A model generated the notes under the pieces. That model did no database searches. It was not told where the DNA came from and worked only from the letters and a program-made list of their open reading frames with translations. Below, one piece after another: positions 1 to 64,000 of a stretch of 64,000 nucleotides of DNA. Positions within the stretch are counted from its first letter, which is position 1. Each line of letters opens with the position of its first letter. The DNA comes from a bacterium GBS-1 (GTDB lineage Bacteria > Synergistota > GBS-1). The position numbers and the translations under genes were made by a program. The stretch is from contig LEKQ01000001.1 in assembly GCA_001443005.1 (NCBI GenBank), positions 142,792-206,791 of the forward strand. Direction: 5' to 3'.

Positions 1-971
1 ACCTGGGTACGGAAAACTGCTATGAGATCTTGAGAGAGATGGAGAAGTTTCTCAAAGAAAGGGTTGAAATAAGGCCTCGCGCCAAGGTTGAAGAGATTCT
101 CATAGACAAAGATGCAAGAAAAGTCAAAGGTGTTATGTTAAAAGATGGTGAGGAAATAAAAGGAAAGTATGTAATCGTTGCTCCTGGACGATCAGGAGCC
201 AGTTGGCTCGAGGAACAGGCTCGCAAACTAAATCTTGGTCTAGAGCGCAACCCCGTTGATATAGGAGTAAGGATAGAAGTCCCTGCGGCCATTATGGAAG
301 ATCTAACAAATACATTCTACGAAGCAAAGCTCGTATATTACTCAAGGTCCTTTGATGATAAGGTAAGAACATTTTGTATGTGTCCTCATGGCGAAGTCGT
401 TGTAGAGTGGAATGAAGAAGAGAAGGTTCTGTCCGTAAATGGACACAGCTATAGGAACAAGAAAACAGATAAAACTAACTTTGCCATTCTTGTGAGTACA
501 TCATTCACAGAACCTTTTCATGAACCAAATCTTTATGGAAGTCATGTTGCAAGACTCGCAAACATGATCAGCGGAAGCGTGATAGTACAGAGACTTGGAG
601 ACCTTTTGAATGGAAGGAGGTCAACTTATGAGAGAATAAGCAGGGGAGTCATTGAACCATCACTAAGAGAAGCGGTACCCGGTGATTTAAGTTTCGTCTT
701 ACCCTTCAGATATCTCCAAAATATAAAAGAGATGCTTGAAGCCATGGATAAACTTACCCCAGGAATATTCTCTCCCTTCACACTCCTTTATGGTGTTGAA
801 GTAAAGTTCTATTCCTCAAAGATAAAGCTCTCTCCAGTTTTAGAAACGGAAGTCCAAAATCTCTTCGCAGGAGGAGACGGCGCTGGGATAACAAGAGGAT
901 TAATGCAGGCCTCCATTTCAGGCATTATAATAGGTCGAGAGATTTTGCGCAGGGAAGCGATTAAGCCTTAA
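1..971 (+). CDS. FAD-dependent protein (COG2509-like NAD(FAD)-utilizing dehydrogenase), 5' truncated by window edge
   Basis: The ORF runs in-frame from the window start to the stop at 971. The GGDGAG motif near the C-terminus is typical of the FAD-dependent protein C-terminal domain family. Confidence 0.6.
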   Translation, partial: LGTENCYEILREMEKFLKERVEIRPRAKVEEILIDKDARKVKGVMLKDGEEIKGKYVIVAPGRSGASWLEEQARKLNLGLERNPVDIGVRIEVPAAIMEDLTNTFYEAKLVYYSRSFDDKVRTFCMCPHGEVVVEWNEEEKVLSVNGHSYRNKKTDKTNFAILVSTSFTEPFHEPNLYGSHVARLANMISGSVIVQRLGDLLNGRRSTYERISRGVIEPSLREAVPGDLSFVLPFRYLQNIKEMLEAMDKLTPGIFSPFTLLYGVEVKFYSSKIKLSPVLETEVQNLFAGGDGAGITRGLMQASISGIIIGREILRREAIKP

Positions 972-983
972 AGAGGAAAAGAA

Positions 984-1142
984 ATGCGAAGAGATATCAT
1001 AATTTTCGTGATTTTTGCTTTAAGTTTAATATTCCTCCTTTACCTCTTGGTAGAGTTTTATACTCCAAATGTGGGAGATAGATTCAGGTTCATCATAGAT
1101 CTCTTAGTTAAAAAACAACTTTGGAGGGAAAGCTTCCGCTAA
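984..1142 (+). CDS. small hypothetical membrane protein (52 aa)
   Basis: ATG at 984 is preceded by a GAGGAAAAG SD-like sequence. Translation MRRDIIIFVIFALSLIFLLYLL gives one hydrophobic helix. The ORF is below the track cutoff. Confidence 0.3.
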   Translation: MRRDIIIFVIFALSLIFLLYLLVEFYTPNVGDRFRFIIDLLVKKQLWRESFR

Positions 1143-1155
1143 AAACTGGGTAAAG

Positions 1156-3204
1156 GTGGTGTTCCCCATAACCAAAAGGGGTAGGATAACTTTCTTTCTA
1201 TTTTTACTCACCCTTTTAATCTTATCCGAAGTAGAAGGATCAATGCCATTAAAAAGCCCTTTACCTCTTCCTGGTTTACTTCCGCCTGAGCAGATCGGCA
1301 CACCAAGGACTATCAAAAGAGAGCCACAAAAGGCCTTGGAAGAGTTTAAAAATGCTCTGGAACTCTTTTGGAACGGACGGTATGACGAAGCCCTAAATGG
1401 ATTCGACAAAGTGATCAAAGCGGACCTTTACGCTTTAGAGCCATATTACTGGAAAGGGATAATTTACTTAAGAAAGGGGCTAATAGAAGAAGCCAAAAAG
1501 ATGTTCCAATACTATCTTGAAGTTAAACCAGCCGAACTTAGAGCTATAAGAGCTTTAGATAGAGCAAAAAAGATCTCTTTCCCTGTCCTAAACCTACCCG
1601 AAGCCCTTTATCCTAAATCTCATAGAGCTGTAAACCCTTTTGTAGGGCTCCGAGAGAAAAGAGGGTTCTTTGAGAGCCTAAAAGTCCATCTTTTTTTCCC
1701 TATATATAATCCATCTGCTATCGCCATAGGACCTGATGAAAATCTATACATAGCTGACTTTGGAAGTGGAAGTATACTCATAATTTCCAGAGAAGGAATT
1801 CCCATAGGATCTTGGAGAGGGCTTAAAAACCCTTCGGGCATAGCCATATCATTGGATGGGAGGGTTTATGTATCCGATTTCTCAGAGAGCAAGATCCTCG
1901 TCTTTGACTTGTCTGGCAAGCTTATCATGACATTCGGTGAAGGTGAGATACTCAATCCGCAGGGAATCAATATAGACCCCTATGGATATATATATGTCTG
2001 TGATTGGGGAAACCATCGTATCTGTAAATATACCTTGGACGGAAAACTAGTAAGAACAATAGGAGAAGGATATTTATGGGAACCTCTTGCCGTATGCATC
2101 GATGATAGAGGAGATATTTGGGTTTCTGATGGAAACGAAAGATGCATATATAAGTTTGGCTGGGATGGACTATTTAAGGGAAAGCTTCTAGAGGATGTCT
2201 TTTCAAGAGGGCTATTCGTAGATTTTAGGAGCAGAATTGGAGTTATTGACGAAGAAAGAAAAAGCCTATTTTTAATAGATAAGGACAAAGTCGTAGAAAA
2301 GATAAACCTCTCAAAGCTTTCAAGTCCTTCTTCTATTTCTAACGATAGCTTTGGAAACCTATTTTTAACAGACTTCGACAATATCTCCCTTTATAGAATA
2401 GATACGCCTTTTCTTTCAGAAAACATTGAAATCAGAATATCCAAGATAAACCAAAAAGAAGATTCAGAAAGAGAGGTAGAAATAGAGGTATCTCAGGGGT
2501 GGTATCCCTTACCGTTAGAGCGCATCGGACTATCCAGTCGAATAATAGAGGATGACTGGATCATCGAACCAAACTCAGTAGAGGAAATAGATAAGCCCCT
2601 AATCATAGGGGTTATAATAGACCCCAATTTTGAAGGTGAAGGAGAAGATTTGCTTAACCTTCTGAAGAATAAGCTCCCAGTCGTAGACAGAGGTTTCGTA
2701 AAGGGGGCTTTTACTTCTCCAGAGCTCCCTCCGAATAGATGGAAATGGGAAAGAAATAAAGAGCCTTTTGATGGGGTTAGACTATTGCAAAACGTGATTG
2801 AAGCTTTAGTGGCAAAAGATGCAAGAAGAATCATAATCTACTGCGGAAAGCCTCCAAACATTCAAGAAGAGGAGATGAGAAGACTAGCTTATTTTGCCAG
2901 ACTGCATCAGATTAGAGTGATACTTCTTACTGATGATGAACCTCCCCCACTATGGGAAAGTCTAATAGCCTATACAGGTGGAAGAGTATGGAGAATACAA
3001 TACCTGAATAGTGAAATGCCTGTAACCCAACTCCTAAGGAGACATCCATTTGAATCCTATAAAATATCTTACACATCTATCTCCCCTGAGAAGAAAGGCT
3101 CAGGAAAGAGATATTTAAGGGTTTTTATAGAGACGCCTTTTGCACACTACGAAGATGAGGTTACCTATTACATTTGGGGAGAACCAGATAAGATACTCCG
3201 ATGA
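1156..3204 (+). CDS. secreted TPR + NHL-repeat beta-propeller protein with C-terminal alpha/beta domain
   Basis: GTG start followed by a signal peptide (KRGRITFFLFLLTLLILSEVEG). A TPR-like segment (YYWKGIIYLRKG) is followed by repeated NHL-type motifs (YIADFGSGSI, VYVSDFSESKILVFD, IYVCDWGNHRICKY). The C-terminal ~300 aa are unassigned. Confidence 0.6.
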   Translation: MVFPITKRGRITFFLFLLTLLILSEVEGSMPLKSPLPLPGLLPPEQIGTPRTIKREPQKALEEFKNALELFWNGRYDEALNGFDKVIKADLYALEPYYWKGIIYLRKGLIEEAKKMFQYYLEVKPAELRAIRALDRAKKISFPVLNLPEALYPKSHRAVNPFVGLREKRGFFESLKVHLFFPIYNPSAIAIGPDENLYIADFGSGSILIISREGIPIGSWRGLKNPSGIAISLDGRVYVSDFSESKILVFDLSGKLIMTFGEGEILNPQGINIDPYGYIYVCDWGNHRICKYTLDGKLVRTIGEGYLWEPLAVCIDDRGDIWVSDGNERCIYKFGWDGLFKGKLLEDVFSRGLFVDFRSRIGVIDEERKSLFLIDKDKVVEKINLSKLSSPSSISNDSFGNLFLTDFDNISLYRIDTPFLSENIEIRISKINQKEDSEREVEIEVSQGWYPLPLERIGLSSRIIEDDWIIEPNSVEEIDKPLIIGVIIDPNFEGEGEDLLNLLKNKLPVVDRGFVKGAFTSPELPPNRWKWERNKEPFDGVRLLQNVIEALVAKDARRIIIYCGKPPNIQEEEMRRLAYFARLHQIRVILLTDDEPPPLWESLIAYTGGRVWRIQYLNSEMPVTQLLRRHPFESYKISYTSISPEKKGSGKRYLRVFIETPFAHYEDEVTYYIWGEPDKILR

Positions 3205-3219
3205 AGGGGGGACAAAGAT

Positions 3220-4089
3220 ATGGAAATCAAGAAGGCAGTTTTTCCTGTAGCAGGACTGGGAACCAGATTTTTACCTGCTACTAAGGTTCTGCCCAAGGAA
3301 ATGCTACCACTCGTAGATAAACCTTTGGTTCAATACTCCGTAGAAGAAGCTATCTCAGTAGGAATAAATCAGCTTATACTAATAACAGGTAGGGGAAAAA
3401 GGGCCATAGAGGACTACTTTGATAGATCTTTTGAGCTTGAGCACATATTGAAAGAAAGAAAAATGGAGGATGCTCTTAAAACGATCACAGACATATCGGA
3501 AACAGCGGAATTCATATTTATTAGGCAGAAGGAACCGAAGGGGCTTGGACATGCTATACTCTGCGCTAAACCTGTGGTTGAATATGAATACTTCGCAGTT
3601 TTTTTAGCAGATGATGTTATAATAGGAGAAAAACCAGCCATATCTTTTCTACTCGACGTTTATAAAAAGTATAAGTTTAGCGTAGTGGCTCTTGAAGAGG
3701 TAACCTGGGATGAAGTTTCAAGATATGGAATAGTTCAAGTTAAGGAAATAGAACAAGACGTTTATGAAATAGTTGATTTGATAGAAAAACCAACTAAAGA
3801 TAAAGCTCCTTCAAACCTAGCTATAATAGGAAGGTATATCCTCTCACCAAAGATATTTAGATGCATAGAGAGGATAAGCTCTGGAGTTGGAGGTGAAATC
3901 CAACTAACAGATGCTATGAAGCTTCTGCTTGAAGAAGAACCCATTTACGGTGTTAAATATAAAGGGAGAAGGTATGATTGCGGTACCATAGAGAGCTTCA
4001 TAAAAGCTACAGTAGAGTTAGCCTTAGAGCACGAAAAGTTAGGCAAAGACTTCAGGTTTTTTCTTGAAAAATTGATTCAAAGGCGGTGA
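3220..4089 (+). CDS. galU: UTP--glucose-1-phosphate uridylyltransferase
   Basis: N-terminus KKAVFPVAGLGTRFLPATKVLPKEMLPLVDKP is the canonical GalU signature. Length is 289 aa. Confidence 0.9.
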   Translation: MEIKKAVFPVAGLGTRFLPATKVLPKEMLPLVDKPLVQYSVEEAISVGINQLILITGRGKRAIEDYFDRSFELEHILKERKMEDALKTITDISETAEFIFIRQKEPKGLGHAILCAKPVVEYEYFAVFLADDVIIGEKPAISFLLDVYKKYKFSVVALEEVTWDEVSRYGIVQVKEIEQDVYEIVDLIEKPTKDKAPSNLAIIGRYILSPKIFRCIERISSGVGGEIQLTDAMKLLLEEEPIYGVKYKGRRYDCGTIESFIKATVELALEHEKLGKDFRFFLEKLIQRR

Positions 4090-4096
4090 ATAAGCT

Positions 4097-5920
4097 ATGT
4101 GCGGAATAATAGGGTATATAGGTTATAGGAACGCAACTCCTATACTTCTTGAAGGGCTATACAGATTAGAATATAGAGGTTATGACTCTGCGGGAATAGC
4201 TATTCTCTCAGACAGTAGGATAAAGGTAGTTAAAACAGCTGGGAAGATTAAGGATTTAGAAAAACTCGTCAAAGAAGAAGATATGATAGGGAGTTCTGGA
4301 ATCGGCCATACTCGCTGGGCTACTCACGGCAGTCCAACCGACGCAAACGCTCACCCTCACTTAGACAAAACTGGAAGATTTGCTATAGTCCATAACGGAA
4401 TCATAGAAAACTATAAAGAACTCAAAAGCGAACTTCAAACAGAAGGAGTTCACTTCACTTCCGAAACAGATACAGAGGTTATAGTCCAGCTTATAAGCAA
4501 GTACTACAGCGGAAATCTTGAGGAAGCCGTTGCTCGCACATTAAAAAGGCTTGATGGTTCCTATGCTATTGCGGTCCTATCCACTGAAGAACCCCGAAAA
4601 TTAGTAGCAGCTCGCTTAGGAAGCCCTCTCGTTCTAGGTGTAGGGGAGGGAGAAATGTTCCTCGCTTCAGATGTTCCAGCGATATTGCCTTATACTAGAA
4701 AGGTAGTATATGTGGAAGACCGCGAAATCGTAGTTATAGAAGAATCTAGCTGGTGGGTTTTTGACATCAATGGAAATTATAAGACAAAACAGATCTACTT
4801 TGTTGACTGGGACAGCTCTATGGTTTCCCGAGGCGGTTATAAACACTATATGCTTAAAGAAATAAACGAACAAGGAAGCGTCGTCAGAAACACTCTTAAA
4901 GGAAGACTGAAAGAAAACAACATAGATTTAAGCGAACTTGAAATAGAAAAGGAACTCATTCACAACATAGACAAGATTTTCATCGTAGCTTGTGGAACAT
5001 CTTACCACGCTGGCCTGGTAGGGAAACATCTATTTGAAAGATGGGCAAAAATTCCCACAGAAGTTGATATTGCCTCAGAGTTCAGATACAGGGACCCTAT
5101 GATATCCCCAAAAAGTTTAACCATAGCCATATCCCAATCTGGAGAGACCGCAGATACACTCGCTGGTCTGAGAGAAGCTAAAGCCAAGGGGTCTTTTTCC
5201 ATAGCGCTAGCTAACGTACAGGGGAGCACTATAACCAGAGAAGCTCACAGAACCCTTTATCTTAAGGCTGGTCCTGAAATAGGCGTAGCCTCAACCAAAG
5301 CTTTTACCGCTCAGCTTTCTGCTTTATACCTTTTAGCACTTTGGTTCGCTGACGTCAGGAACACGATAAGTGAAACTCAAAAGGAAGCTATTATAAGAGA
5401 ACTCTGGCAGCTTCCATATCACATCGAGGCTTGCTTAGCTTTCGCTCCCCAAGTTAAAGAGTTAGCTCAGAAATATTATCACTACAGCAACTTCTTATAT
5501 CTGGCGAGAGGAATCAACTACCCAATTGCAATGGAAGGAGCTTTAAAGCTTAAGGAGATATCTTACATACACGCAGAAGCCTACGCTGCTGGGGAAATGA
5601 AGCACGGTCCTATAGCGCTTATAGACGAGCTAATGCCTGTCCTGGTGTTGGTTCCGAGGGATAGGCTCTATGCCAAAGTCCTAAGCAACATCCAAGAAGC
5701 TAAAGCGAGAAAAGCAAAGCTAATAGCAGTTGCTACAGAAGGAGATGATGCTATAAAGTCTTTTGCCACCGATATATTGTACGTTCCTGAAGTCCCTGAG
5801 GAATTTTACCCGATAGTAAACGTTATCCCGTTACAGCTCTTTGCCTATTATGTTGCCGACATATTAGGGAGAGAGATAGACCAACCAAGAAACTTAGCAA
5901 AGAGTGTTACAGTGGAGTAA
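4097..5920 (+). CDS. glmS: glutamine--fructose-6-phosphate aminotransferase
   Basis: MCGIIGYIGY N-terminal nucleophile Cys. Two SIS domains. 607 aa. C-terminal ...SVTVE is typical. Confidence 0.95.
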   Translation: MCGIIGYIGYRNATPILLEGLYRLEYRGYDSAGIAILSDSRIKVVKTAGKIKDLEKLVKEEDMIGSSGIGHTRWATHGSPTDANAHPHLDKTGRFAIVHNGIIENYKELKSELQTEGVHFTSETDTEVIVQLISKYYSGNLEEAVARTLKRLDGSYAIAVLSTEEPRKLVAARLGSPLVLGVGEGEMFLASDVPAILPYTRKVVYVEDREIVVIEESSWWVFDINGNYKTKQIYFVDWDSSMVSRGGYKHYMLKEINEQGSVVRNTLKGRLKENNIDLSELEIEKELIHNIDKIFIVACGTSYHAGLVGKHLFERWAKIPTEVDIASEFRYRDPMISPKSLTIAISQSGETADTLAGLREAKAKGSFSIALANVQGSTITREAHRTLYLKAGPEIGVASTKAFTAQLSALYLLALWFADVRNTISETQKEAIIRELWQLPYHIEACLAFAPQVKELAQKYYHYSNFLYLARGINYPIAMEGALKLKEISYIHAEAYAAGEMKHGPIALIDELMPVLVLVPRDRLYAKVLSNIQEAKARKAKLIAVATEGDDAIKSFATDILYVPEVPEEFYPIVNVIPLQLFAYYVADILGREIDQPRNLAKSVTVE

Positions 5921-5946
5921 ACTCCAAGGCTAAGGAGGTGAGAGAT

Positions 5947-7110
5947 ATGCCAGAACTAGCCATAATAGGCGCTGGACCAGCAGGCTTAACGTCGGCTATC
6001 TATGCAGCCAGAGCCTTACTTGATGTAGAGGTGTACGAAAAGGGACTCATAGGTGGACAAGTAGCAACCGCAACGCATGTAGAGAACTATCCTGGGTTTC
6101 CCGATGGGATCGAAGGAGTTGAACTTATAGAGAAGATGAAAAAACAGGCAGAATCCTTCGGGGCCAAGATAATATTTTCAGAGATCAAGAAGATAAACTG
6201 GCAAGATAGAAAACTCATGACGACAAGGGGAGAAGTTGAAACAGAAGCATTGATAATCGCTTCTGGAACCTCTCCTCGAGAACTTGGAGTAAAAGGAGAA
6301 AGAGAATTTAAGGGGAAAGGGGTCTCCTATTGTGCTGTATGCGATGGCGCGTTTTACACCGACGAAGAGGTTGCTGTAGTCGGGGGAGGAAACACAGCTG
6401 TGGAAGAAGCCCTTTACCTAACAAAGTTCGCATCAAAAGTTTATTTGATCCATAGAAGAGATTTGCTAAGGGCAGAGCGCATCCTTCAGGAGAGGCTCTT
6501 CTCTAACCCCAAAATAGAGGTACTATGGAACACTGTAGTCAGAGAGATAAAAGGAGATAACTTCATAAAAAGCATCGTTATAGAAAACTTAGTTACTGGA
6601 GAGCTAAAAGAACTTAACATCTCTGGGATATTCATCTACATAGGGTTAAAACCCAACACATCCTTTGTAGAAGGGTTGCTAAAACTCGACAAGGATGGTT
6701 TCATCTTGACAAATGAAGACATGGAAACTTCCGTAGAGGGAATATTCGCTGCAGGCGATGTGAGATCTAAAACTCTAAGGCAAATAGCAACTGCAGTAGG
6801 AGATGGTGCTATAGCTGCAATCTCAGCTGAAAAATACATAAGAGAACAAAAACATATAGAAGAAAGCATCTTTTCTACCGGCAGAAAATACGTCTTCGTA
6901 TTTGACCCATTAGATGAGCTTAATAGAAAGCTCAAGAAGAACCCTCCCTCAGAAAAGATCGTCATTCTTGATAAATATAAGCATTCTAAACTCATTTCCA
7001 AACTTGGCTTGGAAAGCTTCCCGGCCCTACTAATATTTGAAAATAACAAATTGATCTTTAAGAAAGAACCCCTGTTAAGCTGGGAAGAGGTTGAAATAAA
7101 AGACGTTTAA
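5947..7110 (+). CDS. trxB: thioredoxin-disulfide reductase fused to a C-terminal cysteine-free thioredoxin-like domain
   Basis: GAGPAG FAD motif and CAVCDG redox centre are present. ATG at 5947 has AAGGAGGTG 6 nt upstream. About 75 extra C-terminal residues show a Trx-fold pattern (FPALLIFEN) but carry no Cys. Confidence 0.85.
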   Translation: MPELAIIGAGPAGLTSAIYAARALLDVEVYEKGLIGGQVATATHVENYPGFPDGIEGVELIEKMKKQAESFGAKIIFSEIKKINWQDRKLMTTRGEVETEALIIASGTSPRELGVKGEREFKGKGVSYCAVCDGAFYTDEEVAVVGGGNTAVEEALYLTKFASKVYLIHRRDLLRAERILQERLFSNPKIEVLWNTVVREIKGDNFIKSIVIENLVTGELKELNISGIFIYIGLKPNTSFVEGLLKLDKDGFILTNEDMETSVEGIFAAGDVRSKTLRQIATAVGDGAIAAISAEKYIREQKHIEESIFSTGRKYVFVFDPLDELNRKLKKNPPSEKIVILDKYKHSKLISKLGLESFPALLIFENNKLIFKKEPLLSWEEVEIKDV

Positions 7111-7144
7111 AGGAAAACCTTTCCTATAAAAGGAGGGAAAAGAT

Positions 7145-7570
7145 ATGAAAGCGGAACTATTTGCCCTCTTAACTGCAGCGTGTTGGGGTATCGGAAGTTT
7201 TTTTGAAAAGAAGGGACTTGCCCTTGGGAACCTTCCTCCCTTTGTCGGGGCAACAATAAGAACATCAATCTCTCTTATAATACTTCTTTTCTTAGCGTGG
7301 CCAAATATACAAGTAGCATTTAAAACGGGATGGAAACCCATCTTACTTGTCGCCTTTGGGGGAGGCTTCCTCGCAGGAGCCATGGGCATAGCTTTGTTCT
7401 ACACTGCTCTTAAAGCCGGTAGCATAGGAAGGGTCCTCCCCATAGCTTTTACCTCTCCCTTGTTTGGTGTGCTAATAGGATTCCTCTTTGGCACAGAAAC
7501 CCTATCTATTAAGAACCTATTAGGCATGACACTTACAATTGCTGGTATAGTTACTCTAACCCTTAAATAA
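7145..7570 (+). CDS. small EamA/DMT-family membrane protein (4 TM)
   Basis: 141 aa with four hydrophobic helices, resembling a half-size EamA domain. Confidence 0.55.
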   Translation: MKAELFALLTAACWGIGSFFEKKGLALGNLPPFVGATIRTSISLIILLFLAWPNIQVAFKTGWKPILLVAFGGGFLAGAMGIALFYTALKAGSIGRVLPIAFTSPLFGVLIGFLFGTETLSIKNLLGMTLTIAGIVTLTLK

Positions 7571-7585
7571 AAGGAGGGGAAAGAA

Positions 7586-8281
7586 CTGAAGAAGAAGATC
7601 CTTATCGTTTGCAGGGGTAATACCTGTAGAAGTCCGATGGCGGAAGCCTTGATGAAGAAGCTCTTATCCAACGAAAATATAGAGATAACATCTGCTGGCT
7701 TAAGCGCCATTGATGGAATGGAAGCCTCACGTTGGGCTCAAGAGGTAATGCAAGAAAGGGGAATAGACATAAGTCAACACAGAGCAAGAAACTTATCTGA
7801 AAAAGACGTTGAGGAAGCAGACCTGATATTAACAATGAGCTTATCCCAAAAGAGAGAGATAATAGAGAGATTCCCATCAGTTAAGGACAAAGTTTTTCTC
7901 ATAACCGAGTTAGCTTTCCCTGGAATCTCCAGTGCTATAATGGAATATGAAAGGCTGTTTGAGAGAATCCAACAAGAGAAGGAGCGCCTACTAAGTTTAG
8001 AAAGGGATAGGCTCGAAGCACTTAAAAGAAGATATGAAGAGCTTAAGAAAGAGTTGATGGCAACAGAGAGAGAAATCTCTTTGATACTATCGCGAATCGA
8101 AGATCAGCTCTATCCCCAACTCATGCAGCTGCGAAGGCTAGAAGAAAAACTCTCGATGTATGAGATACAGGATCCCTATGGAAAGGGAAAAGAGGTTTAT
8201 GAAAAAGTAGCTCAAGATCTAGAAGATATACTAAAGTTGGTCTCTAAAAGGCTTAAGGAAGAGTGGTTTCCAAACCGATAA
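7586..8281 (+). CDS. low-molecular-weight protein tyrosine phosphatase with ~65-aa coiled-coil insertion; apparent CTG start
   Basis: The CX5R P-loop (VCRGNTCRSPMAEA) lies upstream of the first ATG. In-frame CTG at 7586 is preceded by AAGGAGGGG with 6-nt spacing. The DPYGKG D-loop is found only after an ERLFERIQQEKERLL... heptad-rich insert. Confidence 0.7.
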   Translation: MKKKILIVCRGNTCRSPMAEALMKKLLSNENIEITSAGLSAIDGMEASRWAQEVMQERGIDISQHRARNLSEKDVEEADLILTMSLSQKREIIERFPSVKDKVFLITELAFPGISSAIMEYERLFERIQQEKERLLSLERDRLEALKRRYEELKKELMATEREISLILSRIEDQLYPQLMQLRRLEEKLSMYEIQDPYGKGKEVYEKVAQDLEDILKLVSKRLKEEWFPNR

Positions 8282-8306
8282 AATAATGGGATTGGGATGA
8301 TGGGAA

Positions 8307-8729
8307 ATGAAAGCTTATGAGCAGTATCGCCAGACGCAGATTCAAACGGCGAAACCCGAACAGCTCCTTTTAATGCTCTATGATGGGGCTATAAGTTTTC
8401 TTAAAAAAGCTAAGGTGGCCATAAAAAATAAGAATATTGAAGAAGCACACACTTTCTTAATAAGGGTTCAGGATATCCTAATAGAGCTTATGTCTTCCCT
8501 TAATATGGATGTTGGAGATATAGCAAAAAACCTTTTCAGGCTATATGAGTATATGCACTATCGTTTAGTCGAAGCGAACATCAAAAAGGATGAGAAACCT
8601 ATAGATGAAGTTTTATTCATGCTTCAAGAGCTTAAAGATGCTTGGGAAACAGCTATTAAGAAGCTAAAGGAAGAAAAACCAGGAACAGCACAAACACCCC
8701 TGAAGGGGGGACTTAATATTGCAGGATAA
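8307..8729 (+). CDS. fliS: flagellar export chaperone FliS
   Basis: YRQTQIQTAKPEQLLLMLYDGAISFLKKAK...AHTFLIRVQDILIELMSSLNMD closely matches the FliS family. Confidence 0.8.
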   Translation: MKAYEQYRQTQIQTAKPEQLLLMLYDGAISFLKKAKVAIKNKNIEEAHTFLIRVQDILIELMSSLNMDVGDIAKNLFRLYEYMHYRLVEANIKKDEKPIDEVLFMLQELKDAWETAIKKLKEEKPGTAQTPLKGGLNIAG

Positions 8730-9198
8730 AGAAAAGCGTATATTAGAGATACTACAAAAGGAGCTCGAACTTTACAACTCCCTTGAAGTGCTCGTCAAAG
8801 AACAAGAAAGAAAAATAGAAGAATCCGATATAGAAGGCTTATTAAAGATCATAAGTAAAAAGCAAACATTAATATCGGAACAGGAGAGATTGGACGAAGA
8901 GCTTGAAAAGATGCAAGTCAGCTTATCTAATCCAATCGAAGCTAACCGTAATAAGCTTTCCATCTTAAATCTAGTCTCCGAAGGGGTTAAGGAAGATGTA
9001 GAAAAACTAATGAACCTGATAAAAGAGAAAATCCTAAAAATCCTTGAAGCAGAAAATAAATCGCGGGAAAAACTATCCCTTGAAATCGAGAAAGTAAGAG
9101 AAGCTCTCAAAAATATTAAGAATGGGAAAAAACTAATAAACAAGTACTATGGAAATACTGGGCTTCAAGAGCCCAAATTTATAGACCAACGCAAATGA
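8719..9198 (+). CDS. hypothetical coiled-coil protein, possible FliT/FlgN-like flagellar chaperone
   Basis: 159 aa, highly charged and helical. Lies immediately downstream of fliS and overlaps it, the usual position of fliT/flgN. Confidence 0.4.
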   Translation: MQDKEKRILEILQKELELYNSLEVLVKEQERKIEESDIEGLLKIISKKQTLISEQERLDEELEKMQVSLSNPIEANRNKLSILNLVSEGVKEDVEKLMNLIKEKILKILEAENKSREKLSLEIEKVREALKNIKNGKKLINKYYGNTGLQEPKFIDQRK

Positions 9199-10205
9199 CG
9201 AAATCTTGCTTCATCATAACCATTATCATCTTTATTCTGTCGTTTACCCCAGTAGTTAATGGGGAAGTTAACGAAGCCAAGCTTGGGGAAAATATATCCA
9301 AGGAAGTGGAGAAGGAGTTTCCCTTAGTTAAAGATCCCGTTAAACTATCCCGAGTAGAATCGGTAGGACAGACATTAGCGAGATACTCTACGCGCAAAGA
9401 TATAGAATACAAGTTTAAACTGATATCAAAAGAGGATATAAATGCTTTTTCAATTCCTGGAGGTTATATTTATGTTTTCGCAGGCATGCTTGACTTCGTG
9501 AGAACAGACTCTGAGTTGGCTGCTGTTTTGGCACATGAAATAGCTCACATAGAAGGAAAGCATGCTCTTAAGCAAATGGCTGCCGCTCAAAGGATGACGG
9601 TATACTCCATAGCTATAGCTCTCGCTACAAGAACCGCTGCGGGTGTTTTATTGCCAGACCTATTAAGAATTGCAATTTTAAACAAATATAGCAGAGAATA
9701 TGAGGAGGAAGCAGACATGAGGTCCATAGATCTTATGATAAAAGCTGGCTATAATCCAGTTGCCGCTTTAACCCTAATAGAAAGATTATATGCTACATCT
9801 CTGCGAAAACCCCCTAGAGAACACGGGATAATGATGAGCCATCCAGAGTTAAGGGAAAGGGCTAGCTATATTTTAAAATGCTTAAAAGATAAGGGGATAG
9901 AAATAGAAAGAAGAAAAGCAGCAAACTATCTACCGGTAAAGGTTGGGCAAGATGGCTTAAGCGTTTACATTGAAGATGCACTGATATTTAAAGCTTCTTC
10001 AAAGGAAAAGGCCAAAGAGTTTGCCTCAAACTTGGATAAGCATCTGAAGGTTGATGTGGAACCATTTCAGATAAGGGTAGAAGGTGGTGGTCTTTATATA
10101 AATGGCAGTTTAATCTTAACTGGAAGAGAAGAAGAGCTAAAAACTGTAAAGGAAAAGATCGTTAAAGTTATCTTGGATTTTAGAATTAGATATATGCCTT
10201 TTTAG
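9195..10205 (+). CDS. M48-family zinc metallopeptidase with signal/TM anchor and C-terminal uncharacterised domain
   Basis: HEIAH zinc motif plus downstream EYEEEAD glutamate motif, as in the M48 family. N-terminal hydrophobic segment. Confidence 0.7.
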   Translation: MTKSCFIITIIIFILSFTPVVNGEVNEAKLGENISKEVEKEFPLVKDPVKLSRVESVGQTLARYSTRKDIEYKFKLISKEDINAFSIPGGYIYVFAGMLDFVRTDSELAAVLAHEIAHIEGKHALKQMAAAQRMTVYSIAIALATRTAAGVLLPDLLRIAILNKYSREYEEEADMRSIDLMIKAGYNPVAALTLIERLYATSLRKPPREHGIMMSHPELRERASYILKCLKDKGIEIERRKAANYLPVKVGQDGLSVYIEDALIFKASSKEKAKEFASNLDKHLKVDVEPFQIRVEGGGLYINGSLILTGREEELKTVKEKIVKVILDFRIRYMPF

Positions 10206-10212
10206 AAAAGAC

Positions 10213-10242
10213 TTGCAAAAAGTGGGATAAATATGTTATACT
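10213..10242 (+). promoter_or_regulatory. sigma70-like promoter TTGCAA-18-TATACT upstream of rimP operon
   Basis: -35 TTGCAA at 10213-10218 and -10 TATACT at 10237-10242. It sits in a 100-bp gap before rimP. Confidence 0.5.
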
Positions 10243-10307
10243 TTAAATGCAGATTCGCAAAAGAGTGGGGTTCCCCCCGCTCTTTTGTTTTTAAAGGAGT
10301 GATTCAA

Positions 10308-10811
10308 ATGGATTTTAAATCTATAGCCAAGAGGATCGAAAACGAGATACAAAGCACTGTAGAAAGAGAAGGAGTTGAGTTGCTTGGGGTTGAACTTGTA
10401 ACCGAAGGGGGACGGAAAATCCTTAGAGTTTACATAGATTCCGAAATTGGTATCTCATTAAAAGATTGCGAAAGGGTCAGCAAAGCCATAGACCCTATAT
10501 TAGAAAGAACAGATATCATAGAAGGAAGGTATTTTCTTGAGGTCTCCTCTCCGGGAATAGAAAGACCACTTTTCAAAAAGAAGGACTATGACCGATTTGC
10601 AGGAGAAAAAATTAAGATCACTACTTGCTCTCCGATAGAAGGCAGGAAAAACTTTACGGGAAAAATAAAGCTTACTAAGGAAGATAGCGTTCTTATAGAA
10701 ACTAATGAGGGTGAATTTGAAATATCCTTCGATAATATAAATAAAGCCAAGCTCATACCCAAGGAGTTCGAAGAAATGCCTCAGAAAAGGAGGAAAGGCA
10801 AGCGTGAGTAA
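10308..10811 (+). CDS. rimP: ribosome maturation factor RimP
   Basis: ATG at 10308 with AAAGGAGTG SD. RimP-family sequence and its position upstream of nusA. Confidence 0.85.
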   Translation: MDFKSIAKRIENEIQSTVEREGVELLGVELVTEGGRKILRVYIDSEIGISLKDCERVSKAIDPILERTDIIEGRYFLEVSSPGIERPLFKKKDYDRFAGEKIKITTCSPIEGRKNFTGKIKLTKEDSVLIETNEGEFEISFDNINKAKLIPKEFEEMPQKRRKGKRE

Positions 10812-11856
10812 GGAGTTATCAAGAGTTATAAAACAACTGGAGAGAGAAAAAGGTATTAGCAAAGGCACGCTCATTGATATGCTAAAGGCAGCCCTTATAT
10901 CCGCCTATAAGAAGCACTTTGGAAGCTCTCATAACATAGAAATAGATATAGATCCTATAACTGGAGATATAAAAGTATTTGCTATTAAAAGAGTTGTAAA
11001 AGAGGTAAGGGATCCCCGAGTAGAAATCTCGAAAGAGGATAGTATAAAATATGATGTGAACCCTGAAGAGGGATCTACGGTAAGGATCGAGATAACACCA
11101 AAGGATTTCGGAAGAATAGCAGCTCAAACTGCAAAACAAGTTATAGTTCAACGATTAAAAGAGGCTGAACGGGAAGCAATCTATGAAGAGTTCAAAGGAA
11201 AGGTTGGGGACATAGTAAACGGAAGTATATACAGAAAAGATAAAAACCAGGTAATGGTTAACCTTGGTAAGACTGAAGGTATACTTCCAGCCCAAGAACA
11301 GATTCAAACAGAAGAATACGAGCCAGGACGCTCCTATAAGTTTTATGTTCTTGAAGTGAGAAAAACTACCAAAGGACCTAAAATTGTTTTGTCGAGAACT
11401 CATCCAGGGCTTCTAAAGAGGCTCTTTGAGCTCGAGGTCCCGGAAATCCATGATGGCGTGGTGGAGATAAAAGCTGTCGTTAGAGAACCTGGAACCAGGT
11501 CAAAGGTTGCCGTATGGTCTAACGATCCTAATGTAGATCCAATAGGAGCTTGTGTTGGATCAAAGGGATCAAGGGTACAAGCAGTAAGTAGGGAGCTGTC
11601 GGGGGAGAGAATAGACATAGTTACGTGGAACCCTAACCCCTTAACCTTCATAGCTAACGCTTTAAGCCCAGCAAAGGTAATAAAGATCGAAAAGATAGAA
11701 GGGGAAGAAAAAGGAGCAAGGGTATGGGTTCCACCAGATCAGCTCTCCTTAGCCATAGGTAGAGAAGGACAAAACGCTCGTTTAGTCGCTAGATTAACGG
11801 GTTGGAGGATCGATATAAAACCTTATGAGGGGGAAATAGAGCTTGACAAGGGCTAA
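10804..11856 (+). CDS. nusA: transcription termination/antitermination factor NusA
   Basis: NusA N-terminal, S1 and KH domains (GSKGSRVQAVSRELSGERIDIV). 350 aa. Confidence 0.95.
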   Translation: MSKELSRVIKQLEREKGISKGTLIDMLKAALISAYKKHFGSSHNIEIDIDPITGDIKVFAIKRVVKEVRDPRVEISKEDSIKYDVNPEEGSTVRIEITPKDFGRIAAQTAKQVIVQRLKEAEREAIYEEFKGKVGDIVNGSIYRKDKNQVMVNLGKTEGILPAQEQIQTEEYEPGRSYKFYVLEVRKTTKGPKIVLSRTHPGLLKRLFELEVPEIHDGVVEIKAVVREPGTRSKVAVWSNDPNVDPIGACVGSKGSRVQAVSRELSGERIDIVTWNPNPLTFIANALSPAKVIKIEKIEGEEKGARVWVPPDQLSLAIGREGQNARLVARLTGWRIDIKPYEGEIELDKG

Positions 11857-12121
11857 GCATATCCCGATCAGAACATGTATAGGTTGTGGCGAGAAAAAGC
11901 CCAAGGGAGAGCTACTGAGAATAGTTAAAACTCCCGAAGGAACCTTAACTATAGATCTGGCAGGAAAGAAAGGCGGGAGAGGAACCTACATCTGCTTCAA
12001 CTTAGATTGTCTTGAAAAGGCAATTAAGAAGAAATCTTTACAGAGAAGCCTAAAAGTAAATGAAATAGATAGAGACTTGCTAGAAAGACTTAAAGAACTT
12101 CTGCCCAAGGTCAATAAATGA
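11843..12121 (+). CDS. ylxR: YlxR/RnpM-family RNA-binding protein (DUF448)
   Basis: IPIRTCIGCGEKKPKGELLRIV motif and its position between nusA and the L7Ae-like gene. Confidence 0.85.
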   Translation: MTRAKHIPIRTCIGCGEKKPKGELLRIVKTPEGTLTIDLAGKKGGRGTYICFNLDCLEKAIKKKSLQRSLKVNEIDRDLLERLKELLPKVNK

Positions 12122-12519
12122 AATTGAAAGCCATATTAGGCTTCGCCAGGAAGGCCAGAAAGTTAACCATTGGAAGGAAAGCAACCATAAAGGCTTTGAA
12201 GAAAGGGAAAGTCCGTTTGATCTTGCTTGCTCGTGACGCAGGGAAATCTATTTGTAGGGAACTCTTAAAATATTCCCAGGAAGCAAAGATCAACGCTATT
12301 TCTATATGCTCCAAGAGAGAATTAGGAAAAGCAATAGGTAGGGAAAATTGCAGCGTCCTCGGTTTAATGGACTGGAGGATGGCACAGGAGGTGATGCTTT
12401 TTGAGCAAAATAAGGGTCTACGAGCTAGCGAGAATAACCGGGCTTTCAACAAAGGACCTGATGGAAAAACTAAAGGAACTAGGAGTAGAGGTAAAGACAC
12501 ACATGAGCACAATAGATAA
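12118..12519 (+). CDS. ylxQ: L7Ae-family ribosomal-like protein (YlxQ) with C-terminal tail overlapping infB
   Basis: The KARKLTIGRKATIKALKKGKVRLILLARDAG L7Ae fold is present. The ORF has no stop until 12519 and overlaps the infB start by 119 nt. Confidence 0.65.
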   Translation: MKLKAILGFARKARKLTIGRKATIKALKKGKVRLILLARDAGKSICRELLKYSQEAKINAISICSKRELGKAIGRENCSVLGLMDWRMAQEVMLFEQNKGLRASENNRAFNKGPDGKTKGTRSRGKDTHEHNR

Positions 12520-14149
12520 AGAAATAGCTAAAATAATAGAAGAAACGTTAACCGAAGAAAAAAAGGAAGAAAAAAGAGAGCATCAAGAGGTAACTCAACC
12601 CATAGAGGAAAGAGAAGAAAAGAAGGCAGTGGTTTTAAAGCCAAGACCTCCTGTTGTCACGGTCATGGGGCATGTAGATCATGGTAAAACTACCCTTTTA
12701 GACACCATCAGAAAAACTAATGTTGCCGAACGCGAAGCAGGAGGGATAACGCAAAAAATAGGAGCATCGGTTGTAGAACGTGGAGGGAAGAAGATAGTTT
12801 TTATAGATACGCCAGGACATGAAGCATTTACTAAGATGAGAGCAAGAGGAGCCCAAGTTACAGATATAGCCGTATTAGTTGTCGCAGCTGATGATGGGGT
12901 TAAACCTCAAACAATTGAAGCCGTTAACCACGCAAGAGCAGCTGGAGTTCCAATAATAGTGGCTATAAACAAGATTGATAAACCTAATGCGAACGTAGAA
13001 AAAACAAAAAGAGAGTTAGCAGAGATAGGGTTGATTCCTGAAGAGTGGGGTGGAGATACAATCTGTGTTGAAGTCTCAGCAAAGAAGGGAACAGGAGTAG
13101 ATGAATTACTGGACATGATAATCTTCCTCGCAGAATATATGGAGCTCAAAGCAGAAGTAGATGTTCCCGCAGAGGGATATATATTGGAATCGAGGCTAGA
13201 TAAAGGTAAAGGTCCTATAGCAGACGTTATCGTTAAAAAGGGCGTTCTAAAGAGAGGAGATATAATCCTGACCAAAAGCGCTTACGGCAGAGTTAGAGCT
13301 ATGTTCGATGATAAAGGAAGACAGGTAAATGAGGCAGGTCCATCCATGCCTGTGGAAGTCATAGGCCTAAACTCGCTAGCTGAAGCTGGAGATAAATTTA
13401 GAGTAATTGAAAGCGAAAAGGAAGCTAAAGAAATAGTTGAAGCTTACTTTGAGGAAATCAGAGAGAAGAAATTAGCTACAAAGCCTAAGAAACTGACCCT
13501 TGAGGAACTACTAAAACAAGTTAAAAGTGAAGAAACAAGGGAACTTAGACTAGTTGTGAAGACGAACTCCCAAGGAGAGTTAGACGCTCTTATACCTATC
13601 TTGGAAAGGCTTTCTACTGAAGAGATAAAGGTTAAGTGTATTCATGGAGGTATAGGTAACATTAATGAAAATGACGTAATGTTAGCTTCAGCATCGGAGG
13701 CAATAATAATAGGCTTTAACGTTAAGGTTGATCCCACTGCCAAACAGGAAGCTGAAAGGGAAGGCGTTCAAATAAGGCTATATCAAATAATTTACGACGT
13801 GGAAGAGGATATCAAAGCAGCTATGATAGGAATGCTTAAACCCAAATATGAAGAGGTGATATTAGGCAGAGCAGAAGTTCGAGCTGTGTTTAAAGTCAAG
13901 GGTGGGAAGGTAGCTGGGTGCTATGTGTTAGATGGAAATATCGTTAGAAACGCTCAAGCAAGGGTTAAAAGAAAGGATGCAGTCCTATTTGAGGGTAAAA
14001 TATCCTCTCTTAAAAGATTTAAAGACGATGTAAAAGAAGTAGCTAAAGGTTTCGAGTGCGGCATAGGAATAGAGGGCTTCTCTGACTTTGAAGTAGGAGA
14101 CATAATAGAAGCTTTTGAGGTAAGGGAAGTGAGAAGAACAACGCTTTAA
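12401..14149 (+). CDS. infB: translation initiation factor IF-2
   Basis: TTG start with AGGAGGTG 7 nt upstream. [13 protein letters not shown]-domain. Compact 582-aa IF-2. Confidence 0.95.
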
Positions 14150-14165
14150 TTTGATTTGTACAAAT

Positions 14166-14447
14166 ATGATCGTTGGTATACTTGAGATCCATTTAAGGAT
14201 CTTTTCTGCTAGAACGCTTAAAGAAAAAAGAGCTTGCATTCAAAGGATAATATCCAAGATAAGAAATAGCTTTAACGTCTCTGTCGCAGAGATAGGAGGA
14301 AACGACCAGTGGAAGGAATGCATTCTGGGTATAGCTATGATCGGAAACGAAAAGGCTTTCCTGGATAATGCCTTAAACAATATCCTTTCATTTATAGAAA
14401 AGGAAAAAAGCGTATGGATTGAAAACTGGTCTATGGAAATTCTGTAA
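14166..14447 (+). CDS. DUF503 (YlxP-like) protein
   Basis: MIVGILEIHLRI... is the typical DUF503 N-terminus. Conserved position between infB and rbfA. Confidence 0.75.
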   Translation: MIVGILEIHLRIFSARTLKEKRACIQRIISKIRNSFNVSVAEIGGNDQWKECILGIAMIGNEKAFLDNALNNILSFIEKEKSVWIENWSMEIL

Positions 14448-14478
14448 TGAACTTTGAAAAACTGGGAAGTGATGAAAG

Positions 14479-14853
14479 ATGAGTCAACACCGCTTAAAGA
14501 GAGTTGAAAGAGAGATAAGGAGATTTGTCGGAGAGTTCATATCAAGAGATCTTAAAGATCCAAGGGTCAAAGGGGTAAGCGTAACGAAAGTAGAGGTCTC
14601 AAGGGATCTAAGATGGGCCTGGATTTACGTTAGCATATACGGGGTTCCTGACCCAACTGAAGTTATGAATGGGCTTGACAGCGCAAAAAACTTCATAAGA
14701 AAAGAGCTTGGAAAAGAGCTAAGGTTAAGAATCATACCTGAAATAGTTTTCAAGGAAGACAAATCAATAGGATACAGTTTCTATATAGATGAGATCTTAT
14801 CAAGGGTGGCGAAAAAGAATGGAGAGAAAGATAGTAAAGGAAATAAAGGATAG
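14479..14853 (+). CDS. rbfA: ribosome-binding factor A
   Basis: RLKRVEREIRRFVGEFISRDLKDPRV KH-like RbfA signature. Confidence 0.9.
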   Translation: MSQHRLKRVEREIRRFVGEFISRDLKDPRVKGVSVTKVEVSRDLRWAWIYVSIYGVPDPTEVMNGLDSAKNFIRKELGKELRLRIIPEIVFKEDKSIGYSFYIDEILSRVAKKNGEKDSKGNKG

Positions 14854-15802
14854 AATAGAGAAAGCTAACGCTATATCACTCATATCTCATGAAAGGCCCG
14901 ATGGAGATGCAATAGGAAGCCTTATTGCAATGGGCTTAGGCATAGAAAGGATTGGAAAAAAGGTAAAACTCCTTAGCCCTGATGACGTTCCTGAAGTTTA
15001 CAGGTTCCTAAAGGGAACCGAGAAGATAGAAAAGCTAAACCAATTATGGAATGAAAGGGCCGATATTTGCATCTTCATCGACACTGCAAACCCCTCAAGA
15101 TTGGGAAACGATATAAACTTAAAGAGCTTGGGGAAGTTTATCATTAATATAGATCATCATATCGATAATAAGAGGTATGGCGACATAAACTTCGTAGACC
15201 CCACTGCCTCATCAACTGGAGAGCTCATATATGAAATCCTCTCGCAGTGGGAAAACCTTATAACCCCTGAAATCGCCGACGCTCTATACACCGCTATAGT
15301 TACGGATAGTGGAAGGTTTTCCTACGAATCCACTTCTTATAAAACCCATCTTATAGCAGCAGATCTTCTATCAAAGGGCGCTAACAAAACTATAATAAAT
15401 AAGCGAATTTATGAGATAAAACCCTTCAATGTTCTCAAGCTAATAGGAGAAATGCTATCTCGCGCTCAACTTGCCTTTGGAGGTAAAGTCATCTGGAGCT
15501 TTATAACTTTAGAGAGCTTTGAAAAACACGGCGTTAACCTACTTGACTCAGAAGGCTTTCTTCAATTCCTTAGGATGGCTGAAGGGATTAAGTTGGCGAT
15601 ACTCTTCAGAGAGATAGAAAGAGGTAAAATAAGGGTAAGCTTGCGTTCAACGGACAAAGAAACTAAGGTCCGAGAGATAGCAACCCAATTCGGTGGTGGA
15701 GGACACGAAATGGCAGCAGGCTGCACGATAGAAGCAAACCTTGAAAGCGCAAAGGAGCTCTTATTTAAGAGCATCGAAGAGAAATACGGATGGAAGGCGT
15801 AG
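14819..15802 (+). CDS. nrnA: DHH/DHHA1 phosphoesterase (NrnA-like oligoribonuclease/pAp phosphatase)
   Basis: HERPDGDAIGS and DHH motifs. GGGH near the C-terminus (DHHA1). ATG at 14819 overlaps the rbfA end. Confidence 0.85.
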   Translation: MERKIVKEIKDRIEKANAISLISHERPDGDAIGSLIAMGLGIERIGKKVKLLSPDDVPEVYRFLKGTEKIEKLNQLWNERADICIFIDTANPSRLGNDINLKSLGKFIINIDHHIDNKRYGDINFVDPTASSTGELIYEILSQWENLITPEIADALYTAIVTDSGRFSYESTSYKTHLIAADLLSKGANKTIINKRIYEIKPFNVLKLIGEMLSRAQLAFGGKVIWSFITLESFEKHGVNLLDSEGFLQFLRMAEGIKLAILFREIERGKIRVSLRSTDKETKVREIATQFGGGGHEMAAGCTIEANLESAKELLFKSIEEKYGWKA

Positions 15803-16656
15803 TAAAGGTTTATAAGCCAATTTTGGCTACATCCACGGAATGTGTCGAAGAAGTTAAAAAGGCCTTAGGCGTGAGGAAAGCTGGGCACAGTGGGACTCTC
15901 GATCCCCACGCTGAAGGATTGCTCCTAATATGCCTGAACTCCTCCACAAAGCTAATCCCGTACCTTTTAAACTTAGATAAAGAATACATAGGAGAAGCCA
16001 TTCTTGGGATAAAAACAAACACAGGAGATCGTGGAGGAGTAGTGATAGAAAGCAACCTTAATCGAAAGATAAGCTATGATTCACTTTTAGAAGCAATTCA
16101 AGATTTCAAGGGGAAAATAAAGCAGATTCCCCCACTTTACTCCGCAATCAAAGTGAAAGGAAAGAGGCTTTACGAATATGCAAGAGAGGGGATTGATGAT
16201 GTGGAGCTGGTCCCCAGAGAAGTAACAGTATATGACTTCGACGTTCTATACTTAATTGATGAAAACATCCAAAAGTTCGGTTTCAGGATAAGGTGTTCAA
16301 AGGGAACTTATGTTAGAAGGATAATAGAAGACCTAGGGGAAAGGCTGGGATGCGGGGCTTTTTTATCCAAATTAAGGCGAATTAAAATAGGCCCATTCGA
16401 TTTAGAAGACTCTGTAAAACCGTGGGATAAAGAGAGGTTAAACCAAGCAATTTTAAGCAATGAAGAAGTGGTTAAAAAAATAATGCCAGTTGTGGAGATC
16501 ACACCGGAGGAAGAAAGCAAGATTTCCAGAGGTATTTCTATAAAGTCAAGATTCCCTCTTGAAGGAGAAGTAGGTCTATTTTTAAACAAAACTTTGGTAG
16601 CCATAGCTGAAGGAAAGGATGGGGTTATAAAACCCCTGAGGGTATTTAAAACATGA
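15790..16656 (+). CDS. truB: tRNA pseudouridine(55) synthase
   Basis: HSGTLDPHAEGLLLI catalytic Asp motif plus a PUA-like C-terminus. Confidence 0.9.
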   Translation: MEGVVKVYKPILATSTECVEEVKKALGVRKAGHSGTLDPHAEGLLLICLNSSTKLIPYLLNLDKEYIGEAILGIKTNTGDRGGVVIESNLNRKISYDSLLEAIQDFKGKIKQIPPLYSAIKVKGKRLYEYAREGIDDVELVPREVTVYDFDVLYLIDENIQKFGFRIRCSKGTYVRRIIEDLGERLGCGAFLSKLRRIKIGPFDLEDSVKPWDKERLNQAILSNEEVVKKIMPVVEITPEEESKISRGISIKSRFPLEGEVGLFLNKTLVAIAEGKDGVIKPLRVFKT

Positions 16657-17537
16657 GGGCTATAGCCATAGGAGCCTTCGATGGAGTTCACCTGGGACAC
16701 AAAGAAGTAATAGAAAAAGCGATTCAATTTGGCAGAACTCATAACTTAAAAACTACAATATTGACTTTCTCTCCTCACCCTGAGATATTTTTTAAAGGCG
16801 AAGAATTTAAACTTCTAACAACGGAAGAGGAAAGGGAAGAACTTCTTCTGTCTCTGGGAGTAGATGAAATAATAAAGCTTCCATTCAATGAAGAACTCGC
16901 AAACATGCCACCAGAAAGCTTCTTCAAAGACATACTTATAAGCAAGCTAAACGTGAAATTCATATCCGTCGGGTTTAACTTCACCTTCGGCAAAGAAGGA
17001 AAGGGAACACCAGCTTTACTCAAGAAGCTGTCTAACGAAAGCAAAATAACGGTAGAGATAATTCCACCCAAAGCAGTGATGGGAAGGATAGTATCGAGCA
17101 CCAAGATACGTGAACTTATAAAAGATGGGAAAATAGAAGAGGCTGCTATACTTTTGGGAAGGAATTATAGTATAAAGGGATTGATATCAAGGGGGAACGG
17201 CATAGGGAGGAAAATAGGTTTTCCCACAATTAACATTTCCGTTAATCCTGAAAAACTTTTACCCCCAGATGGAGTTTACGCTACCATAGTCAACTTGGAT
17301 AACAAGAACTTCCTTGGTGCCATGAACATAGGAAAAAGACCAACCATATATGACAAAGGTGAGAGACGAGTTGAAGTTTACATCTTAGACTATGAAGGAG
17401 ACGTTTACGGGAAAACCGTTCGAATAGAAATAACAAATAGGATAAGGGGAGAAAAAAAGTTTAGTAGCCTTAATGAGCTAAGAGAACAAATAGAACGAGA
17501 TATAAACTGGATAAGAAAACACTGCAAGATTGGATAA
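16653..17537 (+). CDS. ribF: bifunctional riboflavin kinase / FMN adenylyltransferase
   Basis: AIGAFDGVHLGH nucleotidyltransferase motif and riboflavin kinase C-terminal domain. Confidence 0.9.
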   Translation: MRAIAIGAFDGVHLGHKEVIEKAIQFGRTHNLKTTILTFSPHPEIFFKGEEFKLLTTEEEREELLLSLGVDEIIKLPFNEELANMPPESFFKDILISKLNVKFISVGFNFTFGKEGKGTPALLKKLSNESKITVEIIPPKAVMGRIVSSTKIRELIKDGKIEEAAILLGRNYSIKGLISRGNGIGRKIGFPTINISVNPEKLLPPDGVYATIVNLDNKNFLGAMNIGKRPTIYDKGERRVEVYILDYEGDVYGKTVRIEITNRIRGEKKFSSLNELREQIERDINWIRKHCKIG

Positions 17538-18154
17538 TGAACTATGATGACTTCATAGATGGCTTTCTAATAAGAAGCATATATATGGGAGCGAAATGGG
17601 CCTTGCGCTTATGGATTCCCTCAAACCCCATGGTAGTTTTAGGGAGATTTTCCAAAGAAAGTGAAGAGATTAAAGAAGAATGCAAGCTCCCTATTAAAAG
17701 ACGCTTGGGTGGAGGTTGTAGCGTAACTATTTACCCGGGAACGATAATAGTTAGCTTAGCCATAAACAGATCGCTACGCCCAGAGATCTTTCCCCGAGAT
17801 TGGATTGCATTCATTAATAGATCCGTAATATCAGCGCTTGAAGCCTTAGGCCTGGACGAAATAGAAGAACAGGGATGGGGAGACATAACCTGCAAAGACA
17901 AAAAAATAGGTGGTATATCTCTTTACTCCTCAAAAGATGTGATATTATATCAGCTTTCCCTCATTTATCACCTAGATATAGAGCTCATAGAAAGTAGCCT
18001 AAAGCACCCTCCAAGGGAACCGAATTATAGAAAAGGCAGGAATCATCGTAGCTTCTTATCCTCTATAAAAGAGATTGCTCCACGCATTTCCCAATATTCC
18101 GTTATGCAAAAGATAGAAGAAAAACTTAGAGAAGACCTATCCAAGGTGGTATAA
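17537..18154 (+). CDS. BPL/LplA/LipB-family protein (short lipoate-protein ligase / octanoyltransferase-like)
   Basis: KRRLGGGCSVTIYPG resembles the RRxxGGGAVyHD motif. KIGGISL matches the Lys-containing catalytic loop. Only 205 aa. Confidence 0.5.
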   Translation: MNYDDFIDGFLIRSIYMGAKWALRLWIPSNPMVVLGRFSKESEEIKEECKLPIKRRLGGGCSVTIYPGTIIVSLAINRSLRPEIFPRDWIAFINRSVISALEALGLDEIEEQGWGDITCKDKKIGGISLYSSKDVILYQLSLIYHLDIELIESSLKHPPREPNYRKGRNHRSFLSSIKEIAPRISQYSVMQKIEEKLREDLSKVV

Positions 18155-18188
18155 TGGTTAGTGTCAACTTATCACGGAGGTGATAAAT

Positions 18189-19040
18189 TTGCGCAAAAAG
18201 GTAACTATACCAGATCTCTTTGATAAGAAGAAGAAAAACGAAAAGATAGTCATGATAACATCCTACGATTACCCTATGACCCAGATAGTGAGCGAAGCAG
18301 AAATAGACATTATACTTGTAGGAGATTCCCTTGGAATGGTAGTTCAGGGCAGGGACTCCACCGTACCAGTAACTATGGATGAGATGGTATATCACTGTAA
18401 GTGCGTCATGAGAGCCAATCCATCTTGCTTTGTCGTAGGAGACATGCCCTTCCTAAGCTACGAGGTTAGTGCTCAAGAAGCGGTTAAAAATGCTGGGAGA
18501 CTGATGAAAGAGGGAGGAGTGGATGGAGTAAAACTCGAGGGAGGAGTTAGAGTAGCAGATAAGGTAGAAGCTATCGTCAAGGCTGGCATCCCCGTTATGG
18601 GACATATAGGACTTACACCACAAAGCGTAAGCTTGCTTGGAGGGTTTAAGGTTCAAGGAAAAGACATAGACTCAGCGAGGAAGATAGTAGAAGATGCGAT
18701 AGCGTTAGAGCAGGCTGGGGTTTTTTCCATAGTTCTTGAATGTGTACCATCAGGTCTCGCTGAGATAATAACCAAAAGGGTCTCTGTACCAACGATAGGC
18801 ATAGGTGCAGGTCCCTATTGCGATGGTCAAGTTTTGGTTCTTCACGATCTTTTAGGGCTTTTCAGGAGATTTAGGCCCAAGTTTGTGAAGGCCTACATAG
18901 ACCTATACGATATAATTCTTAAGACACTCATAGACTATCGCGAAGAGGTTAAGGAAGGAAAGTTCCCAACCAGTGAGCATAGCTTTTCTATGAATGAGGA
19001 AGTCCTAAAGACATTAAAGGAGGAATATCTTAAAGCATGA
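18189..19040 (+). CDS. panB: 3-methyl-2-oxobutanoate hydroxymethyltransferase
   Basis: ITSYDYPMTQIVSEAEIDIILVGDSLGMVVQG signature. TTG at 18189 with GGAGGTGAT SD is likely. The track start at GTG 18180 overlaps the SD. Confidence 0.9.
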   Translation: MRKKVTIPDLFDKKKKNEKIVMITSYDYPMTQIVSEAEIDIILVGDSLGMVVQGRDSTVPVTMDEMVYHCKCVMRANPSCFVVGDMPFLSYEVSAQEAVKNAGRLMKEGGVDGVKLEGGVRVADKVEAIVKAGIPVMGHIGLTPQSVSLLGGFKVQGKDIDSARKIVEDAIALEQAGVFSIVLECVPSGLAEIITKRVSVPTIGIGAGPYCDGQVLVLHDLLGLFRRFRPKFVKAYIDLYDIILKTLIDYREEVKEGKFPTSEHSFSMNEEVLKTLKEEYLKA

Positions 19041-19966
19041 AAAAAATAGCTATTATCGGTGCAGGGGCTATGGGAAGCTTATATGGAGCCTGCCTATCCA
19101 AGACAGCTGAAGTCTACCTCATTGACATATGGGAAGAGCACATCAAGAAGATAAACGAAGAGGGGCTAAAGGTTGAATGGATTGATGGAACCGAAAGAGT
19201 CTTTAAATTGAAAGCCTTTAAGGATCCAAAGAAGTGTGGAAAAGTTGACCTCGTAGTGATATTCGTTAAATCCTATGCAACCGAGGAAGCGACAAAATCC
19301 TCCCTTTCACTTACGGGTGAAGAGACTCTTTTCCTCACGCTTCAAAATGGCCTAGGTAATGCTGAAAGGATAGCATCCATAGTGGGAAAAGATAGGGTTC
19401 TTTGCGGAACCACCACCTTTGGAGCTACTTTTTTAGGTCCCGGTAAGGTTAGATTTGCAGGTTCAGGTGAAACCACATTTGGCCCCTTAGGCAATATTGG
19501 GGACAAAGAGCTACTATCAATCAAAGAACTTCTTGAGAAAGCAGGATTAAACCCCTCTTTAACACACGATCCCTTAAAGAACATATGGCGCAAACTGATA
19601 ATTAACATCGGGATAAATCCTATAACAGCTATCGCAAGGGTGTTAAATGGCCGAATTCCCACAGATCCAAACTTAAGACAGCTTAGCGAACTTCTCGTAG
19701 AGGAAGCTTGCCTAGTCGCAAAAGCAGAGGGTTACAACTTTGACATTGAGGAGATGAAAAGAGTTGTTCTTGAAGTAGCTGAAAAAACAGGGAGAAACCG
19801 CTCCTCAATGCTTCAGGACGTCTTGAACCGCAGAAAGACAGAGATAGATTCGATAAATGGCGAAGTCGTTTCCCGGGGAAAAAAGCTAAAGATACCTGTA
19901 GGAGGAAATGAAGCTATAACCCTCTTGATCAAGTTTATAGAAAGCGGAGGAGGGGATATTACCTGA
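19037..19966 (+). CDS. panE: 2-dehydropantoate 2-reductase
   Basis: MKKIAIIGAGAMGSLYG Rossmann N-terminus and ApbA/PanE family C-terminus. Confidence 0.85.
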   Translation: MKKIAIIGAGAMGSLYGACLSKTAEVYLIDIWEEHIKKINEEGLKVEWIDGTERVFKLKAFKDPKKCGKVDLVVIFVKSYATEEATKSSLSLTGEETLFLTLQNGLGNAERIASIVGKDRVLCGTTTFGATFLGPGKVRFAGSGETTFGPLGNIGDKELLSIKELLEKAGLNPSLTHDPLKNIWRKLIINIGINPITAIARVLNGRIPTDPNLRQLSELLVEEACLVAKAEGYNFDIEEMKRVVLEVAEKTGRNRSSMLQDVLNRRKTEIDSINGEVVSRGKKLKIPVGGNEAITLLIKFIESGGGDIT

Positions 19967-21725
19967 TACGGACATCTAAGCGAGGATAGGGGATCTCTAT
20001 CCCCTCCTCCTTTAATCTATACCATAGGCTGAAGTTCAAATCTGACCGCACCTTTAAAAGATTGCTTTTACTTTGATCTACCCAAAAGTAAAGATCAAAT
20101 AGGAGAGCGCTTTCCCCCATCTCTCTGAATATAACCATAGGTTCAGGAGCAGTGAGAACTTCGCTATGCTTACGGACCTCATCTAACATGACTTTTTCTA
20201 CCACTCTTGGATCCGAATCATAAGAAACACCTATGGTTATTTTGCTTCGAACGATGGGATCTGATTTAGTCCAATTCATAACCATATTTGAGGCTAAAAG
20301 AGAAGAAGGAAGTACAACTTCCGTTCCATCGAAGGTCCTCAACGTAACACATCTATAATCGATTTTAACAATCCTCCCTGTAATAGGAGAACTACTATTT
20401 ATCTCAAGGGAGATTATGTCATTCTGTTTAAAATGTCCTTCCATAAATATTAATATTCCTCCAACGATATTCCTTGCCAAATCTTGAAGTCCCAATCCCA
20501 AACCTATGCCTAAGGTTCCCGCAAATACGGCAAGTATAGATGATCCGACCCCTAATATCCTCAAAGCTATCAATAAACCCACTATAGTTACAAGATAAAA
20601 TATCACCTTTGAAAACAATCTTCTTAACTCAAGGGCCCTAACAATTACATGCCCCTTATTTTCAATAAGCTTTCGTAACACTGAAGCAGTTAAGTAGAAG
20701 AAAACCATTATCATAATAGCGTTTATTATCTGAAGAAGATGAATCCAAGAACCTCCTATTAAGGCTATTGGAAAGCTGAGCCAGGACAAAACTAAACCAT
20801 ATACGCCTAAGAGCTTAAGTATAACTACAAAGCTTATAAGGATCTCAAGAAATATCCACAAAAGACGTAAATCATTACTAACATAAACCAACCCTTCCTT
20901 TTTCCCAAGCTCTGCTACAATGAACTGATGAACAAAAGAAATAGCTACGATAAAGCACATAACACCTACTGCTCTCCAAAAGAGCATCTTGGAAAGCGAT
21001 TCATAACCTAATATCCAAAGAATCCCAACCAAAATAGCAAAGCCCACCAGAACGAAGTAAAACTTTTCCAGAGCATGCTTAACTTTCTTATATGGACCAA
21101 AGTTAATATCAGGCAAGAGAGAAAGAATAATGTCTTTACGAAATAGGATCTGAACGATCGCCCAAAATATAGATAGCTTCAGTGCTAAATACAAAATCGC
21201 CTCAACGGAGCAACTCAACTTCAGATCTCTCACCACAACTAAGGGAAAGCTTATAAACAAAACAGGCCTCAGAACTTTATTCAGCCATAAAGACAGAGTG
21301 CGGTATTTAATCTCTATCCTAGAGCTTAAGAAAAGAATTAAACGATAAAGAAATAGGACAAGCAAAACATCCCCTATAGCTAAAGCAATAGGGTTTGAGT
21401 AACCGATTACACGAAGAATCAAGAAAGCTACACCTGCTAAAGAAGCAATCGGAAAGATCCTAGATAAAAAGAGGTACTTCTCACGTAAAAGAGGCTTGAT
21501 CTTAAAAAGAGAAAAAACATAGATAACCACTAATAGAGTGAAAAATAAGGTTAAAGAATATAGTTCTTTCCCCTCAAGGGAAGAGACCAAGTCTGTAAAA
21601 GCCTTCTTTATTTCTTCAGGAACGTTAGACATCCTCAAAAAAACCTCTCCCATAACTCTTGACCCATAATCAGATTTATAAAAATCTATTGAATCTCTGA
21701 GTTTTATTATATCATGAACTTTCAA
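19959..21725 (-). CDS. mechanosensitive ion channel (MscS family) with extended N-terminal TM region
   Basis: Multiple TM helices followed by an MscS beta-domain (GRIVKIDYRCVTLRTFDGTEVVLPSS). Confidence 0.8.
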   Translation of the reverse strand: MKVHDIIKLRDSIDFYKSDYGSRVMGEVFLRMSNVPEEIKKAFTDLVSSLEGKELYSLTLFFTLLVVIYVFSLFKIKPLLREKYLFLSRIFPIASLAGVAFLILRVIGYSNPIALAIGDVLLVLFLYRLILFLSSRIEIKYRTLSLWLNKVLRPVLFISFPLVVVRDLKLSCSVEAILYLALKLSIFWAIVQILFRKDIILSLLPDINFGPYKKVKHALEKFYFVLVGFAILVGILWILGYESLSKMLFWRAVGVMCFIVAISFVHQFIVAELGKKEGLVYVSNDLRLLWIFLEILISFVVILKLLGVYGLVLSWLSFPIALIGGSWIHLLQIINAIMIMVFFYLTASVLRKLIENKGHVIVRALELRRLFSKVIFYLVTIVGLLIALRILGVGSSILAVFAGTLGIGLGLGLQDLARNIVGGILIFMEGHFKQNDIISLEINSSSPITGRIVKIDYRCVTLRTFDGTEVVLPSSLLASNMVMNWTKSDPIVRSKITIGVSYDSDPRVVEKVMLDEVRKHSEVLTAPEPMVIFREMGESALLFDLYFWVDQSKSNLLKVRSDLNFSLWYRLKEEGIEIPYPRLDVRIR

Positions 21726-21864
21726 AAAGATGCTTTAACAGAAAAGAAAGCTCTCATCTTCATATCACCCTAGCAAGAGAGTATTGACAAAAACAAAAAC
21801 ATGTGTCATCATTTTTTATAGTATAAGGGCGGGAATATGCACTTTTTAAAAGGAGGGGTTGTGC

Positions 21865-22125
21865 ATGGAAGTTTTGAAGGTTTCGGCTCAGTCTAGACCT
21901 AAATCAGTTGCGGGTGCTTTGGCTGCGGTTTTAAGGGAGAAGGGATGTGCGGAGCTTCAAGCCATAGGGGCGGGCGCTGTAAACCAAGCTGTTAAAGCAA
22001 TAGCTATTGCAAGAGGTTATGTAGCTCCTAATGGAATTGACATAGTATGCATTCCCGCTTTTACAAAGGTTGAAATTGAGGGAGAGGAAAGAACTGCAAT
22101 TAAGTTCGTGGTGGAATCCCGCTAA
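21865..22125 (+). CDS. spoVS: SpoVS-family protein (stage V sporulation protein S homologue)
   Basis: MEVLKVSAQSRPKSVAGALAAVLREKG...AIGAGAVNQAVKAIAIARGY matches SpoVS nearly end to end. ATG at 21865 with AGGAGGGG SD. Confidence 0.9.
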   Translation: MEVLKVSAQSRPKSVAGALAAVLREKGCAELQAIGAGAVNQAVKAIAIARGYVAPNGIDIVCIPAFTKVEIEGEERTAIKFVVESR

Positions 22126-22168
22126 GTTAATCCCCGCCCAAGGAGGTTTTCTCCTAATACTGAGAGCT

Positions 22169-22210
22169 GAACCTGCTTGCCTAAATAAGAGGGCAAGCAG
22201 GTTCTTTTTC
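22169..22210 (+). terminator. rho-independent terminator after spoVS
   Basis: Perfect 13-bp stem GAACCTGCTTGCC / GGCAAGCAGGTTC with a 10-nt loop, followed by TTTTTCGGCTTTTT. Confidence 0.8.
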
Positions 22211-22237
22211 GGCTTTTTAAGGAAAGGGGGAAGAAGC

Positions 22238-23500
22238 ATGGAAATAACTGCTCCACGAGGAGTGAGAGATATACTACCGGGTGAAACTGAAAAATGGAGA
22301 TTTGTTGAAGGTGTAGCTTATAACCTTGCTAAAAGGTATAATTATAGAGAGATAATAATCCCTATCTTTGAACATACAGAGCTATTCTCAAGAGGTATAG
22401 GAGAAGCCACAGACATAGTCAGTAAAGAAATGTACACCTTCGAAGATAGGGGAGGAAGAAGTTTAACTCTAAGGCCGGAAGCAACCGCATCTATAGTGAG
22501 AGCTTATTTAGAACACCATTTTGAGCAAAAGCCCCAACCTCAGAAATTTTACTTTTTCGGTCCTATGTTCAGGTATGAAAGACCACAAGCTGGAAGATAT
22601 AGACAGTTTTGGCAAATAGACTTCGAAGCCCTGGGATCTCCAGATCCTCTTTTGGATGTTGAAGTGATAGCCTTAGCTTGGGATTTAATGTTTTCCCTAG
22701 GAATAAAGAACTTGGAGATCCAGATAAATAGCATCGGATGCCCTAAATGCAAGGAAGGCTATAAAATCGCTCTGAAAGAATACCTTGCGGATAAACTAAA
22801 CCTTCTTTGTGAAGACTGTCAAAGAAGATATGAAACAAATGTCCTGAGGATCCTGGATTGCAAGAGGGAAAGCTGTAGATCCATAGTGGAAGGTGCTCCA
22901 AAAATCACAGATTATTTATGTGCTGATTGTAAAAATCACTTTGAAGAGGTAAAAGAAGGGTTAGATCTTCTGTCTTTACCGTACATTTTAAATCCTTATC
23001 TTGTAAGAGGCTTAGACTACTACACTAGAACAACCTTTGAGATAATATCCTATAAATTAGGAGCTCAAAATGCTTTATGTGGCGGAGGGAGATATGATCT
23101 ACTCGCCTTTGAAATAGGCGGTTCTATGGTTCCTGGCGTGGGATTTGCAGCAGGTTTAGAAAGGATAGTGATGGTTCTCGAAGAAGAAGGTTTACTCCAA
23201 GACACAGAAAAGGGTATAGATATATTCATCGTTTCAATAGGAGAAGAAGCTAAAAAGCAAGCCTTTAAGCTTCTGCATATATTAAGAAGAGAGGGAATAT
23301 CTGCAGATATGGATTATACCAATAAGAACTTAAAAGCCCAGATGAAAATCGCAAACCAAAAGAAAGCAGCAAAGGTGCTTATAATTGGTGAAGATGAACT
23401 TTCGGTCGGAATGGTAAAAATTAGAGATATGGATAGTGGTAAACAGGAGGAAGTTTCCTTAAGCGACGTTCTCTCTTATCTTAGGAGGTGGAAAAAATAA
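22238..23500 (+). CDS. hisS: histidine--tRNA ligase
   Basis: ATG at 22238 with GGAAAGGGGGAAG SD. Class II aaRS motifs and HisRS anticodon-binding C-terminus. The upstream part of track ORF 22070 covers the terminator and is not coding. Confidence 0.9.
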   Translation: MEITAPRGVRDILPGETEKWRFVEGVAYNLAKRYNYREIIIPIFEHTELFSRGIGEATDIVSKEMYTFEDRGGRSLTLRPEATASIVRAYLEHHFEQKPQPQKFYFFGPMFRYERPQAGRYRQFWQIDFEALGSPDPLLDVEVIALAWDLMFSLGIKNLEIQINSIGCPKCKEGYKIALKEYLADKLNLLCEDCQRRYETNVLRILDCKRESCRSIVEGAPKITDYLCADCKNHFEEVKEGLDLLSLPYILNPYLVRGLDYYTRTTFEIISYKLGAQNALCGGGRYDLLAFEIGGSMVPGVGFAAGLERIVMVLEEEGLLQDTEKGIDIFIVSIGEEAKKQAFKLLHILRREGISADMDYTNKNLKAQMKIANQKKAAKVLIIGEDELSVGMVKIRDMDSGKQEEVSLSDVLSYLRRWKK

Positions 23501-25275
23501 TGGAGCTCCTAGGAGATTGGAAAAGGACAAATTACTGTGGTGAACTCTCTGAAATAGATATAGGGAAAAAAGTAACCCTTATGGGTTGGGTAAACAGAGA
23601 GCGAGATCATGGTGGACTTACCTTCATAGATATTCGAGATAGGACTGGTATTGTTCAGCTCGTATTTGGTCCAGAAATAAACCCAAGAGCTCATGAAAAG
23701 GCGAAGAAAGTCCGTTCAGAATACGTTATAGCCATAAGAGGAGAGGTAAAAAGAAGGCCACCTGGAACGGAAAACCAAGCTTTAAAAACCGGAAATATAG
23801 AAGTCTGGTGCGAAGAAATTAAGATACTAAACGAGTCTTTGCCCCCTCCCTTCCCTATAGATGACGACTCTTACATTGAAGAAAACGTTAGACTAAAATA
23901 TAGATATCTTGATCTAAGGAGACCCAAGATGCAAAGAAACATCATCCTTAGGCATAAAGCAGCATTATGGGTAAGAAACTTTCTATCCTCTGAAGGCTTT
24001 CTTGAAATAGAAACTCCTTTCTTAACCAAGAGCACTCCGGAAGGAGCGAGGGACTATCTTGTTCCAAGCAGGGTTAACCCGGGATGCTTTTACGCCTTAC
24101 CCCAATCTCCTCAGCTATTTAAGCAAATCTTCATGATATCTGGTTTTGATAGATACTTCCAAATAGTCAGGTGCTTTAGAGATGAAGACCTAAGGGCAGA
24201 TAGGCAACCTGAGTTCACGCAGATAGATATGGAGATGAGCTTCCCTCATGAAGAGGATATATTCAATATAAGCGAGAGGCTAATCGCTGGCCTATTTACC
24301 GAGCTTCTTGGCATAGAGATTAAAACCCCTTTCCCTAGGCTAACTTACCAAGAAGCAATGCTTAGATATGGAAGCGATAAACCAGACCTAAGGTTCGGTT
24401 TAGAGATACAAGATATAACCGACATCTTCAGAAGTACAAATGTAAAGGTATTTAGGGAAATTATAGATAGGGGAGGAAGAATAAGAGCGATAAGGATACC
24501 CGAAGGACATAAGCTATCCCGCAAGGATTTTGATGATCTAACCGAAGTAGCTAAGACCTTTGGAGCAAAAGGGCTCACATGGTTTACCCTTACCTCAGAG
24601 GGAGTGAAATCTCCTCTAGCTAAGTTCTTAGGACAAGACGAGCTAGCAAAACTGAAGGAAGCCCTTCTCTCAAAAGAGGGAGACTTAATACTTGTGGGAG
24701 CCGATGAGAACGAGGAAAAGCTCGCAGAATTTATGGGAAGAGTTAGATTAGCCCTTCCGGAAAAGCTTGGCATAAAACTTGAAGGGTATAAGTTCTTATG
24801 GATAGTGGACTTCCCGCTACTTCAGTGGAACGAAGAAGAAGGAAGATACGAAGCAGTTCACCATCCCTTTACATCTCCAAAGGAGGAGGATATACCCTTG
24901 CTCGATACCGAACCGCTTAAGGTAAGAGCAAGGGCATATGACATGGTGCTTAACGGAATAGAGCTCGGAGGGGGAAGCATAAGAATACACAACAAAGATC
25001 TTCAGGCTAAGATTTTCAAACTACTAAACATTAGTGAGGAAGATGCCAAACAAAAGTTTGGATTTCTCTTAGATGCTCTCTCCTATGGGGCTCCACCTCA
25101 TGGGGGTATAGCCTTTGGATTTGATAGAATCATCATGCTTCTAGCGGGAGAGAGTAGCATTAGAGACGTAATAGCTTTTCCAAAAACGCAAAAAGCCGTC
25201 TGTTTAATGACAGGAGCTCCGTCACCGGTCACTCCAAAACAGCTTAAGGAGCTCCACATAGAGGTGAAGATATAG
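23500..25275 (+). CDS. aspS: aspartate--tRNA ligase
   Basis: OB-fold N-terminus, FRDEDLRADRQPEFTQIDME motif and GGGSIRIH motif 3. Its ATG overlaps the hisS TAA (TAATG). Confidence 0.95.
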   Translation: MELLGDWKRTNYCGELSEIDIGKKVTLMGWVNRERDHGGLTFIDIRDRTGIVQLVFGPEINPRAHEKAKKVRSEYVIAIRGEVKRRPPGTENQALKTGNIEVWCEEIKILNESLPPPFPIDDDSYIEENVRLKYRYLDLRRPKMQRNIILRHKAALWVRNFLSSEGFLEIETPFLTKSTPEGARDYLVPSRVNPGCFYALPQSPQLFKQIFMISGFDRYFQIVRCFRDEDLRADRQPEFTQIDMEMSFPHEEDIFNISERLIAGLFTELLGIEIKTPFPRLTYQEAMLRYGSDKPDLRFGLEIQDITDIFRSTNVKVFREIIDRGGRIRAIRIPEGHKLSRKDFDDLTEVAKTFGAKGLTWFTLTSEGVKSPLAKFLGQDELAKLKEALLSKEGDLILVGADENEEKLAEFMGRVRLALPEKLGIKLEGYKFLWIVDFPLLQWNEEEGRYEAVHHPFTSPKEEDIPLLDTEPLKVRARAYDMVLNGIELGGGSIRIHNKDLQAKIFKLLNISEEDAKQKFGFLLDALSYGAPPHGGIAFGFDRIIMLLAGESSIRDVIAFPKTQKAVCLMTGAPSPVTPKQLKELHIEVKI

Positions 25276-25632
25276 CTGGCGATAATAGGCATAGGAGTAG
25301 ACATAATTCGAATCAGTAGATTCAAAAGCTTAAGCGAAAAGGTGTTAGAAAGAATTTTTACTGCTGAAGAAAGAGGTATATTTATGCAGAAAAGGATAGA
25401 AAGCCTAGCTGCAAACTTCGCCGCTAAGGAAGCTTTAATCAAAGCGATGGGTAAGCTATTTAGTTGGAAAGAGATAGAAGTCCTTAGAGACCGTGAAGGA
25501 AAACCTTACTTAAGATTAAGCGGAAAGACCCTAAAATTTATAAAGGATAAAGGTATTGGGAATATTCATCTTTCCTTATCACATGAGGGAGAATATGCTA
25601 TTGCCTTCCTCATACTGGAAGGAGGATTATAA
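25276..25632 (+). CDS. acpS: holo-[acyl-carrier-protein] synthase; apparent CTG start directly after aspS stop, same frame
   Basis: The conserved N-terminus (M)AIIGIGVDIIRISRF precedes the first ATG. CTG at 25276 has GAGGTGAAG 9 nt upstream. Confidence 0.75.
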   Translation: MAIIGIGVDIIRISRFKSLSEKVLERIFTAEERGIFMQKRIESLAANFAAKEALIKAMGKLFSWKEIEVLRDREGKPYLRLSGKTLKFIKDKGIGNIHLSLSHEGEYAIAFLILEGGL

Positions 25633-27174
25633 ATGAAACTGGTAACTGCAGATGAAATGAGAGAGATAGATAGATATGCTATAGAAGAGCTTGGTATTCC
25701 AAGCATTGTGCTTATGGAAAACGCTGGACTCAGAACCCTAATAGGAATGATGGAAGCAATCCCAAACCTTCTAGATAAAAGAACCTTAGTGGTAGCAGGT
25801 AAGGGAAATAACGCAGGAGACGGTTTTGTCGTTGCCAGACACCTATTTAACTCTGGAGGAACAGTTAGAATAGCCCTTTGCTCACCTTCCTCGGAAATAA
25901 AAGGTGATGCCAAAGTAAACTTAGAGATCGCAAGGAAAACTGGCATTGATGTGTTTGAAGTAAGCGATGTAGAGAAGCTAAGGGATCTATTAGCTTGGAG
26001 TGACATAATTGTAGATGCGATCTTAGGAACCGGAATAAAAGGCAGGGTTGAAGGGTTCTTAGGCGAGGTCATAGAAGAGGTCAATCTCTCAAGAAAACCC
26101 GTAGTAGCTATAGATTTACCGTCAGGACTTGAAGCTTCCACAGGGAAGGTCTACGGCCCTTGTATTAAGGCTAACTGGACATTCACTATGTGCTTACCTA
26201 AGCTTGGGCTCTGGCTCTACCCAGGAGCCTACTATACCGGTAAAATCTTCGTGGTCGATATAGGCATACCCTCCTGGGTCTGGGAGGAAAAGTTCAATAT
26301 TAAAAGAGAATTATTGACCATTCCTTATGTAAAAAGCATTTTTCCTTCCAAGAGAGACCCCCAATCGCACAAGGGAGATTTTGGCAGGGTACTTATTATC
26401 GCAGGATCGCGGGGATTCACAGGAGCAGCAGCTTTAACCTCATTGGGAGCCCTGAGAATTGGCGCAGGCTTGGTTTATTTAGCTGTACCTGAATCTCTAA
26501 TCGATATATTAGAGGCAAAGCTAACAGAAGTTATAAAGATCCCTGTTTCAGAAAGCGATGGGGCTTTCGATATAAAATCTTTCTTGGATCTTAAGGAGCA
26601 CATCGAGAGGAGTGATGTCGTCGTCCTTGGCCCTGGAATAGGAACATCACTGCCAACAAAGGTCTTCGTTCATGAACTTTTAGAAAAAATAGACAAACCA
26701 ATAGTTATAGACGCTGACGGATTAAACTGCCTTTTGGGAAACCTTGACCTTCTTAAAAAGTATAAAGGAAGCATTGTAATAACACCTCACCCTGGAGAGA
26801 TGGCAAGATTAATGGGAATAAAAACCTCAGAAGTTCAAGAAAATAGACTTGACATAGCAGAAAGATTTTCATCTGAGTACAATGTCACACTAGTCCTTAA
26901 GGGAGCAAGAACCATAATATCATCGCCAGATGGTAGAACTTACATAAACCCAACAGGTAACCCTGGTATGGCTACAGGAGGAACGGGGGACGTCCTAACA
27001 GGGATGATTGGAGGGTTAATGGCACAAGGATTAGATCCGGTAGAGGCAAGCTGCATAGCGGTCTTTTTGCACGGTTTAAGCGGTGACATAGTATCTTCCA
27101 AGAAGGGAGAACTTCCTCTAATCGCATCCGATTTACTAGACTTCATCTCAGAAGCTATTAGAGAGGTGTATTAA
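25633..27174 (+). CDS. nnr: bifunctional NAD(P)H-hydrate epimerase / ADP-dependent dehydratase
   Basis: YjeF N- and C-terminal domains (GKGNNAGDG; GDVLTGMIGGLMAQG). 513 aa. Confidence 0.9.
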   Translation: MKLVTADEMREIDRYAIEELGIPSIVLMENAGLRTLIGMMEAIPNLLDKRTLVVAGKGNNAGDGFVVARHLFNSGGTVRIALCSPSSEIKGDAKVNLEIARKTGIDVFEVSDVEKLRDLLAWSDIIVDAILGTGIKGRVEGFLGEVIEEVNLSRKPVVAIDLPSGLEASTGKVYGPCIKANWTFTMCLPKLGLWLYPGAYYTGKIFVVDIGIPSWVWEEKFNIKRELLTIPYVKSIFPSKRDPQSHKGDFGRVLIIAGSRGFTGAAALTSLGALRIGAGLVYLAVPESLIDILEAKLTEVIKIPVSESDGAFDIKSFLDLKEHIERSDVVVLGPGIGTSLPTKVFVHELLEKIDKPIVIDADGLNCLLGNLDLLKKYKGSIVITPHPGEMARLMGIKTSEVQENRLDIAERFSSEYNVTLVLKGARTIISSPDGRTYINPTGNPGMATGGTGDVLTGMIGGLMAQGLDPVEASCIAVFLHGLSGDIVSSKKGELPLIASDLLDFISEAIREVY

Positions 27175-27224
27175 TCCTGAAGTGGGAAAAGAGAAAGCAC
27201 CGTTTAGAGGAAAGCAAAAAAAGA

Positions 27225-27407
27225 TTGAAAAACATCTATAAGAAGAACATCAAGATATACATAATGAGTCTTGTATTTATGACCTTAATGTTACTCTTAG
27301 CTAAAAGGCTAAATCCTGGTATAGACATAAGCAACCCAATTAAAGTTTTAATAGCTCTCATAGGAGGGTGGGTGATAATATTAGTTTTAACTTCGCTAAG
27401 AAAATAA
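27225..27407 (+). CDS. hypothetical small membrane protein
   Basis: 60-aa ORF with one hydrophobic helix. Weak SD and overlap with the tsaE start, so support is low. Confidence 0.25.
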   Translation: MKNIYKKNIKIYIMSLVFMTLMLLLAKRLNPGIDISNPIKVLIALIGGWVIILVLTSLRK

Positions 27408-27883
27408 AGGTTCACACTTGCTCTGAAAGGGAAACAGAGCACTTGGGAAATATAATAGCATCTTGTTTAGAAGGGAAAGAGATCATCTTTCTGATTGGAG
27501 ATTTGGGGAGTGGCAAAACGGTTCTTACAAGGGGTATAGCTATAGGAAGCGGAGTATATAAGAAGATAAGAAGCTCAAGTTTCGTTTTGTTAAGTCAATA
27601 CAAGGGAGAACGATTCCAAATTTACCACGTTGATCTATACAGAGCATCAAAAGAAGATCTCCTCGACATTGGTTTTGATGAGCTCGTCGATAACGGTATC
27701 ATCATAGTAGAGTGGGGAGACAAAGCAGGTGATCTATTAAAACCCTCTATCATGATCAGCATAGATATTTCCGGAGAAAGAGATAGAAACCTTATTATAG
27801 AAGGCGAGGACAGGATAATAAACTGTCTGGAGGGAAGGATAAGAAAGGATGCTCATCTTAGCGATAGATACATCTTGGTTTAA
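27368..27883 (+). CDS. tsaE: tRNA threonylcarbamoyladenosine biosynthesis protein TsaE (start uncertain)
   Basis: Walker A LIGDLGSGKT in the YjeE/TsaE family. GTG at 27368 abuts the AGGAGG, so the true start may be a few codons downstream. Confidence 0.8.
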   Translation: MGDNISFNFAKKIKVHTCSERETEHLGNIIASCLEGKEIIFLIGDLGSGKTVLTRGIAIGSGVYKKIRSSSFVLLSQYKGERFQIYHVDLYRASKEDLLDIGFDELVDNGIIIVEWGDKAGDLLKPSIMISIDISGERDRNLIIEGEDRIINCLEGRIRKDAHLSDRYILV

Positions 27884-28445
27884 AGGAGGAATAGGATTAT
27901 TTGAGGATGAAACCCCCCTCTTCTATATTACCTTCCCGGAAGAAAGAAAGCATGCTATTTATCTCCCTCTTTATGTTCAAAAGGTGTTAAACGAATCTGA
28001 AAAAAAATTGGAAGATATATCTCTGATATCTGTAGCCCTCGGTCCTGGTTCCTTTACTGGATTAAGGGTGGGAATATCCCTAAGTAAGGGGTTATCTTAT
28101 ACCTTAAACATACCTATTAAGGGTGTAGGGTCATTAGAAGCGATCGCTACTAATTTTAAAGGACAAAGAGTTTTACCTACAGTGAGGCTAAGAAAAGACT
28201 TTTACGTCGGCGCAATATTCGAAGGTGGGGTTCCTCCATATAGGCTCTCGGAAATTCTCTCGGGAAATCTCTCCTTCTTCAAAAACAAAGAGGGTGCCCT
28301 TTTAATATCAGAATCCGAACAAAATTACCCTTTCTTAATCCTTAGAGGAATTGCTAGGCTGAGTAAATATCTCTTTGAAATGAATGGAAGTGACAACCCA
28401 TTAACCTTATCCCCAATATATATCGGAGGAGGACAACCGACGTGA
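27849..28445 (+). CDS. tsaB: tRNA threonylcarbamoyladenosine biosynthesis protein TsaB
   Basis: MLILAIDTS... and GPGSFTGLRVGIS are the TsaB/YeaZ signature. Confidence 0.85.
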   Translation: MLILAIDTSWFKGGIGLFEDETPLFYITFPEERKHAIYLPLYVQKVLNESEKKLEDISLISVALGPGSFTGLRVGISLSKGLSYTLNIPIKGVGSLEAIATNFKGQRVLPTVRLRKDFYVGAIFEGGVPPYRLSEILSGNLSFFKNKEGALLISESEQNYPFLILRGIARLSKYLFEMNGSDNPLTLSPIYIGGGQPT

Positions 28446-29437
28446 ATAAAACCCTCGTGAAGTTCCTTTTAATATACGCCACCATAATTGGAAACATTGC
28501 TCTATTTTTTCCATTTGTTTTCAGTGCCCTATTAGCTACTATTGCTATAGTTATCCTATTGGAACCCTTATCTCTAAGGTTAAGTAAAAAGCTTAAGATA
28601 TCAAGGCCAATCTCACATGCTATAGCGCTAATAGTCCTTTTCCTCTCTCTTACCACAATTCTTGTCTTTTTAATACCACCACTTATAAAAGAAACAGCCA
28701 ACTTCTACGAAATGGTAGCCAAGTTTTTCGAAGGAAAAGAGTGGGAAAAGGTTTTATCTCCCACTCTGGCAACCAGGATAAGTCAGATAGTTTCTCTACT
28801 CGAACCAAAGCTATTAAGATTTTTCGAAAGTATGGTCTCAGCTATAACAAAAACGCTTCCTCAGATCTTCACATTTCTATTTTATGTAATCTTGGGTTCA
28901 GTATATCTAACCTACTATTTCCCATCGCTGAAAAAAAACGTCCCCTACCTCTTTCCCAAAAGTTGCAGAAAAGAAGCAATGTTTTTCCTGAGGGACGCTT
29001 ACATTCAACTAAGGCAATACATCTTTTCCGTAACAATAGTAGCTATACTAGTTGGAATCCTAATTGGATTATTACTTTGGATTTTGAAAACAAAATATGT
29101 GGTCCTACTAGGCTTTTGGGCAACCTTCACCAACTTTATTCCCATAATCGGCGTTTTCCTTGAACTTATACCTTTATTTTTAATGACCTTTTCTCTAGGG
29201 CTTAAGTCAAATATTGCACTAGCTATAGGCGTAACTATAATACACATTGTAGCATTTTTGATATTTTTGAAACTTATGGAAGGATATATAAAAATAAATC
29301 CTGTTTCCATAATATTCATAATCATGCTCTTTAGTAGCGCATTAGGTATCTTAGGAGCCTTGATAGCGGTACCCTCAGCCATTATTTTCAAGGCCTTTTG
29401 GTTAAGATTCATAGCACCCTTTCTCAACTCCAAGTAG
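28442..29437 (+). CDS. AI-2E family transporter (UPF0118/PerM-like)
   Basis: 331 aa with 7-8 TM helices and the typical AI-2E topology. Confidence 0.7.
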   Translation: MNKTLVKFLLIYATIIGNIALFFPFVFSALLATIAIVILLEPLSLRLSKKLKISRPISHAIALIVLFLSLTTILVFLIPPLIKETANFYEMVAKFFEGKEWEKVLSPTLATRISQIVSLLEPKLLRFFESMVSAITKTLPQIFTFLFYVILGSVYLTYYFPSLKKNVPYLFPKSCRKEAMFFLRDAYIQLRQYIFSVTIVAILVGILIGLLLWILKTKYVVLLGFWATFTNFIPIIGVFLELIPLFLMTFSLGLKSNIALAIGVTIIHIVAFLIFLKLMEGYIKINPVSIIFIIMLFSSALGILGALIAVPSAIIFKAFWLRFIAPFLNSK

Positions 29438-29449
29438 ATAAAAGAAGTA

Positions 29450-29478
29450 TTTACATTGCGATGGTAATTTTGTAAAAT
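29450..29478 (+). promoter_or_regulatory. strong sigma70-like promoter (TTTACA-17-TGnTAAAAT) with embedded inverted repeat
   Basis: -35 TTTACA at 29450-55, a 17-nt spacer, and extended -10 TGTAAAAT at 29471-78. TTTACA and TGTAAA form an inverted repeat that brackets the spacer. Confidence 0.6.
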
Positions 29479-29519
29479 ATATATAAAAAACTACTACGTG
29501 CGTTAAAGGAGGGGGGACG

Positions 29520-29909
29520 ATGGCACGGTATTTAGCAGCACACTCAGAGGCCTGCAGTGGCTGCAAAACCTGTCAACTTATCTGTGCCCTAATTCACTTT
29601 AAGGAAAATAACCCTAAAAAGGGAGCGATCATCGTCAAGTCTAACTTACCTGAACCTGGGTTTAAGATAACAACTTGTACGCAATGCGGAGTTTGTGCAA
29701 GCGTATGTCCAGTAGAAGCTATATATGAAGAGAATGGAGTCTACAAAATAGACAGAGGGAAATGCATAGGCTGTTACGCTTGTGTAAGCGCTTGCCCAGA
29801 GGAAGCCATGGTAAGGCATCCTGCGGAAACTGCTCCTATAAAGTGCGACCTATGTGGAGAGTGCATTCCCTACTGTGGGCTTAACGTCCTTTACATAGCT
29901 CAGGTATAA
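29520..29909 (+). CDS. four-[4Fe-4S]-cluster ferredoxin (AorA-like electron-transfer subunit)
   Basis: Four CxxCxxCxxxC(P) motifs in 129 aa. Lies immediately upstream of the AOR gene. Confidence 0.8.
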   Translation: MARYLAAHSEACSGCKTCQLICALIHFKENNPKKGAIIVKSNLPEPGFKITTCTQCGVCASVCPVEAIYEENGVYKIDRGKCIGCYACVSACPEEAMVRHPAETAPIKCDLCGECIPYCGLNVLYIAQV

Positions 29910-29939
29910 GGGGGGGAATTAAATATGTTAGGAGGATAT

Positions 29940-31754
29940 ATGAATAAGGTATTAAGGATAAATCTAACAACTGGAGAAATAAGAACAGAACCCCTTGATC
30001 TTAACATGGCAAGAAAGTTCTTAGGTGGAAGAGGTTTTGCCTCTTATACCCTTTACAAGGAGTTAAAAAAGGGAATAGATCCATTAGGCCCAGAAAATAA
30101 GCTGATAATGGCATCTGGCCCTCTTGCAGGTTTATTCCATCCTTGCAGCAGCAAGATCACATTCGCAGCAAAGTCTCCTCTAACTGGAATCTACGGAGAT
30201 AGTAATATGGGAGGTCATCTAGCAGCGGAGCTTAAATACGCTGGTTATGATATGGTAATATTCGAGGGATCCTCAAACAAGCCCGTTTATATAGTTATAG
30301 ATGACGATAAGGTTGAAATTAGGGATGCTTCCCATCTCTGGGGTAAGGGGACAATTGAAACAGAAAAGCAGCTTAAGGATGAGCTTGGAGATGATTTCCA
30401 AATAGCAGTCATAGGACCAGCGGGAGAAAATTTAGTTAAGGTGGCTATAATAAGACACGATTTCGGTAGAGAATCAGGAAGGACTGGTGTGGGTGCAGTT
30501 ATGGGGTCCAAAAAAATAAAAGCTATAGCGGTTCGAGGCACTAAAAGCATACCAGTAGCTGATTTCGATGAATACCTTAGGATTGGTAAAGAGATGTTCA
30601 AATCTTTAATGTCAAGTCCTATATTCCCAGAATTTCAAAGGTATGGAACCACAATGGTTGTAGATTGGGTAAATGAAATAGGAGCATTCCCAACAAGGAA
30701 CTTCGCTACAGGCTATCATGAAAATTACAAAGAGCTAAATGGAACCGCAATGAAGGAAAGAGTCTGGATCCATGACAAGGCTTGTGGTTTCTGCCCCATA
30801 GCTTGCGGAAACTACTCTCGAGTGGAGTATAAAGGAAAAACGTATTACGTAGAGGGACCCGAATATGAAACCATAGGTATGATTGGCGGATGCTGTGTGA
30901 TGCCATCCATATACGAGGTAACTTACGGAAATTATGTTTGTGATAACCTCGGCTTAGATACTATTTCCACAGGTGCGATAATAGCCTTCGCTTACGAATG
31001 TTACGAAAAGGGAATAATAACTAAAAATGATACCAATGGGCTCGAATTGAGATGGGGAGATATAGAATCCTTTGCAAAGCTTGCTGAGATGATCGCAAAG
31101 AGAGAGGGAATAGGAAACATATTAGCTGAAGGAGTTAAGAAGGCCGCTGAAAGTTTCGGTAAAGACTCTATAAAATTCGCCATGCAAGTAAAGGGTATGG
31201 AAATAAGCGCTTATGAATCCCACTGGGCACCTGCTATGCTCCTAGCATACGCTACATGCGATATTGGAGCACATCATAATAGAGCTTGGGCTATAACATA
31301 TGATATAGAAGTAGGAAGAGAGAAGATCACAAAGGACAAAGCTGAAAGGGTTGTGTTCCTGCAACATGCAAGGCCCATGTTCGATGCTCTCGGGGTGTGC
31401 AGGCTGACATGGGTCGAATGCGGATTAAACCTGGAATATTATGCTAAAATCTACAGTGCAGTAACTGGATGGGAAACTACTTTAAACGACCTCCTTAAAT
31501 GCGCTGAGAGAGCCTGGAACCAAAACAGGCTATTTGCCATAAGAGAGATTCCCGATTTCGGAAGGAAATATGATTACCCACCAGCAAGGTGGATGGAAGA
31601 ACCAGCCATAAGCGGACCAACGAAGGGCAGGCTCATTCCTAAAGAAGACGTAGATAAACTACTTGACTTCTACTACGAAGTTAGAGGTTGGGATAAATAT
31701 GGTAGACCTACTCCTGAAAAAATAAAAGAGTTAGAACTGGAGGTGACAGAGTAA
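29940..31754 (+). CDS. aor: tungsten-containing aldehyde:ferredoxin oxidoreductase (AOR family)
   Basis: AOR N-terminal and catalytic domains (NKVLRINLTTGEI; GRESGRTG; DxxCGxC region). ATG at 29940 has TTAGGAGGATAT SD; the track start at 29925 is an upstream in-frame ATG. Confidence 0.9.
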   Translation: MNKVLRINLTTGEIRTEPLDLNMARKFLGGRGFASYTLYKELKKGIDPLGPENKLIMASGPLAGLFHPCSSKITFAAKSPLTGIYGDSNMGGHLAAELKYAGYDMVIFEGSSNKPVYIVIDDDKVEIRDASHLWGKGTIETEKQLKDELGDDFQIAVIGPAGENLVKVAIIRHDFGRESGRTGVGAVMGSKKIKAIAVRGTKSIPVADFDEYLRIGKEMFKSLMSSPIFPEFQRYGTTMVVDWVNEIGAFPTRNFATGYHENYKELNGTAMKERVWIHDKACGFCPIACGNYSRVEYKGKTYYVEGPEYETIGMIGGCCVMPSIYEVTYGNYVCDNLGLDTISTGAIIAFAYECYEKGIITKNDTNGLELRWGDIESFAKLAEMIAKREGIGNILAEGVKKAAESFGKDSIKFAMQVKGMEISAYESHWAPAMLLAYATCDIGAHHNRAWAITYDIEVGREKITKDKAERVVFLQHARPMFDALGVCRLTWVECGLNLEYYAKIYSAVTGWETTLNDLLKCAERAWNQNRLFAIREIPDFGRKYDYPPARWMEEPAISGPTKGRLIPKEDVDKLLDFYYEVRGWDKYGRPTPEKIKELELEVTE

Positions 31755-31755
31755 T

Positions 31756-31779
31756 GGGAAGGGGAAAAAACCCCTTCCC
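31756..31779 (+). terminator. GC-rich hairpin after aor (weak terminator or processing/stability element)
   Basis: GGGAAGGGG-AAAAAA-CCCCTTCCC stem-loop with no clear U-tract. It sits 11 nt before the next start. Confidence 0.4.
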
Positions 31780-31790
31780 ATTACATTAAC

Positions 31791-32018
31791 ATGGCGATAA
31801 AGATTAGAACTGGAGGGCTAACTCTTAAAAGATATATCCCAGATATCTATTATGTAGATATAGATTCGCCCCTTACCGTTAGAGATCTACTCACTAAACT
31901 TGGCATACCTGAAGGACTAATCGCTGGGGTAATCATAGATGGTAAAATAGTAGATAAGTCATACGAGATTAAGGATGGACAGGAAATCGTTCTAATGCCG
32001 CCTATCTCAGGAGGTTAA
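31791..32018 (+). CDS. MoaD/ThiS-family ubiquitin-like sulfur-carrier protein (C-terminal GG)
   Basis: 75 aa ending ...LMPPISGG, with the beta-grasp pattern IIDGKIV...IKDGQEIVLMPP. Confidence 0.75.
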   Translation: MAIKIRTGGLTLKRYIPDIYYVDIDSPLTVRDLLTKLGIPEGLIAGVIIDGKIVDKSYEIKDGQEIVLMPPISGG

Positions 32019-32024
32019 ACAGTA

Positions 32025-33170
32025 TTGAGAAGTTCCGCGGAAGCGGTTATCATCGGTGGAGGAGTTCAAGGCTGCTCACTGGCTTATAACCTCGCTAAAA
32101 GGGGATGCAAGAACGTAGTTTTAGTTGAACAAAAATTCTTAGCCTACGGAGGAACGGGAAGATCGGGCGGGGGAGTAAGACATCAATTTGGAACAGAGAT
32201 AAATTGCAGACTTGCTATCTATAACGTGAAGTGTTTCGAATACTTACAAGATGAATTAGGTTACAAGGAAAGCATAGAGTTTGAACAGGGAGGTTATCTT
32301 TGGATAGCTTATACTGAGCGCCAGCTGGAACAGCTTAGAAAAAACGTTAAGCTCCAGAATAGCTTAGGTATACCCTCCATGCTCTTATCTCCCACAGATA
32401 TAAAAGAATTAATCCCCCAAATCAACCTGGATGGGATAATAGGAGGCAGCTTCTGTGAAAAGGATGGACATATAAATCCATTCCATGTCACATTAGCTTA
32501 CGCTGAAGCTGCAAAAAGGCTCGGTGTTGAGATAAACACTTACACTAAAGTTATAGGAATAAAACTAAAGGGAAATACAATAGATGGGGTATATACTGAC
32601 AAAGGATTTATATCTACCCCCATAGTTGTTAACTGCGCTGGTCCCTGGGGTAAGGAAATAGCCAAACAGATTGGTATCGAAATTCCCCTATATTCTGAAA
32701 GACACCAAATACTAGTCACAGAACCAGTAGAAAGAACGCTAAGAAGCCTTATACTATGTTTAGACGATGGATCTTACTGGAAGCAAACACCGCATGGTAA
32801 CTTTATGCTCGGGATAGGAAACCCAAACGAGGCTAAGGGCTTCAACATGAGTTCGAGTTGGCAATTTCTTGAAGAAGCTTCAAGGAAAATAGTGAAAAAG
32901 ATGCCAATATTATCAAACCTCAGGGTTATAAGACAATGGGCAGGCCTATACGACATAACTCCTGACTCTCAAGCTATTTTAGGACCAACTAAGATAAATG
33001 GATTTTACCTTAATCTTGGATGGAGTGGTCATGGCCTTCAGTTCGCTCCATCCATAGGAAGGGCTTTATCTGAGCTTATACTTGGCGAAAAACCTTTCAT
33101 TGATATAAGTCCATTTTACATTGAAAGATTTGAAAACGGAAAGCTCATTCCTGAACCTGCTTGCATCTAG
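32025..33170 (+). CDS. FAD-dependent oxidoreductase, DAO family (sarcosine/glycine oxidase beta-like)
   Basis: AVIIGGGVQGCSLAYNLAKRG dinucleotide fold and the GTGRSGGGVRHQ motif typical of SoxB/ThiO/ProDH-beta enzymes. Confidence 0.75.
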   Translation: MRSSAEAVIIGGGVQGCSLAYNLAKRGCKNVVLVEQKFLAYGGTGRSGGGVRHQFGTEINCRLAIYNVKCFEYLQDELGYKESIEFEQGGYLWIAYTERQLEQLRKNVKLQNSLGIPSMLLSPTDIKELIPQINLDGIIGGSFCEKDGHINPFHVTLAYAEAAKRLGVEINTYTKVIGIKLKGNTIDGVYTDKGFISTPIVVNCAGPWGKEIAKQIGIEIPLYSERHQILVTEPVERTLRSLILCLDDGSYWKQTPHGNFMLGIGNPNEAKGFNMSSSWQFLEEASRKIVKKMPILSNLRVIRQWAGLYDITPDSQAILGPTKINGFYLNLGWSGHGLQFAPSIGRALSELILGEKPFIDISPFYIERFENGKLIPEPACI

Positions 33171-33196
33171 GGGTGATATGATTTTAACAAGAGGTG

Positions 33197-34180
33197 ATGC
33201 ATTTGCTTATCATTAGGAAGTCAGACATTGAAAAAGCCATAACGATGAGTGATGCTATTAAAGCCATAAGAAGAGGATTTGCAACCTTCTCCAAAGGGAG
33301 AGCAATTGTTCCATTAAGGATACCCATAAGCATAGAAAAGAATACCGTTCTATTTATGCCAGGAGCCCTAACGGACGAGAAAAAAGTTGGTATTAAGGTC
33401 GTTTCTGTATATCCCCAGAATATAGAGAGCAACTTACCCCTGATACATGCAGCAATCCTTCTCATAGATGGGGAAAAAGGCATACCTAAGGCTTTAATAG
33501 AAGGAGGTTACGTTACAGCTATAAGAACAGGAGCTGCAGGCGGTGTCGCAGCTGACCTTCTAGCGAGAAAAGATGCAGAGGTCGCTTTCGTTTTTGGAGC
33601 TGGTGTTCAAGGAAGAAGCCAGCTCGAAGCTTTATGTGCTGTTAGGAACATAAAGCTCGCTTATGTATACGACATAGATTCGACTAAAGCTAAAATCTAT
33701 GAAACAGAGATGAAAGAAAAGCTTGGAATAGAAGTAAGGTTCGTTAAAAACTATGAGCGATTCATTCCCGAAGCTGACATTATAGTCACCGCAACACCAT
33801 CCAGAGAACCTTTTTTAAAAGGTGAGCTTCTCAAAGAGGGAGTTCACATAAACGCCATAGGTTCTCACACAACAGATATGAGCGAACTAGACACGAGTGT
33901 CTTCAAAAGAGCCTCGATTATAGCGGTCGACTCAAAAGAAGCAGTTCTTAAAGAAGCAGGGGAAGTTATAAATGCTATTAAAGCCTCTGTAATTAGAGAA
34001 AAAGACTTAATCGAAATCGGAGAGATAATAAACGACCCATCTAAGTCTAGGAAGCATGAAAGGGAAATAACTATTTTTAAGACCGTAGGTATAGCTATAG
34101 AAGATGTAGTAGTTGGAGAGCTTATATATGAAAAAGCCAAAGAAAAGAGCGTTGGAATAGAAATAAAGGACTTTTTCTGA
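33197..34180 (+). CDS. ornithine cyclodeaminase / mu-crystallin family protein
   Basis: Mu-crystallin Rossmann pattern (VFGAGVQGRSQLEAL) and OCD-family N-terminus. Confidence 0.8.
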   Translation: MHLLIIRKSDIEKAITMSDAIKAIRRGFATFSKGRAIVPLRIPISIEKNTVLFMPGALTDEKKVGIKVVSVYPQNIESNLPLIHAAILLIDGEKGIPKALIEGGYVTAIRTGAAGGVAADLLARKDAEVAFVFGAGVQGRSQLEALCAVRNIKLAYVYDIDSTKAKIYETEMKEKLGIEVRFVKNYERFIPEADIIVTATPSREPFLKGELLKEGVHINAIGSHTTDMSELDTSVFKRASIIAVDSKEAVLKEAGEVINAIKASVIREKDLIEIGEIINDPSKSRKHEREITIFKTVGIAIEDVVVGELIYEKAKEKSVGIEIKDFF

Positions 34181-34220
34181 TCAAGACCCAACCCAGCAGT
34201 TTAACAGACTAGCCAAAGGA

Positions 34221-34571
34221 GTGATTTCATTGAAGCTTAAAGAGGTTATGAACACCCTAGAAGCTAAAATCTACACTGGGGAAGAGCTTCTTGAAAGAGA
34301 AATCAGTTTTGGTTGTGCATCAGATATGATAAGTGATATTCTAGCATTAGCTAAACCTGGTTCACTTTTGCTTACAGGTATAATCGCCCCCCAGATAATA
34401 AGGATAGCGAAAATACTAGATCTATCTGGAATAGTTATTGTTAGGGGTAAAGAGCCCATGGAAGAAACAATAGCTAAAGCAAAAGAAGAAAGGGTTCCCC
34501 TCTTAGGAACTAAATTTCTTTTATTTGATGCTTGTGGAAAACTTTACGAGAAAGGGCTAAGGGGTACATGA
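34221..34571 (+). CDS. DRTGG domain protein
   Basis: 116 aa, with GIVIVRG and the DRTGG-type C-terminus (...KGLRGT). Confidence 0.6.
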   Translation: MISLKLKEVMNTLEAKIYTGEELLEREISFGCASDMISDILALAKPGSLLLTGIIAPQIIRIAKILDLSGIVIVRGKEPMEETIAKAKEERVPLLGTKFLLFDACGKLYEKGLRGT

Positions 34572-35527
34572 GCGAGATAGAGCTTGATTTAATAAGCCAC
34601 CTAAGCGAATATAAAAGGATCTTTAGCTTCTTGACCGCAGAAGATATAATGAAAAAAGAGCTAATAACCTTAACTCCAGAGAACTATCTCTCTGAAGCAA
34701 GAGTTATAATGCGCGACAAGAGAATCTCAGGCATACCTATAGTAGATAAAGAAGGTAAACTTGTTGGTTTAGTTAGCACAGAGCGTATAATAAGAGCTCT
34801 CGAGGAAGGGATAATAAGCAATAAGATAAAGGAATACATGACCCCCCGAGAGAAGATCGTATACTTCAGTCCGAAAGATACCTTCGAAAAAATCGTAGAA
34901 ACCTTTGAAAGATATAGATACGGCAGATATCCTGTGATAGACGAGCATAACAAACTTTTAGGCCTTATAACCAAGCACGACATCTTAAGGGCTATCCTAA
35001 AACAGTTTCATTCAATATATATTCACGACAGAAGGAGAGAAGAGTATCTAAATAGGGAAGTTTCCATTCTTGCAAGTGATAAGTTTATAGAAGACAAGGC
35101 CTCTTTCAGATATGATATAAATACCCAATCCATATCAGAAGCAGGAGAGGGAACAGCCCTTCTAAAGAAGGTATTGGAAAAAAGAGGATATCATAGAGAT
35201 TTCATCAGAAGAGTAAGCATAGGGACATATGAAGCAGAGGTAAATGTAGTGATACACGCGGGAGGAAAGGGCTTGATATTAGCTTTTTTTGAAGAAGATG
35301 GTGTTGTAGTTTTTGTCAGGGACTGGGGGCCAGGAATAGAAGATATAGATTTAGCGATGAAAGAAGGTTTCTCAACCGCACCAGATCATATAAGGGAGCT
35401 GGGCTTTGGGGCTGGTATGGGATTACCAAATATGAGAAGAGCTGCTGACAGACTTGTAATACTATCGCAAAGTGGGAAAGGGACTAGAGTAGAAATGGTA
35501 TTCAACCTAAAGGAGGGAAGAGATTGA
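34568..35527 (+). CDS. CBS-pair sensor fused to GHKL (HATPase_c) ATPase domain
   Basis: Two CBS motifs (ISGIPIVDKEGKLVGLVS; YPVIDEHNKLLGLITKHD). C-terminal ATP-binding Bergerat fold (DWGPGIED...GFGAGMGLP). Confidence 0.7.
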   Translation: MSEIELDLISHLSEYKRIFSFLTAEDIMKKELITLTPENYLSEARVIMRDKRISGIPIVDKEGKLVGLVSTERIIRALEEGIISNKIKEYMTPREKIVYFSPKDTFEKIVETFERYRYGRYPVIDEHNKLLGLITKHDILRAILKQFHSIYIHDRRREEYLNREVSILASDKFIEDKASFRYDINTQSISEAGEGTALLKKVLEKRGYHRDFIRRVSIGTYEAEVNVVIHAGGKGLILAFFEEDGVVVFVRDWGPGIEDIDLAMKEGFSTAPDHIRELGFGAGMGLPNMRRAADRLVILSQSGKGTRVEMVFNLKEGRD

Positions 35528-35859
35528 AAGTAAGGGAGATCATTGAGATTTTAGATTGCGAGGTCCTAACCGGAAACGTAAATCTAGAGGAAGAAGTAAA
35601 ATACGGTTACACAAGTGACCTTCTAAGCGAAGTTATAGGCAAAGCACATCCAGACTCGGTTTGGATTACTATACAAAGTCACCTAAACATCGTTGCTGTA
35701 GCAGTATTGGTAGGTATAAAGGCAATTGTAGTCTGTGAGGGGAAAACAGTAGATCCCAAAGTAGTAGAAAAAGCTATTCAAGAAAAGGTAGCTATAATAA
35801 CTACAAGAGAAAACTCATTCAGAACTTCTGGAAAGCTATACGAAGCTGGACTAAGATAA
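35524..35859 (+). CDS. DRTGG domain protein
   Basis: 111-aa paralogue of 34221 ending ...KLYEAGLR. Confidence 0.6.
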   Translation: MKVREIIEILDCEVLTGNVNLEEEVKYGYTSDLLSEVIGKAHPDSVWITIQSHLNIVAVAVLVGIKAIVVCEGKTVDPKVVEKAIQEKVAIITTRENSFRTSGKLYEAGLR

Positions 35860-35884
35860 AGCTTCTATGTTATAATTTAGCAGG

Positions 35885-36616
35885 ATGTGGTATAAAGCTG
35901 ACCTCCACGTTCATACGGTGCTTTCGGCCTGTGCGGACTGGGAAATGACCCCAACCAACATAGTGCACAGAGCCAAGGAGGTAGGGTTAAACATATTAGC
36001 TATTACTGATCACAATACCGTTAAGAATGTGGGAGCAGGCATTAGAGCAGGTCAAAGAGAAAACATCTTGGTTATACCAGGTGTGGAGATACAAACGAAA
36101 GAAGAAGTCCATATAATAGCTCTTTTCCCCTCTGAAGAAAAAGCCCTCGCGTTTGAAGAATGGTTAAAACCCCTCTTGCCTAATTTAAACAATGATGAGG
36201 ATCTCTTTGGAGTCCAAGTTGTAGTAGATGAAGAAGACAACGTAGTAGAGATAGATAAGAGATTACTCCAAATCTCTGCTAATGCTTCAATAGAGGAAGT
36301 TATGCTTAAAGTGAAGCAACTGGATGGAGTGGCTTATCCAGCTCACATAAACAGAGATTTTTGTGGAATTATACCCACCCTAGGTTTTATTCCCCCTGAT
36401 CTCCCATTTAAAATACTCGAAATTAACCATAACACTGATCTTTCATCTTTCCTCAAAACCCATCCAGAGTTAAACGATTACGTAATATTAATTTCATCAG
36501 ATGCACATTTTCTATCATCTATAGGAAACTCAAGAACGGCCATATACCTACGAAATTTAAGCTCCAGCGAGTTAATTGAAGCAATTCAAGACAAAAGGAG
36601 GGTTAAAGTATGGTAA
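35885..36616 (+). CDS. PHP-domain phosphoesterase
   Basis: DLHVHTVLSACAD...ILAITDHN is the PHP metal-binding signature. Confidence 0.75.
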   Translation: MWYKADLHVHTVLSACADWEMTPTNIVHRAKEVGLNILAITDHNTVKNVGAGIRAGQRENILVIPGVEIQTKEEVHIIALFPSEEKALAFEEWLKPLLPNLNNDEDLFGVQVVVDEEDNVVEIDKRLLQISANASIEEVMLKVKQLDGVAYPAHINRDFCGIIPTLGFIPPDLPFKILEINHNTDLSSFLKTHPELNDYVILISSDAHFLSSIGNSRTAIYLRNLSSSELIEAIQDKRRVKVW

Positions 36617-37083
36617 AATTATCAAAAGAGAAGCTTGATAAAGTTGAAACCATATTGGATCGCTTTCCTAAAGGGCAGTCATCGTTAATAGGGGCTCTTC
36701 ATGCAATACAGCTTGAAATAGGTTATCTTCCAGAGGAAGTCCAAAAGCTTGTGGCTGAAAAACTTGAAATTCCAGAAAGCACCGTCTACGGTGTTGTAAC
36801 ATTTTACAACTTTTTCCGTAAAGAACCCGTCGGAAAGTATATAATAACCGCTTGTCAGGGAACAGCTTGTCACGTGAGGGGAGCAGGAAGCGTAATCGAA
36901 GCTTTCGAAAAAACCCTAGGAATAAAGGTAGGGCATACAACACCAGATGGAAAGTTTACGCTTGACATAGCAAGATGTTTCGGCGCATGTGGATTAGCAC
37001 CTGTTGTTATGGTCAATAACGATATATATGGAAGGATGAGCCCAAAGAAGGTAGAAGAAGTAATAGCAAAATACAGAGATTAA
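36610..37083 (+). CDS. NuoE/HoxE/HydC-like [2Fe-2S] thioredoxin-fold subunit (copy 1)
   Basis: CQGTACH...CFGACGLAPV four-Cys pattern of NuoE/HndA. Confidence 0.85.
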   Translation: MVKLSKEKLDKVETILDRFPKGQSSLIGALHAIQLEIGYLPEEVQKLVAEKLEIPESTVYGVVTFYNFFRKEPVGKYIITACQGTACHVRGAGSVIEAFEKTLGIKVGHTTPDGKFTLDIARCFGACGLAPVVMVNNDIYGRMSPKKVEEVIAKYRD

Positions 37084-37634
37084 TGGAGGAACTATCTCTA
37101 CACCTAATAGACTTAATTGAAAACTCTATAAGCGCTAAAGCCTCTTTAATAAAGATCCTTATCGAAGTAAGTAAATCAAACGATCTAATAAAGATAGTTA
37201 TAGAAGATAACGGAGAGGGTATGAATGAAGAGGAAATCGAAAAGGCAAAAGATCCATTCTTCACAACCAAAAAGAACAAAAAAGTTGGTTTAGGTATTCC
37301 TATATTTGCTCAAATTGTTGAGTCTTGCGGAGGAAGATTTGAAATCGTTAGCCAAAAGGGGAAGGGAACAAAAGTCAACGCTGAGATGAAGCTTAGTCAC
37401 ATAGATCGCCCCCCATTGGGAGATCTCGCTTCAACCTTATTCACATCTATAATAGGGCACCCTGATGTAGACTTTTTAATAAAGATAAAGACTGATGAAG
37501 GAATCGTTGAGATCAACACAGCAGAAATTAAAGAGTTTTTGGGGGAAAGCTCCTTCAACCATCCTGAGGTTATAATCTTTTTAAGAGAGAACATTGATAG
37601 AGAAATAAAAGGCATACTGAAAGGAGGTATATAA
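37083..37634 (+). CDS. histidine-kinase-like ATPase (HATPase_c only) associated with hydrogenase operon
   Basis: N/G1/G2 boxes (IEDNGEGM; GLGIP). No sensor or DHp domain. Conserved position after NuoE, as in bifurcating hydrogenase operons. Confidence 0.7.
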   Translation: MEELSLHLIDLIENSISAKASLIKILIEVSKSNDLIKIVIEDNGEGMNEEEIEKAKDPFFTTKKNKKVGLGIPIFAQIVESCGGRFEIVSQKGKGTKVNAEMKLSHIDRPPLGDLASTLFTSIIGHPDVDFLIKIKTDEGIVEINTAEIKEFLGESSFNHPEVIIFLRENIDREIKGILKGGI

Positions 37635-37985
37635 ATGAAGATTGAGGAGCTCAGGAAACTCAGAGAAAAGGTGAGGGAAGACCTTAAATTAAGGGAAGGA
37701 ATAGAACCTAGAGTAAAGATTATAGTTAGCATGGGGACATCTGGAATAGCTGCAGGAGCAAGAGAGGTATTAAAAGCCTTGTTAGACGAGGTAGCAAAGA
37801 GGGAATTAAAGGATGTGATTGTACTACAAACGGGAGAAAAGGGATTAGCATCAGCTGAACCAATAGTAGAGGTTGTTACTAAAGAGGCTACAATAACCTA
37901 CGGTAGAGTAACACCAGAAATCGCGAGAAAGATTGTTATTGAGCATGTGATAAACGGAAGGGTTCTATCCGAATATGTAATATAA
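37635..37985 (+). CDS. thioredoxin-like ferredoxin-fold protein (HndB-like), cysteine-free
   Basis: 116 aa with the HndB/NuoF N-terminal-domain pattern but no cysteines at all. Confidence 0.55.
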   Translation: MKIEELRKLREKVREDLKLREGIEPRVKIIVSMGTSGIAAGAREVLKALLDEVAKRELKDVIVLQTGEKGLASAEPIVEVVTKEATITYGRVTPEIARKIVIEHVINGRVLSEYVI

Positions 37986-37986
37986 C

Positions 37987-40900
37987 ATGACCCTTAAAGG
38001 AGGCGGTGAGAAATTGCCTAAGAGAACTGACCTTCTAATATGTTTGGGAGCGGGTTGCGTTTCCTCGGGCAGTGAGCTTATAAAGAAAAAGCTTGAAGAA
38101 AAAATAAGAGAAAAAGGACTTGAGAATGAAGTAAGAATTATAGGTACAGGTTGCATGGGTCCTTGTGAAAGGGGACCCGTTATAATGATATACCCAGAGG
38201 GGGTATTTTACCAGAGGATAACCTTAGAAGATGTCGACACTATCGTTGAACAGCATCTGCTTAAAGGGAAGATCGTTGAAAAGCTTCTCCCCAAGGAAGA
38301 ATTAGCCCCAAGCATTAAAGAAAAAGAAATTCCATTCTTCACCAAACAGAAGAAGATAGTTTTATCTAACTGCGGTATTATAGATCCAGAGAAGATAGAA
38401 GAATACATAGCGGTAAACGGATACGAAGCTTTAGCCCGCGTTCTTGAAGGCATGACTCCAGAGCAAGTTATAGCAGAAATAGAAAAGTCTGGATTAAGAG
38501 GCAGAGGTGGCGCCGGATTTCCTACAGGAGCTAAATGGAAGTTTGTGAGAAACGCCCAAGGCAAGCCTAAATTCGTCGTATGTAACGCTGACGAAGGAGA
38601 CCCGGGTGCCTTTATGGACAGAGCGGTATTGGAAGGAGACCCTCACGCTGTCTTAGAGGGAATGCTTATCGCCGCTTATGCCGTAGGAGCGGAGCAAGGG
38701 TACATCTACGTGAGAGCTGAGTATCCCTTAGCCATAAAGAGGCTTCAAATAGCTATAGACCAAGCTCGTAAGTACGGATTCTTAGGGAAGAACATACTGG
38801 ATACGGACTTCTCCTTTGATATAGAGCTCAGAATCGGAGCTGGAGCTTTCGTCTGTGGAGAGGAAACAGCTTTACTTGCCTCCATAGAGGGTAAAAGAGG
38901 CATGCCAAGATCAAAGCCTCCATTTCCAGCAACTCATGGACTTTGGGGTAAACCTACCTTGATAAACAACGTAGAAACCTATGCCAACGTGAGGCATATT
39001 ATACTTAACGGTGCAGACTGGTTTAGAAGTTTTGGAACCCCATCATCTCCTGGAACAAAAGTATTCGCCCTATCTGGAAAGGTTAGGAACACAGGCTTAA
39101 TAGAAGTTCCCATGGGGACAACTCTTGGAGAGATTGTTTTCGACATAGGGGGCGGAATAATAGGAGATAGAAAGTTTAAGGCTGCACAAACGGGAGGTCC
39201 TTCAGGAGGTTGCTTGACTGTTAAGCACCTTAACCTACCGTTAGATTATGAATCTGTGAAAGAAGCAGGAGCAATAGTTGGCTCAGGCGGACTCATAGTC
39301 GTCGATGAAACTACATGCATGGTTGAACTTGCTCGTTACTTTCTAGAATTCTGTCAAGAAGAATCCTGTGGCAAATGTACACCATGCAGAGTAGGAACTA
39401 AAAAGATGCTCGAGATCCTTGAAAGAATAATTCATGGAAAAGGAACACTTGAAGACTTAGATAGGCTTGAGGAAATTGGAATGTGGGTTCAGCAAACCGC
39501 TCTCTGTGGATTAGGGCAAACGGCTCCCAACCCAGTCCTAAGCACTCTTAAATACTTCAGAGACGAATATGAAGCACATATTATAGATAAAAGATGTCCA
39601 GCTGGGGTCTGTGCCGACCTATTTATAGCTCCTTGCGAAAACGCTTGCCCAGCTCACGTGGACGTCCCAGCCTACATAGCTCACATCTCAGAAGGGAGAT
39701 TCAAGGAGGCCTTCTACGTACACATAAAGAATAATCCGTTCCCATCGGTATGCGGTAGAGCTTGTCCAGCACGCTGTGAAAGCTATTGTAGAAGACTTCA
39801 GGTAGATGAATCCATAGCGATAAGACAGCTCAAGAGATTTATGGCAGATAAGGCTATTGAGGAAAAGTGGGAGCTTCCTAAACCTGAAAGATATAACGGC
39901 AAGAAAGTGGCCATAGTTGGAGCTGGTCCTGCAGGATTAAGCGCAGCTTACTTCCTCAACCTTAAAGGATATAAGGTCACCGTCTTCGAAGCCCTTCCTG
40001 AACCTGGAGGAACCCCTACTCACTATATCCCTGAATATCGTCTACCAAAGGAAATAATCCTGGAAGAGGTAAGAAGAATAGAGAGATCTGGAGTCGAGAT
40101 AAGGGTCAATCACCCAATAACTGATTTAGAAGCCCTTAGAAAAGACTATGACGCAGTTTTCTTAGCGTGTGGAAGCATGAAAGAGACGAAGCTTAACGTT
40201 CCTGGAGAGAACCTGAAGGGAGTCCTAAGTGGCATGGAATTCCTAGGTAAAGTCAAGAAGGGAGAGAAGCCAGATATAGGCAAGAAAGTAGTAGTCATAG
40301 GAGGAGGAAACACAGCTATCGATGCTGCAAGAACGGCTTGGAGATTGGGAGCAGACGTTCATGTTATCTATAGAAGAACGAGAGATGAAATGCCAGCCCT
40401 TCATGAAGAAATAGAGGAAGCAGAAAGAGAGGGAATAAAGTTCACGTTCCTTGCAACACCAGTTAAGTTCCTAGAGGAAGATGGAAGGGTTAGAGCTGTT
40501 AGATGTATAAGCATGAAACTTGGAGAGTTTGACTCAACTGGTAGAAGAAAACCCATACCGATAGAAAACTCGGAATTCGATGTAGAAGCTACAAGCGTCA
40601 TAGTAGCAGTTGGACAAAGAGCTGACCTCGCGTTTAAGGTAGATGGTCTTGAACTAACCAGTTGGGGAACTATAAAGGTTGACCTAAGAACGCTTAAAAC
40701 CTCCTTGGAAGGGGTCTTCGCAGGCGGAGATGTTGTTCGTGGACCTTCAACAATCGTAGAAGCTGTAGCTGATGGAAGGTTAGCAGCTTCAATGATAGAC
40801 AAATACCTTGGTGGAGATGGTATACTATGGTACGAAAGTAGGGAATCAGTGAAAACCACATATAATGAGGAAGAATATCTCAAAACCCAGCCAAGGAGAA

Positions 40901-41040
40901 AGCCTGTTATCCTACCAGTAGATAGAAGAAGGAACTTCGCTGAGGTAGAAAAAACTTTCTTTGAAGGACAAGCTGTGGAAGAAGCAAGAAGATGTTTACA
41001 CTGTGACATAAAAGAGGAGGTCTTATTAGAAGAGGGGTGA
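37987..41040 (+). CDS. NuoF-like flavoprotein fused to GltD-like NAD(P)H:FAD oxidoreductase (1017 aa)
   Basis: N-terminal 2Fe-2S Trx-like domain (CLGAGC...CMGPCERGP). NuoF core (GLRGRGGAGFPTG; ESCGKCTPCR). GltD-type Fe-S region (CPAHVD...CGRACPARCE). Two dinucleotide folds (VAIVGAGPAG; VVVIGGGNTAIDAA). Confidence 0.85.
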   Translation: MTLKGGGEKLPKRTDLLICLGAGCVSSGSELIKKKLEEKIREKGLENEVRIIGTGCMGPCERGPVIMIYPEGVFYQRITLEDVDTIVEQHLLKGKIVEKLLPKEELAPSIKEKEIPFFTKQKKIVLSNCGIIDPEKIEEYIAVNGYEALARVLEGMTPEQVIAEIEKSGLRGRGGAGFPTGAKWKFVRNAQGKPKFVVCNADEGDPGAFMDRAVLEGDPHAVLEGMLIAAYAVGAEQGYIYVRAEYPLAIKRLQIAIDQARKYGFLGKNILDTDFSFDIELRIGAGAFVCGEETALLASIEGKRGMPRSKPPFPATHGLWGKPTLINNVETYANVRHIILNGADWFRSFGTPSSPGTKVFALSGKVRNTGLIEVPMGTTLGEIVFDIGGGIIGDRKFKAAQTGGPSGGCLTVKHLNLPLDYESVKEAGAIVGSGGLIVVDETTCMVELARYFLEFCQEESCGKCTPCRVGTKKMLEILERIIHGKGTLEDLDRLEEIGMWVQQTALCGLGQTAPNPVLSTLKYFRDEYEAHIIDKRCPAGVCADLFIAPCENACPAHVDVPAYIAHISEGRFKEAFYVHIKNNPFPSVCGRACPARCESYCRRLQVDESIAIRQLKRFMADKAIEEKWELPKPERYNGKKVAIVGAGPAGLSAAYFLNLKGYKVTVFEALPEPGGTPTHYIPEYRLPKEIILEEVRRIERSGVEIRVNHPITDLEALRKDYDAVFLACGSMKETKLNVPGENLKGVLSGMEFLGKVKKGEKPDIGKKVVVIGGGNTAIDAARTAWRLGADVHVIYRRTRDEMPALHEEIEEAEREGIKFTFLATPVKFLEEDGRVRAVRCISMKLGEFDSTGRRKPIPIENSEFDVEATSVIVAVGQRADLAFKVDGLELTSWGTIKVDLRTLKTSLEGVFAGGDVVRGPSTIVEAVADGRLAASMIDKYLGGDGILWYESRESVKTTYNEEEYLKTQPRRKPVILPVDRRRNFAEVEKTFFEGQAVEEARRCLHCDIKEEVLLEEG

Positions 41041-41047
41041 TTAAAGC

Positions 41048-41512
41048 ATGATTGGAGAGATCCTGAAGAGGTTCGAGCCGAGGAGAGAGAATCTATTGGA
41101 TATACTTCATGCCATGCAAGAAGCATCACCCACCAACAGCCTTTCAAAAGAAGACATAGAAGCTGTTGCTAAGTATGTCGGTATAACACCAGCAGAAGTC
41201 TGGGGAACCGCTACATTTTACTCCATGTTCTCTGTCAAACCTAGAGGAAAGTACGTAATAAGGGTCTGTACCTCACCAGCTTGTCATCTATTAGGAGGAG
41301 AAAGCGTCTTAGAAGCACTTAAAAGGGAACTGGGAATCGATGTAGGAGAAACGACGAAGGACGGAGTTTTCACACTGGAAACCTCGAGCTGCTTAGGAAT
41401 TTGCGGTGTAGCTCCGGCTATGATGATAGATGAAATAGCATATGGGAACCTCACCCCTGAGAAAATTAAAGAGATAATTCTTAGCTATAGAAAGAGGGGA
41501 GAAGAATCATGA
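41048..41512 (+). CDS. NuoE/HydC-like [2Fe-2S] subunit (copy 2)
   Basis: CTSPACH...CLGICGVAPA four-Cys motif. Confidence 0.85.
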   Translation: MIGEILKRFEPRRENLLDILHAMQEASPTNSLSKEDIEAVAKYVGITPAEVWGTATFYSMFSVKPRGKYVIRVCTSPACHLLGGESVLEALKRELGIDVGETTKDGVFTLETSSCLGICGVAPAMMIDEIAYGNLTPEKIKEIILSYRKRGEES

Positions 41513-43074
41513 TAAGAATAGAAAGGGCGCATATTCTCGTCGGCATAGATCAGGGCTCGATCTTAGCTGGAGCAAGGGACGTCCAAAAAAAGCTCGAGGA
41601 AGAGATTAAAAAGCGCGGTCTTGAAACCGAAATAAGAGTCCTTGAAACGGGAAGCCTTGGAATAACAGGAAGGGGAGTCGTTCTTCTAGTTTACCCCGAA
41701 GGCGTATATTACGTTAACGTAAAAGTTGAGGATGTTCCAGAAATAGTGGAAGAACACCTGCTTAAGGGCAGATTCGTTAAACGTCTCATGCTCGAACCTC
41801 AACTGGCAGAAATCCTCGCTAAAGGAGAGTTTCCTAAAAAACTCTCAAAGCAAAAAAGGGTGGTTCTTCAAAATGCAGGTGTTATAAATCCAGACAGCAT
41901 AGAAGAATACATTGCTGTTGGAGGATACGAAGCTTTAGCTAAGGCTCTTGAGTCATCTCCAGAGTGGGTTATAAACGAAATAGATAACTCAGGCTTAAGA
42001 GGCAGAGGTGGTGCTGGATTCCCAACAGGGAAGAAATGGAAGTTCACTGCTGAAGTTAAAGCTCCTCAGAAGTTCATAATATGTAATGCAGATGAAGGAG
42101 AACCAGGTACTTTCAAAGATAGGCTTATACTTGAAGGTGATCCTCACAAGGTCCTTGAAGGCATGGCCATCGCAGGCTACGCAGTAGGTGCAAACAAGGG
42201 CTATCTCTATATAAGAGGTGAATATGACCTGTCTATTCGTAGGATAAGCAAAGCTATAGAAGATGCTTATAAGATGGGATTACTTGGTGATAACGTATTG
42301 GATAGCGGCTTTTCCTTCCATGTGGAAATTAAGAAGGGAGCAGGTGCCTATGTATGCGGAGAGGAAACGGCCTTAATAGAGTCTATAGAGGGGAAGAGGG
42401 GAAATCCTCGTCCCAAACCACCTTACTACCCTGGTATAAAGGGACTTTGGGGGTATCCTACAGTGGTAAATAACGTTGAAACCTTAGCTAATGTCCCTCC
42501 AATAATACTGAACGGAGCAAGTTGGTTTAAGAGTATGGGAACGAAGGAATCCCCAGGCACCAAGGTTTACACCATCTTAGGACATGTTAAAGAACCAGGG
42601 TTAATAGAAGTAGAAATGGGAACAACGCTTAGAGAAGTTATCTTTGAGTTTGGTAAGGGAATGAGAAATAATAGAGAATTCAAAGCTGCACTAATAGGGG
42701 GAGCGGCGGGAGCTTTCTTAGGGAAAGAAGCCCTTGATATCCCTCTATCCTATGAAGGTCTTAGGGAGTATGGGGGAGTCTTAGGATCAGGAGCTATCCT
42801 TGTGCTTGATGACTCGACATCAATCACCGATATGCTACAAAACGTGATATCCTTCTTCAAACATGAAAGTTGCGGGAAGTGTGTCCCGTGCCGAGTAGGA
42901 ATTACTAAGCTACTTGAAAGGATGGAGAAAGGTACCCTACTTGAAAAAGATCTCAAGGAAATGATAGAGATATCAGAAAAGATGGCCGATACAGCACTTT
43001 GTGCTTTAGGCCAATCGTTAATTCTTCCCGTATCAAGTGCAGTCCGTTTCTTCAAAGAAGAACTTACAGCATAG
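41509..43074 (+). CDS. NuoF/HydB-like NADH-binding flavoprotein subunit (copy 2)
   Basis: GLRGRGGAGFPTGKKW and ESCGKCVPCR. The N-terminal Trx-like domain lacks Cys and there is no C-terminal ferredoxin domain. Confidence 0.85.
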   Translation: MIRIERAHILVGIDQGSILAGARDVQKKLEEEIKKRGLETEIRVLETGSLGITGRGVVLLVYPEGVYYVNVKVEDVPEIVEEHLLKGRFVKRLMLEPQLAEILAKGEFPKKLSKQKRVVLQNAGVINPDSIEEYIAVGGYEALAKALESSPEWVINEIDNSGLRGRGGAGFPTGKKWKFTAEVKAPQKFIICNADEGEPGTFKDRLILEGDPHKVLEGMAIAGYAVGANKGYLYIRGEYDLSIRRISKAIEDAYKMGLLGDNVLDSGFSFHVEIKKGAGAYVCGEETALIESIEGKRGNPRPKPPYYPGIKGLWGYPTVVNNVETLANVPPIILNGASWFKSMGTKESPGTKVYTILGHVKEPGLIEVEMGTTLREVIFEFGKGMRNNREFKAALIGGAAGAFLGKEALDIPLSYEGLREYGGVLGSGAILVLDDSTSITDMLQNVISFFKHESCGKCVPCRVGITKLLERMEKGTLLEKDLKEMIEISEKMADTALCALGQSLILPVSSAVRFFKEELTA

Positions 43075-43089
43075 GAGGTGTTTAATACT

Positions 43090-44928
43090 GTGAGAGAGGT
43101 AAAACTCAAGATAGACGGAAAGGAAGTTATAGCAACAGAAGGCATGACAATACTTGAAGCAGCAAGAAAGGCTGGTTTTGAAATTCCTACTCTTTGCTAT
43201 CACGATGGATTATCTGCACATGGTGGATGCAGACTCTGTGTAGTCGAAGTTAAAGGTTCTCCAAGGCTTCTAACAAGCTGTACCACCCCTGTAACCAACG
43301 GAATGGAGGTATCTATAAACACAGACCGTGTTAAAGAGGCTCGTAAATTCGTAATGAACCTTATAATGACCGAAAGAAACCACTTCTGCATGTTCTGCGA
43401 AAAAAGCGGAAGATACGAAGAAACCGATTGTGAACTTCAAAAGAGAGCTTACGAAGTCCAGATAGAACACTTCCCGTTCCCAGTATATGTTAATAAATAT
43501 CCAATAGACACAACGTCACCAGTTATGGTAATGGACCACAACCGTTGCATACTCTGTGGCAGATGTGTTAGAGTCTGTTCGGAAGTCGTAGCTAACTCAA
43601 CCTTAGACTTCAGCTTCAGAGGTTCAAAAGCCTTGATAGCTTCAGATACAGGCTTGAACAGGGGGGAATCAAGCTGCATATCCTGTGGAGCTTGCATGCA
43701 AGTATGTCCTGCGGGAGCGTTGTTCAGCAAGTTTGGAGGATATAAAGGAAAGAAGAGCTTGTGCGAAAAGATAGAAACATTCTGCCCCATATGTGGTGTC
43801 GGTTGTGAAACAACCAACTATGTGCGTTATAACAACATAGTTGAGATAGAGGGAAGCGGTCTGGCTAAGGGAAACTTAGATGGAGGGCAGCTCTGCGAAA
43901 AAGGAAGATACGGTCCCTTGATGGAAACGAGGAACAGGATATCTCTTCCGCTCCTTAGGGATTCCAGAGGAAGATTTGTAGAAAGTAGCTACCAGGAAGC
44001 AATAAACAAAAGTATACAGCTGCTTAAAGCCTATTCCCCAGACAAGATAGTCTTCAGAGTCTCTTCCTTCCTACCAGCGGAAGACCTAGCCTACATAAAA
44101 GGGTTCGCTCTCAAGCTTGGAGTAAAAGATATAGACACCTTCGATGGAGAAATATATAGGAATTTGATATCTTTCGATTACCCTAAAGCGAACTACGAAG
44201 ACATCCTTAACTCAGACCTAATCATACTTGTGGGTGGCGACATTGTGAAAGAACATGGAGTGGTTGGATCTTACATAAGGAGAGCCGTTAGGAATAAAGG
44301 CGCTGAATTAATCATAATCTCTCCAGCAGAAAGCAAGATGGATAGATTCTCCAAGGAGGTAAGGAGAGTTGCGGAAGGCAGTGAAGGTTCAGTCGTCAAA
44401 GAATATGAGGAGAAAATAAGGAAAGCTTCTAACCCAGTGATAATTCTTGAGGGCGCTTATCTTCTTAAAAACAGGGAAGCAATAGAATCATGGCTTAAAT
44501 TCGCTGAAGCGTCAAAGGTTAAAACTCTACCTCTACCCCCCACAGGTAACAGCTTAGCAGCTTGGAAGCTAGGTATATCGTCTAAATCCAACGAGAATAC
44601 AGAATCCGGAAAACTTCTTTTCCTCATCCTCGGAGATATAGATTCTAGCTACTCACCCGCATCCTTAGCTGAGCTAGGCTTCGAAGCAATAATACTCCAT
44701 GGAGCTTATATAGACCCGATGATGAAGCTAGCTGATGTCGTTTTGCCTGGAAAAAGTTGGCTTGAAAATGAAGGAACATATAAGCTAATAAGCGGAGAAG
44801 TTAAGAAGTTTACGCCTATACTCCGGGCAGAAAAGGATGCGAAGAGCCCAAGGGAGCTACTTTCTGAGCTTGCAGACGCCTTAAGATTAGGTAAAATTGA
44901 TATAGATAGTTTAATTACAAGTTTGTAA
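43090..44928 (+). CDS. NuoG/HydA-like Fe-S subunit (2Fe-2S + 4Fe-4S N-terminus, truncated molybdopterin-like C-domain)
   Basis: CYHDGLSAHGGCRLCVV; CILCGRCVRVC; CISCGACMQVCP. No H-cluster motifs. GTG at 43090 has AGGAGGTG upstream; the track start at 43078 overlaps the SD. Confidence 0.8.
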   Translation: MREVKLKIDGKEVIATEGMTILEAARKAGFEIPTLCYHDGLSAHGGCRLCVVEVKGSPRLLTSCTTPVTNGMEVSINTDRVKEARKFVMNLIMTERNHFCMFCEKSGRYEETDCELQKRAYEVQIEHFPFPVYVNKYPIDTTSPVMVMDHNRCILCGRCVRVCSEVVANSTLDFSFRGSKALIASDTGLNRGESSCISCGACMQVCPAGALFSKFGGYKGKKSLCEKIETFCPICGVGCETTNYVRYNNIVEIEGSGLAKGNLDGGQLCEKGRYGPLMETRNRISLPLLRDSRGRFVESSYQEAINKSIQLLKAYSPDKIVFRVSSFLPAEDLAYIKGFALKLGVKDIDTFDGEIYRNLISFDYPKANYEDILNSDLIILVGGDIVKEHGVVGSYIRRAVRNKGAELIIISPAESKMDRFSKEVRRVAEGSEGSVVKEYEEKIRKASNPVIILEGAYLLKNREAIESWLKFAEASKVKTLPLPPTGNSLAAWKLGISSKSNENTESGKLLFLILGDIDSSYSPASLAELGFEAIILHGAYIDPMMKLADVVLPGKSWLENEGTYKLISGEVKKFTPILRAEKDAKSPRELLSELADALRLGKIDIDSLITSL

Positions 44929-44949
44929 TCATTTAAGGAGGAGATTAAG

Positions 44950-45489
44950 TTGGCTAAGGTAAGGGTTGCCACTACATGGCTCGAGTGTTGTTCAGGATGT
45001 CACATGTCCATTCTAGACTTGGATGAAAAATTAGTTGACTTACTATCCAAGATAGAGTTCGATGCAAGTCCAATAACAGATATAAAAGAGTTTGGCGAAG
45101 TAGATGTGGGAATAGTAGAGGGTTCTGTCGGAAATGAAGAACAACTTGAGGTGCTGAAGAAGATACGCGAAAAGGCCAAAATCCTTATAGCCCTTGGTGA
45201 TTGTGCTTGTTTCGGAGGCATACCTGCCATGAGGAATTTCTTCAACAAAGATGAGGTGCTAAAGAGGGTCTACATCGAAACTGAAAGCACTGTTAACCCA
45301 AGCAAGGTTATACCAAGCTTAGATGTTCCTAAGATATTTCCAAGCGTTAAATCTATAGATCAATTTGTTAAGGTTGACGTTTATATACCCGGATGCCCAC
45401 CAGACCCAAGAGCTATAGAATACGCTATAAAGGAGCTCCTTGAAGGCAAGATACCCGTATTACCGCCAGAGCTCTTATCGTATGAATGA
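44950..45489 (+). CDS. [NiFe]-hydrogenase small subunit (group 3, HoxY/HydS-like)
   Basis: WLECCSGCHMS proximal cluster motif and GDCACFGG. 179 aa. Confidence 0.9.
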   Translation: MAKVRVATTWLECCSGCHMSILDLDEKLVDLLSKIEFDASPITDIKEFGEVDVGIVEGSVGNEEQLEVLKKIREKAKILIALGDCACFGGIPAMRNFFNKDEVLKRVYIETESTVNPSKVIPSLDVPKIFPSVKSIDQFVKVDVYIPGCPPDPRAIEYAIKELLEGKIPVLPPELLSYE

Positions 45490-45504
45490 GGAGGTGCTTG
45501 TTCT

Positions 45505-46932
45505 GTGGAACAAAGGATAGAAGTTTTTCCCGTAACCAGAGTCGAGGGACATGGAAAGATAACAATTCATTTAAATGAATCAGGAAAAGTAGAAAAGACC
45601 TTCTTCCATGTAACCCAAATAAGAGGGTTCGAGAAGTTCTGCGAGGGAAGGGTCTTCTGGGAAATGCCTGTAATGACACAAAGAGCTTGTGGAATCTGTC
45701 CTGTAAGTCACCATCTTGCCTCAGCTAAGGCTACAGATAAGATCCTAGGAGTAGAGATACCACCGACAGCTAAAAAGCTCAGAGAGCTTATGCATATGGG
45801 GCAGTTAGTTCAATCTCATTCATTACACTTCTTCCATTTAGCAAGCCCAGATCTCTTACTGGGAATGGATGCTGATCCTAAAATAAGAAATATCGTAGGA
45901 GTGATAGAAAAACACCCCGATCTTGCTGTAAGAGGAGTTAAACTAAGAAAGTATGGACAAGAAGTAATAAAGACCCTTAGTGGGAAAAGGATTCATCCGC
46001 GCTTCGCTATACCAGGTGGGGTTAACAAAGGACTTTCCATAGAAGAAAGAGATATGCTTTTGAGAGACATAGATTGGGTAATAGATAGCCTTAGAGACAC
46101 GGTTAAGCTTATCAAAAATCTCGCTGAGAATTGGGGAGAAAGGTTCAGAAGGTTTGCTTCCTTCCCTTCTTTCTATATGGGGCTCGTTGATGAAAATGGG
46201 AATCTAGACCTATATCATGGCAAGATAAGGCTTTGTGACCATCGTGGAAGAATTATAGATGAGTTCAGCGAGGATAACTACCTTGAAAAGATAGGTGAAT
46301 GGGTTGAGCCTTGGTCTTACATGAAGTTTCCATTCTATAAAGAGCTTGGCTACCCAGAGGGAAGCTACAGAGTAGGTCCATTGGCAAGACTAAATTGCTG
46401 TGATGATATTTCCACTCCCTTAGCTAAAGAGGAACTAACAGCCTTTCGCCAAATGATAGGAGACAAGGTAGCAGAAGGGTCGCTATTCTACCACTATGCA
46501 AGAATGATAGAAGCTTTACATGCTGCTGAACGTTTAAAGGAACTCCTAGAAGACCCAGATATAACTGGGACAGAACTTCGAGCAGTAAGTAGAGAGTTCA
46601 AACCCGAGGGTATAGGAGTTTTAGAGGCACCCAGAGGAACCCTAATTCATCATTATAAGGTGAACGAAAACGGCGAAATAGTAAAGGCCAACCTAATAGT
46701 AGCGACGGTTCATAACAACCACGCCATGAACAAGGCCGTTGAACTTATAGCAAAAGAGTACATTAAGGGACCGGAGATAAAGGAAGGATTCCTAAACATG
46801 CTTGAGGTAGCGATAAGATGCTATGACCCATGCCTTTCATGCGCCACTCATGCTCTTGGAAAGATGCCTCTTCAGGTTATCATCTACGATGCTGAAGGTA
46901 ATAAGGTTAACGAGCTGGTGAGAAATCACTGA
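45505..46932 (+). CDS. [NiFe]-hydrogenase large subunit (group 3, HoxH/HydL-like)
   Basis: N-terminal RACGICPVSHH and C-terminal DPCLSCATH Ni-binding motifs. Confidence 0.95.
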   Translation: MEQRIEVFPVTRVEGHGKITIHLNESGKVEKTFFHVTQIRGFEKFCEGRVFWEMPVMTQRACGICPVSHHLASAKATDKILGVEIPPTAKKLRELMHMGQLVQSHSLHFFHLASPDLLLGMDADPKIRNIVGVIEKHPDLAVRGVKLRKYGQEVIKTLSGKRIHPRFAIPGGVNKGLSIEERDMLLRDIDWVIDSLRDTVKLIKNLAENWGERFRRFASFPSFYMGLVDENGNLDLYHGKIRLCDHRGRIIDEFSEDNYLEKIGEWVEPWSYMKFPFYKELGYPEGSYRVGPLARLNCCDDISTPLAKEELTAFRQMIGDKVAEGSLFYHYARMIEALHAAERLKELLEDPDITGTELRAVSREFKPEGIGVLEAPRGTLIHHYKVNENGEIVKANLIVATVHNNHAMNKAVELIAKEYIKGPEIKEGFLNMLEVAIRCYDPCLSCATHALGKMPLQVIIYDAEGNKVNELVRNH

Positions 46933-47384
46933 TTGCAGTAGTAGGATATGGAAACTACTTGAGAAAAGACGATGGCATAGGTCTGTGGCTTGGAAGCAGG
47001 TTAAGGCTAAAGTTTAAACAAAAAGTAAGAGTTTACCTTTTGCATCAGTTGGTACCTGAAATCGTTGAGGAGCTCAAGGAAGCCGATCACATAATATTCA
47101 TAGATGCTTCATCTTCAAATGAAGAGTGGTCATTAAGAAGGCTCAGTTTAGGGGAGGAAGAGTTTCAACCTCCCCTAAATTGTGATTTTCATACCTTCTA
47201 TCCGGAAGAGCTGGCTTATCTACTAAAAAGACTTTATGGGAAGAAGCCGGAAATCTGGATATTAAGCGTGAAAGGTGAGAATTTTTCTTTTGGGGCTGGC
47301 TTAAGCTTAAATGCACGAAGATTGGCAAAGGAAGCAGAAAACCTGCTTGAGGGATTGATAAGGGTGAAACTAAAAGATGCATGA
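46929..47384 (+). CDS. hydrogenase maturation endopeptidase (HoxW/HycI family); apparent CTG start overlapping hoxH stop
   Basis: The conserved N-terminus IAVVGYGNYLRKDDGIG lies upstream of the first TTG/ATG. In-frame CTG at 46929 is embedded in CTGA with the large-subunit stop. Confidence 0.7.
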   Translation: MIAVVGYGNYLRKDDGIGLWLGSRLRLKFKQKVRVYLLHQLVPEIVEELKEADHIIFIDASSSNEEWSLRRLSLGEEEFQPPLNCDFHTFYPEELAYLLKRLYGKKPEIWILSVKGENFSFGAGLSLNARRLAKEAENLLEGLIRVKLKDA

Positions 47385-47730
47385 GTTTTCTATCGCAGAG
47401 TCTTTAATGGAAATAGTTTTAGAGGAAGCAACAAAACACAGAGCTTCGAAAATACTCAGGGTAAAAATAAGAGCTGGAAAGCTGATGGGAATAGTTCCTG
47501 ACCTCTTAACCTTCGCATTTAAATCCCTCTCAGAGGAAACTATAGCTGAAGGGGCTGAACTTGAAATAGAAGAAATCCCTTTCCAGGGGAAATGCCGCAA
47601 TTGTGGTTTCTTCTTTAGCATAGGTGATTTCTTTGGTATATGTCCCCAATGTGGAAGCGATAACTTGGAAATAGAAGGGGGCAATGATTTAGAATTAGTC
47701 GGACTTGAGATCGAAAGGAGTGAAAATTAG
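47377..47730 (+). CDS. hypA: hydrogenase nickel insertion protein HypA
   Basis: MHEFSIAESL N-terminus and CxxC...CxxC zinc site (CRNCG...CPQCG). Confidence 0.9.
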   Translation: MHEFSIAESLMEIVLEEATKHRASKILRVKIRAGKLMGIVPDLLTFAFKSLSEETIAEGAELEIEEIPFQGKCRNCGFFFSIGDFFGICPQCGSDNLEIEGGNDLELVGLEIERSEN

Positions 47731-48396
47731 TTGGAAATAAAGGTCATAAGAAAGATACTTGAAGCAGGTTCGAAAGTAGCAGAAACGAATAGAAAGATTT
47801 TGAAGGAAAAGGGAATTATTTCATTTAACTTCATTGGAGCTCCGGGAAGCGGAAAAACCTCTCTTCTATTAAGAATAATAGAAGCCTTAAGTGATAAATA
47901 CAAGATAGGCGTAATCGAAGGAGACTTGGCAACAACTAAAGATGCTGAGCTCATACACGAAACCGGGGTTCCCGTAGTTCAAATAAATACCGACGGAGGC
48001 TGCCACCTTGATGCAAATCTAGTAGGAAAAGCACTGGAGGAGCTACCTCTTGACAGGATAGATGTATTAATAATAGAAAACGTTGGCAACCTTGTATGCC
48101 CAACAGCCTTTGATTTAGGTGAAGACTATAAAGTAGGGGTCCTTAGCGTTCCGGAGGGAGATGACAAGCCAGAAAAATACCCTGTGATAGTCAAGGTATC
48201 CAAAGCCATAGTCTTAAATAAGATAGATATGCTACCTTACTTCAGATTTGACAAAGAGAAGTTCTACCAGCCTATAAAAAGGATTTCTCCAAATACCCCC
48301 GTCTTTGAGGTCTCTTGTGAGACAAAAGAAGGTATAAGTAGCTTCGTAAACTGGATGATTTCAAAAATAAACCAAAAGGGGGGCGAGGGGAAATGA
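47731..48396 (+). CDS. hypB: hydrogenase nickel incorporation GTPase HypB
   Basis: GAPGSGKTSLL P-loop and CH motif (GGCHLDA). Confidence 0.9.
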   Translation: MEIKVIRKILEAGSKVAETNRKILKEKGIISFNFIGAPGSGKTSLLLRIIEALSDKYKIGVIEGDLATTKDAELIHETGVPVVQINTDGGCHLDANLVGKALEELPLDRIDVLIIENVGNLVCPTAFDLGEDYKVGVLSVPEGDDKPEKYPVIVKVSKAIVLNKIDMLPYFRFDKEKFYQPIKRISPNTPVFEVSCETKEGISSFVNWMISKINQKGGEGK

Positions 48397-48977
48397 ACAA
48401 GAGGATTCTTATCATCGTGGGGGATTTTGTAGAAGACTATGAGGCTATGGTTCCATATCAGATGCTTCTCATGCTCGGATATAACGTAGATACGGTCTGC
48501 CCAGGTAAGAAAGCAGGGGAAAGGGTTAAAACCGCAATACATGACTTCGAGGGAGACCAAACCTATAGTGAGAAACCTGGTCATCTTTTCGCCATAACCA
48601 AGGATTTCGACAGCGTAAAAGTCGAGGATTACGACGGATTAGTTATCCCTGGTGGGCGAGCTCCTGAATATCTCAGGACCAATCCGAAGGTCATCGAACT
48701 CGTAAAGAAGTTCGCAGACGCTAAGAAACCCATAGCGGCAATATGCCATGGCCCACAACTTCTAACAGCAGCAAGAATCATAAGCGGAAAGAAAATCTGT
48801 GCTTACCCTGCAGTGGGAGCTGAAGTAGAACTTGCAGGGGCAACATATGTACCTCCAAATGAAACCTTCTCAAACGCTGTGGTAGACGGGATATTCGTAA
48901 CAGCACCAGCCTGGCCGGCACATCCGGAGTGGATCAGAAAATTCGTAGAGTTACTCGGGGCTAAGATAGAGATATAG
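48393..48977 (+). CDS. DJ-1/PfpI family protein
   Basis: AAICHGPQLL nucleophile-elbow Cys in a DJ-1/PfpI fold. 194 aa. Confidence 0.85.
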   Translation: MNKRILIIVGDFVEDYEAMVPYQMLLMLGYNVDTVCPGKKAGERVKTAIHDFEGDQTYSEKPGHLFAITKDFDSVKVEDYDGLVIPGGRAPEYLRTNPKVIELVKKFADAKKPIAAICHGPQLLTAARIISGKKICAYPAVGAEVELAGATYVPPNETFSNAVVDGIFVTAPAWPAHPEWIRKFVELLGAKIEI

Positions 48978-48988
48978 AGGCCAACGGC

Positions 48989-49027
48989 GTTGGAAGAAAG
49001 AGCCGCTAGTAAGCTCTTTCTTCCAAC
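48989..49027. terminator. bidirectional terminator hairpin between convergent pfpI-like and ABC ATPase genes
   Basis: Perfect 15-bp stem GTTGGAAGAAAGAGC / GCTCTTTCTTCCAAC with a 9-nt loop. Confidence 0.7.
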
Positions 49028-49037
49028 CCAAACAGAT

Positions 49038-50078
49038 TTAAGCTTCAAAGACATGAACGGCAGTAGCCTTAAATCCAGCAAAGAGTTTCTTGCCTGGCTG
49101 TATGCCAATTTCAACTGCTGAGGAACGCGTTACCAAGGCTTTGAGTGTTAACCCTCCAACATCCAAGGTAACCTTAAATAAACCTCCAATATCCATAACA
49201 TCTACTACAGTAGCCTCAAGCATATTTCTAAGCGAGCTCCTAAAAGGCTCTTCGGATAGAATTATATCCTCAGAGCGAACAGCTATCCTAACTCTACCAA
49301 AGTACCTCGTGGGAAGCACTATCCTGACTCCATTGGCTTCAAGAAGTTCACCGTTAGCCATACCCTCGATTATGTTCTCAAAACCCAAAAAGGAGGCAAT
49401 ATTCTCATCCCTAGGGTTAGAAAAGACTTCCTTCACACTTCCAACCTGAGACATCCTTCCATCTAACATTACCCCCACTCTATCTCCAAGAAGCAGAGCC
49501 TCCTCGAAGGAATGGGTAACATGTATCACAGTTAAGCCAAGCTCTCGTTTCCAAACCTTCATCTCAAGGATCAACCTAGAAGTAGTTGATGGATCAAGGT
49601 TAGCGAAGGGCTCATCTAAAAGCAAAAACTTACTACCAATAGCTAAACCTCTAGCAATAGCAACGCGCTGCGCTTCGCCTCCGCTTAGCGTTGAAGGCCT
49701 TCTTTCAAGAAGGTGCTCTATGTTAAGTACTGACGCTATATTTTTAACTACGTTTGAAATCTTATCTTCGGAGAGTTTTCTAATCTCAAGCCCATAGGCT
49801 ATATTTTCATAAACGGTCATATGGGGGAAGAGGGCATAGTTTTGAGGAACATAGGCAAAGCCCCTTTTTTCCGGCTCAAGAAACGTGATATCCTTCCCCT
49901 TCCATATTATCCTTCCCCTATAGGGGAAAAATATACCAGCTATAATCTCAAGTAATAAAGTTTTACCGGCCCCGCTTGGTCCAAGAACTATAAAATAATC
50001 CCCTTCGTAAACCTTGAAAGACACATCGTTAAGACTAAAATCTTTCCAACTTCTATATACACTTTGAAGCTCAAGCAC
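49038..50078 (-). CDS. wtpC: molybdate/tungstate ABC transporter ATP-binding protein with C-terminal TOBE domain
   Basis: GPSGAGKT Walker [16 protein letters not shown] signature, and a C-terminal TOBE-like domain. Confidence 0.8.
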
Positions 50079-50829
50079 TCTTACTTAACCTCCCTATCAA
50101 TGCCCTAAGTAAAGCAAAGGCTCCTAAGCTTAATCCCATAAGTATTACGGCAATGGGTCTTGACGCAGCAAGACCATAGTTGTTGAAATACTCCATAACA
50201 ACCACCTGCGCGGTCTTAGGATAATAAGCTACCACCATTATCGCTCCAACCTCGCTCACTGCCCTCGCCCAAGCCATTACCCCCCCAGTTGCTATAGAAT
50301 GAAAGGCGATAGGGAGAGAAACAGTAAAGAAAACTCTAATTTTAGAGGCACCAAGGCTCCGCGCCACATACTCAAGCTTAGGATCAACAGCCAAGAACCC
50401 ATCTCGGGAGGAGTTAACTACAAAAGAAACGGACACAAATAACATAACCATGATTATCCCCGTGTAACTGTCAAGGATTCTCCTAGAAAAAGCAAGTAAA
50501 AGCATTATACCTACCACTGAATGGGGGATAACTACTGGGAGATCCACTATACCCTGAACTAAAGCTTTACCCTTAAATTCCCTTTTAGCCAAAAGATATC
50601 CTAAAGGAACCCCAAGGATCAAGGCCAGGAAGGTGGAGATTAGAGAGGTAAACAGAGTATTTCTTAATGCTTCAAGAACAACTTCATCGCGAAAAGCTTT
50701 AAGTAAGCTACCTATATCTACAATCTGCTCACCAAAAAGGGTTAATATAGGGTAAAGGACATAAGCTATTAAAACGCTTCCTATGCCTGCAAAAAGATAG
50801 TCGAAATAATCCCGCTTAGATTTATTCAC
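50071..50829 (-). CDS. wtpB: molybdate/tungstate ABC transporter permease
   Basis: Six-TM MetI-like permease with an EAA loop region (ARSLGAS). Confidence 0.8.
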
Positions 50830-51842
50830 CTTACCTCCACCAACCTCTCTATCTCCTTGGGAACTTCTCCAAAGGCAATGGGCTTTTCCAGAAAATCATG
50901 ATAATTATCTATGAAAGCCCTTCTACCCTCACTAAGCATATAGCTTATAAAGTCAAGAGCAAGATCCCTATTGGGAGCATCCCTAAGCATAGCAATACCA
51001 TAGACCACAGGGATTCCTTTTATTTTACTCCCGATATATTCAAGAAAAACAATAGTCCTCTCATAGATGTTATCGAAAGAAATGTTTCCCAAGTTTATCT
51101 CAGAAGGCAGCTCAACATAGCCCAAACCATGTTGCTTTGCAACGCTTTTATAGATGAAAAGGTAGTCCAGGGCACCACTTTTTACCAACCCAGCCAGATC
51201 TACTTCCTTCGGTCTTATAACTATCTTTCTTGAATTAACCTTTATAATTTTAGGAACGTGTATCTCACAGTTTAAAGAAGTTATATTAGTATTAGAAGCA
51301 ATCAAAGAATTAAATACCGGTTTACCGTAATAGAACTCAGAAAGCTTGATAACCATTAGGCTTCTATATCCACAGGGATCCTGATTAGGATCACCAAATC
51401 CAAAAGAAACACCTTCTTTAGATAGAACATCATACCAATTTTGAGAGTTTATACTATCCCTATACTTACTTTTCTCAGAGTAGGCCAGCACTATCTCATT
51501 AGTTGCAAAAAGAATGTAGAAAGAGGCATGTTTAGGAAAGAGAAGCTGAGGAATTAAAGCATAGTCAGCAACGGCTATTATATCACCCCTTTTACCAAGA
51601 TCAGTCACCTTTCTTATCGCCTCAATGCTTCCAGATATCTCACTTCTAAAAGACACTTCTTCCCCGAACCTTTCCATATAGTAACTCTTAAAACTCTCCT
51701 GAAGCGCTTTAAACGGGATGCTTAAGGAGCCTGCGTGAAACATGATGAGTTCTTTACTCCTCACACTTGATAGAAAGCTTGAGGTTAAAAGCAAAACCAG
51801 TAAGAAGAATATCGATACCTTCTTACATGGCAAGTTAAACAT
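50826..51842 (-). CDS. wtpA: tungstate/molybdate ABC transporter substrate-binding protein (WtpA-like)
   Basis: Signal peptide, then [13 protein letters not shown] matching the WtpA FHAGSL motif. Confidence 0.7.
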
Positions 51843-51962
51843 GGTTCATCCCGTTAAGTTAAAAATTAAAGTTCCTTTCACAAAGCTAAGCAAGGGAAGC
51901 ATCTTTCGATCATAGACGACCTTTAAAATTATAACATATCTTCAGGGCTTATCTATAAGCGA

Positions 51963-51992
51963 TTGACCAAGTCTTGGAATTGGGAGTATAAT
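51963..51992 (+). promoter_or_regulatory. sigma70-like promoter TTGACC-18-TATAAT
   Basis: Near-consensus hexamers 40 nt upstream of the 52033 start. Confidence 0.6.
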
Positions 51993-52032
51993 TCAAGTAA
52001 CTGTTTTTATTTTTACTAAAGGAGGTGAAAAA

Positions 52033-52677
52033 ATGACTAAGAATAGATTTATAACACTTGATATTTGTCTATTAATATTCTTACTATTAGCCTTAGCTGA
52101 AAGATCGGAAGCGCAAAGCATTTATTATAAGGAGATACTCACAGACGAAGATGTAAGCCTAAGCCCACGCACTTGGGTTATCCTTAATGAAATAACTACA
52201 TGGGACCAAATAGTAACCTACACTGGAGATCCTAACCTCCATAACCTTGAAAATATTATAAGGTCAAGCCCAAAAGTCCAACCAGATTCTGATGTATATT
52301 TATACGGACTAGGAATGTACTTTTGGAGCGCGGTAATTGAGAACGATCTGTTCATCACCATCAGCTCTCTATATTATGATAGCCAAGAAGACCTAGTCAT
52401 AGCTTTTAACCCTTGGATAAGAACTTGGCACATTATAGATGAATTCTCCTCAGGAGCTTACATAGAAAACGCTTACCCACTAACGTTATGCATCGAAGAT
52501 GACTCTATATATGATGCAACTCCTGGAACTCCCCAACCAGAGATAACTTTCATAGTCGTAATAGCTAAGGTCTATAACTATGGTGGAGGAGGTGGATGTA
52601 CTACAGGAGAGAAAGAAAGCCTAAATCTTTTGTTATTACTACTTCCTCTCGGACTAATGATATTTAAAAAACGTTAA
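52033..52677 (+). CDS. secreted protein with Gly/Cys-rich C-terminal sorting-signal-like tail
   Basis: Signal peptide (LLIFLLLALAERSEA). C-terminus YGGGGGCTTGEKESLNLLLLLLPLGLMIFKKR, that is a Gly run with Cys, a TM helix and a basic tail. Confidence 0.6.
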   Translation: MTKNRFITLDICLLIFLLLALAERSEAQSIYYKEILTDEDVSLSPRTWVILNEITTWDQIVTYTGDPNLHNLENIIRSSPKVQPDSDVYLYGLGMYFWSAVIENDLFITISSLYYDSQEDLVIAFNPWIRTWHIIDEFSSGAYIENAYPLTLCIEDDSIYDATPGTPQPEITFIVVIAKVYNYGGGGGCTTGEKESLNLLLLLLPLGLMIFKKR

Positions 52678-52714
52678 GATTGGATTTAAAAGACGAAACT
52701 AAACTTTGCTAAAA

Positions 52715-52753
52715 GCGGGGTAGCTCTGATAAAGTGAAAAGGAGCTGCCCCGT
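52715..52753 (+). terminator. stem-loop downstream of 52033 gene (putative terminator)
   Basis: GCGGGGTAGCTC / GAGCTGCCCCGT stem with a 15-nt loop. The U-tract is weak. Confidence 0.4.
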
Positions 52754-52787
52754 ACTTTCTAAAGCTTATTAAAAGGGAGGTATAAGC

Positions 52788-53624
52788 TTGAGGGTATCCA
52801 TAATAGGAGTAGGCCTCATGGGAGGATCCCTTGGAATGGCTCTCAGGAAAAGGCTAAAAGCCTTCGTTAAAGGACATGTTAGAAGGGAAGAAACAGGCAT
52901 GAAAGCGGTAGAGCTTGGTGCCCTAGACGAGTGGAGCCTATCTCTCGAAGAAAGCGTTAAAAATGCTGATTACGTATTTTTTGCCACCCCCGTAAAGAGC
53001 ATAATTAACATCTTTAAGGAAGCCCAGCCTTTCCTAAAAAAGGGGACTTTAGTAAGCGACCTTGGAAGCACCAAGAGAAGCATAGTTAGGGAAATAACCC
53101 CCGTTCTAAGAGACGATCTTGCCTTTATAGGAGGTCATCCCATGACGGGATCAGAAAAAAGCGGTATAGAGCACGCAAGAGCTGATCTATATGAAGGAGC
53201 AACCTACATACTAACACCAGTTCCCCCCTACGATAGAGGAAGAATTGACGAGCTCATAGAAATAATTAAATCCTTAGGTGCTAACCCTTTTATAATCGAT
53301 CCGGAAAAACACGATCTACTCGTAGCACTTGTAAGCCATCTACCATACCTGATATCCGTTTCCTTGGTTAAACTTCTCGATGAAGATCCGGAAGCAGAAA
53401 AGGTAGTCGCAGGCAACTTCAGGGATTTAACCAGACCGGCATCGAGCGACCCAACGATGTGGAAAGACATACTGAGAGATAACAGGGATTTTATAAAAGG
53501 TAAGCTCTTTAAACTCTATGAGATCATGGTAAAAGTGCTTGAAATGAAAGAAGAAGACTTATACCAATTCCTTAGCAGCATCAAGAATAGAAGAGATTCC
53601 ATATTTCTCACAAGGCTTTCTTAA
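52788..53624 (+). CDS. tyrA: prephenate dehydrogenase
   Basis: IIGVGLMGGSLGMAL Rossmann N-terminus. TTG start with AGGGAGG SD. Confidence 0.85.
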   Translation: MRVSIIGVGLMGGSLGMALRKRLKAFVKGHVRREETGMKAVELGALDEWSLSLEESVKNADYVFFATPVKSIINIFKEAQPFLKKGTLVSDLGSTKRSIVREITPVLRDDLAFIGGHPMTGSEKSGIEHARADLYEGATYILTPVPPYDRGRIDELIEIIKSLGANPFIIDPEKHDLLVALVSHLPYLISVSLVKLLDEDPEAEKVVAGNFRDLTRPASSDPTMWKDILRDNRDFIKGKLFKLYEIMVKVLEMKEEDLYQFLSSIKNRRDSIFLTRLS

Positions 53625-54643
53625 CTAACCTGACCAGATGGATAAGAACCAAGAAGCTTTACAAAGATAGACATTTCTTCAAGTTCACTTAAGGCCTCCT
53701 TAACTTCTTTATCTTTTAGACTTCCCTTAAAATCCATAAAGAAGATATAATCCCACGGTTTAGTTTTAACCGGCCTTGAATGGATGCTAGTTAAATCTAT
53801 CCCTCTCTCAGCAAAGGGACGTAAAGCGCGATAAAGAGCTCCGGGAACGTTTTTAACGCTAAATATTAGACTCGTCTTATCCCCTTCAACTTGCTCCCTT
53901 GATATAACTATAAACCTAGTATAATTGTTCTTCCTATCCTGGATCGACCTCTCTATAACCCTCAATCCATATATCTCAGACAAAAGCTCAGCTCCTATCA
54001 CCGCTTCTCCCCTCTCTTTAGCTATCTGAGCTGCTTTCGAGGTACTCTCCACACTTATAAGCTTCGCATTGGGGAACCTTTCAGAAATATAATCCCTACA
54101 CTGCTCCAAGGCGTGAGAATGAGAATATATCTCTCTTATATTGCCAATGTCTTTTTCAGAAAGAAGACATAAATCTATCCTCTCGTACCTCTCCCCAACG
54201 ACATAAACGTTCCTTTCCAACAACAAATCTAATACTTCTCCAACTGGACCAGCCAAACTGTTATCTATAGGCAAAATTGAAAACTCACTCCTTTTACCCT
54301 CAACCATATCAAAAAGCTCCCTGAAATTCCTACAGGGGCTTAACTCCACATAATGCGAAAAGGCATTTATAGCAGCTTGGTGAGAAAAACTTCCCTCGGG
54401 TCCCAGAAAGCAAACCCTTACAGGCTCCTGAACCCTCCTACAAAGACCGATTATTTCTCTGAAGATCTCTTTATACCTCCCAGCCCAAAGAAGTATCTCC
54501 TGCTCTCTCTTGGGATCCCAAAAGGGAATATTTTCCCTCCTTTTATACTCTCCCAACTTCTTAGCAATTTCAACTCTCTCATCCAGAAGAGACCTTATCT
54601 TCTCATCTATTTGAGAGATCCTTTGCCGCAACTCTTCAAGCAT
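53621..54643 (-). CDS. pheA: bifunctional chorismate mutase / prephenate dehydratase
   Basis: CM_2 domain (LEELRQRISQIDEKIRSLLDERVEIAKKLGEYK), PDT domain and ACT domain. The track ORF extends 7 codons upstream to 54664. Confidence 0.85.
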   Translation of the reverse strand: MLEELRQRISQIDEKIRSLLDERVEIAKKLGEYKRRENIPFWDPKREQEILLWAGRYKEIFREIIGLCRRVQEPVRVCFLGPEGSFSHQAAINAFSHYVELSPCRNFRELFDMVEGKRSEFSILPIDNSLAGPVGEVLDLLLERNVYVVGERYERIDLCLLSEKDIGNIREIYSHSHALEQCRDYISERFPNAKLISVESTSKAAQIAKERGEAVIGAELLSEIYGLRVIERSIQDRKNNYTRFIVISREQVEGDKTSLIFSVKNVPGALYRALRPFAERGIDLTSIHSRPVKTKPWDYIFFMDFKGSLKDKEVKEALSELEEMSIFVKLLGSYPSGQVS

Positions 54644-54774
54644 CCCCTGAACACCTCCTTTCAACTATAAATTTAGTATAACACACAATCGCCAAAAAGC
54701 GATATTTCCAAAGGTTGTTCTGTAATGAACATTCTATTCCAAAGGTAGAGGATGGATTAAACATATTTTCTATT

Positions 54775-54805
54775 TTATCAAAAATTTTCTTGCTTTTTTT
54801 GATAA
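54775..54805 (+). promoter_or_regulatory. 10-bp perfect inverted repeat (TTATCAAAAA-N11-TTTTTGATAA) overlapping a putative -35 TTGATA
   Basis: The two arms are exact reverse complements. The IR lies 45 nt upstream of the first gene of the EPS locus, with a TATATC/TTATAT -10-like element downstream. Confidence 0.45.
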
Positions 54806-54848
54806 TTAGTGATAACATATTTATATCTTCAGGAAAGGGGATAAAAAC

Positions 54849-55964
54849 ATGAAAAGAGTTTTGGGGAAAAAGGGGATGTTTTTAACACTACTTGCTATTG
54901 TTTTACTCTCACTGGCATGTGGAAGCGGAAACTCCTATAATGGAGGGATTGGGGATGCTGCTGAACCCACGTTCTACCAGTTAAAGGAAGACATAGCACG
55001 CGGCTTAGAAACCCTAAGATCACCGCAAGGGTTGTTATATACCTCTACGACAGAAAAGAGTTTCTTATCTGAGACCATAGGTCTTGAGATGCTTTGGCGT
55101 GTGATGATAGAAGACAAGGCAAATTTCGACAAGCAATACGCTCTTTTGAAGAAATATTTTATCTCCCCAGGGGGATTACTTTACTGGAAGCTAAGCGCAA
55201 ATCTGAAACCCTCTAACGCAAATGCATCCGTAGACGATTTAAGGGTCTGTAAAGCTCTCCTATTGGCTTACAAGAAGTGGGGAGACTCAAACTATCTTAG
55301 CGCCGCAAAGCAGATAGCAGATGGACTACTTAAATATTGTGTTAAAGACTACATACTATTAGACGGAGCTTCTTGGCAGAGCGGGGGAATATACGGAGGC
55401 GTGAAAATAACCGGAGTAATTAACCAGATAACGCTTTCTTATCCAGACATTGAAACGATGATACTTTTAAGAGACATTAACGGCGAATGGCTCAAGGTTG
55501 CTCAAAAAACAGCTGGTGTGGTCCTATTGGGAGCAACCCTTAAGGAACACGATGTATACTGGGGATATGATTTAGTAAAAGAAAGCTACTTTGATCTAGG
55601 TGAAGAAAACTTAATAAACGTATTTCTTCATCTTTTTCATCTAGCAAGTATTGGAAGCATACCTGTAAAAAATGTCAGCTATTTCGCATCCAATTTAAAA
55701 AGCGAGGGAGGAATATACATAAATGGAGTTGATGAAAACGTAGCCGTTTACGCTGTTGCAAGCATGGTTTTTCATTATAGCGGATTCCCGGAAGAGAGAG
55801 ACACCTGCCTTAAAAAGCTATTTGATTTTCGCTTAGATAACGGTCTTTTAGGCTACTTGCTCGATGGGGGCAAAGTAAATGCGTGGGCATTTGACAACTT
55901 ACTTGCTCTAATTTCGCTCGAAATAGCGATGAAAAGTAAGGAGGCTCAAACAAGTAACCCATGA
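54849..55964 (+). CDS. putative lipoprotein glycoside hydrolase (GH8-like alpha/alpha-toroid)
   Basis: Signal peptide with Cys (LLSLAC). TSTTEKSFLSETIGLEMLW and ASVDDLRVCKALLLAY resemble the GH8 SEGQSY / D-x-x-IAxALL motifs. The assignment is tentative. Confidence 0.45.
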   Translation: MKRVLGKKGMFLTLLAIVLLSLACGSGNSYNGGIGDAAEPTFYQLKEDIARGLETLRSPQGLLYTSTTEKSFLSETIGLEMLWRVMIEDKANFDKQYALLKKYFISPGGLLYWKLSANLKPSNANASVDDLRVCKALLLAYKKWGDSNYLSAAKQIADGLLKYCVKDYILLDGASWQSGGIYGGVKITGVINQITLSYPDIETMILLRDINGEWLKVAQKTAGVVLLGATLKEHDVYWGYDLVKESYFDLGEENLINVFLHLFHLASIGSIPVKNVSYFASNLKSEGGIYINGVDENVAVYAVASMVFHYSGFPEERDTCLKKLFDFRLDNGLLGYLLDGGKVNAWAFDNLLALISLEIAMKSKEAQTSNP

Positions 55965-56857
55965 GAAAAGAAAGCAATTCAAGCCCTAATGACCCAACCC
56001 CCTTAGAGAAAAGCCTTAAGGAAAGGTTCTATATTCTTACAAGCATCGTGCTTATACTATTTACTATTTTACAAACATGGCTATTTATGAATGGCGCCTA
56101 TAACATAGAGCAATTCATATTACTTACATTAAGCATCTTCTTACTATATGTGGGATTAATTGGTGGATTGAAAATCACCATGATTGCGAACCTTATTTTC
56201 GTGCTTGGATATGGACTTTTGAACACCTTCCTATACTTTAAATTTTATTTAGAAGCGAAAATAGGAATCAACCAGTTTATATGGCTAATAATCACTCCAC
56301 TAATAGCATACATAGGAGGGCTAATACACGAAGAGTGGAAAAAGCTTTTAACACAGCTTGTAGCTTTGGTAAGCGAGGGTGAGAGCTTTAACACATTAGA
56401 TAGGACAGTTGGGCTAACCAAGGCAGAAAGCTTCGCTCTCAGAGTTAATCAGGAAATCTCAAGGGTTAAAAGGCACGGTGGAACTTTTAGTATCCTGCTA
56501 ATTAAAGTTGAACACCTCAAGGAACTTTCGGACATATACGGAGAAAGGATAAGAGATACGGTTTTGGGAAAGGTGACCGAAGCTCTTAAGAAACTCAAGA
56601 GAGAAGAAGACTCCCTTTATTACATATCAGAAGGGGAATTTGCCCTTCTCTTACCAGATACCAACAAAGAAGGGGCTAATCTGATGTTAAAAAGAATTAA
56701 GCAGGATCTGAACTATGTTGATATCTCGGGTGAAAAGGATTTTATGAGAATAAAGATCAATATCCGGATAGGAGCATCAACATACCCAGACGATGGAGAA
56801 GATTACATACCCTTGATATGGGCAGCTAGAAAGGAGTATGAGTATGACATTAAATAA
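55961..56857 (+). CDS. membrane protein with degenerate GGDEF domain (SEGEF) and intact RxxD I-site
   Basis: Four or five N-terminal TM helices. The GGDEF fold is recognisable: REED-SLYYI-SEGEF in place of RxxD-x5-GGDEF. Confidence 0.65.
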   Translation: MRKESNSSPNDPTPLEKSLKERFYILTSIVLILFTILQTWLFMNGAYNIEQFILLTLSIFLLYVGLIGGLKITMIANLIFVLGYGLLNTFLYFKFYLEAKIGINQFIWLIITPLIAYIGGLIHEEWKKLLTQLVALVSEGESFNTLDRTVGLTKAESFALRVNQEISRVKRHGGTFSILLIKVEHLKELSDIYGERIRDTVLGKVTEALKKLKREEDSLYYISEGEFALLLPDTNKEGANLMLKRIKQDLNYVDISGEKDFMRIKINIRIGASTYPDDGEDYIPLIWAARKEYEYDIK

Positions 56858-58454
56858 CCGAAGGACAAGGATTATACATTTTATAGCTTCTTACCTGTTC
56901 TTCTCCTTATTTATAATAGCGCTATCTAATCCCGCCACAGCACTCGGCAAAAGATCAGCCTTAGTTCTATACGATGAAGTAACGCAAGACTATGGAACTA
57001 GTTTAGTAAATATCTTAGGACACTTCTACAATGAGTATGATGTAAATCTGATTAACATCTCTAAAGCCGATCTTGAAGAAGTTAAAGAAGTAGATGCTCT
57101 ATTTTTACTTGCCACTTACTTTTCTTTTAACTACGATATCAACCTGATTAAAGTGATAGGGGAGAGGGAGATTCAAGGAAATAAAATAACATGTCTTATA
57201 GGAACTCCACCCTGGCTTAAAAGAAGTAAAACCATGAAAAGCTTCACATATGTAAGCTACAAAGGTAATGACTACAGAGAGGGAACTTATGACCTGTTTC
57301 CTGTAGATATAGATTTTGACATCACATTAGCAAAATTACATATGGGAGACAAAACCGACGAAACCCCTTTAATAGCAAGGAGAGGAAACCTTTGGATCAT
57401 CCAAGGGTTTCCCATATTTGGCATACACTCCTGGATTTTAGGCGATGCACTACACGACATCCTTGAGGTGAAACACAAAGATGACAAAAACGTATCTCTT
57501 AGGCTCGAAGATGTTAACCCTTCTTACTCTGATCGAGATATTAAGAACTTAGAAGAATGCATAGAATATCTTCATAGCGAAAACATTCCCTTTTTCGTAG
57601 TAGTCTATCCCGTATTCATAGACCGTAAGAGTAATAAGATCATAACTCTAGCGCAAAATCCAAAGCTTATATCCGTACTTAAGAAGGCTGAAAAAATGGG
57701 AGGTAACATAGTGATGCATGGAGTAACTCACCAGCATCAATACATGGAGGTCTCTGGAGAGGGATCTGAGTTCTGGGACATGATTGAAGACAAACCGCTA
57801 TATAATGAAGTGGAATTCTTTAATGAAAGGATATCCTATGGGCTTAAAATCTTCAAGGAGGCCGGATTAAATCCATTGTTTTTCGAAGCACCTCACTATA
57901 ACCTTTCATTAAACTTACAGTTCGAACTTTCTAAATACTTTAGCACGCTACTCGGATCAGTTTTGATAAGCGATAGAACCTATAGAATCTCCCAAAGCTT
58001 TCCATTCTTAATATACAAAAGCTACTCCGGATTGATGGTTATTCCTGAACAGCTGGGCTATATCTCAGTGGACGATATCTCTGGATCGATAAGCTCGATA
58101 AAGGAAAAAGCCCTAAAACTTAAGAACATCGTCAGAGACCCTATGGCCTGTTTCTTCTATCACCCCTTCGTCAATGGCGTAGTTCCCTTAAAGGAGCTAA
58201 TTTCCTTCTTCATAAATGAAGGGTTCAGTTTTGTTAATATCTCTTCATACGTTCAACCTCCAAAAGCTCTCACGATAGATACTTCTTCTTCGAAACCCAT
58301 AGAGGATATAACAAAAATTGGAAGAAAACCGATCTATATAGGAAAGACCTTCGCAACGTTTTCCATAGCTTCCTCTATACTCTTTTTTCTAATTTACCTT
58401 AAGATTCTAAAGAAGAGAAAGAGGAGGCTTTTTGAAATTGATAAACCTTCTTGA
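56838..58454 (+). CDS. polysaccharide deacetylase-like protein (CE4/DUF2334-like) with N-terminal domain and C-terminal TM anchor
   Basis: Signal/TM N-terminus. LRLEDVNP and VMHGVTHQH resemble CE4 metal-binding motifs. A C-terminal hydrophobic helix is followed by KKRKRR. Confidence 0.55.
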   Translation: MSMTLNNRRTRIIHFIASYLFFSLFIIALSNPATALGKRSALVLYDEVTQDYGTSLVNILGHFYNEYDVNLINISKADLEEVKEVDALFLLATYFSFNYDINLIKVIGEREIQGNKITCLIGTPPWLKRSKTMKSFTYVSYKGNDYREGTYDLFPVDIDFDITLAKLHMGDKTDETPLIARRGNLWIIQGFPIFGIHSWILGDALHDILEVKHKDDKNVSLRLEDVNPSYSDRDIKNLEECIEYLHSENIPFFVVVYPVFIDRKSNKIITLAQNPKLISVLKKAEKMGGNIVMHGVTHQHQYMEVSGEGSEFWDMIEDKPLYNEVEFFNERISYGLKIFKEAGLNPLFFEAPHYNLSLNLQFELSKYFSTLLGSVLISDRTYRISQSFPFLIYKSYSGLMVIPEQLGYISVDDISGSISSIKEKALKLKNIVRDPMACFFYHPFVNGVVPLKELISFFINEGFSFVNISSYVQPPKALTIDTSSSKPIEDITKIGRKPIYIGKTFATFSIASSILFFLIYLKILKKRKRRLFEIDKPS

Positions 58455-59709
58455 TTATGCCTTCATCTTCTCTGTAATGGTGATATGGACCCTACTGTTG
58501 TACCATGTCATACTGTCCTTCTTAGGCTTTAGATATTCTCTAATCTCAGAAAGAGAAAAGGAGAGGTTCGATTTAACACCCCTTAACGAAAGCAGTCTTC
58601 CAAAGGTAACGATACTTATACCTGCTCATAATGAGTCAGCTGTTATAGAAAGAACCTTAATAGCTATGGGAAACCTTAACTATCCTAAGGAGAAGCTCGA
58701 GATTCTTTGCCTTAATGATAACTCCACCGATAACACTGAATCGATCGCAAGAAGGACAGCTGAAAAAATAGGAAAGCATATAAAGGTGGTCAATGTCCCT
58801 CGTGAAAGGGGCAAGCGGGGAAAGTCGTCAGTCCTAAACTATGGCTTAGAGATAGCTACAGGAGAGGTAATAGCTGTATATGACGCTGATAATACTCCCG
58901 AAAGCAATTCCTTACTCTACCTAGTCCGAAACCTTTTAGAGGGTAGAGGGAAAATTGGAGCAGTTATAGGTAAGTTTAGAACCAGGAATAGGGAAAGAAA
59001 CCTTTTAACCCACTTCATAAACTTAGAAACCATATTTTATCAGTGGACAACGCAGGCCGGCAGATGGCATCTATACAAGCTAGCTACACTTCCAGGAACA
59101 AACTTCGTAATATGGAAGAGCCTTTTAAATGAACTAAACGGATGGGATACAAAGGCCTTAACAGAGGATACCGAGCTTTCTTTGAGAATCTACCTTAAAA
59201 ACCTGCTTATAAAGATGGTTCCATATGCAATAACCTGGGAAGAAGAACCCGAAAGGTTAAGCGTTTGGTTCAAACAAAGAACAAGATGGGCTCAAGGTAA
59301 TCTCTATGTTCTTAGGAAATACTTTTTCCCTCTTCTTTTTTCCGGAAACTTTATGCTTTTCTTCGATTTACTTTACCTCATAATAGTGTACTTCCTTTTT
59401 CTTTCGAGCATCGTAATTTCCTTGTTTATATTCCTAACAGGAATAATGGGGTTATGGAGAGTAAATGTAGAAGGACCATTTAATCTGCTATGGTTCATGG
59501 CCATTATCCTTTTCATACTTGAACTGGGAATAACGCTTACGTCTGAACCAGGGGAAAACAGGCTAGGAAATCTTTTGCTTGGGCTATTGATGTACTTCAC
59601 ATATACTCAGCTTTGGATTTTAGTTGTGATAAACGCCCTATGGCAATCTATAAAATCGATTTTAAAGAGAGAAGGACTCTCTTGGTATAAAACAGAAAGG
59701 GCAGGGTGA
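58432..59709 (+). CDS. family-2 processive glycosyltransferase (PgaC/IcaA/BcsA-core-like synthase, no PilZ)
   Basis: N-terminal TM, GT-A fold with ILIPAHNES, DAD (DxD) and QRTRWAQG (QxxRW), then four C-terminal TM helices. 425 aa. Confidence 0.85.
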   Translation: MKLINLLDYAFIFSVMVIWTLLLYHVILSFLGFRYSLISEREKERFDLTPLNESSLPKVTILIPAHNESAVIERTLIAMGNLNYPKEKLEILCLNDNSTDNTESIARRTAEKIGKHIKVVNVPRERGKRGKSSVLNYGLEIATGEVIAVYDADNTPESNSLLYLVRNLLEGRGKIGAVIGKFRTRNRERNLLTHFINLETIFYQWTTQAGRWHLYKLATLPGTNFVIWKSLLNELNGWDTKALTEDTELSLRIYLKNLLIKMVPYAITWEEEPERLSVWFKQRTRWAQGNLYVLRKYFFPLLFSGNFMLFFDLLYLIIVYFLFLSSIVISLFIFLTGIMGLWRVNVEGPFNLLWFMAIILFILELGITLTSEPGENRLGNLLLGLLMYFTYTQLWILVVINALWQSIKSILKREGLSWYKTERAG

Positions 59710-59715
59710 GAGAAA

Positions 59716-61770
59716 TTGACAAAATTATGCTTAATACTGATGTTTCTTATAGTAGCGCTACAGGAACCAACCCTAGCTAACCAGAATGCTTATCCAAACG
59801 AGGAAAAACCGGAAAGCTTAAACATATTTCTAACTATAGAGGATATAAGCATATCCTCTATATTTGGTTATAAGGATTTCTATTTCACAATACCACCATC
59901 ATGGAAGCTTCTACCAGGATCATTTCTAGACCTAGTTATAAGTCATTCCAAGGCGATTAAACCTGATTTATCGGGTTTAACAATCTACCTAAATGGAATG
60001 CCAATCTATTCAATCCCACTAGATGATAGTAACTCATTGAAAACATCGATCAAAATTCCAATTCCAGAAGGAAACCTGAAGAGGGGCATTAACATTTTAG
60101 AAGTTAAAGGCTTCTTGAAAACTACCGGTAGGGGACTCACTGACGTGGGCAATCCTATCAATTGGGTAAAAGTTCATAAGGAGAGTTATGTCCGCTTAAA
60201 ATACTTCCTAAGAAAGGATCTGAGTATAAAAGATTTTCCTTCTCCATACTTTGAGGAAAACGTTCCACAGGATGAAATGACCGCCTTTATTCTTCCACAA
60301 AATTGGTCTGATACCGAGCTTAAGGCTGTCCTAGTAATAGTCCTCGATTGGGTTCGAAGATCACCGTTAAAGTGGTTCGCCCCTAAAATATTCACATTTG
60401 ATGAGCTTAACGAAGAGATAAAAGAAACCTACAATTTAATCTATATAGGAAAAGCCACTTCCTTTACACCTGAGGTCTTAAAGGAGTTCAACGTAGATAT
60501 TCCAAGCTTAGGAGAGGGTACCATCATTTCAAGCCTTATAAGTAAAAATAAAAAAGCAAAACTTCTCGTTTCATCTAAAGGAGACGATGGGATAAGCAGA
60601 GGAGCTTTATCTCTTCTATCCCCAGAAATTACAAAACAAATCGAAGGCGATAAAGCTTACATTCCACCCTACGTAAAGATTCCTTCACTAAGCCAAAAAG
60701 CTTTAACCACAGGAAATATCGTATATTTTAATGACCTAATAAAAAGGGATATAGTATTTAAGGGGGCCTATTCTCACTCAGATGCGATTGCACTTAGAAT
60801 ACCTCAAAACTGGTTGATAAAGGGAACACCATATTTAGCGATTCAATTTAGGCATTCCCCAAATCTAAATAGTAAACGTTCAGCCTTAACCATATTGATA
60901 AATGGCATTCCAATTAAGTCGGTAGAGCTTTCTCCCCAAAATGCAGCAGGGGATAAAGTTACCATACCTATACCCTATGATTCTATAAAGCAGGGCTTAA
61001 TATACGTTACTTTCGAAGCTTATTTAGACATAGATATTTTAGACACTGATTACAACTATCCAGAAATAGCTTGGCTTGTAATAGAAAAATACTCTTATTT
61101 CAGCATACCTCATGAGATAGGACTTATGGCAACGACCTTAGAAAACCTTCCTTATACGATCCCAAATGCTATAGGGGTTCTCCTGGGAAGGGAAAAGAGC
61201 AGCAAAGCTCTAAACACCTTACTTTACTGCCTAATGGGCCTACAAAAGCTAAATCCACAAACCCTGCAAATCTCAATATTAAACCTAGATAAAGAGAAAC
61301 TTCTAGAGAACAGCTTCAAAACCCTGATAGTACTAGCACCTATAGAGGAACTCGAAAAAGCTGGCATAAAAATTCCTTTGAATGAAATACCAGCTCTTCC
61401 AAGCTTCATTGAAAACGCAACATTGTGGCAAACTCAAAACCTTAAAGGAAAAGAAAACCCTTTAGTATTAGTAATATCTTGGATAAAGAATCATCCCAAA
61501 CTATATCCTGAGTATGAAAAGACTCTTTTAGAATGGAAGCTCAAAGGGAATATAGCGATGGTTTCCGGTAATGGAGAGGTAATTCCATTTTACATCTCTG
61601 AAGCTCCTACCAAATTACTAGAAGTAAAAATTAAAGAGCAAAGCTTCTTTGAAAAGATATGGGCAAATCTCTCACAAAACCGAAATTTCTTAGGCCTATT
61701 TTTGCTAACGTTTATCACTATCTCGATAGTTATATTAATAATCTTCATAAAAATTAGGAAACAAGAGTAA
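59716..61770 (+). CDS. BcsB-like periplasmic co-polymerase subunit with C-terminal TM anchor
   Basis: Signal peptide. Two repeats of the BcsB-like pattern (LTIYLNGMPIYSIPL...GINILEV...NWVKV; LTILINGIPIKSVEL...IAWLVIEKY). Single C-terminal TM. Confidence 0.6.
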   Translation: MTKLCLILMFLIVALQEPTLANQNAYPNEEKPESLNIFLTIEDISISSIFGYKDFYFTIPPSWKLLPGSFLDLVISHSKAIKPDLSGLTIYLNGMPIYSIPLDDSNSLKTSIKIPIPEGNLKRGINILEVKGFLKTTGRGLTDVGNPINWVKVHKESYVRLKYFLRKDLSIKDFPSPYFEENVPQDEMTAFILPQNWSDTELKAVLVIVLDWVRRSPLKWFAPKIFTFDELNEEIKETYNLIYIGKATSFTPEVLKEFNVDIPSLGEGTIISSLISKNKKAKLLVSSKGDDGISRGALSLLSPEITKQIEGDKAYIPPYVKIPSLSQKALTTGNIVYFNDLIKRDIVFKGAYSHSDAIALRIPQNWLIKGTPYLAIQFRHSPNLNSKRSALTILINGIPIKSVELSPQNAAGDKVTIPIPYDSIKQGLIYVTFEAYLDIDILDTDYNYPEIAWLVIEKYSYFSIPHEIGLMATTLENLPYTIPNAIGVLLGREKSSKALNTLLYCLMGLQKLNPQTLQISILNLDKEKLLENSFKTLIVLAPIEELEKAGIKIPLNEIPALPSFIENATLWQTQNLKGKENPLVLVISWIKNHPKLYPEYEKTLLEWKLKGNIAMVSGNGEVIPFYISEAPTKLLEVKIKEQSFFEKIWANLSQNRNFLGLFLLTFITISIVILIIFIKIRKQE

Positions 61771-62070
61771 AATATCTTAGAAGATCAGATGCTTGACTCT
61801 CATGAAAGAATAAAAATTGAGATCGATAACATCCTTAAGAACAAGTGGATCTTGACATCATCTTATGTGGCGGTATAGAGGATATTGATAAAACCTATCA
61901 GTTTGAAAGGATCTTTTGAAAAGAATCTATCCTTCCTAATCGGTCTATTTAACATAAGATACATTATCCGACATAATGATCTAGAGCATATATTTTATTA
62001 AATCCCACGGACGAAGAAACATAAAAACTGTGTTTTTCCTTACCCATCGGCTCTTCAACATTCTGGGACG

Positions 62071-62967
62071 TTAGAAAGAAGTCAGAGAGTAAGCTATCTC
62101 TAGGGCTTCATGTGGTCCGAATATGCCACTCGGGGCTTCCAAAGCTTTCTTAAGAAAAATCCTCTCAGTCTTAAGCTTTAGGGCCCCTATAGCTTTCGAT
62201 CCTATACCATAAACGCCGGAAAGAACCTCGTTAAGCATGTGATTCGCAGTTATTCCCTCTATACCATGAGGAGGAACAGGATTACTATCTACAAGAAGTC
62301 TACATTTGTTAAGCTTCCTTAAAAGCTCCATACTCACAATTCTAACCCCTGGTGGACCTGTAGATATTATCAAATCTGATGCAAGGCAAGCCTCCTCAGC
62401 TTCCTCTAACTTAAAAAGATGCACTTTTTCGTCCCCAATCTCAAGATTAGTAGAAGAAACCGACTCCATAGCACGTCCCAAGTCTATATCCACTACATTA
62501 ACCTTTACTCCCTGATAAGCAAGAAGATAAGAAGTCATAGAACCTATATTTCCTCCACCAGCAAAAACAGTAGCAATCTTACCATCTAAAGTTTCTCCTA
62601 GCTTCGCAAAAAAGCGCTTCACGAGAGCCACTATAGCTGCCGAAGTTGTAGAAGCCCCTCGAGGGTCAAAAGCAACGGATATTTCAAAGGGCGGGAAAAG
62701 GGTTCTCTTAACCTCCTCAAGCAGCCTTTTCCCTTCTTTAACAGTGCTTCCACCCACGAAAATAGCTGTATTTTTAATACCCTCAGGCCCTCTAGAAAAC
62801 ATCGTATCGATTATCAAATTTCTAACTTCCTCAGGAAGAACGTTACCATAAGGAATAACTATATCAGCACCTGCATCATACATCACAAAAAGATCAAAAG
62901 GACTAGGGTGCTTTTCACTTGTTATAAAAAGAAATATCTTTTTCCTATCTTCCAAGCAAAACACCAC
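62071..62967 (-). CDS. MtdA-like NAD(P)-dependent methylene-tetrahydromethanopterin/tetrahydrofolate dehydrogenase family protein
   Basis: IFLFITSEKHPSPFDLFVMYDAGADIVIPYGNV and TAIFVGGS...FPPFEISVAFDPRGASTTSAA align with the MtdA N-terminal domain. GGGNIGSMTSY Rossmann fold. Confidence 0.6.
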   Translation of the reverse strand: MVFCLEDRKKIFLFITSEKHPSPFDLFVMYDAGADIVIPYGNVLPEEVRNLIIDTMFSRGPEGIKNTAIFVGGSTVKEGKRLLEEVKRTLFPPFEISVAFDPRGASTTSAAIVALVKRFFAKLGETLDGKIATVFAGGGNIGSMTSYLLAYQGVKVNVVDIDLGRAMESVSSTNLEIGDEKVHLFKLEEAEEACLASDLIISTGPPGVRIVSMELLRKLNKCRLLVDSNPVPPHGIEGITANHMLNEVLSGVYGIGSKAIGALKLKTERIFLKKALEAPSGIFGPHEALEIAYSLTSF

Positions 62968-62968
62968 C

Positions 62969-63739
62969 TTAAAGGGCTAAATCTGCATTCTTAATGTCAG
63001 TTATAAACATATGGCCTGGCGAATGGGTTATCATTAGCTCTGGTCTAACATGCATGGCAACAGCCTGAGGAGTAACTCCACACGCCCAAAAGACCATAAC
63101 ATCTCCATCCTCAACTACCGGCGGATCCCCAAAATCCGGCTCCATAATATCCCTTATACCTATTAACTCTGGATATCCTATATGAACTGGAGCACCATGA
63201 ACCTTAGGAAACCTAGAAGTGATTAAGACAGCTTTCACCACAAGATTATAGGGAATGGGACGAGCACTGACCACCATTGGACCATGGAATCTACCTGCAG
63301 GAATGCATTGAATGTTAGTTATATACATCGGTACATTTCTCCCATTTTCTACGTGTCTAACTGGTACCCCCTCTTCCATAAGCGCCCATTCAAAAGAAAA
63401 ACTGCAACCGATCAAAAAACCCACTAAATCTTCTCTCCAATATCGCTCTATGTCCGTCGGTTCATCTACCAGCTCTCCCCTGACATAAACTCTATACTTG
63501 GGCAAATCGTAACGTATATCAGCATCTGAAGCTGTAATCTTAGGCTTAGGATCTCCTACATCTAGGACCTCCAATATAGGACAGGGCTTAGGATTTCTCT
63601 GAGCGAAGAGAAGAAAATCATAAGCATGGTCTTTCGGTAATATAACAAGATTAGCTTGAGCATAAGATGGAGCCAACCCCGCTGTAGGCTTATCCCATTT
63701 CTTCTCCCTAATCATCTTTCTTATCTCCTTAGGTGTCAT
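62969..63739 (-). CDS. DUF1445-family putative hydro-lyase (D-glutamate cyclase-like)
   Basis: 256 aa. [36 protein letters not shown] matches the UPF0317/DUF1445 family. Confidence 0.55.
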
Positions 63740-63816
63740 CTTCCTATTCCTCCCACATTCATTCTTCGTATCATTATCTTAAGTATACCACAAAGGTCTA
63801 TGATATAATAATTAAC

Positions 63817-64000
63817 ATGAGGAAAGAAGCAATAAAGGTAGCTCTTGTGGGAAGCTTGTATGCCGCTCTTACTATAGTTCTAGCTCCCATAAGTTATGGC
63901 CCTGTCCAAGTTAGAATCGCAGAAGCCCTCACCGTTTTACCTTATATAAGAAGAAACTACATGTGGGGATTGTTCGGAGGATGCATAGTAGCTAATATAT
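63817..64000 (+). CDS. queT: queuosine precursor transporter QueT-like (ECF S-component), 3' truncated by window edge
   Basis: MRKEAIKVALVGSLYAALTIVLAPISYGPVQVRIAEALTVLPY matches the QueT N-terminus. A TATAAT box lies 7 nt upstream of the ATG. Confidence 0.55.
   Translation, partial: MRKEAIKVALVGSLYAALTIVLAPISYGPVQVRIAEALTVLPYIRRNYMWGLFGGCIVANI

Follow-up and report, generated by a model that had tools for sequence, protein, structure and literature searches.

A tungsten aldehyde oxidoreductase operon joined to a DAO-OCD imino-acid module in a Synergistota lineage, and its possible role in proline catabolism

Organization of the operon

The window, a stretch of 64,000 nucleotides, carries five consecutive ORFs on its plus strand (Table 1). 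They code for a polyferredoxin (Fd4, or WorS), the catalytic subunit of an aldehyde oxidoreductase (AOR, or WorL), a small beta-grasp protein ending in GG, a DAO-family flavoprotein (DAO) and an OCD/mu-crystallin homologue (OCD-like protein). Domain and PDB matches support these identities, and the five genes of the original prediction are all real and correctly placed. The host is an uncultured, amino-acid-fermenting bacterium of a lineage labelled Synergistota.

Table 1. Coordinates of the operon and its neighbouring features in the window
Feature	Coordinates	Strand	Basis
Promoter candidate, sigma-70-like	29450..29478	+	TTTACA-17-TAAAAT, 10/12 matches, in 82-nt gap upstream of operon
worS, polyferredoxin small subunit, 129 aa, four [4Fe-4S] motifs	29520..29909	+	Motifs, PDB matches
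worL, putative tungsten-pterin aldehyde oxidoreductase catalytic subunit, 609 aa	29925..31754	+	AFOR_N/AFOR_C, tree, residues
Strong stem-loop including worL stop codon	31751..31784	+	14-bp stem, folding energy
MoaD/ThiS-like beta-grasp protein, 75 aa, C-terminal GG	31791..32018	+	Pfam ThiS
DAO-family FAD dehydrogenase, 381 aa, proline-dehydrogenase beta type	32025..33170	+	PF01266, 245 bits
OCD/mu-crystallin family NAD(H) enzyme, 328 aa, LhpI (Pyr2C reductase)-like	33194..34180	+	PF02423, 245 bits
NuoE/F/G-like modules, [NiFe] hydrogenase small and large subunits, HypA, HypB	36610..48396	+	Pfam matches
wtpCBA tungstate ABC transporter	49038..51842	-	NCBIfam scores

The promoter candidate is followed by the Shine-Dalgarno sequence AAGGAGG and is one of four top-scoring promoter-like sites in the region. 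L001, a sister genome, shows TTGCTT-17-TAAAAT at the equivalent position. The site originally called a strong promoter thus exists and has a counterpart, while the label "strong" is unproven because such sites are no commoner in the region than in shuffled sequence (17 found, 20.7 expected).

The hairpin announced after the AOR gene is also real. It folds with -26.7 kcal/mol (z = -8.2 against shuffled sequences), and L001 has a hairpin of other sequence (-22.4 kcal/mol) at the same position. It has no U-tract and was not called as a terminator. It is probably an attenuator or stabiliser inside the operon, and could also terminate most transcripts. Downstream of it, the stop codon of the GG protein gene is separated by 6 nt from the TTG start codon of the DAO gene, whose Shine-Dalgarno sequence (GGAGG) lies within the GG codons, and the gap between the DAO and OCD-like genes is 23 nt. 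This tight gene order is kept in sister genomes despite 60-61% identity of the GG and OCD-like proteins. Translation of the genes downstream of the hairpin is coupled to that of the AOR accessory gene coding for the GG protein, and we infer co-transcription of all five genes across the hairpin. The original prediction counted a transcript end at this position against a single operon; no terminator tail follows the hairpin, and the genes beyond it show the coupling just described.

A gene cluster resembling the Bfu/HydABCSL hydrogenase begins 2.4 kb downstream of the operon and may act as its electron sink; L001 has the start of the cluster (PHP, first NuoE-like gene) in the same order after the operon genes. 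The WtpABC transporter predicted farther downstream on the opposite strand is borne out by WtpA (422 bits, cut-off 355) and WtpC (491 bits, cut-off 440), with WtpB just under its cut-off (319 against 340 bits).

The WorS and WorL subunits

The four predicted CxxCxxCxxxC motifs of WorS start at C12, C53, C82 and C109. Its best PDB match is Wor1S (9mqx_E, 2.7e-14), followed by WOR5-S (6x1o_B, 1.4e-10) and AorA (8c0z_C, 9.9e-10), the latter covering residues 10-119; BamC is also among the matches. By these similarities WorS is homologous to Wor1S, WOR5-S and AorA and is a small subunit of the WorS/AorA type. Its gene lies 15 nt upstream of worL; a worS gene is also kept in L001-L006 and L127-L131, and Fd-AOR fusion proteins exist. 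The polypeptide ends about 10 residues past the region that aligns to AorA residues 44-156 and so lacks an AorA-type C-terminal assembly helix.

WorL features AFOR_N (279 bits) and AFOR_C (434 bits) domains that cover residues 7-605. Its best structural match is P. furiosus FOR (PDB 1B25/1B4N; 520 bits, 45% identity), ahead of AOR (484 bits), Wor1L (425 bits), AorB (400 bits) and WOR5-L (260 bits). In a neighbour-joining tree, whose reference set does not include WOR4, GAPOR and GOR, the window clade and the FOR-containing clade (100% bootstrap each) are joined at 99%, leaving AOR_Pf, AorB and Wor1L outside. WorL therefore belongs to a separate bacterial sister clade of FOR and not to the subclade containing the P. 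furiosus enzyme. The group of AorB also takes in L059, L060, L067 and L077 and is distant from WorL; the affinity to AorB for which a phylogeny had been suggested is not found. The enzyme was correctly set apart from the lone archaeal AOR, as a small subunit gene is present. Clustering with single-subunit archaeal enzymes, named beforehand as contrary evidence, is seen in part: WorL stands on the side of FOR and retains a small subunit.

FOR and WorL share the HH motif, Arg481/Arg492 (FOR numbering), the catalytic Glu/Tyr/His and four cluster cysteines. WorL residues C287, C290, C294 and C492 align to C284, C287, C291 and C491 of FOR, while E315, Y430 and H451 align to E308, Y416 and H437; H450, R483 and R493 are also of the FOR type. 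Arg483, the counterpart of FOR Arg481, is invariant in 20/20 FOR-superclade sequences and the position is basic in 3% of 63 others. The HH motif and Arg493 are conserved in the superclade too. In the FOR structure Arg481 reportedly contacts the distal carboxylate of glutarate. FOR was crystallised with this compound and works best on C4-C6 di- and semialdehydes, with its lowest Km for a C5 dialdehyde and a high Km for formaldehyde; a 2025 structural paper still describes it as "of unknown function". WorL, in which the putative carboxylate-binding residues Arg483 and Arg493 are conserved, may have a similar preference for C4-C6 semi- and dialdehydes. Its tungsten bis-pyranopterin cofactor is likewise putative, with WtpABC in the window and a MoaD-like gene in the operon as indirect support.

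FOR is a homotetramer without a small subunit, while the window enzyme has WorS. The Aromatoleum aromaticum AorABC operon also has a four-cluster polyferredoxin gene before the catalytic gene, and, like the window operon, carries MoaD-like accessory coding capacity (aorD, aorE). AorB shares 39% identity with WorL and falls in a different clade, AorA is longer than WorS and has a C-terminal filament helix, and the NAD-binding Pyr_redox_2 subunit AorC has no equivalent in the window operon. The likeness to AorABC originally proposed thus holds for the multi-subunit make-up with polyferredoxin and MoaD-like gene, and fails for the catalytic subunit and the FAD protein. The L+S architecture is common to WOR5/ASOR of P. 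furiosus and Wor1 (WorABCSL) of Acetomicrobium mobile, whose large subunits WOR5-L and Wor1L lie outside the window clade; BfuABC genes are absent from the window operon. A. mobile belongs to Synergistota, the phylum under which the window lineage is labelled.

The GG protein

The GG protein ends in PPISGG and matches Pfam ThiS (39 bits, cut-off 22.5), while all NCBIfam MoaD and ThiS models score below their cut-offs (ThiS 16.7 against 37.5). Among 80 related loci, 37 have a small GG-ending ORF immediately 3' of AOR, without a DAO gene. ThiS or SAMP2-like genes adjoin AOR in L127-L137, and ThiF/MoeB-like genes follow the GG protein gene in AOR loci only. As judged from these contexts, the GG protein is an AorD-like AOR accessory and, given its recurrence after AOR genes, not a thiazole ThiS. 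A role in tungsten-cofactor maturation is presumed.

The DAO and OCD-like proteins

Assignment of the flavoprotein to the DAO type was correct. Its best PDB match is 1y56_B of P. horikoshii (1.5e-76, residues 4-374), followed at a distance by SoxB (1e-44) and glycine oxidase (5e-26), with dimethylglycine dehydrogenases also among the matches. The best NCBIfam model is the sarcosine oxidase beta family, at 208 bits for a cut-off of 529. The protein is closest to the archaeal L-proline dehydrogenase beta subunit. Its closest relatives (50-57% identity) sit in alpha/beta/Fe-S clusters, as in L085 and L092 where alpha (FAD/NAD) and Fe-S subunits adjoin them. No convincing alpha or Fe-S homologue was found beside the window gene; tblastn searches of the window with alpha subunits gave weak matches (22-29% identity) to unrelated flavoprotein genes elsewhere. 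Since these partners are missing and the L136/L138 beta subunits are only 27-29% identical to the window DAO, several substrates and electron acceptors are possible. Candidate substrates are an L- or D-imino acid, an opine or an N-methyl amino acid.

The OCD-like protein best matches the T. litoralis Pyr2C reductase TlLhpI (6t3e; 5.9e-85, 288 bits), ahead of AlaDH (8e-58, 199 bits). It scores 243 bits with the NCBIfam Pyr2C/Pip2C reductase model (cut-off 322). Alignments to TlLhpI and AfAlaDH map the cyclisation triad E56-D228-K232 of true OCD (P. putida numbering) to L53, H225 and M229, and on this ground a genuine ornithine cyclodeaminase was rejected. L53 aligns to L52 of TlLhpI, whose V224 and A228 correspond to H225 and M229. 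Hallmarks of the OCD/mu-crystallin superfamily are kept, namely the substrate tetrad R/K-K-R-D (R42, K68, R111 and the IED motif), the Rossmann motif GAGVQG and the NAD-specific D160. The protein resembles the Pyr2C reductase and is not a canonical cyclodeaminase. The suggested pair of OCD and proline-dehydrogenase-like proteins was therefore named correctly at the level of families, with an OCD member that lacks the cyclodeaminase signature.

The best matches of both proteins come from Thermococcus/Pyrococcus proline/hydroxyproline clusters (dye-linked L-proline dehydrogenase (PDH) alpha/beta, LhpI, LhpH), a published cluster type in which OCD-like genes are grouped with proline-dehydrogenase genes. 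Unlike these clusters, the window has no PDH alpha, gamma, delta or proline-racemase-family gene, and its DAO-OCD pair is attached to a tungsten enzyme operon.

Gene contexts in other genomes

Neither DAO nor OCD genes adjoin the closest relatives of the window AOR (59-61% identity; L127-L132), and the closest DAO relatives have no AOR, so that the fusion of Fd4-AOR-MoaD and DAO-OCD modules is confined to the window lineage. Proline-pathway genes nevertheless adjoin FOR-superclade AORs in three or four independent lineages. Such neighbours are found in 5 of 18 FOR-superclade loci against none of 60 others (p = 4e-4, or p = 0.008 once loci are collapsed to lineages). In two Desulfobacterales loci, L011 and L018, AOR-MoaD genes occur with a DAO gene, an OCD-like gene, trans-3-hydroxyproline dehydratase (407 bits), a Liv-type ABC transporter and ProRS.

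The L136 locus has the order GntR, glutamate semialdehyde (GSA) dehydrogenase (GSALDH) residues 1-43, AOR, ThiS, GSALDH residues 383-463, GltD/HdrA-like, CCG, PDH-alpha-like and DAO. L138 and L139 are collinear with it (proteins 65-77% identical) and have an intact 544-aa GSALDH at the position of AOR-ThiS (797 and 778 bits, cut-off 614). An AOR-ThiS cassette thus lies inside GSALDH remnants of an otherwise conserved proline-dehydrogenase operon. The cassette could simply have disrupted the gene without taking over its function. Replacement of GSALDH is not general because in L004 and L006, of the window clade, a GSA dehydrogenase (TIGR01236) is still intact, 1.3 kb upstream of Fd4-AOR-MoaD. 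To call the imino-acid pair simply co-located with aor, as was first suggested, is probably too weak, since the association recurs in other lineages and a gene has been displaced in situ at another locus.

A possible route from imino acids to glutamate

In the reading favoured here, which is put forward tentatively from gene content and context, the operon would convert Pyr2C or proline to glutamate via P5C/glutamate semialdehyde, with the tungsten enzyme acting on the aldehyde and electrons delivered to ferredoxin. WorS and WorL would form a two-subunit, ferredoxin-reducing tungsten aldehyde oxidoreductase with its own MoaD-like maturation protein, transcriptionally fused in the window lineage to a two-enzyme imino-acid module. 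The OCD-like protein, as an LhpI-type NAD(H) imine reductase, would reduce delta1-pyrroline-2-carboxylate (or piperideine-2-carboxylate) to L-proline (or L-pipecolate). The DAO would oxidise proline to delta1-pyrroline-5-carboxylate, whose spontaneous ring opening gives glutamate gamma-semialdehyde, and WorL would convert the latter to glutamate in place of an NAD-dependent P5C/GSA dehydrogenase. Electrons would pass from the [4Fe-4S] cluster of WorL through the four WorS clusters to ferredoxin, with the hydrogenase nearby as their probable final destination. Both this electron path and the substrates assigned to the enzymes are our suggestions. In Pseudomonas, DpkA-AmaA-AmaB link an imine reductase, an imino-acid dehydrogenase and semialdehyde oxidation to a dicarboxylic amino acid. 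The proposed chemistry is also that of PutA, or of ProDH with P5C/GSA dehydrogenase (TIGR01236). It differs from both in that the aldehyde step would be catalysed by a ferredoxin-reducing tungsten-pterin enzyme instead of an NAD-dependent ALDH, and the one direct pointer to the tungsten enzyme at that step is the apparent ALDH displacement in L136.

A broader and more doubtful extension holds that FOR-type enzymes, including archaeal FOR, are the ferredoxin-dependent P5C oxidoreductases of anaerobes and take the place of the NAD-dependent P5C dehydrogenase when proline, hydroxyproline or ornithine is degraded. The glutarate bound in FOR would then mimic the product glutamate, and in the window operon the partner-less DAO may in addition bind to WorS, an arrangement that would channel substrate and pool the electrons of both oxidations.

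The five genes might instead be independent modules on one transcript, a reading with an appreciable but limited chance of being right: WorSL would be a broad aldehyde scavenger of amino-acid fermentation, the role proposed for AOR, while DAO and the OCD-like protein would be self-contained, for instance in conversion of D-proline to L-proline via Pyr2C, as a T. litoralis paper considers, or in opine or imino-acid processing, with no aldehyde for AOR. Fd4-AOR-MoaD and OCD-DAO are each found alone in many genomes, the latter commonly with GntR and an ABC transporter and without AOR, and FOR-clade AORs also adjoin 2-oxoacid:ferredoxin oxidoreductases and Liv transporters. Such independence leaves unexplained why proline-pathway neighbours occur only with FOR-superclade AORs, why AOR-ThiS replaces GSALDH in L136 and why tight coupling is kept in sister genomes. 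It is improbable that the DAO is a sarcosine-type N-demethylase releasing formaldehyde for oxidation to formate by the FOR-like enzyme. This idea draws on the sarcosine oxidase and dimethylglycine dehydrogenase matches of the DAO, the oxidation of formaldehyde by FOR in vitro and the N-methylalanine dehydrogenase activity of the T. litoralis OCD homologue. The score with soxB, though, lies well under its cut-off, and the proline dehydrogenase beta structure fits the DAO much better (261 against 156 bits); the Km values of FOR point away from formaldehyde, and the L136/L138 comparison favours glutamate semialdehyde.

With its usual alpha and Fe-S partners missing, the DAO must have another redox partner, and the operon itself codes for a four-cluster protein. 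Docking of the DAO on the polyferredoxin as a non-homologous AorC substitute, its flavin linked to the clusters, would yield an AorABC-like three-component complex of similar composition (Fd4, AOR, FAD protein and MoaD-like protein). Such a complex has a slim chance, slightly below that of the demethylase: the DAO has no significant similarity to the AorC orthologue of L067, a Pyr_redox_2 protein (180 bits; best BLASTP E 0.043), WorL is outside the AorB clade, WorS is without the helix that AorA uses for assembly, and other genomes of the clade have no FAD gene in the operon. The original suggestion of a ThiS-ThiO pair for thiazole (thiamine) synthesis is refuted for practical purposes. Beyond the Pfam ThiS match it could invoke a weak ThiO match of the DAO, which at 119.5 bits is well below the cut-off of 250.8; NCBIfam ThiS falls short likewise, thiG, thiF and thiH are absent from the operon region, and the GG protein follows AOR genes where there is no DAO gene and is itself followed by ThiF/MoeB-like genes in AOR loci only.

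Implications

To our knowledge there are thousands of bacterial WOR-family enzymes, most without an assigned substrate. The gene contexts lead to a specific hypothesis, in which P5C/glutamate semialdehyde is the substrate of FOR-superclade enzymes. Should this prove false, the operon still provides a clean WorSL plus MoaD-like unit and a small GG protein that is a family-wide AOR accessory. If it is true, a whole tungstoenzyme clade would gain a physiological role and a central amino-acid catabolic enzyme would have undergone non-orthologous displacement. Proline oxidation would then yield low-potential reduced ferredoxin, and the amino-acid fermentation of Synergistota, Desulfobacterota and possibly Thermococcales would have a different energy and hydrogen balance.

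Organization of the operon

The five genes are, judged from their sequences, a WorSL tungstoenzyme operon fused to a putative imino-acid module, a new combination of genes of known kinds. Their positions in the original prediction are matched exactly by the ORF listing and their identities are confirmed by Pfam and NCBIfam. Proteins identical to the AOR and the ferredoxin are found in metagenome bins with the NCBI labels Synergistota and 'bacterium 42_11'. The sister bin L001 and contig L081 have all five genes in an identical order, and the genes further downstream match as well. No riboswitch or other known RNA family of Rfam scores above threshold across the whole 64-kb window, and no tRNA gene is found across positions 1-64000.

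Features of the operon, of its surroundings and of the loci compared (L136, L138 and L139 are related contigs)
Feature	Position	Strand	Description
polyferredoxin (worS)	29520-29909	+	129 aa; CxxCxxCxxxC motif x4; Pfam/NCBIfam
AOR (worL)	29925-31754	+	AFOR_N+AFOR_C; Pfam/NCBIfam
ThiS/MoaD-family protein	31791-32018	+	75 aa, GG terminus; Pfam/NCBIfam
DAO flavoprotein	32025-33170	+	PF01266; Pfam/NCBIfam
OCD/mu-crystallin protein	33194-34180	+	PF02423; Pfam/NCBIfam
downstream gene run	34221-48396		DRTGG, CBS+HATPase, DRTGG, PHP, then NuoE/F/G-like + [NiFe] hydrogenase cluster
WtpC, WtpB, WtpA tungstate ABC transporter genes	49038-51842	-	WtpA and WtpC above NCBIfam equivalog cut-offs
AOR-ThiS cassette between GSALDH remnants	L136:6720-9411		JGI 3300028917, Ga0310070_1000650
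intact-GSALDH counterparts	L138:3340-4974; L139:3874-5508		

The promoter, originally presented as strong, is represented by a promoter-like site at 29450-29478 (score 10/12, within the four best of the region) that has a counterpart in the sister genome L001, but sites of this type are not commoner in the region than in shuffled sequence. The hairpin placed 3' of the AOR gene is indeed very stable (-26.7 kcal/mol, z = -8.2) and contains the AOR stop codon. It has no U-tract, however, and the terminator search does not call it. L001 has a hairpin of different sequence at the same spot, so that a structure here is conserved, and its simplest interpretation is as an attenuator or stabiliser within the operon. 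The AOR stop and the MoaD-like start share one frame in the window (31752-31793), at a distance of 12 codons and with the hairpin in between. A read-through fusion of the two proteins was rejected and the shared frame is probably a coincidence rather than programmed read-through, because the MoaD gene of L001 sits in another frame.

The DAO start is located 6 nt past the MoaD stop, with a Shine-Dalgarno sequence made by the MoaD GG codons, while the OCD-like gene begins 23 nt after the DAO gene. The corresponding gaps in L001 are 2 nt and 7 nt, and its proteins are merely 60-78% identical to those of the window. The DAO/OCD-like pair is therefore welded to the AOR accessory gene by a coupling that is tight and conserved in the window lineage.

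The tungstoenzyme core

The solved structure closest to WorL, the window AOR, is the Pyrococcus furiosus formaldehyde:ferredoxin oxidoreductase (FOR; 520 bits, 45% identity), followed by P. furiosus AOR (484 bits), Wor1L (425) and AorB (400). A neighbour-joining tree, built from the window protein, 78 related AORs from genomes and only four structural references, groups the window AOR and those of L001-L006 in one clade (100% bootstrap), whose sister clade (100%) contains FOR together with Desulfobacterales, Aminicenantes and Chloroflexota sequences. The two clades join at 99% bootstrap in a FOR superclade that leaves P. furiosus AOR, AorB and Wor1L outside; tree and bootstrap rule out an AorB-type placement. 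WorL retains the cysteines of the cluster as well as the catalytic Glu, Tyr and His, and has the 'GAHH' motif in common with FOR. Its R483 corresponds to FOR R481, an arginine invariant across the superclade at a position that is basic in only 3% of the other sequences. In the FOR structure this arginine reportedly contacts the distal carboxylate of glutarate.

Homologues of the four-cluster polyferredoxin WorS serve as polyferredoxin subunits in Wor1, WOR5, AorABC and BamBC, and the WorS gene lies upstream of the AOR gene throughout the window clade. The database proteins P0008, P0011, P0013, P0046, P0050, P0060 and P0062 (735-800 aa) carry the polyferredoxin fused to the amino terminus of an AOR and are 57-61% identical to the window AOR. 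Such natural fusions support a physical WorS-WorL complex and, with the homology and gene order of WorS, point to an enzyme of the WorS+WorL heterodimer type rather than the lone archaeal form. The multi-subunit organization originally suggested, unlike that of single-subunit archaeal AOR, is thereby borne out. Its assignment to the AorABC type is not, since the AOR belongs to another clade, the window ferredoxin does not have the C-terminal helix that Aromatoleum AorA has, and the flavoprotein is unlike AorC. The AorC orthologue used for comparison comes from a Burkholderiales locus and belongs to the Pyr_redox_2 proteins; it has no similarity to the window DAO, which rules out their equivalence by homology.

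In 37 of 80 related loci, archaeal ones included, a GG-ending ORF of 70-110 aa has its start no more than a few hundred bases 3' of the AOR gene, and none of these 37 carries a DAO gene. ThiS or SAMP2-like genes also flank AOR in further contexts examined, and in L003 and L004 a ThiF/MoeB-like gene follows the GG gene. In accompanying an AOR gene, the window protein resembles Aromatoleum aorD and aorE, which are considered tungsten-cofactor maturation factors. The reading of the GG protein and DAO as a ThiS/ThiO-like thiazole pair is ruled out by these associations, and both proteins score far under the cut-offs of the ThiS and ThiO equivalog models. The original interpretation is thus kept for what it observed and for a multi-subunit AOR, but not for the AorABC type or the thiazole pair.

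The flavoprotein and the OCD-like protein

The best solved relative of the DAO flavoprotein is 1Y56 chain B (1.5e-76), the catalytic beta subunit of the P. horikoshii L-proline dehydrogenase; it matches sarcosine oxidase beta and glycine oxidase far less well. The metagenomic proteins nearest to it (50-57% identity) are found in alpha/beta/ferredoxin clusters of the heteromeric L-proline dehydrogenase (PDH) type. The closest, in soda-lake sediment contigs (L085:5824-9966 and L092:5738-9967), are accompanied by a 2Fe-2S protein, a FAD/NAD alpha subunit, a ferredoxin, a BFD-like protein, a SNF-family symporter and a PRK07475 Asp/Glu-racemase-like protein. Among relatives at a greater distance (36-39%), pairing with an OCD-family gene recurs, and no AOR is nearby. 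No alpha or Fe-S partner of DAO is found in the window, nor are genes for PDH alpha, gamma or delta subunits, a proline-racemase-family protein or glutamate-semialdehyde dehydrogenase (GSALDH).

The OCD-like protein is closest to the delta1-pyrroline-2-carboxylate (Pyr2C) reductase of T. litoralis (6T3E, 5.9e-85), with archaeal alanine dehydrogenase next. Published signature residues mapped through alignments show that the substrate tetrad and the NAD-specific aspartate are retained, while Leu53, His225 and Met229 occupy the positions of E56, D228 and K232, the residues proposed to drive ornithine cyclisation. These residues make a cyclodeaminase improbable and an imine reductase or dehydrogenase the probable identity. 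With the cyclisation triad absent, a true ornithine cyclodeaminase (Orn to Pro to Glu route) was rejected, and the first step of the proposed pathway was reassigned to imine reduction. In published proline/hydroxyproline loci, genes of the LhpI (Pyr2C reductase) type cluster with those for proline dehydrogenase and proline-racemase-family proteins.

AOR genes next to proline-pathway genes

The AOR + DAO/OCD fusion is absent among the closest AOR relatives and among the closest DAO relatives. It is thus absent outside the window lineage, yet FOR-superclade AORs recurrently adjoin proline-pathway genes. Such neighbours are found in 5/18 FOR-superclade loci against 0/60 others (genome-derived loci; Fisher p = 4e-4), an association that rests on about 90 loci and has p ~ 0.008 after collapse to independent lineages. 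The Desulfobacterales loci L011 and L018 code for a Cys-Thr-type trans-3-hydroxy-L-proline dehydratase (NF045511, 407 bits) and have, besides a DAO gene that is divergent from AOR-MoaD, genes for an OCD-like protein, a Liv-type ABC transporter and prolyl-tRNA synthetase. L004 and L006, of the window clade, have an intact TIGR01236 GSALDH 1.3 kb upstream of Fd4-AOR-MoaD, Fd4 being the polyferredoxin. Naive ORF clustering for conserved neighbours of the other FOR-superclade loci was uninformative in high-GC contigs.

Two paralogous, divergent AOR-ThiS pairs are present in L134:4483-9029 and L135:4428-9031, and a Liv-type ABC transporter and a 2-oxoacid:ferredoxin oxidoreductase of four subunits flank them, which is another amino-acid catabolic context for FOR-clade enzymes. 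Chloroflexota FOR-clade loci (L015:8896-10122, L023:4401-5644 and L027:8409-9746) carry just 3' of AOR-MoaD a generic aldehyde dehydrogenase 28-31% identical to GSALDH.

The gene order of contig L136 is GntR, 64-aa ORF, AOR, ThiS, 104-aa ORF, GltD/HdrA-like, CCG, PDH-alpha-like and DAO. L138 and L139 are collinear with it, including the upstream cytochrome-c and ion-channel genes (proteins 65-77% identical), and have at the AOR position an intact 544-aa GSALDH (797 and 778 bits; cut-off 614). The small ORFs of L136 correspond to GSALDH residues 1-43 (N-terminal, 70% identity) and 383-463 (internal, 63% identity), and the surrounding GntR/GSALDH/GltD-HdrA-like/CCG/PDH-alpha/DAO operon is otherwise conserved. 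These remnants and the intact counterparts indicate that an AOR-ThiS cassette took the place of GSALDH within a proline-dehydrogenase operon, in what looks like an in-situ non-orthologous displacement, a single observation.

Tungstate transporter and hydrogenase

The WtpABC genes predicted 17 kb downstream on the opposite strand are confirmed by NCBIfam. The hydrogenase cluster preceding them codes in order for NuoE, a HATPase protein, a 1017-aa NuoF-GltD fusion, NuoE, NuoF and a NuoG-like protein, then the [NiFe] hydrogenase small and large subunits, a maturation protease, HypA and HypB. It resembles a Bfu/HydABCSL-like electron-bifurcating hydrogenase in its predicted composition, a plausible sink for reduced ferredoxin. 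The cluster start, through the first NuoE-like and HATPase genes, has the same order in L001, whose locus ends there. Cumulative GC skew over window positions 1-64000 climbs steadily until about 48 kb and declines thereafter, in step with the gene switch from + to - strand near 49 kb.

Proposed pathway and alternatives

The OCD-like reductase would convert Pyr2C to L-proline, feeding a pathway in which the DAO enzyme would oxidise proline to delta1-pyrroline-5-carboxylate (P5C)/glutamate semialdehyde, or pipecolate to the C6 homologue, and WorL would oxidise the semialdehyde released. Aldehyde oxidation yields low-potential electrons; their proposed path runs over five [4Fe-4S] clusters to ferredoxin and then to hydrogen. 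Absence of the usual DAO partners leaves room for a direct DAO-WorS interaction, a possible route for the higher-potential flavoprotein electrons. In published work, the lowest Km of FOR is that for a C5 dialdehyde, glutarate occupied its active site, and the enzyme is 'believed to participate in catabolism of basic amino acids'. With the gene contexts, the C5-dialdehyde Km and the glutarate make oxidation by WorL of the DAO-released semialdehyde the most economical reading. No report linking AOR/FOR to P5C or proline was found in the literature searched.

The full pathway, from the OCD-like protein through DAO and WorL to ferredoxin, is proposed tentatively, its chances being put slightly below even. 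Against it stand the GSALDH retained beside AOR in L004 and L006, and the window DAO, which is of another DAO subfamily than the L136 and L138 operons' beta subunits (27-29% identity). Functional independence of the AOR and DAO/OCD-like modules is the main alternative, considered less likely than the full pathway; the tight coupling of the genes in the window lineage speaks against it. A formaldehyde-producing demethylase activity of DAO, which would supply the substrate that gives FOR its name, has a small probability given the much weaker sarcosine oxidase match. Similarly improbable is a physical complex like AorABC, from which AOR clade and flavoprotein both differ.

FOR was still termed an enzyme of unknown function in 2025. 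With the operon and the displacement in L136, the old question of the role of FOR-type enzymes becomes directly testable by experiment.

What the first reader, a model, noticed from the sequence alone, without database searches (positions are those of the whole stretch)
34221..37985. Putative redox/energy-sensing cassette upstream of and within the hydrogenase operon
The cassette reads DRTGG - CBS-pair::GHKL ATPase - DRTGG - PHP phosphoesterase, followed after NuoE1 by a stand-alone HATPase_c protein and a cysteine-free Trx-like protein. None of these has a DNA-binding domain or a recognisable phospho-acceptor (DHp) domain. CBS pairs commonly bind adenine nucleotides. GHKL-only proteins here resemble anti-sigma-factor-type Ser kinases. 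PHP domains are phosphoesterases. Together they look like a partner-switching or kinase/phosphatase module that could regulate hydrogenase activity post-translationally, rather than a classical two-component system.
Basis: partly seen in the sequence, partly recalled or inferred. Interest (0 to 1): 0.55.

Follow-up and report, generated by a model that had tools for sequence, protein, structure and literature searches.

The report
Sensor-kinase gene cassette beside a hydrogenase
A widely conserved but uncharacterised set of small sensor, ATPase and phosphoesterase genes sits inside this thermophile's hydrogenase operon and probably adjusts hydrogen metabolism to the cell's energy state, giving testable candidates for how such hydrogenases are controlled.

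Summary
On the + strand, tightly packed, lie DRTGG, CBS-pair::GHKL, DRTGG, PHP, NuoE, a stand-alone HATPase, a cysteine-free HydD-like Trx protein and NuoF::GltD, followed by a NiFe HydC-B-A-S-L set and hypAB.

The link to hydrogenases is not chance. Of 80 related loci from about 20 phyla, 44 carry NuoE/NuoF next to the cassette (28 of the 44 with full flanks), with NiFe or FeFe hydrogenases. The 183-aa HATPase is in 43 of 44 NuoEF-containing loci.

New here:
- The CBS pair and the group D "sensory" [FeFe]-hydrogenase are mutually exclusive partners of the same SpoIIAB-like GHKL core (71 vs 9 loci, no overlap).
- Natural GHKL::HydS and DRTGG::GHKL fusion proteins exist.

So this is a modular sensing and regulation set. 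The literature mentions it only in passing ("HisK"/"HydD", "histidine/serine kinase") and has not tested it.

The proposed kinase/phosphatase partner switch is plausible but unproven:
- There is no STAS, PP2C or sigma factor nearby.
- The PHP model resembles nucleotide and nucleic-acid phosphodiesterases.
- The second HATPase folds like MutL/TopoVI-B.
- The core cassette also occurs away from hydrogenases.

Verdict: a real feature and a new variant of a known, uncharacterised kind. Interest is moderate.

The parts
34221..34571 (+). DRTGG-A: single-domain DRTGG protein (116 aa, or 113 aa from the alternative start). Its stop overlaps the start of the next gene (ATGA).
   Evidence: Pfam DRTGG 26 bits. 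Paralogue of DRTGG-B, E 4e-22. Found upstream of the GHKL gene in 50 of 80 loci. Fused to the GHKL core in at least 8 cluster representatives.
34568..35527 (+). CBS pair (about 34640-35002) fused to a SpoIIAB-like GHKL ATPase/putative Ser kinase (about 35159-35509), 319 aa.
   Evidence: Pfam CBS x2 and HATPase_c_2. TIGR01925 E 2.5e-12. PDB SpoIIAB E 3e-11. Invariant N, G1 and G2 box residues in a 15-sequence alignment. 3458 homologues.
35524..35859 (+). DRTGG-B: second single-domain DRTGG protein (111 aa), translationally coupled to the GHKL gene.
   Evidence: Pfam DRTGG E 1.4e-9 with a weak Hpr_kinase_N hit. A family profile hits the CBS-PPase DRTGG domain, AF_1212 and the HPrK/P N-terminal domain. 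Present after the GHKL gene in 63 of 80 loci. One GHKL::DRTGG-B fusion, P0374.
35885..36616 (+). PHP-family metal-dependent phosphoesterase (243 aa), EndoQ/TrpH-like, without a Zn ribbon.
   Evidence: Pfam PHP and PHP_C. Invariant H8, H10, C16, D42, H43, E68, H76, H154, D206, H208. AF2 pLDDT 96.5. Foldseek: EndoQ TMq 0.72, RNase AM, TM0559, Cv1693. Present in 61 of 80 loci.
36610..37083 (+). NuoE/HydC-type [2Fe-2S] protein, first copy. Probable partner of the NuoF::GltD fusion.
   Evidence: Pfam 2Fe-2S_thioredx E 4.5e-53; TIGR01958 above its cut-off.
37083..37634 (+). Stand-alone GHKL/GHL ATPase (183 aa): a Bergerat fold plus a small C-terminal alpha/beta domain. It occupies the 'HisK'/Tte0891/Cthe_0339 position in the operon.
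   Evidence: Pfam HATPase_c E 2.9e-16 and HATPase_c_3 E 5e-11. AF2 pLDDT 87. Foldseek top hits MutL/PMS2/TopoVI-B over the full length. Conserved SHIDRPPLGD motif. Present in 43 of 44 NuoEF-containing loci.
37635..37985 (+). HydD-like thioredoxin-fold protein that has lost all cluster-binding cysteines (116 aa).
   Evidence: No Cys in the translation. 37% identity to the NuoF2 N-terminal domain, E 5e-10. Homologous stand-alone genes keep 3-5 Cys in 32 of 40 loci and have 0-1 Cys in 8 of 40.
37987..41040 (+). NuoF::GltD fusion (1017 aa): Trx-like [2Fe-2S] domain, FMN/NADH module, and a GltD/NfnB-like FAD/NAD(P)H module.
   Evidence: Pfam Complex1_51K, NADH_4Fe-4S, Fer4_20, Pyr_redox_2. The same fusion recurs in L017, L019, L028, L040, L047, L059 and L091.
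41048..46932 (+). NiFe hydrogenase of HydC-HydB-HydA(no H-cluster)-small-large type: 41048-41512, 41509-43074, 43078-44928, 44950-45489, 45505-46932.
   Evidence: Pfam/NCBIfam. The architecture matches the description of A. mobile NiFe-HydABCSL (PMC8880783).
47377..48396 (+). hypA and hypB nickel-insertion genes that end the cluster. An unassigned 141-aa ORF at 46959-47384 precedes them.
   Evidence: Pfam HypA E 2.4e-32 and CobW/HypB E 1.8e-23.

Best explanation
This is a conserved accessory sensing and regulation gene set for multimeric hydrogenases built on a NuoE/NuoF (HydC/HydB, 'Bfu') NADH-flavin module. It has two layers.

Layer 1 is a self-contained four-gene core. It holds a SpoIIAB-like GHKL ATPase, probably a Ser/Thr kinase, whose input here is a fused CBS pair. 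That pair most likely binds an adenine nucleotide, using the canonical ribose-binding motif kept in CBS2. In Firmicutes the input is instead a group D sensory [FeFe]-hydrogenase. Two paralogous DRTGG proteins, translationally coupled on either side of the GHKL gene, most likely bind the GHKL protein as partners or substrates. A PHP phosphoesterase then resets the state, either by dephosphorylating a partner or by hydrolysing a nucleotide ligand.

Layer 2 sits inside the structural operon. It is a small MutL/histidine-kinase-like ATPase ('HisK') and a cluster-less HydD. Both travel with NuoEF and probably form the contact point on the enzyme.

Proposed working: the ligand state of the CBS pair sets the ATP-dependent state of the GHKL-DRTGG complex. 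That state is passed to the HydBC/NuoEF module, through activity or assembly, so that H2 production or uptake follows energy charge and redox load.

Shown: domain composition; intact ATP-binding and metal-binding residues; conserved synteny with NiFe and FeFe enzymes; the CBS/HydS input swap; DRTGG::GHKL and GHKL::HydS fusions.

Inferred: kinase activity, the ligand, the substrate, the PHP substrate, and the target and direction of regulation.
For: - Domains and tight gene packing.
- Synteny: 44 of 80 loci have NuoE/F within 10 kb, and 28 of the 44 with full flanks (12 NiFe, 12 FeFe), over about 20 phylum-level labels. The cassette lies between NuoF and a HoxU::HdrA fusion in Cloacimonadota- and Ignavibacteria-type loci, and diverges from hydCDBA in spirochaetes and Kiritimatiellia.
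- Input swap: 71 loci have CBS::GHKL with no adjacent HydS. 9 loci have a CBS-less GHKL, and all 9 are followed by a group D HydS-like gene, E 1e-88 to 1e-302.
- Fusions: among the top 150 representatives of the GHKL core, 42 are GHKL::HydS, 8-10 DRTGG::GHKL and 1 GHKL::DRTGG.
- GHKL core resembles SpoIIAB and has invariant N/G1/G2 residues.
- PHP metal ligands are invariant.
- The HATPase is in 43 of 44 NuoEF loci and 1 of 36 others. Three loci anchored on HATPase homologues all contain cassette parts.
- Literature: purified A. mobile NiFe-HydABCSL lacks HydD and HisK, which were 'assumed' to act in maturation or regulation (PMC8880783). Group D HydS lies next to a 'histidine kinase-like ATPase' upstream of HydABC, and its partners are still unknown in 2026 (PMC8163306; PMC13104023; PMC3561251).
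Against: - There is no biochemical evidence for any step.
- The core cassette stands alone, far from hydrogenase genes, in 16 of 44 full-flank loci and in Thermotoga sp. KOL6, Haliovirga and Aminicenantes. Its target may therefore be broader or act in trans.
- In Vallitalea the set precedes rnf, not a hydrogenase.
- PHP is missing in Verrucomicrobiota and Desulfolucanica versions.
- The PHP fold neighbours are nucleic-acid and nucleotide phosphodiesterases, not protein phosphatases.
- The second ATPase resembles MutL/TopoVI-B more than a kinase.
- CBS1 of this lineage has lost the ribose-binding Asp.
- The locus sample was anchored on the GHKL motif and capped at the best 80 of at least 596 hits, so the frequencies are not an unbiased census.
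Confidence: 0.55

Rival explanations
1. A transcriptional partner-switching system. The SpoIIAB-like GHKL protein is an anti-sigma factor or kinase acting on a sigma factor (or another regulator) encoded elsewhere. The DRTGG proteins play the anti-anti-sigma role. Hydrogenase gene expression is the output, not enzyme activity.
For: - The closest solved and curated relatives of the GHKL core are SpoIIAB anti-sigma F factors.
- The cassette occurs away from hydrogenase genes in several lineages, which fits a trans-acting regulator.
- The related group C HydS systems are discussed in terms of kinases, phosphatases and Rex-type transcription control (PMC5707799). Rex and REC genes flank the Riflebacteria locus.
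Against: - No sigma-70, STAS or PP2C gene appears among the called genes from about 10 kb upstream to the NiFe large-subunit gene, nor in the next four ORFs.
- None recurs as a conserved neighbour among the hydrogenase-free loci that were clustered.
- Embedding between structural genes, and the strict co-travel of the second ATPase with NuoEF (43 of 44), points to the enzyme itself.
Confidence: 0.15
2. A maturation, assembly or repair system for the NuoEF/HydBC flavin-FeS module. The GHL-type ATPases act as ATP-driven clamps or chaperones. The PHP enzyme processes a nucleotide cofactor or by-product. The cluster-less HydD acts as an assembly scaffold.
For: - The authors of the A. mobile structure left 'maturation and/or regulation' open for HydD and HisK.
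- The cassette lies next to hydEFG in Caloramator, Desulfolucanica and Vallitalea and is followed by hypAB here.
- The 183-aa ATPase matches MutL/TopoVI-B folds.
- PHP resembles nucleotide phosphoesterases.
Against: - The same set accompanies NiFe and FeFe enzymes, whose active-site maturation is unrelated.
- Sensor-type input modules (CBS pair, sensory hydrogenase) that are swapped or fused argue for signalling rather than assembly.
- The core occurs without any NuoEF neighbour.
Confidence: 0.15
3. A nucleotide-messenger module. The CBS pair is a receptor for a signalling nucleotide such as c-di-AMP, Ap4A or pAp, and the PHP enzyme is the matching phosphodiesterase. The GHKL and DRTGG proteins transduce that signal to varied targets, of which hydrogenases are only the most frequent neighbour.
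For: - The CBS pair gives sub-threshold hits to the c-di-AMP receptor CbpB (E 2e-14) and to OpuCA CBS.
- CBS plus DRTGG is the Ap4A/AMP-binding regulatory unit of CBS-pyrophosphatase, PDB 3l2b/3l31.
- PHP relatives hydrolyse pAp and short RNAs.
- Stand-alone cassettes exist.
Against: - The Firmicute version keeps DRTGG and PHP but has no CBS pair.
- No cyclase or synthetase gene is a conserved neighbour.
- All nucleotide assignments rest on weak family-level similarity.
Confidence: 0.1
4. Unrelated neighbouring genes. The cassette belongs to a separate function and sits next to the hydrogenase by accident.
For: The upstream genes (AOR, ThiS-like, DAO, OCD) are also on the same strand with short gaps, so packing alone proves little. 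In addition, 16 of 44 full-flank loci lack NuoEF.
Against: - Adjacency recurs in about 20 phylum-level groups, in several different gene orders, including insertion between structural genes.
- GHKL::sensory-hydrogenase fusion proteins exist.
Confidence: 0.03

Closest known systems
Gene neighbourhood of group D (M2e) putative sensory [FeFe]-hydrogenases upstream of bifurcating HydABC (C. thermocellum Cthe_0335 region; Thermoanaerobacter mathranii TamHydS)
   Same: It has the same GHKL core, the same two DRTGG genes and the same PHP gene in the same order. It also has the same HATPase and HydD between hydC and hydB (PMC3561251; PMC8163306; PMC3990059).
   Different: The window has no HydS gene. 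Its GHKL protein instead carries an N-terminal CBS pair, and the enzyme served is NiFe, not FeFe. In the literature only 'a histidine/serine kinase' or 'histidine kinase-like ATPase' is mentioned. The DRTGG and PHP genes are not discussed with hydrogenases in any relevant paper of the searched open-access library, and no partner has been tested (PMC13104023).
Accessory genes HydD and HisK of the Acetomicrobium mobile NiFe-HydABCSL operon
   Same: The enzyme architecture is the same: HydC, HydB, an H-cluster-less HydA, and NiFe small and large subunits. There are extra HydD-like and HisK-like genes that are not part of the purified enzyme (PMC8880783). The nearest relatives of the window's proteins are labelled Synergistetes.
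   Different: Orthology to the Anamo genes was not checked by sequence. The paper does not describe an upstream DRTGG/CBS-GHKL/PHP set, and the window's HydD-like protein has no cysteines.
Group C HydS (PAS) with Ser/Thr kinase and PP2C phosphatase (Ruminococcus albus hydS; Thermoanaerobacterium hfsABCD)
   Same: The logic is the same: a sensor linked to a protein kinase and phosphatase, next to hydrogenase genes, affecting fermentation balance. The genetics are in PMC5707799 and PMC11837493.
   Different: The parts differ: PAS rather than CBS, and PP2C (HfsC) rather than PHP. No DRTGG is mentioned. My initial idea that hfsABCD equals this cassette was wrong.
SpoIIAB-SpoIIAA-SpoIIE / RsbW-RsbV-RsbU partner switching
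   Same: It has a GHKL kinase of the HATPase_c_2 type, about 140 aa in the CBS-less versions, flanked by small alpha/beta partner proteins and accompanied by a phosphoesterase gene.
   Different: It has DRTGG instead of STAS and PHP instead of PP2C, and no sigma factor. No phosphorylation has been demonstrated.
CBS-pair energy sensors coupled to an effector (AMPK gamma subunit; CBS-DRTGG regulatory insert of CBS-pyrophosphatase; SpxR)
   Same: A tandem CBS pair is combined with DRTGG and an enzymatic output. CBS2 keeps the G-h-h-T-x-x-D ribose-binding motif.
   Different: The output is a GHKL ATPase rather than a eukaryotic-type kinase or a pyrophosphatase. DRTGG is a separate protein. The ligand is unknown.
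Mitochondrial PDK/BCKDK (GHKL-family Ser kinases that switch dehydrogenase complexes off)
   Same: This is a precedent, from general knowledge, for a GHKL-fold Ser kinase that regulates an NADH-linked redox complex after translation in response to nucleotide ratios. PDK2 appears among the fold matches of the 183-aa ATPase (rank 47).
   Different: There is no close sequence relationship. This is an analogy of mechanism only.

Membership tests
SpoIIAB/RsbW partner-switching module | GHKL Ser kinase/anti-sigma of HATPase_c_2 type with intact N, G1 and G2 boxes | tested here: met
   HATPase_c_2 scores 33.7 bits against a 27.4 cut-off. Invariant E-x-x-x-N, D-x-G-x-G and G-F-G-A-G-M-G. PDB SpoIIAB E 3e-11. 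However, TIGR01925 scores 46.9 bits, far below its 135 cut-off, so it is not an orthologue.
SpoIIAB/RsbW partner-switching module | Adjacent STAS-domain antagonist/substrate | tested here: not met
   The flanking small proteins are DRTGG, not STAS. No STAS gene appears among the called genes from about 10 kb upstream to the NiFe large-subunit gene.
SpoIIAB/RsbW partner-switching module | PP2C (SpoIIE/RsbU) phosphatase | tested here: not met
   The only phosphoesterase is PHP.
SpoIIAB/RsbW partner-switching module | Target sigma factor | tested here: not met
   None appears among the called genes of the identical-locus contigs, in the four ORFs after the hydrogenase, or as a conserved neighbour among the hydrogenase-free loci clustered. 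A distant target cannot be excluded with these tools.
Two-component system | DHp/HisKA domain with phospho-acceptor His | tested here: not met
   No HisKA hit. The H-box-like S-H-I-D-R-P-P-L motif of the 183-aa ATPase has N, S or T in place of His in about 10 of 44 loci, and in the AF2 model it lies in a loop before a small alpha/beta domain.
Two-component system | Cognate receiver (REC) protein | tested here: not met
   No Response_reg gene appears in the called genes around the cassette.
Group D HydS signalling gene set | Group D (M2e) [FeFe]-hydrogenase-like gene next to the GHKL gene | tested here: not met
   Absent in the window and in all 71 CBS::GHKL loci. Present in 9 of 9 CBS-less loci.
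Group D HydS signalling gene set | Orthologous GHKL core with DRTGG on both sides, PHP downstream, next to HydC/HATPase/HydD/HydB | tested here: met
   The gene order is shared with L072-L080, L088 and L089. The GHKL cores are 42-53% identical.
NiFe-HydABCSL operon with HydD/HisK accessory genes | HydC, HydB, H-cluster-less HydA, NiFe small and large subunits in one cluster, plus HisK-like and HydD-like genes | tested here: met
   Domain content and order match the description in PMC8880783.
NiFe-HydABCSL operon with HydD/HisK accessory genes | Sequence orthology to Anamo HisK/HydD and electron-bifurcating activity | not tested
   The A. mobile sequences were not retrieved, and activity cannot be tested here.
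CBS-pair adenine-nucleotide sensors | Two tandem CBS motifs with the ribose-binding Asp (G-h-h-S/T-x-x-D) | tested here: inconclusive
   CBS2 keeps G-L-I-T-K-H-D, with D138 invariant. CBS1 has S-T-E-R in this lineage where the family consensus is S-I-E-D. Ligand binding cannot be tested here.
PHP phosphoesterase superfamily | His/Asp/Glu ligands of the tri-metal site | tested here: met
   H8, H10, D42/H43, E68, H76, H154, D206 and H208 are invariant in 24 sequences, as is C16. The model is of high confidence.
PHP-type protein phosphatases (CpsB/YwqE) | Closest structural or sequence kinship to CpsB/YwqE | tested here: not met
   All 35 Foldseek matches with E <= 1e-3 are EndoQ, BAD_1165, TM0559, RNase AM, PsfC, Cv1693 or DNA polymerase PHP domains. 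Sequence hits are RNase AM and pAp phosphatases.
DRTGG domain family (PF07085) | Pfam match above the gathering score | tested here: met
   26.0 and 38.1 bits against a 25.2 cut-off. A family profile hits the DRTGG domains of 3l2b/3l31 and 2ioj.
GHL ATPases (MutL/TopoVI-B type) | Bergerat fold followed by a transducer-like second domain | tested here: inconclusive
   Full-length Foldseek matches to MutL, PMS2, MLH1 and TopoVI-B have TMq of only 0.43-0.57. The HK CA domains match about 100 residues with rmsd 2.5-3.8. HATPase_c_3 E 5e-11.

The most novel reading that the evidence does not exclude
DRTGG-GHKL-DRTGG-PHP is a distinct, previously unrecognised bacterial signal-transduction system, alongside two-component systems and STAS/PP2C partner switching. 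Its input modules are interchangeable (a CBS pair, or an adjacent or fused group D sensory hydrogenase). DRTGG proteins act as the switch partners or phospho-acceptors. The output is direct post-translational gating of electron-bifurcating NuoEF-type enzymes, through the HisK-like ATPase and HydD. If so, this would also identify the long-sought signalling partners of group D HydS.
Probability: 0.25. Interest if true: 0.8.

Novelty: new variant of a known kind. Interest (0 to 1): 0.55.

Why it matters
Electron-bifurcating hydrogenases set the H2, NADH and ferredoxin balance of anaerobic fermenters and syntrophs, and they are targets for biofuel strain engineering. How they are controlled is unknown. 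A 2026 study still lists the interaction partners of the putative sensory group D hydrogenases as unidentified (PMC13104023).

The comparative evidence here names concrete candidates: a SpoIIAB-like GHKL protein, two DRTGG proteins, a PHP esterase and the 'HisK' ATPase. It shows natural fusions that tie them together. It also suggests that many phyla use a metabolite-sensing CBS pair instead of an H2-sensing hydrogenase on the same core. That turns an open question into a short list of binding, phosphorylation and deletion experiments. It would also give the DRTGG domain its first defined role.

Tried and rejected
- I first suspected, from memory, that the Thermoanaerobacterium hfsABCD operon was this cassette. 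The papers show that HfsB is a PAS-type HydS, HfsC a PP2C-type phosphatase and HfsD a hydrogenase, so it is a different system.
- I considered that the invariant His in S-H-I-D-R-P-P-L-G-D of the 183-aa ATPase is a permuted HisKA H-box. In the wider set of loci the His is N, S or T in about 10 of 44, and the modelled region is not a DHp hairpin. It was dropped as an obligatory phospho-His.
- The invariant Y-x-H-D in the CBS-GHKL linker cannot be a general acceptor, because CBS-less versions lack that segment.
- Promoter and terminator scans gave fewer sites than shuffled sequence and did not define operon limits.
- Sequence searches of the PDB with the DRTGG proteins and with the Thermotoga cassette proteins found nothing useful beyond weak DRTGG-family hits.
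- Literature searches on DRTGG, PHP, CBS or histidine kinase-like ATPase combined with hydrogenase terms returned no relevant paper.
- Loci without NuoEF were searched for an alternative conserved neighbour. Only the cassette's own genes recur.
- Zheng et al. 2014 (R. albus) is not held in the library, so it is cited only through PMC5707799.

Full report
**What is in the window.** Between 34221 and 37985, on the + strand, lie seven genes that overlap or are at most 25 nt apart:
- DRTGG-A (34221-34571).
- A CBS pair fused to a GHKL ATPase. The ORF starts at 34532, but homologues and gene calls on identical contigs put the start at the ATG at 34568, giving 319 aa.
- DRTGG-B (35524-35859).
- A PHP phosphoesterase (35885-36616).
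- A NuoE-type [2Fe-2S] protein (36610-37083).
- A 183-aa protein that consists of a HATPase_c domain and a short tail (37083-37634).
- A 116-aa protein without any cysteine (37635-37985).

The two DRTGG proteins are paralogues (32% identity, E 4e-22). The cysteine-free protein is homologous to the N-terminal thioredoxin-like domain of NuoF-type subunits (E 5e-10), so it is a HydD-like protein that has lost its cluster ligands.

Downstream follow a NuoF::GltD fusion (1017 aa), then a second NuoE, a NuoF, an H-cluster-less NuoG/HydA-like subunit, NiFe small and large subunits, an unassigned 141-aa ORF, hypA and hypB. No HTH, HisKA, REC, STAS, PP2C or sigma-70 domain occurs in the cassette, in the called genes from about 10 kb upstream of the CBS::GHKL gene to the NiFe large-subunit gene, or in the four ORFs after the hydrogenase.

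The contig is identical to assemblies from Great Boiling Spring 77 °C enrichments. The nearest named relatives of these proteins are Synergistetes MAGs.

**Is the association with the hydrogenase real?** The CBS::GHKL protein has 3458 homologues at E <= 1e-5. I built a profile of 15 of them and scanned one genome per GTDB species. At least 596 loci were confirmed, and the best 80 were fetched with 10-kb flanks.

I then searched their six-frame ORFs with the window's proteins and with H-cluster motifs. The results were:
- DRTGG genes in 76 of 80 loci and PHP in 61 of 80.
- NuoE and/or NuoF in 44 of 80, and in 28 of the 44 loci that have full flanks.
- Of those 28, 12 carry NiFe and 12 carry FeFe catalytic subunits.

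The 44 positive loci carry 17 different phylum-level labels, from Chloroflexota and Actinomycetes to Planctomycetota, Verrucomicrobiota, Bacteroidota, Atribacterota and Bacillota. The gene order varies:
- The cassette can be upstream of hydC, as here.
- It can diverge from hydC-HATPase-hydD-hydB-hydA (spirochaetes, Kiritimatiellia).
- It can be inserted between NuoF and a HoxU::HdrA fusion that precedes NiFe subunits.

The association is not obligatory, however. Sixteen full-flank loci, and the cultured Thermotoga sp. KOL6 and Haliovirga abyssi, carry the core cassette among unrelated genes. In those loci nothing recurs except the cassette's own genes.

**Two layers.** The 183-aa HATPase behaves differently from the four-gene core. 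It is present in 43 of the 44 loci with NuoE/F and in 1 of the 36 without. Three loci fetched by anchoring on HATPase homologues all contain parts of the cassette:
- Desulfolucanica: GHKL-HydS-DRTGG-NuoE-HATPase-HydD-HydB-HydA.
- Vallitalea: GHKL-HydS-DRTGG-HATPase, followed by rnfCDGEAB.
- A Riflebacteria MAG: PHP-HATPase-NuoE-HydD-NuoF::GltD-HydA.

So there is a portable core (DRTGG, GHKL, DRTGG, PHP), plus an ATPase and HydD pair that travels with the NuoEF module.

**The input module is interchangeable.** In the nine loci where the GHKL protein lacks the CBS pair (Bacillota and relatives), a roughly 1.3-kb gene separates it from DRTGG-B. This gene encodes two [4Fe-4S] motifs, a degenerate H-cluster domain (Fe_hyd_lg_C) and a C-terminal C-x-x-C-G-x-P-x-C "FeS" motif. 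That is the architecture of group D (M2e) putative sensory [FeFe]-hydrogenases.

The split is complete. All 9 CBS-less loci have the HydS-like gene (E 1e-88 to 1e-302), and none of the 71 CBS-type loci does.

An exhaustive HMMER search with the GHKL core alone found 1525 cluster representatives. The top 150 fall into these classes:

| Architecture | Representatives |
|---|---|
| GHKL alone | 59 |
| GHKL::HydS fusion | 42 |
| CBS::GHKL | 34 |
| DRTGG::GHKL fusion | 8-10 |
| GHKL::DRTGG-B fusion | 1 |
| DRTGG fragment::CBS::GHKL | 1 |

Three GHKL::HydS fusions and two DRTGG::GHKL fusions were scanned with Pfam, and the fusion sequences were inspected. The fusions follow the gene order. By the usual fusion ("Rosetta stone") argument, the GHKL protein contacts HydS, the CBS pair takes HydS's role when HydS is absent, and the DRTGG proteins are direct partners of the GHKL protein.

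**What the parts look like.**
- GHKL core. It keeps the E-x-x-x-N, D-x-G-x-G and G-F-G-A-G-M-G motifs invariantly. Its nearest solved relatives are SpoIIAB anti-sigma F kinases (E about 3e-11), and CBS-less versions have SpoIIAB's size (137-150 aa).
- CBS pair. CBS2 retains the ribose-binding G-h-h-T-x-x-D motif. CBS1 of this lineage has Arg in place of the Asp.
- DRTGG-B. A family profile hits the DRTGG domain of CBS-pyrophosphatase, AF_1212 and the N-terminal domain of HPr kinase. The residues conserved in both paralogues, D-L-(M/L)-S-D-V and a Thr, look like superfamily features rather than a demonstrable acceptor site.
- PHP protein. It keeps all metal ligands and models with pLDDT 96.5. 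All 35 significant structural matches are endonuclease Q, RNase AM, TM0559, BAD_1165, the pAp phosphatase Cv1693, PsfC or polymerase PHP domains. No CpsB/YwqE-type protein phosphatase is among them (sequence level).
- 183-aa ATPase. It models well (pLDDT 87). Over its full length it resembles the N-terminal regions of MutL, PMS2 and TopoVI-B (TMq 0.5-0.57), while histidine-kinase CA domains match only the first 100 residues or so. Its conserved S-H-I-D-R-P-P-L-G-D motif recalls a HisKA H-box, but the His is replaced in about a quarter of loci.

**Most likely mechanism.** I read the set as a modular sensor-transducer dedicated mainly to NuoEF-type hydrogenases.
- The ligand state of the CBS pair (here), or of HydS (Firmicutes), sets the ATP-dependent state of a GHKL-DRTGG complex.
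- The PHP enzyme resets that state.
- The HisK-like ATPase and the cluster-less HydD, which are encoded among the structural genes but absent from purified enzymes (PMC8880783), link it to the HydB/HydC module.

The composition, conservation, synteny, input swap and fusions are shown. Kinase activity, ligand, substrate, PHP substrate and the regulated step are inferred. My confidence that the set is a sensing and regulatory accessory of these enzymes is about 0.55. My confidence in a specific Ser/Thr phospho-switch is lower.

The rivals are:
- Transcriptional partner switching to a distant sigma factor.
- An assembly or repair role.
- A nucleotide-messenger module with broader targets.

Accidental neighbourhood is excluded.

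**Relation to what is known.** The literature touches this set only in passing.
- Land et al. noted a "histidine kinase-like ATPase" next to TamHydS (PMC8163306).
- Cthe_0339 and Tte0891 are recorded as a "histidine kinase" and a "hypothetical protein" inside hydC-hydD-hydB-hydA operons.
- Feng et al. left HydD and HisK as "maturation and/or regulation".
- A 2026 paper still calls for identification of HydS's partners (PMC13104023).
- No relevant paper in the searched open-access library links DRTGG, PHP or CBS-GHKL proteins to hydrogenases.

The system works like the HydS-kinase-PP2C sets of group C hydrogenases and like SpoIIAB partner switching. It fails their membership tests because it has no STAS, PP2C, PAS or sigma factor. 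It is best filed as a new (CBS-input, NiFe-associated) variant of a known but uncharacterised hydrogenase-associated regulatory gene set.

**Verdict.** This is a real feature. Interest is 0.55: it is not a categorical surprise, but it turns an open question in hydrogenase regulation into defined experiments.

Noticed in passing
window 36610-41040: A first NuoE copy plus a 1017-aa NuoF::GltD fusion (NADH/FMN module fused to an NfnB/GltD-like FAD-NAD(P)H module) sits directly upstream of a complete NiFe HydC-B-A-S-L set. It resembles a fused Nfn-Bfu/Stn-type transhydrogenase. The same fusion recurs with NiFe or FeFe enzymes in L017, L019, L028, L040, L047, L059 and L091.
   Followed up: partly
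window 41509-41880: The N-terminal thioredoxin-like domain of the second NuoF/HydB subunit also lacks the [2Fe-2S] cysteines. The NuoF::GltD fusion keeps them.
   Followed up: no
window 37083-37634 (residues 105-114): The 183-aa ATPase family has a strongly conserved S-H-I-D-R-P-P-L-G-D motif right after the Bergerat fold. It resembles the HisKA H-box (S-H-E-L-R-T-P-L). The His is replaced by N, S or T in about 10 of 44 loci, while the D, P and G are kept.
   Followed up: partly
proteins P0352, P0364, P0398 (GHKL::HydS); P0341, P0347, P0373 (DRTGG::GHKL); P0374 (GHKL::DRTGG): Public metagenomes contain natural fusions of the GHKL core with a group D sensory hydrogenase (42 of the top 150 representatives) and with DRTGG domains on either side.
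   Followed up: yes
L090 (Vallitalea longa) 5064-14910: hydF, a 122-aa protein, GHKL, a group D HydS, DRTGG and the HisK-like ATPase are followed by rnfCDGEAB instead of NuoEF/HydA. The set may therefore also serve the Rnf ferredoxin:NAD oxidoreductase.
   Followed up: no
L091 (Riflebacteria MAG) 7292-18576: PHP, HisK-like ATPase, NuoE, HydD, NuoF::GltD and HydA are flanked by two REC genes, a Rex-like gene and a HydS::HisKA::HATPase_c sensory hydrogenase-histidine kinase. Several regulatory layers sit in one locus.
   Followed up: no
window 34568-35527, residues about 66-73: In this lineage and its closest relative, CBS1 reads S-T-E-R-I-I where the family consensus is S-I-E-D-I-I. The usual ribose-binding Asp is an Arg. 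CBS2 keeps the canonical motif.
   Followed up: no
window 29925-34180: Genes for a tungsten-type aldehyde:ferredoxin oxidoreductase, a ThiS/MoaD-like protein, a DAO-family FAD oxidoreductase and an ornithine cyclodeaminase/mu-crystallin-like protein lie on the same strand, with gaps of 6-40 nt, directly upstream of the cassette. They may be co-transcribed. They are not conserved neighbours in other loci.
   Followed up: no
window 46959-47384: A 141-aa ORF between the NiFe large subunit and hypA has no Pfam match. By position it could be the maturation endopeptidase ('HydP' in A. mobile).
   Followed up: no
L085 (Thermotoga sp. KOL6) 9248-11953: The complete core (DRTGG, CBS::GHKL, DRTGG, a divergent PHP) follows an RseC/MucC-family gene and precedes gltX, with no hydrogenase gene within 10 kb.
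   Followed up: partly
window 35847-35876: The best promoter-like match with an extended -10 (TGGACT, 18 nt, TATAAT) lies in the only real intergenic gap of the cassette, just before the PHP gene. Promoter-like sites overall are fewer than in shuffled sequence, so this carries little weight.
   Followed up: no

Follow-up and report, generated by a model that had tools for sequence, protein, structure and literature searches.

The window, a 64-kb stretch of DNA, carries twelve hydrogenase-locus genes between 36610 and 48396, all on the + strand (ORF calls; Pfam and NCBIfam profiles). All twelve lie where the earlier note had placed them, with the identities, order, shared orientation and tight packing it described. 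Junctions within the block range from -8 to +26 nt, and the reported short or overlapping joins are found as TAATG at nuoE1/hisK and as ATGA at nuoE2/nuoF2 and hypB/DJ-1. The nuoF1 and nuoE2 genes lie 7 nt apart, and the 3' end of nuoF1 contains a GAGGGG ribosome-binding site; a terminator scan gave no terminator-like site near this junction.

The co-directional block extends further on both sides. Upstream (34221-36616) come DRTGG, CBS-HATPase, DRTGG and PHP genes, a regulatory set that accompanies the two-head cassette described below in other genomes as well (5' of it in loci L006, L091, L092 and L095; the L006 CBS-CBS-HATPase protein is 77% identical). The promoter-like site falls in the sole 25-nt gap 5' of the PHP gene; it is a pattern match only, of a kind rarer in the region than in shuffled sequence. 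Downstream, the block runs past hypB to a DJ-1/PfpI gene, found in the equivalent position in L091 and L006 (87-89% identity), and ends at a hairpin before a convergent ABC transporter. This hairpin is the probable transcript end, unflagged by the terminator scan because no T-run follows it. Read from its sequence, the region forms a single compact operon that encodes a soluble/cytoplasmic [NiFe] hydrogenase.

Table 1. Features of the hydrogenase locus and its flanks (positions in the window).
Feature	Position	Strand	Evidence
DRTGG-domain protein, upstream regulatory set	34221..34571	+	Pfam DRTGG
CBS-CBS-HATPase protein, upstream regulatory set	34532..35527	+	Pfam CBS x2 + HATPase_c_2
Second DRTGG-domain protein	35524..35859	+	Pfam DRTGG
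Promoter-like site TGGACT-18-TATAAT with TG	35847..35876	+	consensus scan, 10/12 matches (pattern match only)
PHP-domain protein	35885..36616	+	Pfam PHP + PHP_C; 7-nt overlap with nuoE1 start
HydC1/NuoE1, [2Fe-2S] subunit, bifurcating-type head	36610..37083	+	PF01257, 179 bits
HisK-like protein, HATPase domain only	37083..37634	+	Pfam HATPase_c
HydD, thioredoxin-like, 116 aa	37635..37985	+	weak 2Fe-2S-ferredoxin match
HydB1::GltD (NuoF1::GltD), 1017 aa	37987..41040	+	Pfam; PDB alignments; motifs
HydC2/NuoE2, [2Fe-2S] subunit, non-bifurcating-type head	41048..41512	+	PF01257, 165 bits
HydB2/NuoF2, 521 aa, short flavoprotein carrying only FMN and one [4Fe-4S]	41509..43074	+	cysteines, motifs, tree
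HydA, NuoG-like Fe-S subunit without H-cluster	43078..44928	+	Pfam profiles; 353 bits to 7t2r_A
HydS, NiFe small subunit	44950..45489	+	PF01058
HydL, NiFe large subunit, HoxH-like	45505..46932	+	L1/L2 motifs; 637 bits to 7t2r_D
Hydrogenase maturation endopeptidase	46959..47384	+	TIGR00072, E = 5.5e-16, above curated cutoff
HypA	47377..47730	+	PF01155, 112 bits
HypB	47731..48396	+	PF02492 cobW/HypB/UreG
DJ-1/PfpI protein, final gene of the co-directional block	48393..48977	+	PF01965; ATGA overlap with hypB
14-bp perfect inverted repeat between convergent genes	48990..49026	.	read from sequence

Two NADH-flavoprotein heads precede the catalytic genes. In the first, NuoE1 keeps Cys82, Cys87, Cys123 and Cys127 and matches HydC chains in the PDB (8a6t_C, 7t2r_C). 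Its partner is a fusion protein: residues 1-546 form a bifurcating-type NuoF/HydB (819-820 bits to A. mobile HydB, 7t2r chain B, over residues 13-546), and residues 547-1017 a GltD/NfnA-type FAD and NADPH module. Both the AFM and the GGPSG motif occur in NuoF1, as do Cys19/24/56/60 of the N-terminal [2Fe-2S], while the GltD module stands in place of the usual 2x[4Fe-4S] C-terminal (ferredoxin) domain. The proposed identity of this NADPH module is borne out by 443 bits to residues 102-568 of 9bov_A, the GltD insert of Caldicellulosiruptor NfnA, and by a conserved YRRT motif. Between the two subunits are encoded HydD, which as first described has no cysteine at all, and the HisK-like protein, whose A. 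mobile homologue is absent from the purified enzyme (PMC8880783). HydD is 38% identical to the N-terminus of NuoF2 and 77% identical to the product of the gene immediately 5' of E2-F2 in L086.

In the second head, NuoE2 keeps Cys74, Cys79, Cys115 and Cys119 and is 42% identical to NuoE1. NuoF2 (590 bits to A. mobile HydB, 7t2r chain B) has cysteines only at 192, 283, 455, 458, 461 and 498; TFK replaces AFM, and GGAAG replaces GGPSG. All four N-terminal cluster cysteines are substituted in the alignment to 7t2r_B, and the sequence has no C-terminal 2x[4Fe-4S] domain. By sequence signatures, with motif criteria from Losey et al. 2020 (PMC7311640) and a Hox preprint (10.64898/2026.06.25.734504), NuoF1 is classed as an A. 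mobile HydB-like, bifurcating-type subunit and NuoF2 as a simple non-bifurcating type devoid of every bifurcation-linked feature. The earlier note had assigned bifurcation to the second half of the cluster; the roles are reversed.

NuoF1 and NuoF2 fall in separate clades of an NJ tree with bootstrap values of 95-100%: 100% for the F2 clade (97% when Fb of L013 is included) and 95.5% for the F1 clade with Fa of L013. They are ancient paralogues rather than products of a recent duplication. Compared with L091, dN is 0.08-0.12 for both heads, HydS and HydL alike; dS is saturated, and dN/dS, wherever computable, does not exceed about 0.06. Both heads are under purifying selection, constrained as strongly as HydS and HydL.

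The HydA sequence contains Fer2_4, NADH-G_4Fe-4S_3, Fer4, Molybdop_Fe4S4 and Molybdopterin domains (Pfam) and cysteines for five clusters; translation more probably begins at the GTG at 43090, which lies 11 nt downstream of a GGAGG. The proximal cluster is the only one in HydS, which lacks a Tat signal. HydL bears the L1 motif RACGICPVSH and the L2 motif DPCLSCATH, has a precomputed Pfam HoxH match and is 52-55% identical to cyanobacterial HoxH. One gene caller starts HypA at 47407. As had been noticed, HypD, HypE and HypF domains are missing among the larger ORFs of the window, which holds one NuoG/HydA-like gene and one NiFe pair only.

Near relatives of the proteins encoded here carry the annotation Synergistota, which is also the phylum of A. 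mobile. The electron-bifurcating NiFe-HydABCSL of A. mobile (PDB 7T2R/7T30; Feng et al. 2022, PMC8880783) is the top solved-structure match for HydA, both HydBs and HydL, with 7t2r chains A, B and D as best hits, so that homology of the core to the five-subunit HydABCSL type, suspected from the outset, holds. Shared with it are the operon logic C-HisK-D-B-A-S-L-protease and, in HydB1, the AFM, GGPSG and N-terminal cluster cysteines. The window differs in the additional HydC2-HydB2 pair between hydB and hydA, in the GltD module that HydB1 has instead of the lost B3/B4 ferredoxin-like C-terminal domain (the proposed ferredoxin site), and in HydA length (612-616 aa versus 692 aa). Since the A. 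mobile NiFe operon also includes hisK and hydD (PMC9304861 Fig. 1 legend; PMC8880783), the NuoE-HisK-HydD-NuoF cassette is not confined to [FeFe] enzymes, with which the earlier note had associated it.

The GltD module of HydB1 is nearest to the NADPH-binding insert of NfnA/StnC (443, 433 and 359 bits; YRRT and RCLxC motifs), compared in NfnABC of C. saccharolyticus (9BOV) and T. sibiricus (9N5U) and StnABC of S. ovata (8OH5). Nfn-Bfu/Stn and the window have in common a GltD-type module joined to a BfuBC-type core. In the former, however, GltD is inserted in BfuA after the N-terminal [2Fe-2S] domain and BfuB retains its own C-terminal clusters, whereas in the window GltD is fused to the BfuB C-terminus and a hydrogenase is encoded in the same cluster. 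Uncharacterised [FeFe] HydABC with HydB::GltD, such as that of Thermanaeromonas toyohensis, show the same fusion architecture (58-63% identity) behind the same C-HisK-D cassette; there an [FeFe] HydA comes directly after the fusion, whereas in the window a second NuoEF pair and then a NiFe core come next. A HydB::GltD beta subunit has also been noted in Vallitalea guaymasensis (PMC6163223).

HydB2 resembles the beta subunits of Syntrophomonas wolfei Hyd1ABC and Syntrophus aciditrophicus HydAB (Losey et al. 2020, PMC7311640), with Thr/Lys for Ala/Met by the NADH site, no GGPSG and no extra Fe-S domains. Unlike the window, those [FeFe] hydrogenases have a single head; unlike their subunits, HydB2 retains a Cys-free thioredoxin-like N-terminal domain and adjoins a bifurcating-type head. 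Relative to group 3d Hox (HoxEFUYH), HydL is HoxH-like (465 bits to Hydrogenophilus 5xf9_D, 5XF9) and HydS, like HoxY, has the proximal cluster only, whereas HoxU is about 240 aa long against 612-616 aa for the NuoG-like HydA. Cyanobacterial HoxF, with AFM, GGPSG and N-terminal cysteines, resembles HydB1 and not HydB2.

The cassette order E1-HisK-HydD-F1 (AFM, N-terminal Cys)-E2-F2 (TFK, GGAAG, no Cys) recurs widely, and the synteny that the earlier note proposed to look for does exist in relatives. The cassette stands 5' of G-S-L in close relatives L091 and L006 and in the Chloroflexi MAG L013, of a single [FeFe] HydA in L092 and of a single FdhA in L095. NuoF::GltD lies immediately 5' of NuoG-HydS-HydL in 25 of 54 informative loci, so the pairing of a GltD-type NuoF with a NiFe enzyme, which the earlier note had singled out, is common and not unusual. 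E-F::GltD-G-S-L occurs without the second head in Atribacterota, about 20 Dehalococcoidia and other lineages, and HydD-E2-F2-G-S-L-protease stands without the first head in L086. Because each stands alone with G-S-L elsewhere, both heads may be competent partners of such a core.

Syntrophorhabdaceae-type loci L088 and L094 carry the same two head types, with a separate [FeFe] HydA for each. The tandem form might thus be an array of two operons from which one catalytic gene was lost. If two adjacent three-gene operons had lost the catalytic gene between them, the first head would be a leftover, on its way out or serving a HydA- or Fdh-like partner encoded elsewhere; our genome view spans the 64-kb window, and such a partner may be encoded beyond it. 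We consider this improbable: HydC1 and HydB1::GltD are intact and conserved like HydL across species with saturated dS, no fewer than six loci of separate lineages retain the tandem arrangement, and the head-type order in the trimer arrays is reversed relative to the tandem cassette.

The completeness of the second half in L086 could instead point to two enzymes from one transcript. HydC2-HydB2-HydA-HydS-HydL would then be a complete non-bifurcating NADH-linked [NiFe] hydrogenase, and HydC1-HydB1::GltD a free-standing, Nfn-like two-subunit NADH/NADPH oxidoreductase, possibly ferredoxin-dependent, adjusting the pyridine-nucleotide pools that feed it. This pair has an NADH site (FMN), an NADPH site (GltD module, YRRT) and two [2Fe-2S] clusters, the ferredoxin branch proposed in Hox (10.64898/2026.06.25.734504); with its third (NADPH) site it could work alone, unlike its L006 counterpart. 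Stand-alone NuoEF pairs do exist: E-F2-type pairs without a nearby partner in L087, L096 and L097 imply that an F2-type pair need not bind an adjacent catalytic subunit. However, HydA or G-S-L almost always directly follows E-F::GltD among the loci examined, and characterised Nfn-Bfu/Stn enzymes need a BfuA-type subunit bearing the GltD insert (PMC9304861; PDB matches). The first head of L006, L013, L092 and L095 lacks GltD and therefore a third substrate site; it would need the downstream catalytic subunit and cannot be a transhydrogenase, yet its position is unchanged. Two separate enzymes thus seem rather unlikely.

A single stoichiometric supercomplex, the possibility raised in the earlier note, with both heads bound simultaneously to a HydA-S-L oligomer and H2, NADH, NADPH and perhaps ferredoxin coupled, is unlikely as well. 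In its favour, all the genes form a single translationally packed block, the cassette is passed on as one piece in front of three kinds of catalytic subunit, and the dimer-of-pentamers structure of A. mobile HydABCSL (PMC8880783) makes mixed protomers in one oligomer conceivable. Against this, each A subunit is accompanied by one BC pair in the solved structures of HydABC, HydABCSL and Nfn, and HydA of the window has the standard A1-A5 cysteine pattern with no sequence sign of a second docking site. The comparative data go as far as a functional tie of both modules to the one catalytic core.

We now propose that the locus is an A. mobile HydABCSL (Bfu)-family hydrogenase operon in which two heads dock alternately on a single HydA-S-L core (probability roughly 0.4). 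Both heads most likely serve this core, probably as alternatives; their docking, alternation and substrate specificity are what we infer from the comparisons above. Head 1 (HydC1 and HydB1::GltD) is the orthologue of bifurcating A. mobile HydBC and retains FMN, the [4Fe-4S] of NuoF, the N-terminal [2Fe-2S] and both signatures, AFM and GGPSG. It has exchanged the ferredoxin-like domain at the C-terminus for a GltD/NfnA-type module with FAD and two [4Fe-4S] clusters, which would place an NADP(H) site at the usual end of the low-potential branch. Head 2 (HydC2 and HydB2) is a stripped-down NuoEF of non-bifurcating type, in which HydB2 carries FMN and one [4Fe-4S] and HydC2 carries one [2Fe-2S].

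Alternate docking would yield two enzyme forms from one core. The first, a plain NADH:H+ oxidoreductase, could be used when H2 pressure is low; the second would be a coupled form joining H2 to NAD(H) and NADP(H), possibly linked to ferredoxin through the [2Fe-2S] clusters of HydC1 and HydB1, as proposed for cyanobacterial Hox. The paired two-head cassette, present also in other bacteria, is a previously unstudied arrangement.

Every gene that the earlier note had named in 36610-48396 was recovered by an ORF listing combined with Pfam and NCBIfam scans of the window, with the same identity, order, strand and coordinates. The packing is as tight as had been described: gene-to-gene spacing in the window sequence is -8 to +26 nt, including a TAATG overlap between NuoE1 and the HATPase-only protein HisK and an ATGA overlap between NuoE2 and NuoF2. 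The stop codon of the NuoF::GltD gene (F1) lies 7 nt ahead of the NuoE2 (E2) start, a GAGGGG ribosome-binding site is placed within F1, and a terminator scan found no terminator-like site near this junction. A 248-aa antisense ORF covering the 3' end of NuoF::GltD and the same junction is most likely a chance ORF within a conserved coding region.

The block itself proved larger than first delimited. Downstream it takes in a DJ-1/PfpI gene, which overlaps the hypB stop; between this gene and a convergent ABC transporter lies a perfect hairpin of 14 bp. Upstream the block includes DRTGG, CBS-HATPase, DRTGG and PHP genes, whose sole sizeable gap (25 nt) holds a promoter-like TGGACT-18-TATAAT, a pattern match. 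L091 and L006, two related loci of other genomes, keep the DJ-1/PfpI gene in this position (87-89% identity), as if it were a member of the hydrogenase operon. In line with the earlier note, Pfam/NCBIfam scans of the window's larger ORFs gave no HypD, HypE or HypF domain.

Features of the window, with the closest solved structure and dN computed against L091, a relative with saturated dS. Gene calls are from the ORF listing and Pfam/NCBIfam scans.
Feature	Position	Strand	Closest structure (bits)	dN vs L091
Riboflavin kinase/FAD synthetase	16653-17537			
NAD(P)H-hydrate epimerase/dehydratase (YjeF_N + Carb_kinase)	25633-27174	+		
Aldehyde:ferredoxin oxidoreductase (AOR)	29925-31754	+		
DAO	32025-33170	+		
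Ornithine cyclodeaminase-family (OCD)	33194-34180	+		
DRTGG, CBS-HATPase, DRTGG and PHP genes, same block	34221-36616			
NuoE1 (HydC1)	36610-37083	+		0.109
HATPase-only protein (HisK)	37083-37634	+		
HydD, 116-aa thioredoxin-like protein without cysteine	37635-37985	+		
NuoF::GltD fusion (HydB1::GltD), 1017 aa	37987-41040	+	7t2r_B (819, NuoF1 N-terminal part)	0.083 (NuoF1), 0.117 (GltD part)
Antisense ORF	40401-41147	-		
NuoE2 (HydC2)	41048-41512	+		0.124
NuoF2 (HydB2), 521 aa	41509-43074	+	7t2r_B (590)	0.100
NuoG-like protein (HydA), 612-616 aa	43078 (likelier start 43090) to 44928	+	7t2r_A (353)	
NiFe small subunit (HydS)	44950-45489	+		0.094
NiFe large subunit (HydL)	45505-46932	+	7t2r_D (637)	0.099
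Maturation protease (followed by HypA and HypB)	46959-47384	+		
DJ-1/PfpI	48393-48977	+		
Perfect hairpin	48990-49026			
ABC transporter	49038-51842	-		
Cellulose-synthase-like cluster	54849-61770	+		
ORF with Mpt_N domain	62071-62967	-		

In a comparison with the PDB, the best solved-structure match of all core subunits is the bifurcating NiFe-HydABCSL of Acetomicrobium mobile, a member of the phylum Synergistota. The NiFe site of HydL is complete (C62 and C65 in RACGICPVSH, C443 and C446 in DPCLSCATH), with a 26-aa tail after it, the extension of proteolytic maturation. HydA has no Fe_hyd_lg_C domain in Pfam and thus no H-cluster; its cysteines form groups at 40/51/54/68, 104/107/118, 157-167, 200-210 and 236/239/243/273, corresponding to five clusters (A1-A5). 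In the 179-aa HydS the cysteines suffice for one cluster, the proximal one, as in HoxY. No second NuoG-, HydA- or NiFe-type gene lies within the 64-kb window.

HydL has a precomputed Pfam match to HoxH and shares 52-55% identity with the cyanobacterial proteins of that name, placing it with the group 3d-like enzymes. The window enzyme shares with group 3d Hox the HoxH-type large and HoxY-type small subunits. However, Hox has a short HoxU (~240 aa) and a single HoxE/HoxF diaphorase, whereas the NuoG-like subunit of the window carries a molybdopterin-fold domain and is accompanied by two E/F pairs. With NiFe-HydABCSL and NiFe-Bfu the window shares the NiFe site, the HydA clusters and the AFM/GGPSG motifs (in HydB1), but the FMN, B1, B2 and C-terminal B3/B4 set of BfuB, the HydB equivalent, is complete in neither window HydB. 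The NuoE-HATPase-Trx-like-NuoF cassette had been taken for one that normally precedes [FeFe] enzymes. The A. mobile NiFe operon already includes hisK, hydD and a protease, none of which belongs to the enzyme as purified (PMC8880783, PMC9304861); the cassette thus forms the usual start of that operon, which rules out an [FeFe]-specific or borrowed origin.

The two flavoproteins fall on opposite sides of the bifurcation signatures. NuoF1 has the N-terminal [2Fe-2S] ligands (C19, C24, C56 and C60), the NuoF [4Fe-4S] ligands and the motifs PGAFMDR and GGPSG; AFM and GGPSG are signatures of bifurcating enzymes (Losey et al. 2020, PMC7311640; Hox preprint 10.64898/2026.06.25.734504). It can be aligned to A. 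mobile HydB as far as ...DKRCPAGVC (residue 546), past which NuoF1 has a GltD module where A. mobile HydB has a ferredoxin-like 2x[4Fe-4S] domain: B1 and B2 are kept, and the C-terminal B3/B4 domain is swapped for GltD. In contrast, the thioredoxin-like N-terminal domain of NuoF2 has no cysteine, all four A. mobile HydB ligands being substituted in the alignment. It has no C-terminal domain, cysteines for one [4Fe-4S] (B1) only, and PGTFKDR and GGAAG in place of the bifurcation motifs, a non-bifurcating pattern. Non-bifurcating NADH-dependent beta subunits are characterised by Thr/Ser and Lys/Ser/Ala at positions 232 and 234 of T. maritima HydB, no GGPSG and fewer Fe-S domains (PMC7311640), a type that HydB2 matches by its TFK, GGAAG and single [4Fe-4S]. 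Judged by these motifs and ligands, HydB1 is a bifurcating-type and HydB2 a non-bifurcating-type protein. The earlier note had assigned the second half to the bifurcating HydABCSL type; the cysteine census and motifs reverse this label, since the bifurcation features sit in NuoF1 and NuoF2 is devoid of B2, B3/B4, AFM and GGPSG. Both NuoE proteins retain four cysteines.

The GltD-type NADPH module noticed earlier stands. It combines Fer4_20 and Pyr_redox_2 (Pfam), has eight cysteines within residues 537-601 and is closest to the insert that binds NADPH in Caldicellulosiruptor NfnA (9bov_A, 443 bits), keeping the FAD/NADPH glycine motifs GAGPAG and GGGNTA as well as YRRT and a terminal RCLHC. 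Nfn-Bfu/StnABC also possess a GltD-type FAD/NADPH module with two [4Fe-4S] clusters. However, theirs is inserted in BfuA, the HydA equivalent, and linked to BfuB through the A clusters, whereas here it sits on the BfuB C-terminus and the sole BfuA-like protein, HydA, has no GltD.

A neighbour-joining tree of 42 NuoF domains (Kimura distances, bootstrap) groups NuoF2 with short flavoproteins of ~523-545 aa (100% bootstrap) and NuoF1 with canonical HydB, GltD fusions and cyanobacterial HoxF (95.5%). A tandem locus from Chloroflexi (L013) has one NuoF in each clade. F1 and F2 are 53% identical and are, on this tree, old paralogues; a recent tandem NuoEF duplication is ruled out by that identity, by the separate clades (95-100% bootstrap) and by the distribution of the L013 pair. 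Both heads (HydC1 with HydB1::GltD, and HydC2 with HydB2) are under constraint as strict as that on the catalytic subunits. We reject a decaying relic for the first module, its dN being like that of HydS and HydL. The first head could also be the remnant of an array of two operons, but its conservation makes this unlikely.

We mapped 97 related loci by blastp against the window proteins. The earlier note had proposed looking for this gene order elsewhere, and the full tandem order indeed recurs in L091 and L006. In L091, F1::GltD measures 1004 aa; in L006, where HydL shares 89% identity with the window protein, F1 is a canonical 601-aa HydB with two CxxCxxCxxxCP motifs and no GltD. The Chloroflexi MAG L013 has a similar order, E-HisK-D-F-E-F-G-S-L-protease-HypA-HypB, at only 40-60% identity: its first F (601 aa) has AFM and 2x4Fe4S, and its second is short, with TFK and no Cys. 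The same ordered cassette precedes a single [FeFe] HydA with HydE/G/F maturases in L092 (GCA_017880035.1, 4430-11404) and a lone 903-aa FdhA accompanied by FocA and FdhD in L095 (GCA_900175145.1, 6429-14403). In both, F1 stops directly after a CRAGVC pair, with neither type of C-terminal domain. The heads also occur apart: L086 (HydD-E2-F2-G-S-L-protease) has the head 2 type alone with a NiFe core, in L088 and L094 (two loci) each head type has its own [FeFe] HydA, in tandem, and four loci contain stand-alone E-F2-type pairs. The arrangement E-F::GltD-G-S-L was found in 25 of the 54 informative HydL-relative loci, mostly from Dehalococcoidia, with Atribacterota, delta-proteobacterial and Acidobacteriota examples. 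By gene order, then, the cassette is a unit moving ahead of three kinds of catalytic subunit, and combines one core with two selected heads of different type.

Nearly all E-F::GltD-G-S-L loci of Dehalococcoidia (L009 and about 20 others) contain an extra ORF of ~200-240 aa, ~40-60 nt after HydL. Its similarity is to the Fe-S region at the N-terminus of NuoG (identity 32-39%), and the window has no counterpart. As to the host, the fusion protein recurs, identical in sequence and with its gene order unchanged, on a contig from a 77 C sediment metagenome of Great Boiling Spring and in other assemblies, and close relatives of the window proteins are annotated as Synergistota MAGs. A scan of metagenome contigs with NuoF2 returned two loci only, one of them a 1.9-kb fragment.

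We infer that the core encoded downstream serves both heads. The first heads of L006, L013, L092 and L095 offer substrate sites for NADH and ferredoxin only; such a GltD-less head would be useless with no catalytic subunit to pair with, and the shared core is the sole one encoded in the vicinity. The most likely arrangement is that heads 1 and 2 would dock alternately on HydA-S-L, as each A subunit has a single BC pair in the solved structures of HydABC, HydABCSL and Nfn. A single supercomplex holding both heads, as the earlier note had considered, seems to us less likely. For the window lineage it is plausible that HydC1-HydB1::GltD is instead a co-transcribed but independent transhydrogenase, since its head 1 has three potential sites; this would, however, leave the GltD-less orthologues unexplained.

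With alternate docking, HydB2C2 and the core would make a simple NADH-linked form, and HydB1C1 and the core a coupled one. In the window lineage the coupled head would have its predicted NADP(H) site in the usual position of the ferredoxin-binding domain. Ferredoxin may still be served via the [2Fe-2S] pair of HydC1 and HydB1, by analogy with Hox, which also has no B3/B4 and for which this route was proposed (preprint 10.64898/2026.06.25.734504). On the boldest reading, the cassette (bifurcating-type HydC1-HisK-HydD-HydB1 plus non-bifurcating-type HydC2-HydB2) may be a general device, independent of the catalytic module, that switches one hydrogenase or formate dehydrogenase core between energy-coupled bifurcating and simple NADH-linked modes. 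In the window lineage the bifurcating head would also have traded its ferredoxin-binding domain for an NADPH module, giving an H2:NAD+/NADP+-coupled enzyme with NADP(H) taking or sharing the low-potential branch. We give this joint reading a tentative probability of about 0.3.

A partnership of head 1 with the aldehyde:ferredoxin oxidoreductase 5 kb upstream, in analogy to Wor-Bfu, looks unlikely: no BfuA-like gene accompanies the AOR, and unrelated genes lie between. The AOR is preceded by a gene for a 129-aa 4Fe-4S protein and followed by ThiS-like, DAO and OCD genes; the whole set shares the strand of the hydrogenase regulators and lies directly 5' of them. At the equivalent place L091 has a sarcosine-oxidase-like set with DAO, OCD and an SNF transporter. 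The AOR-DAO-OCD set may supply the hydrogenase with reduced ferredoxin and NAD(P)H from amino-acid catabolism. The ABC transporter converging on the operon end comprises an ATPase, a permease and an SBP_bac_11 binding protein; the TOBE domain of the ATPase suggests molybdate or tungstate uptake, fitting the nearby tungsten-type AOR. The bifunctional NAD(P)H-hydrate epimerase/dehydratase gene, 10 kb upstream, and the riboflavin kinase gene are probably coincidental neighbours of this flavin- and NAD(P)H-rich operon. Further downstream, the cellulose-synthase-like cluster contains glycosyl hydrolase family 8, GGDEF, DUF2334, family-2 glycosyltransferase and BcsB-like genes. Next to a D-glutamate cyclase gene, one ORF encodes Mpt_N, the domain that forms the N-terminus of methylene-tetrahydromethanopterin dehydrogenase and is unusual for a Synergistota-like fermenter.

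All components belong to known families. In the literature, of which our coverage was incomplete, neither a tandem HydBC-HydBC cassette nor a NiFe hydrogenase carrying HydB::GltD turned up, nor did a BfuB::GltD class in the survey of the Bfu family (PMC9304861). An [FeFe] HydB::GltD is mentioned in passing in the Vallitalea genome paper (PMC6163223).

The most interesting result is the recurrence of the cassette across several lineages. Flavin-based bifurcation by HydABC/Bfu enzymes is an active field of structural study, and a relevant question there is which parts of HydB and HydC set whether, and with what partners, an enzyme bifurcates. The cassette offers a natural experiment: one catalytic core is encoded with bifurcating-type and non-bifurcating-type heads, and in closely related genomes the former comes with three C-termini (none, 2x[4Fe-4S] or GltD/NADPH). 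Should one core serve both heads, anaerobes would have a new means of matching H2 metabolism to H2 pressure as well as to their pools of NADH, NADPH and ferredoxin, and the scoring of such clusters as bifurcating in metagenome surveys would change. NuoF::GltD-NuoG-HydS-HydL, mostly of Dehalococcoidia, appears biochemically uncharacterised and would imply that soluble NiFe hydrogenases linked to NADPH exist beyond group 3b.
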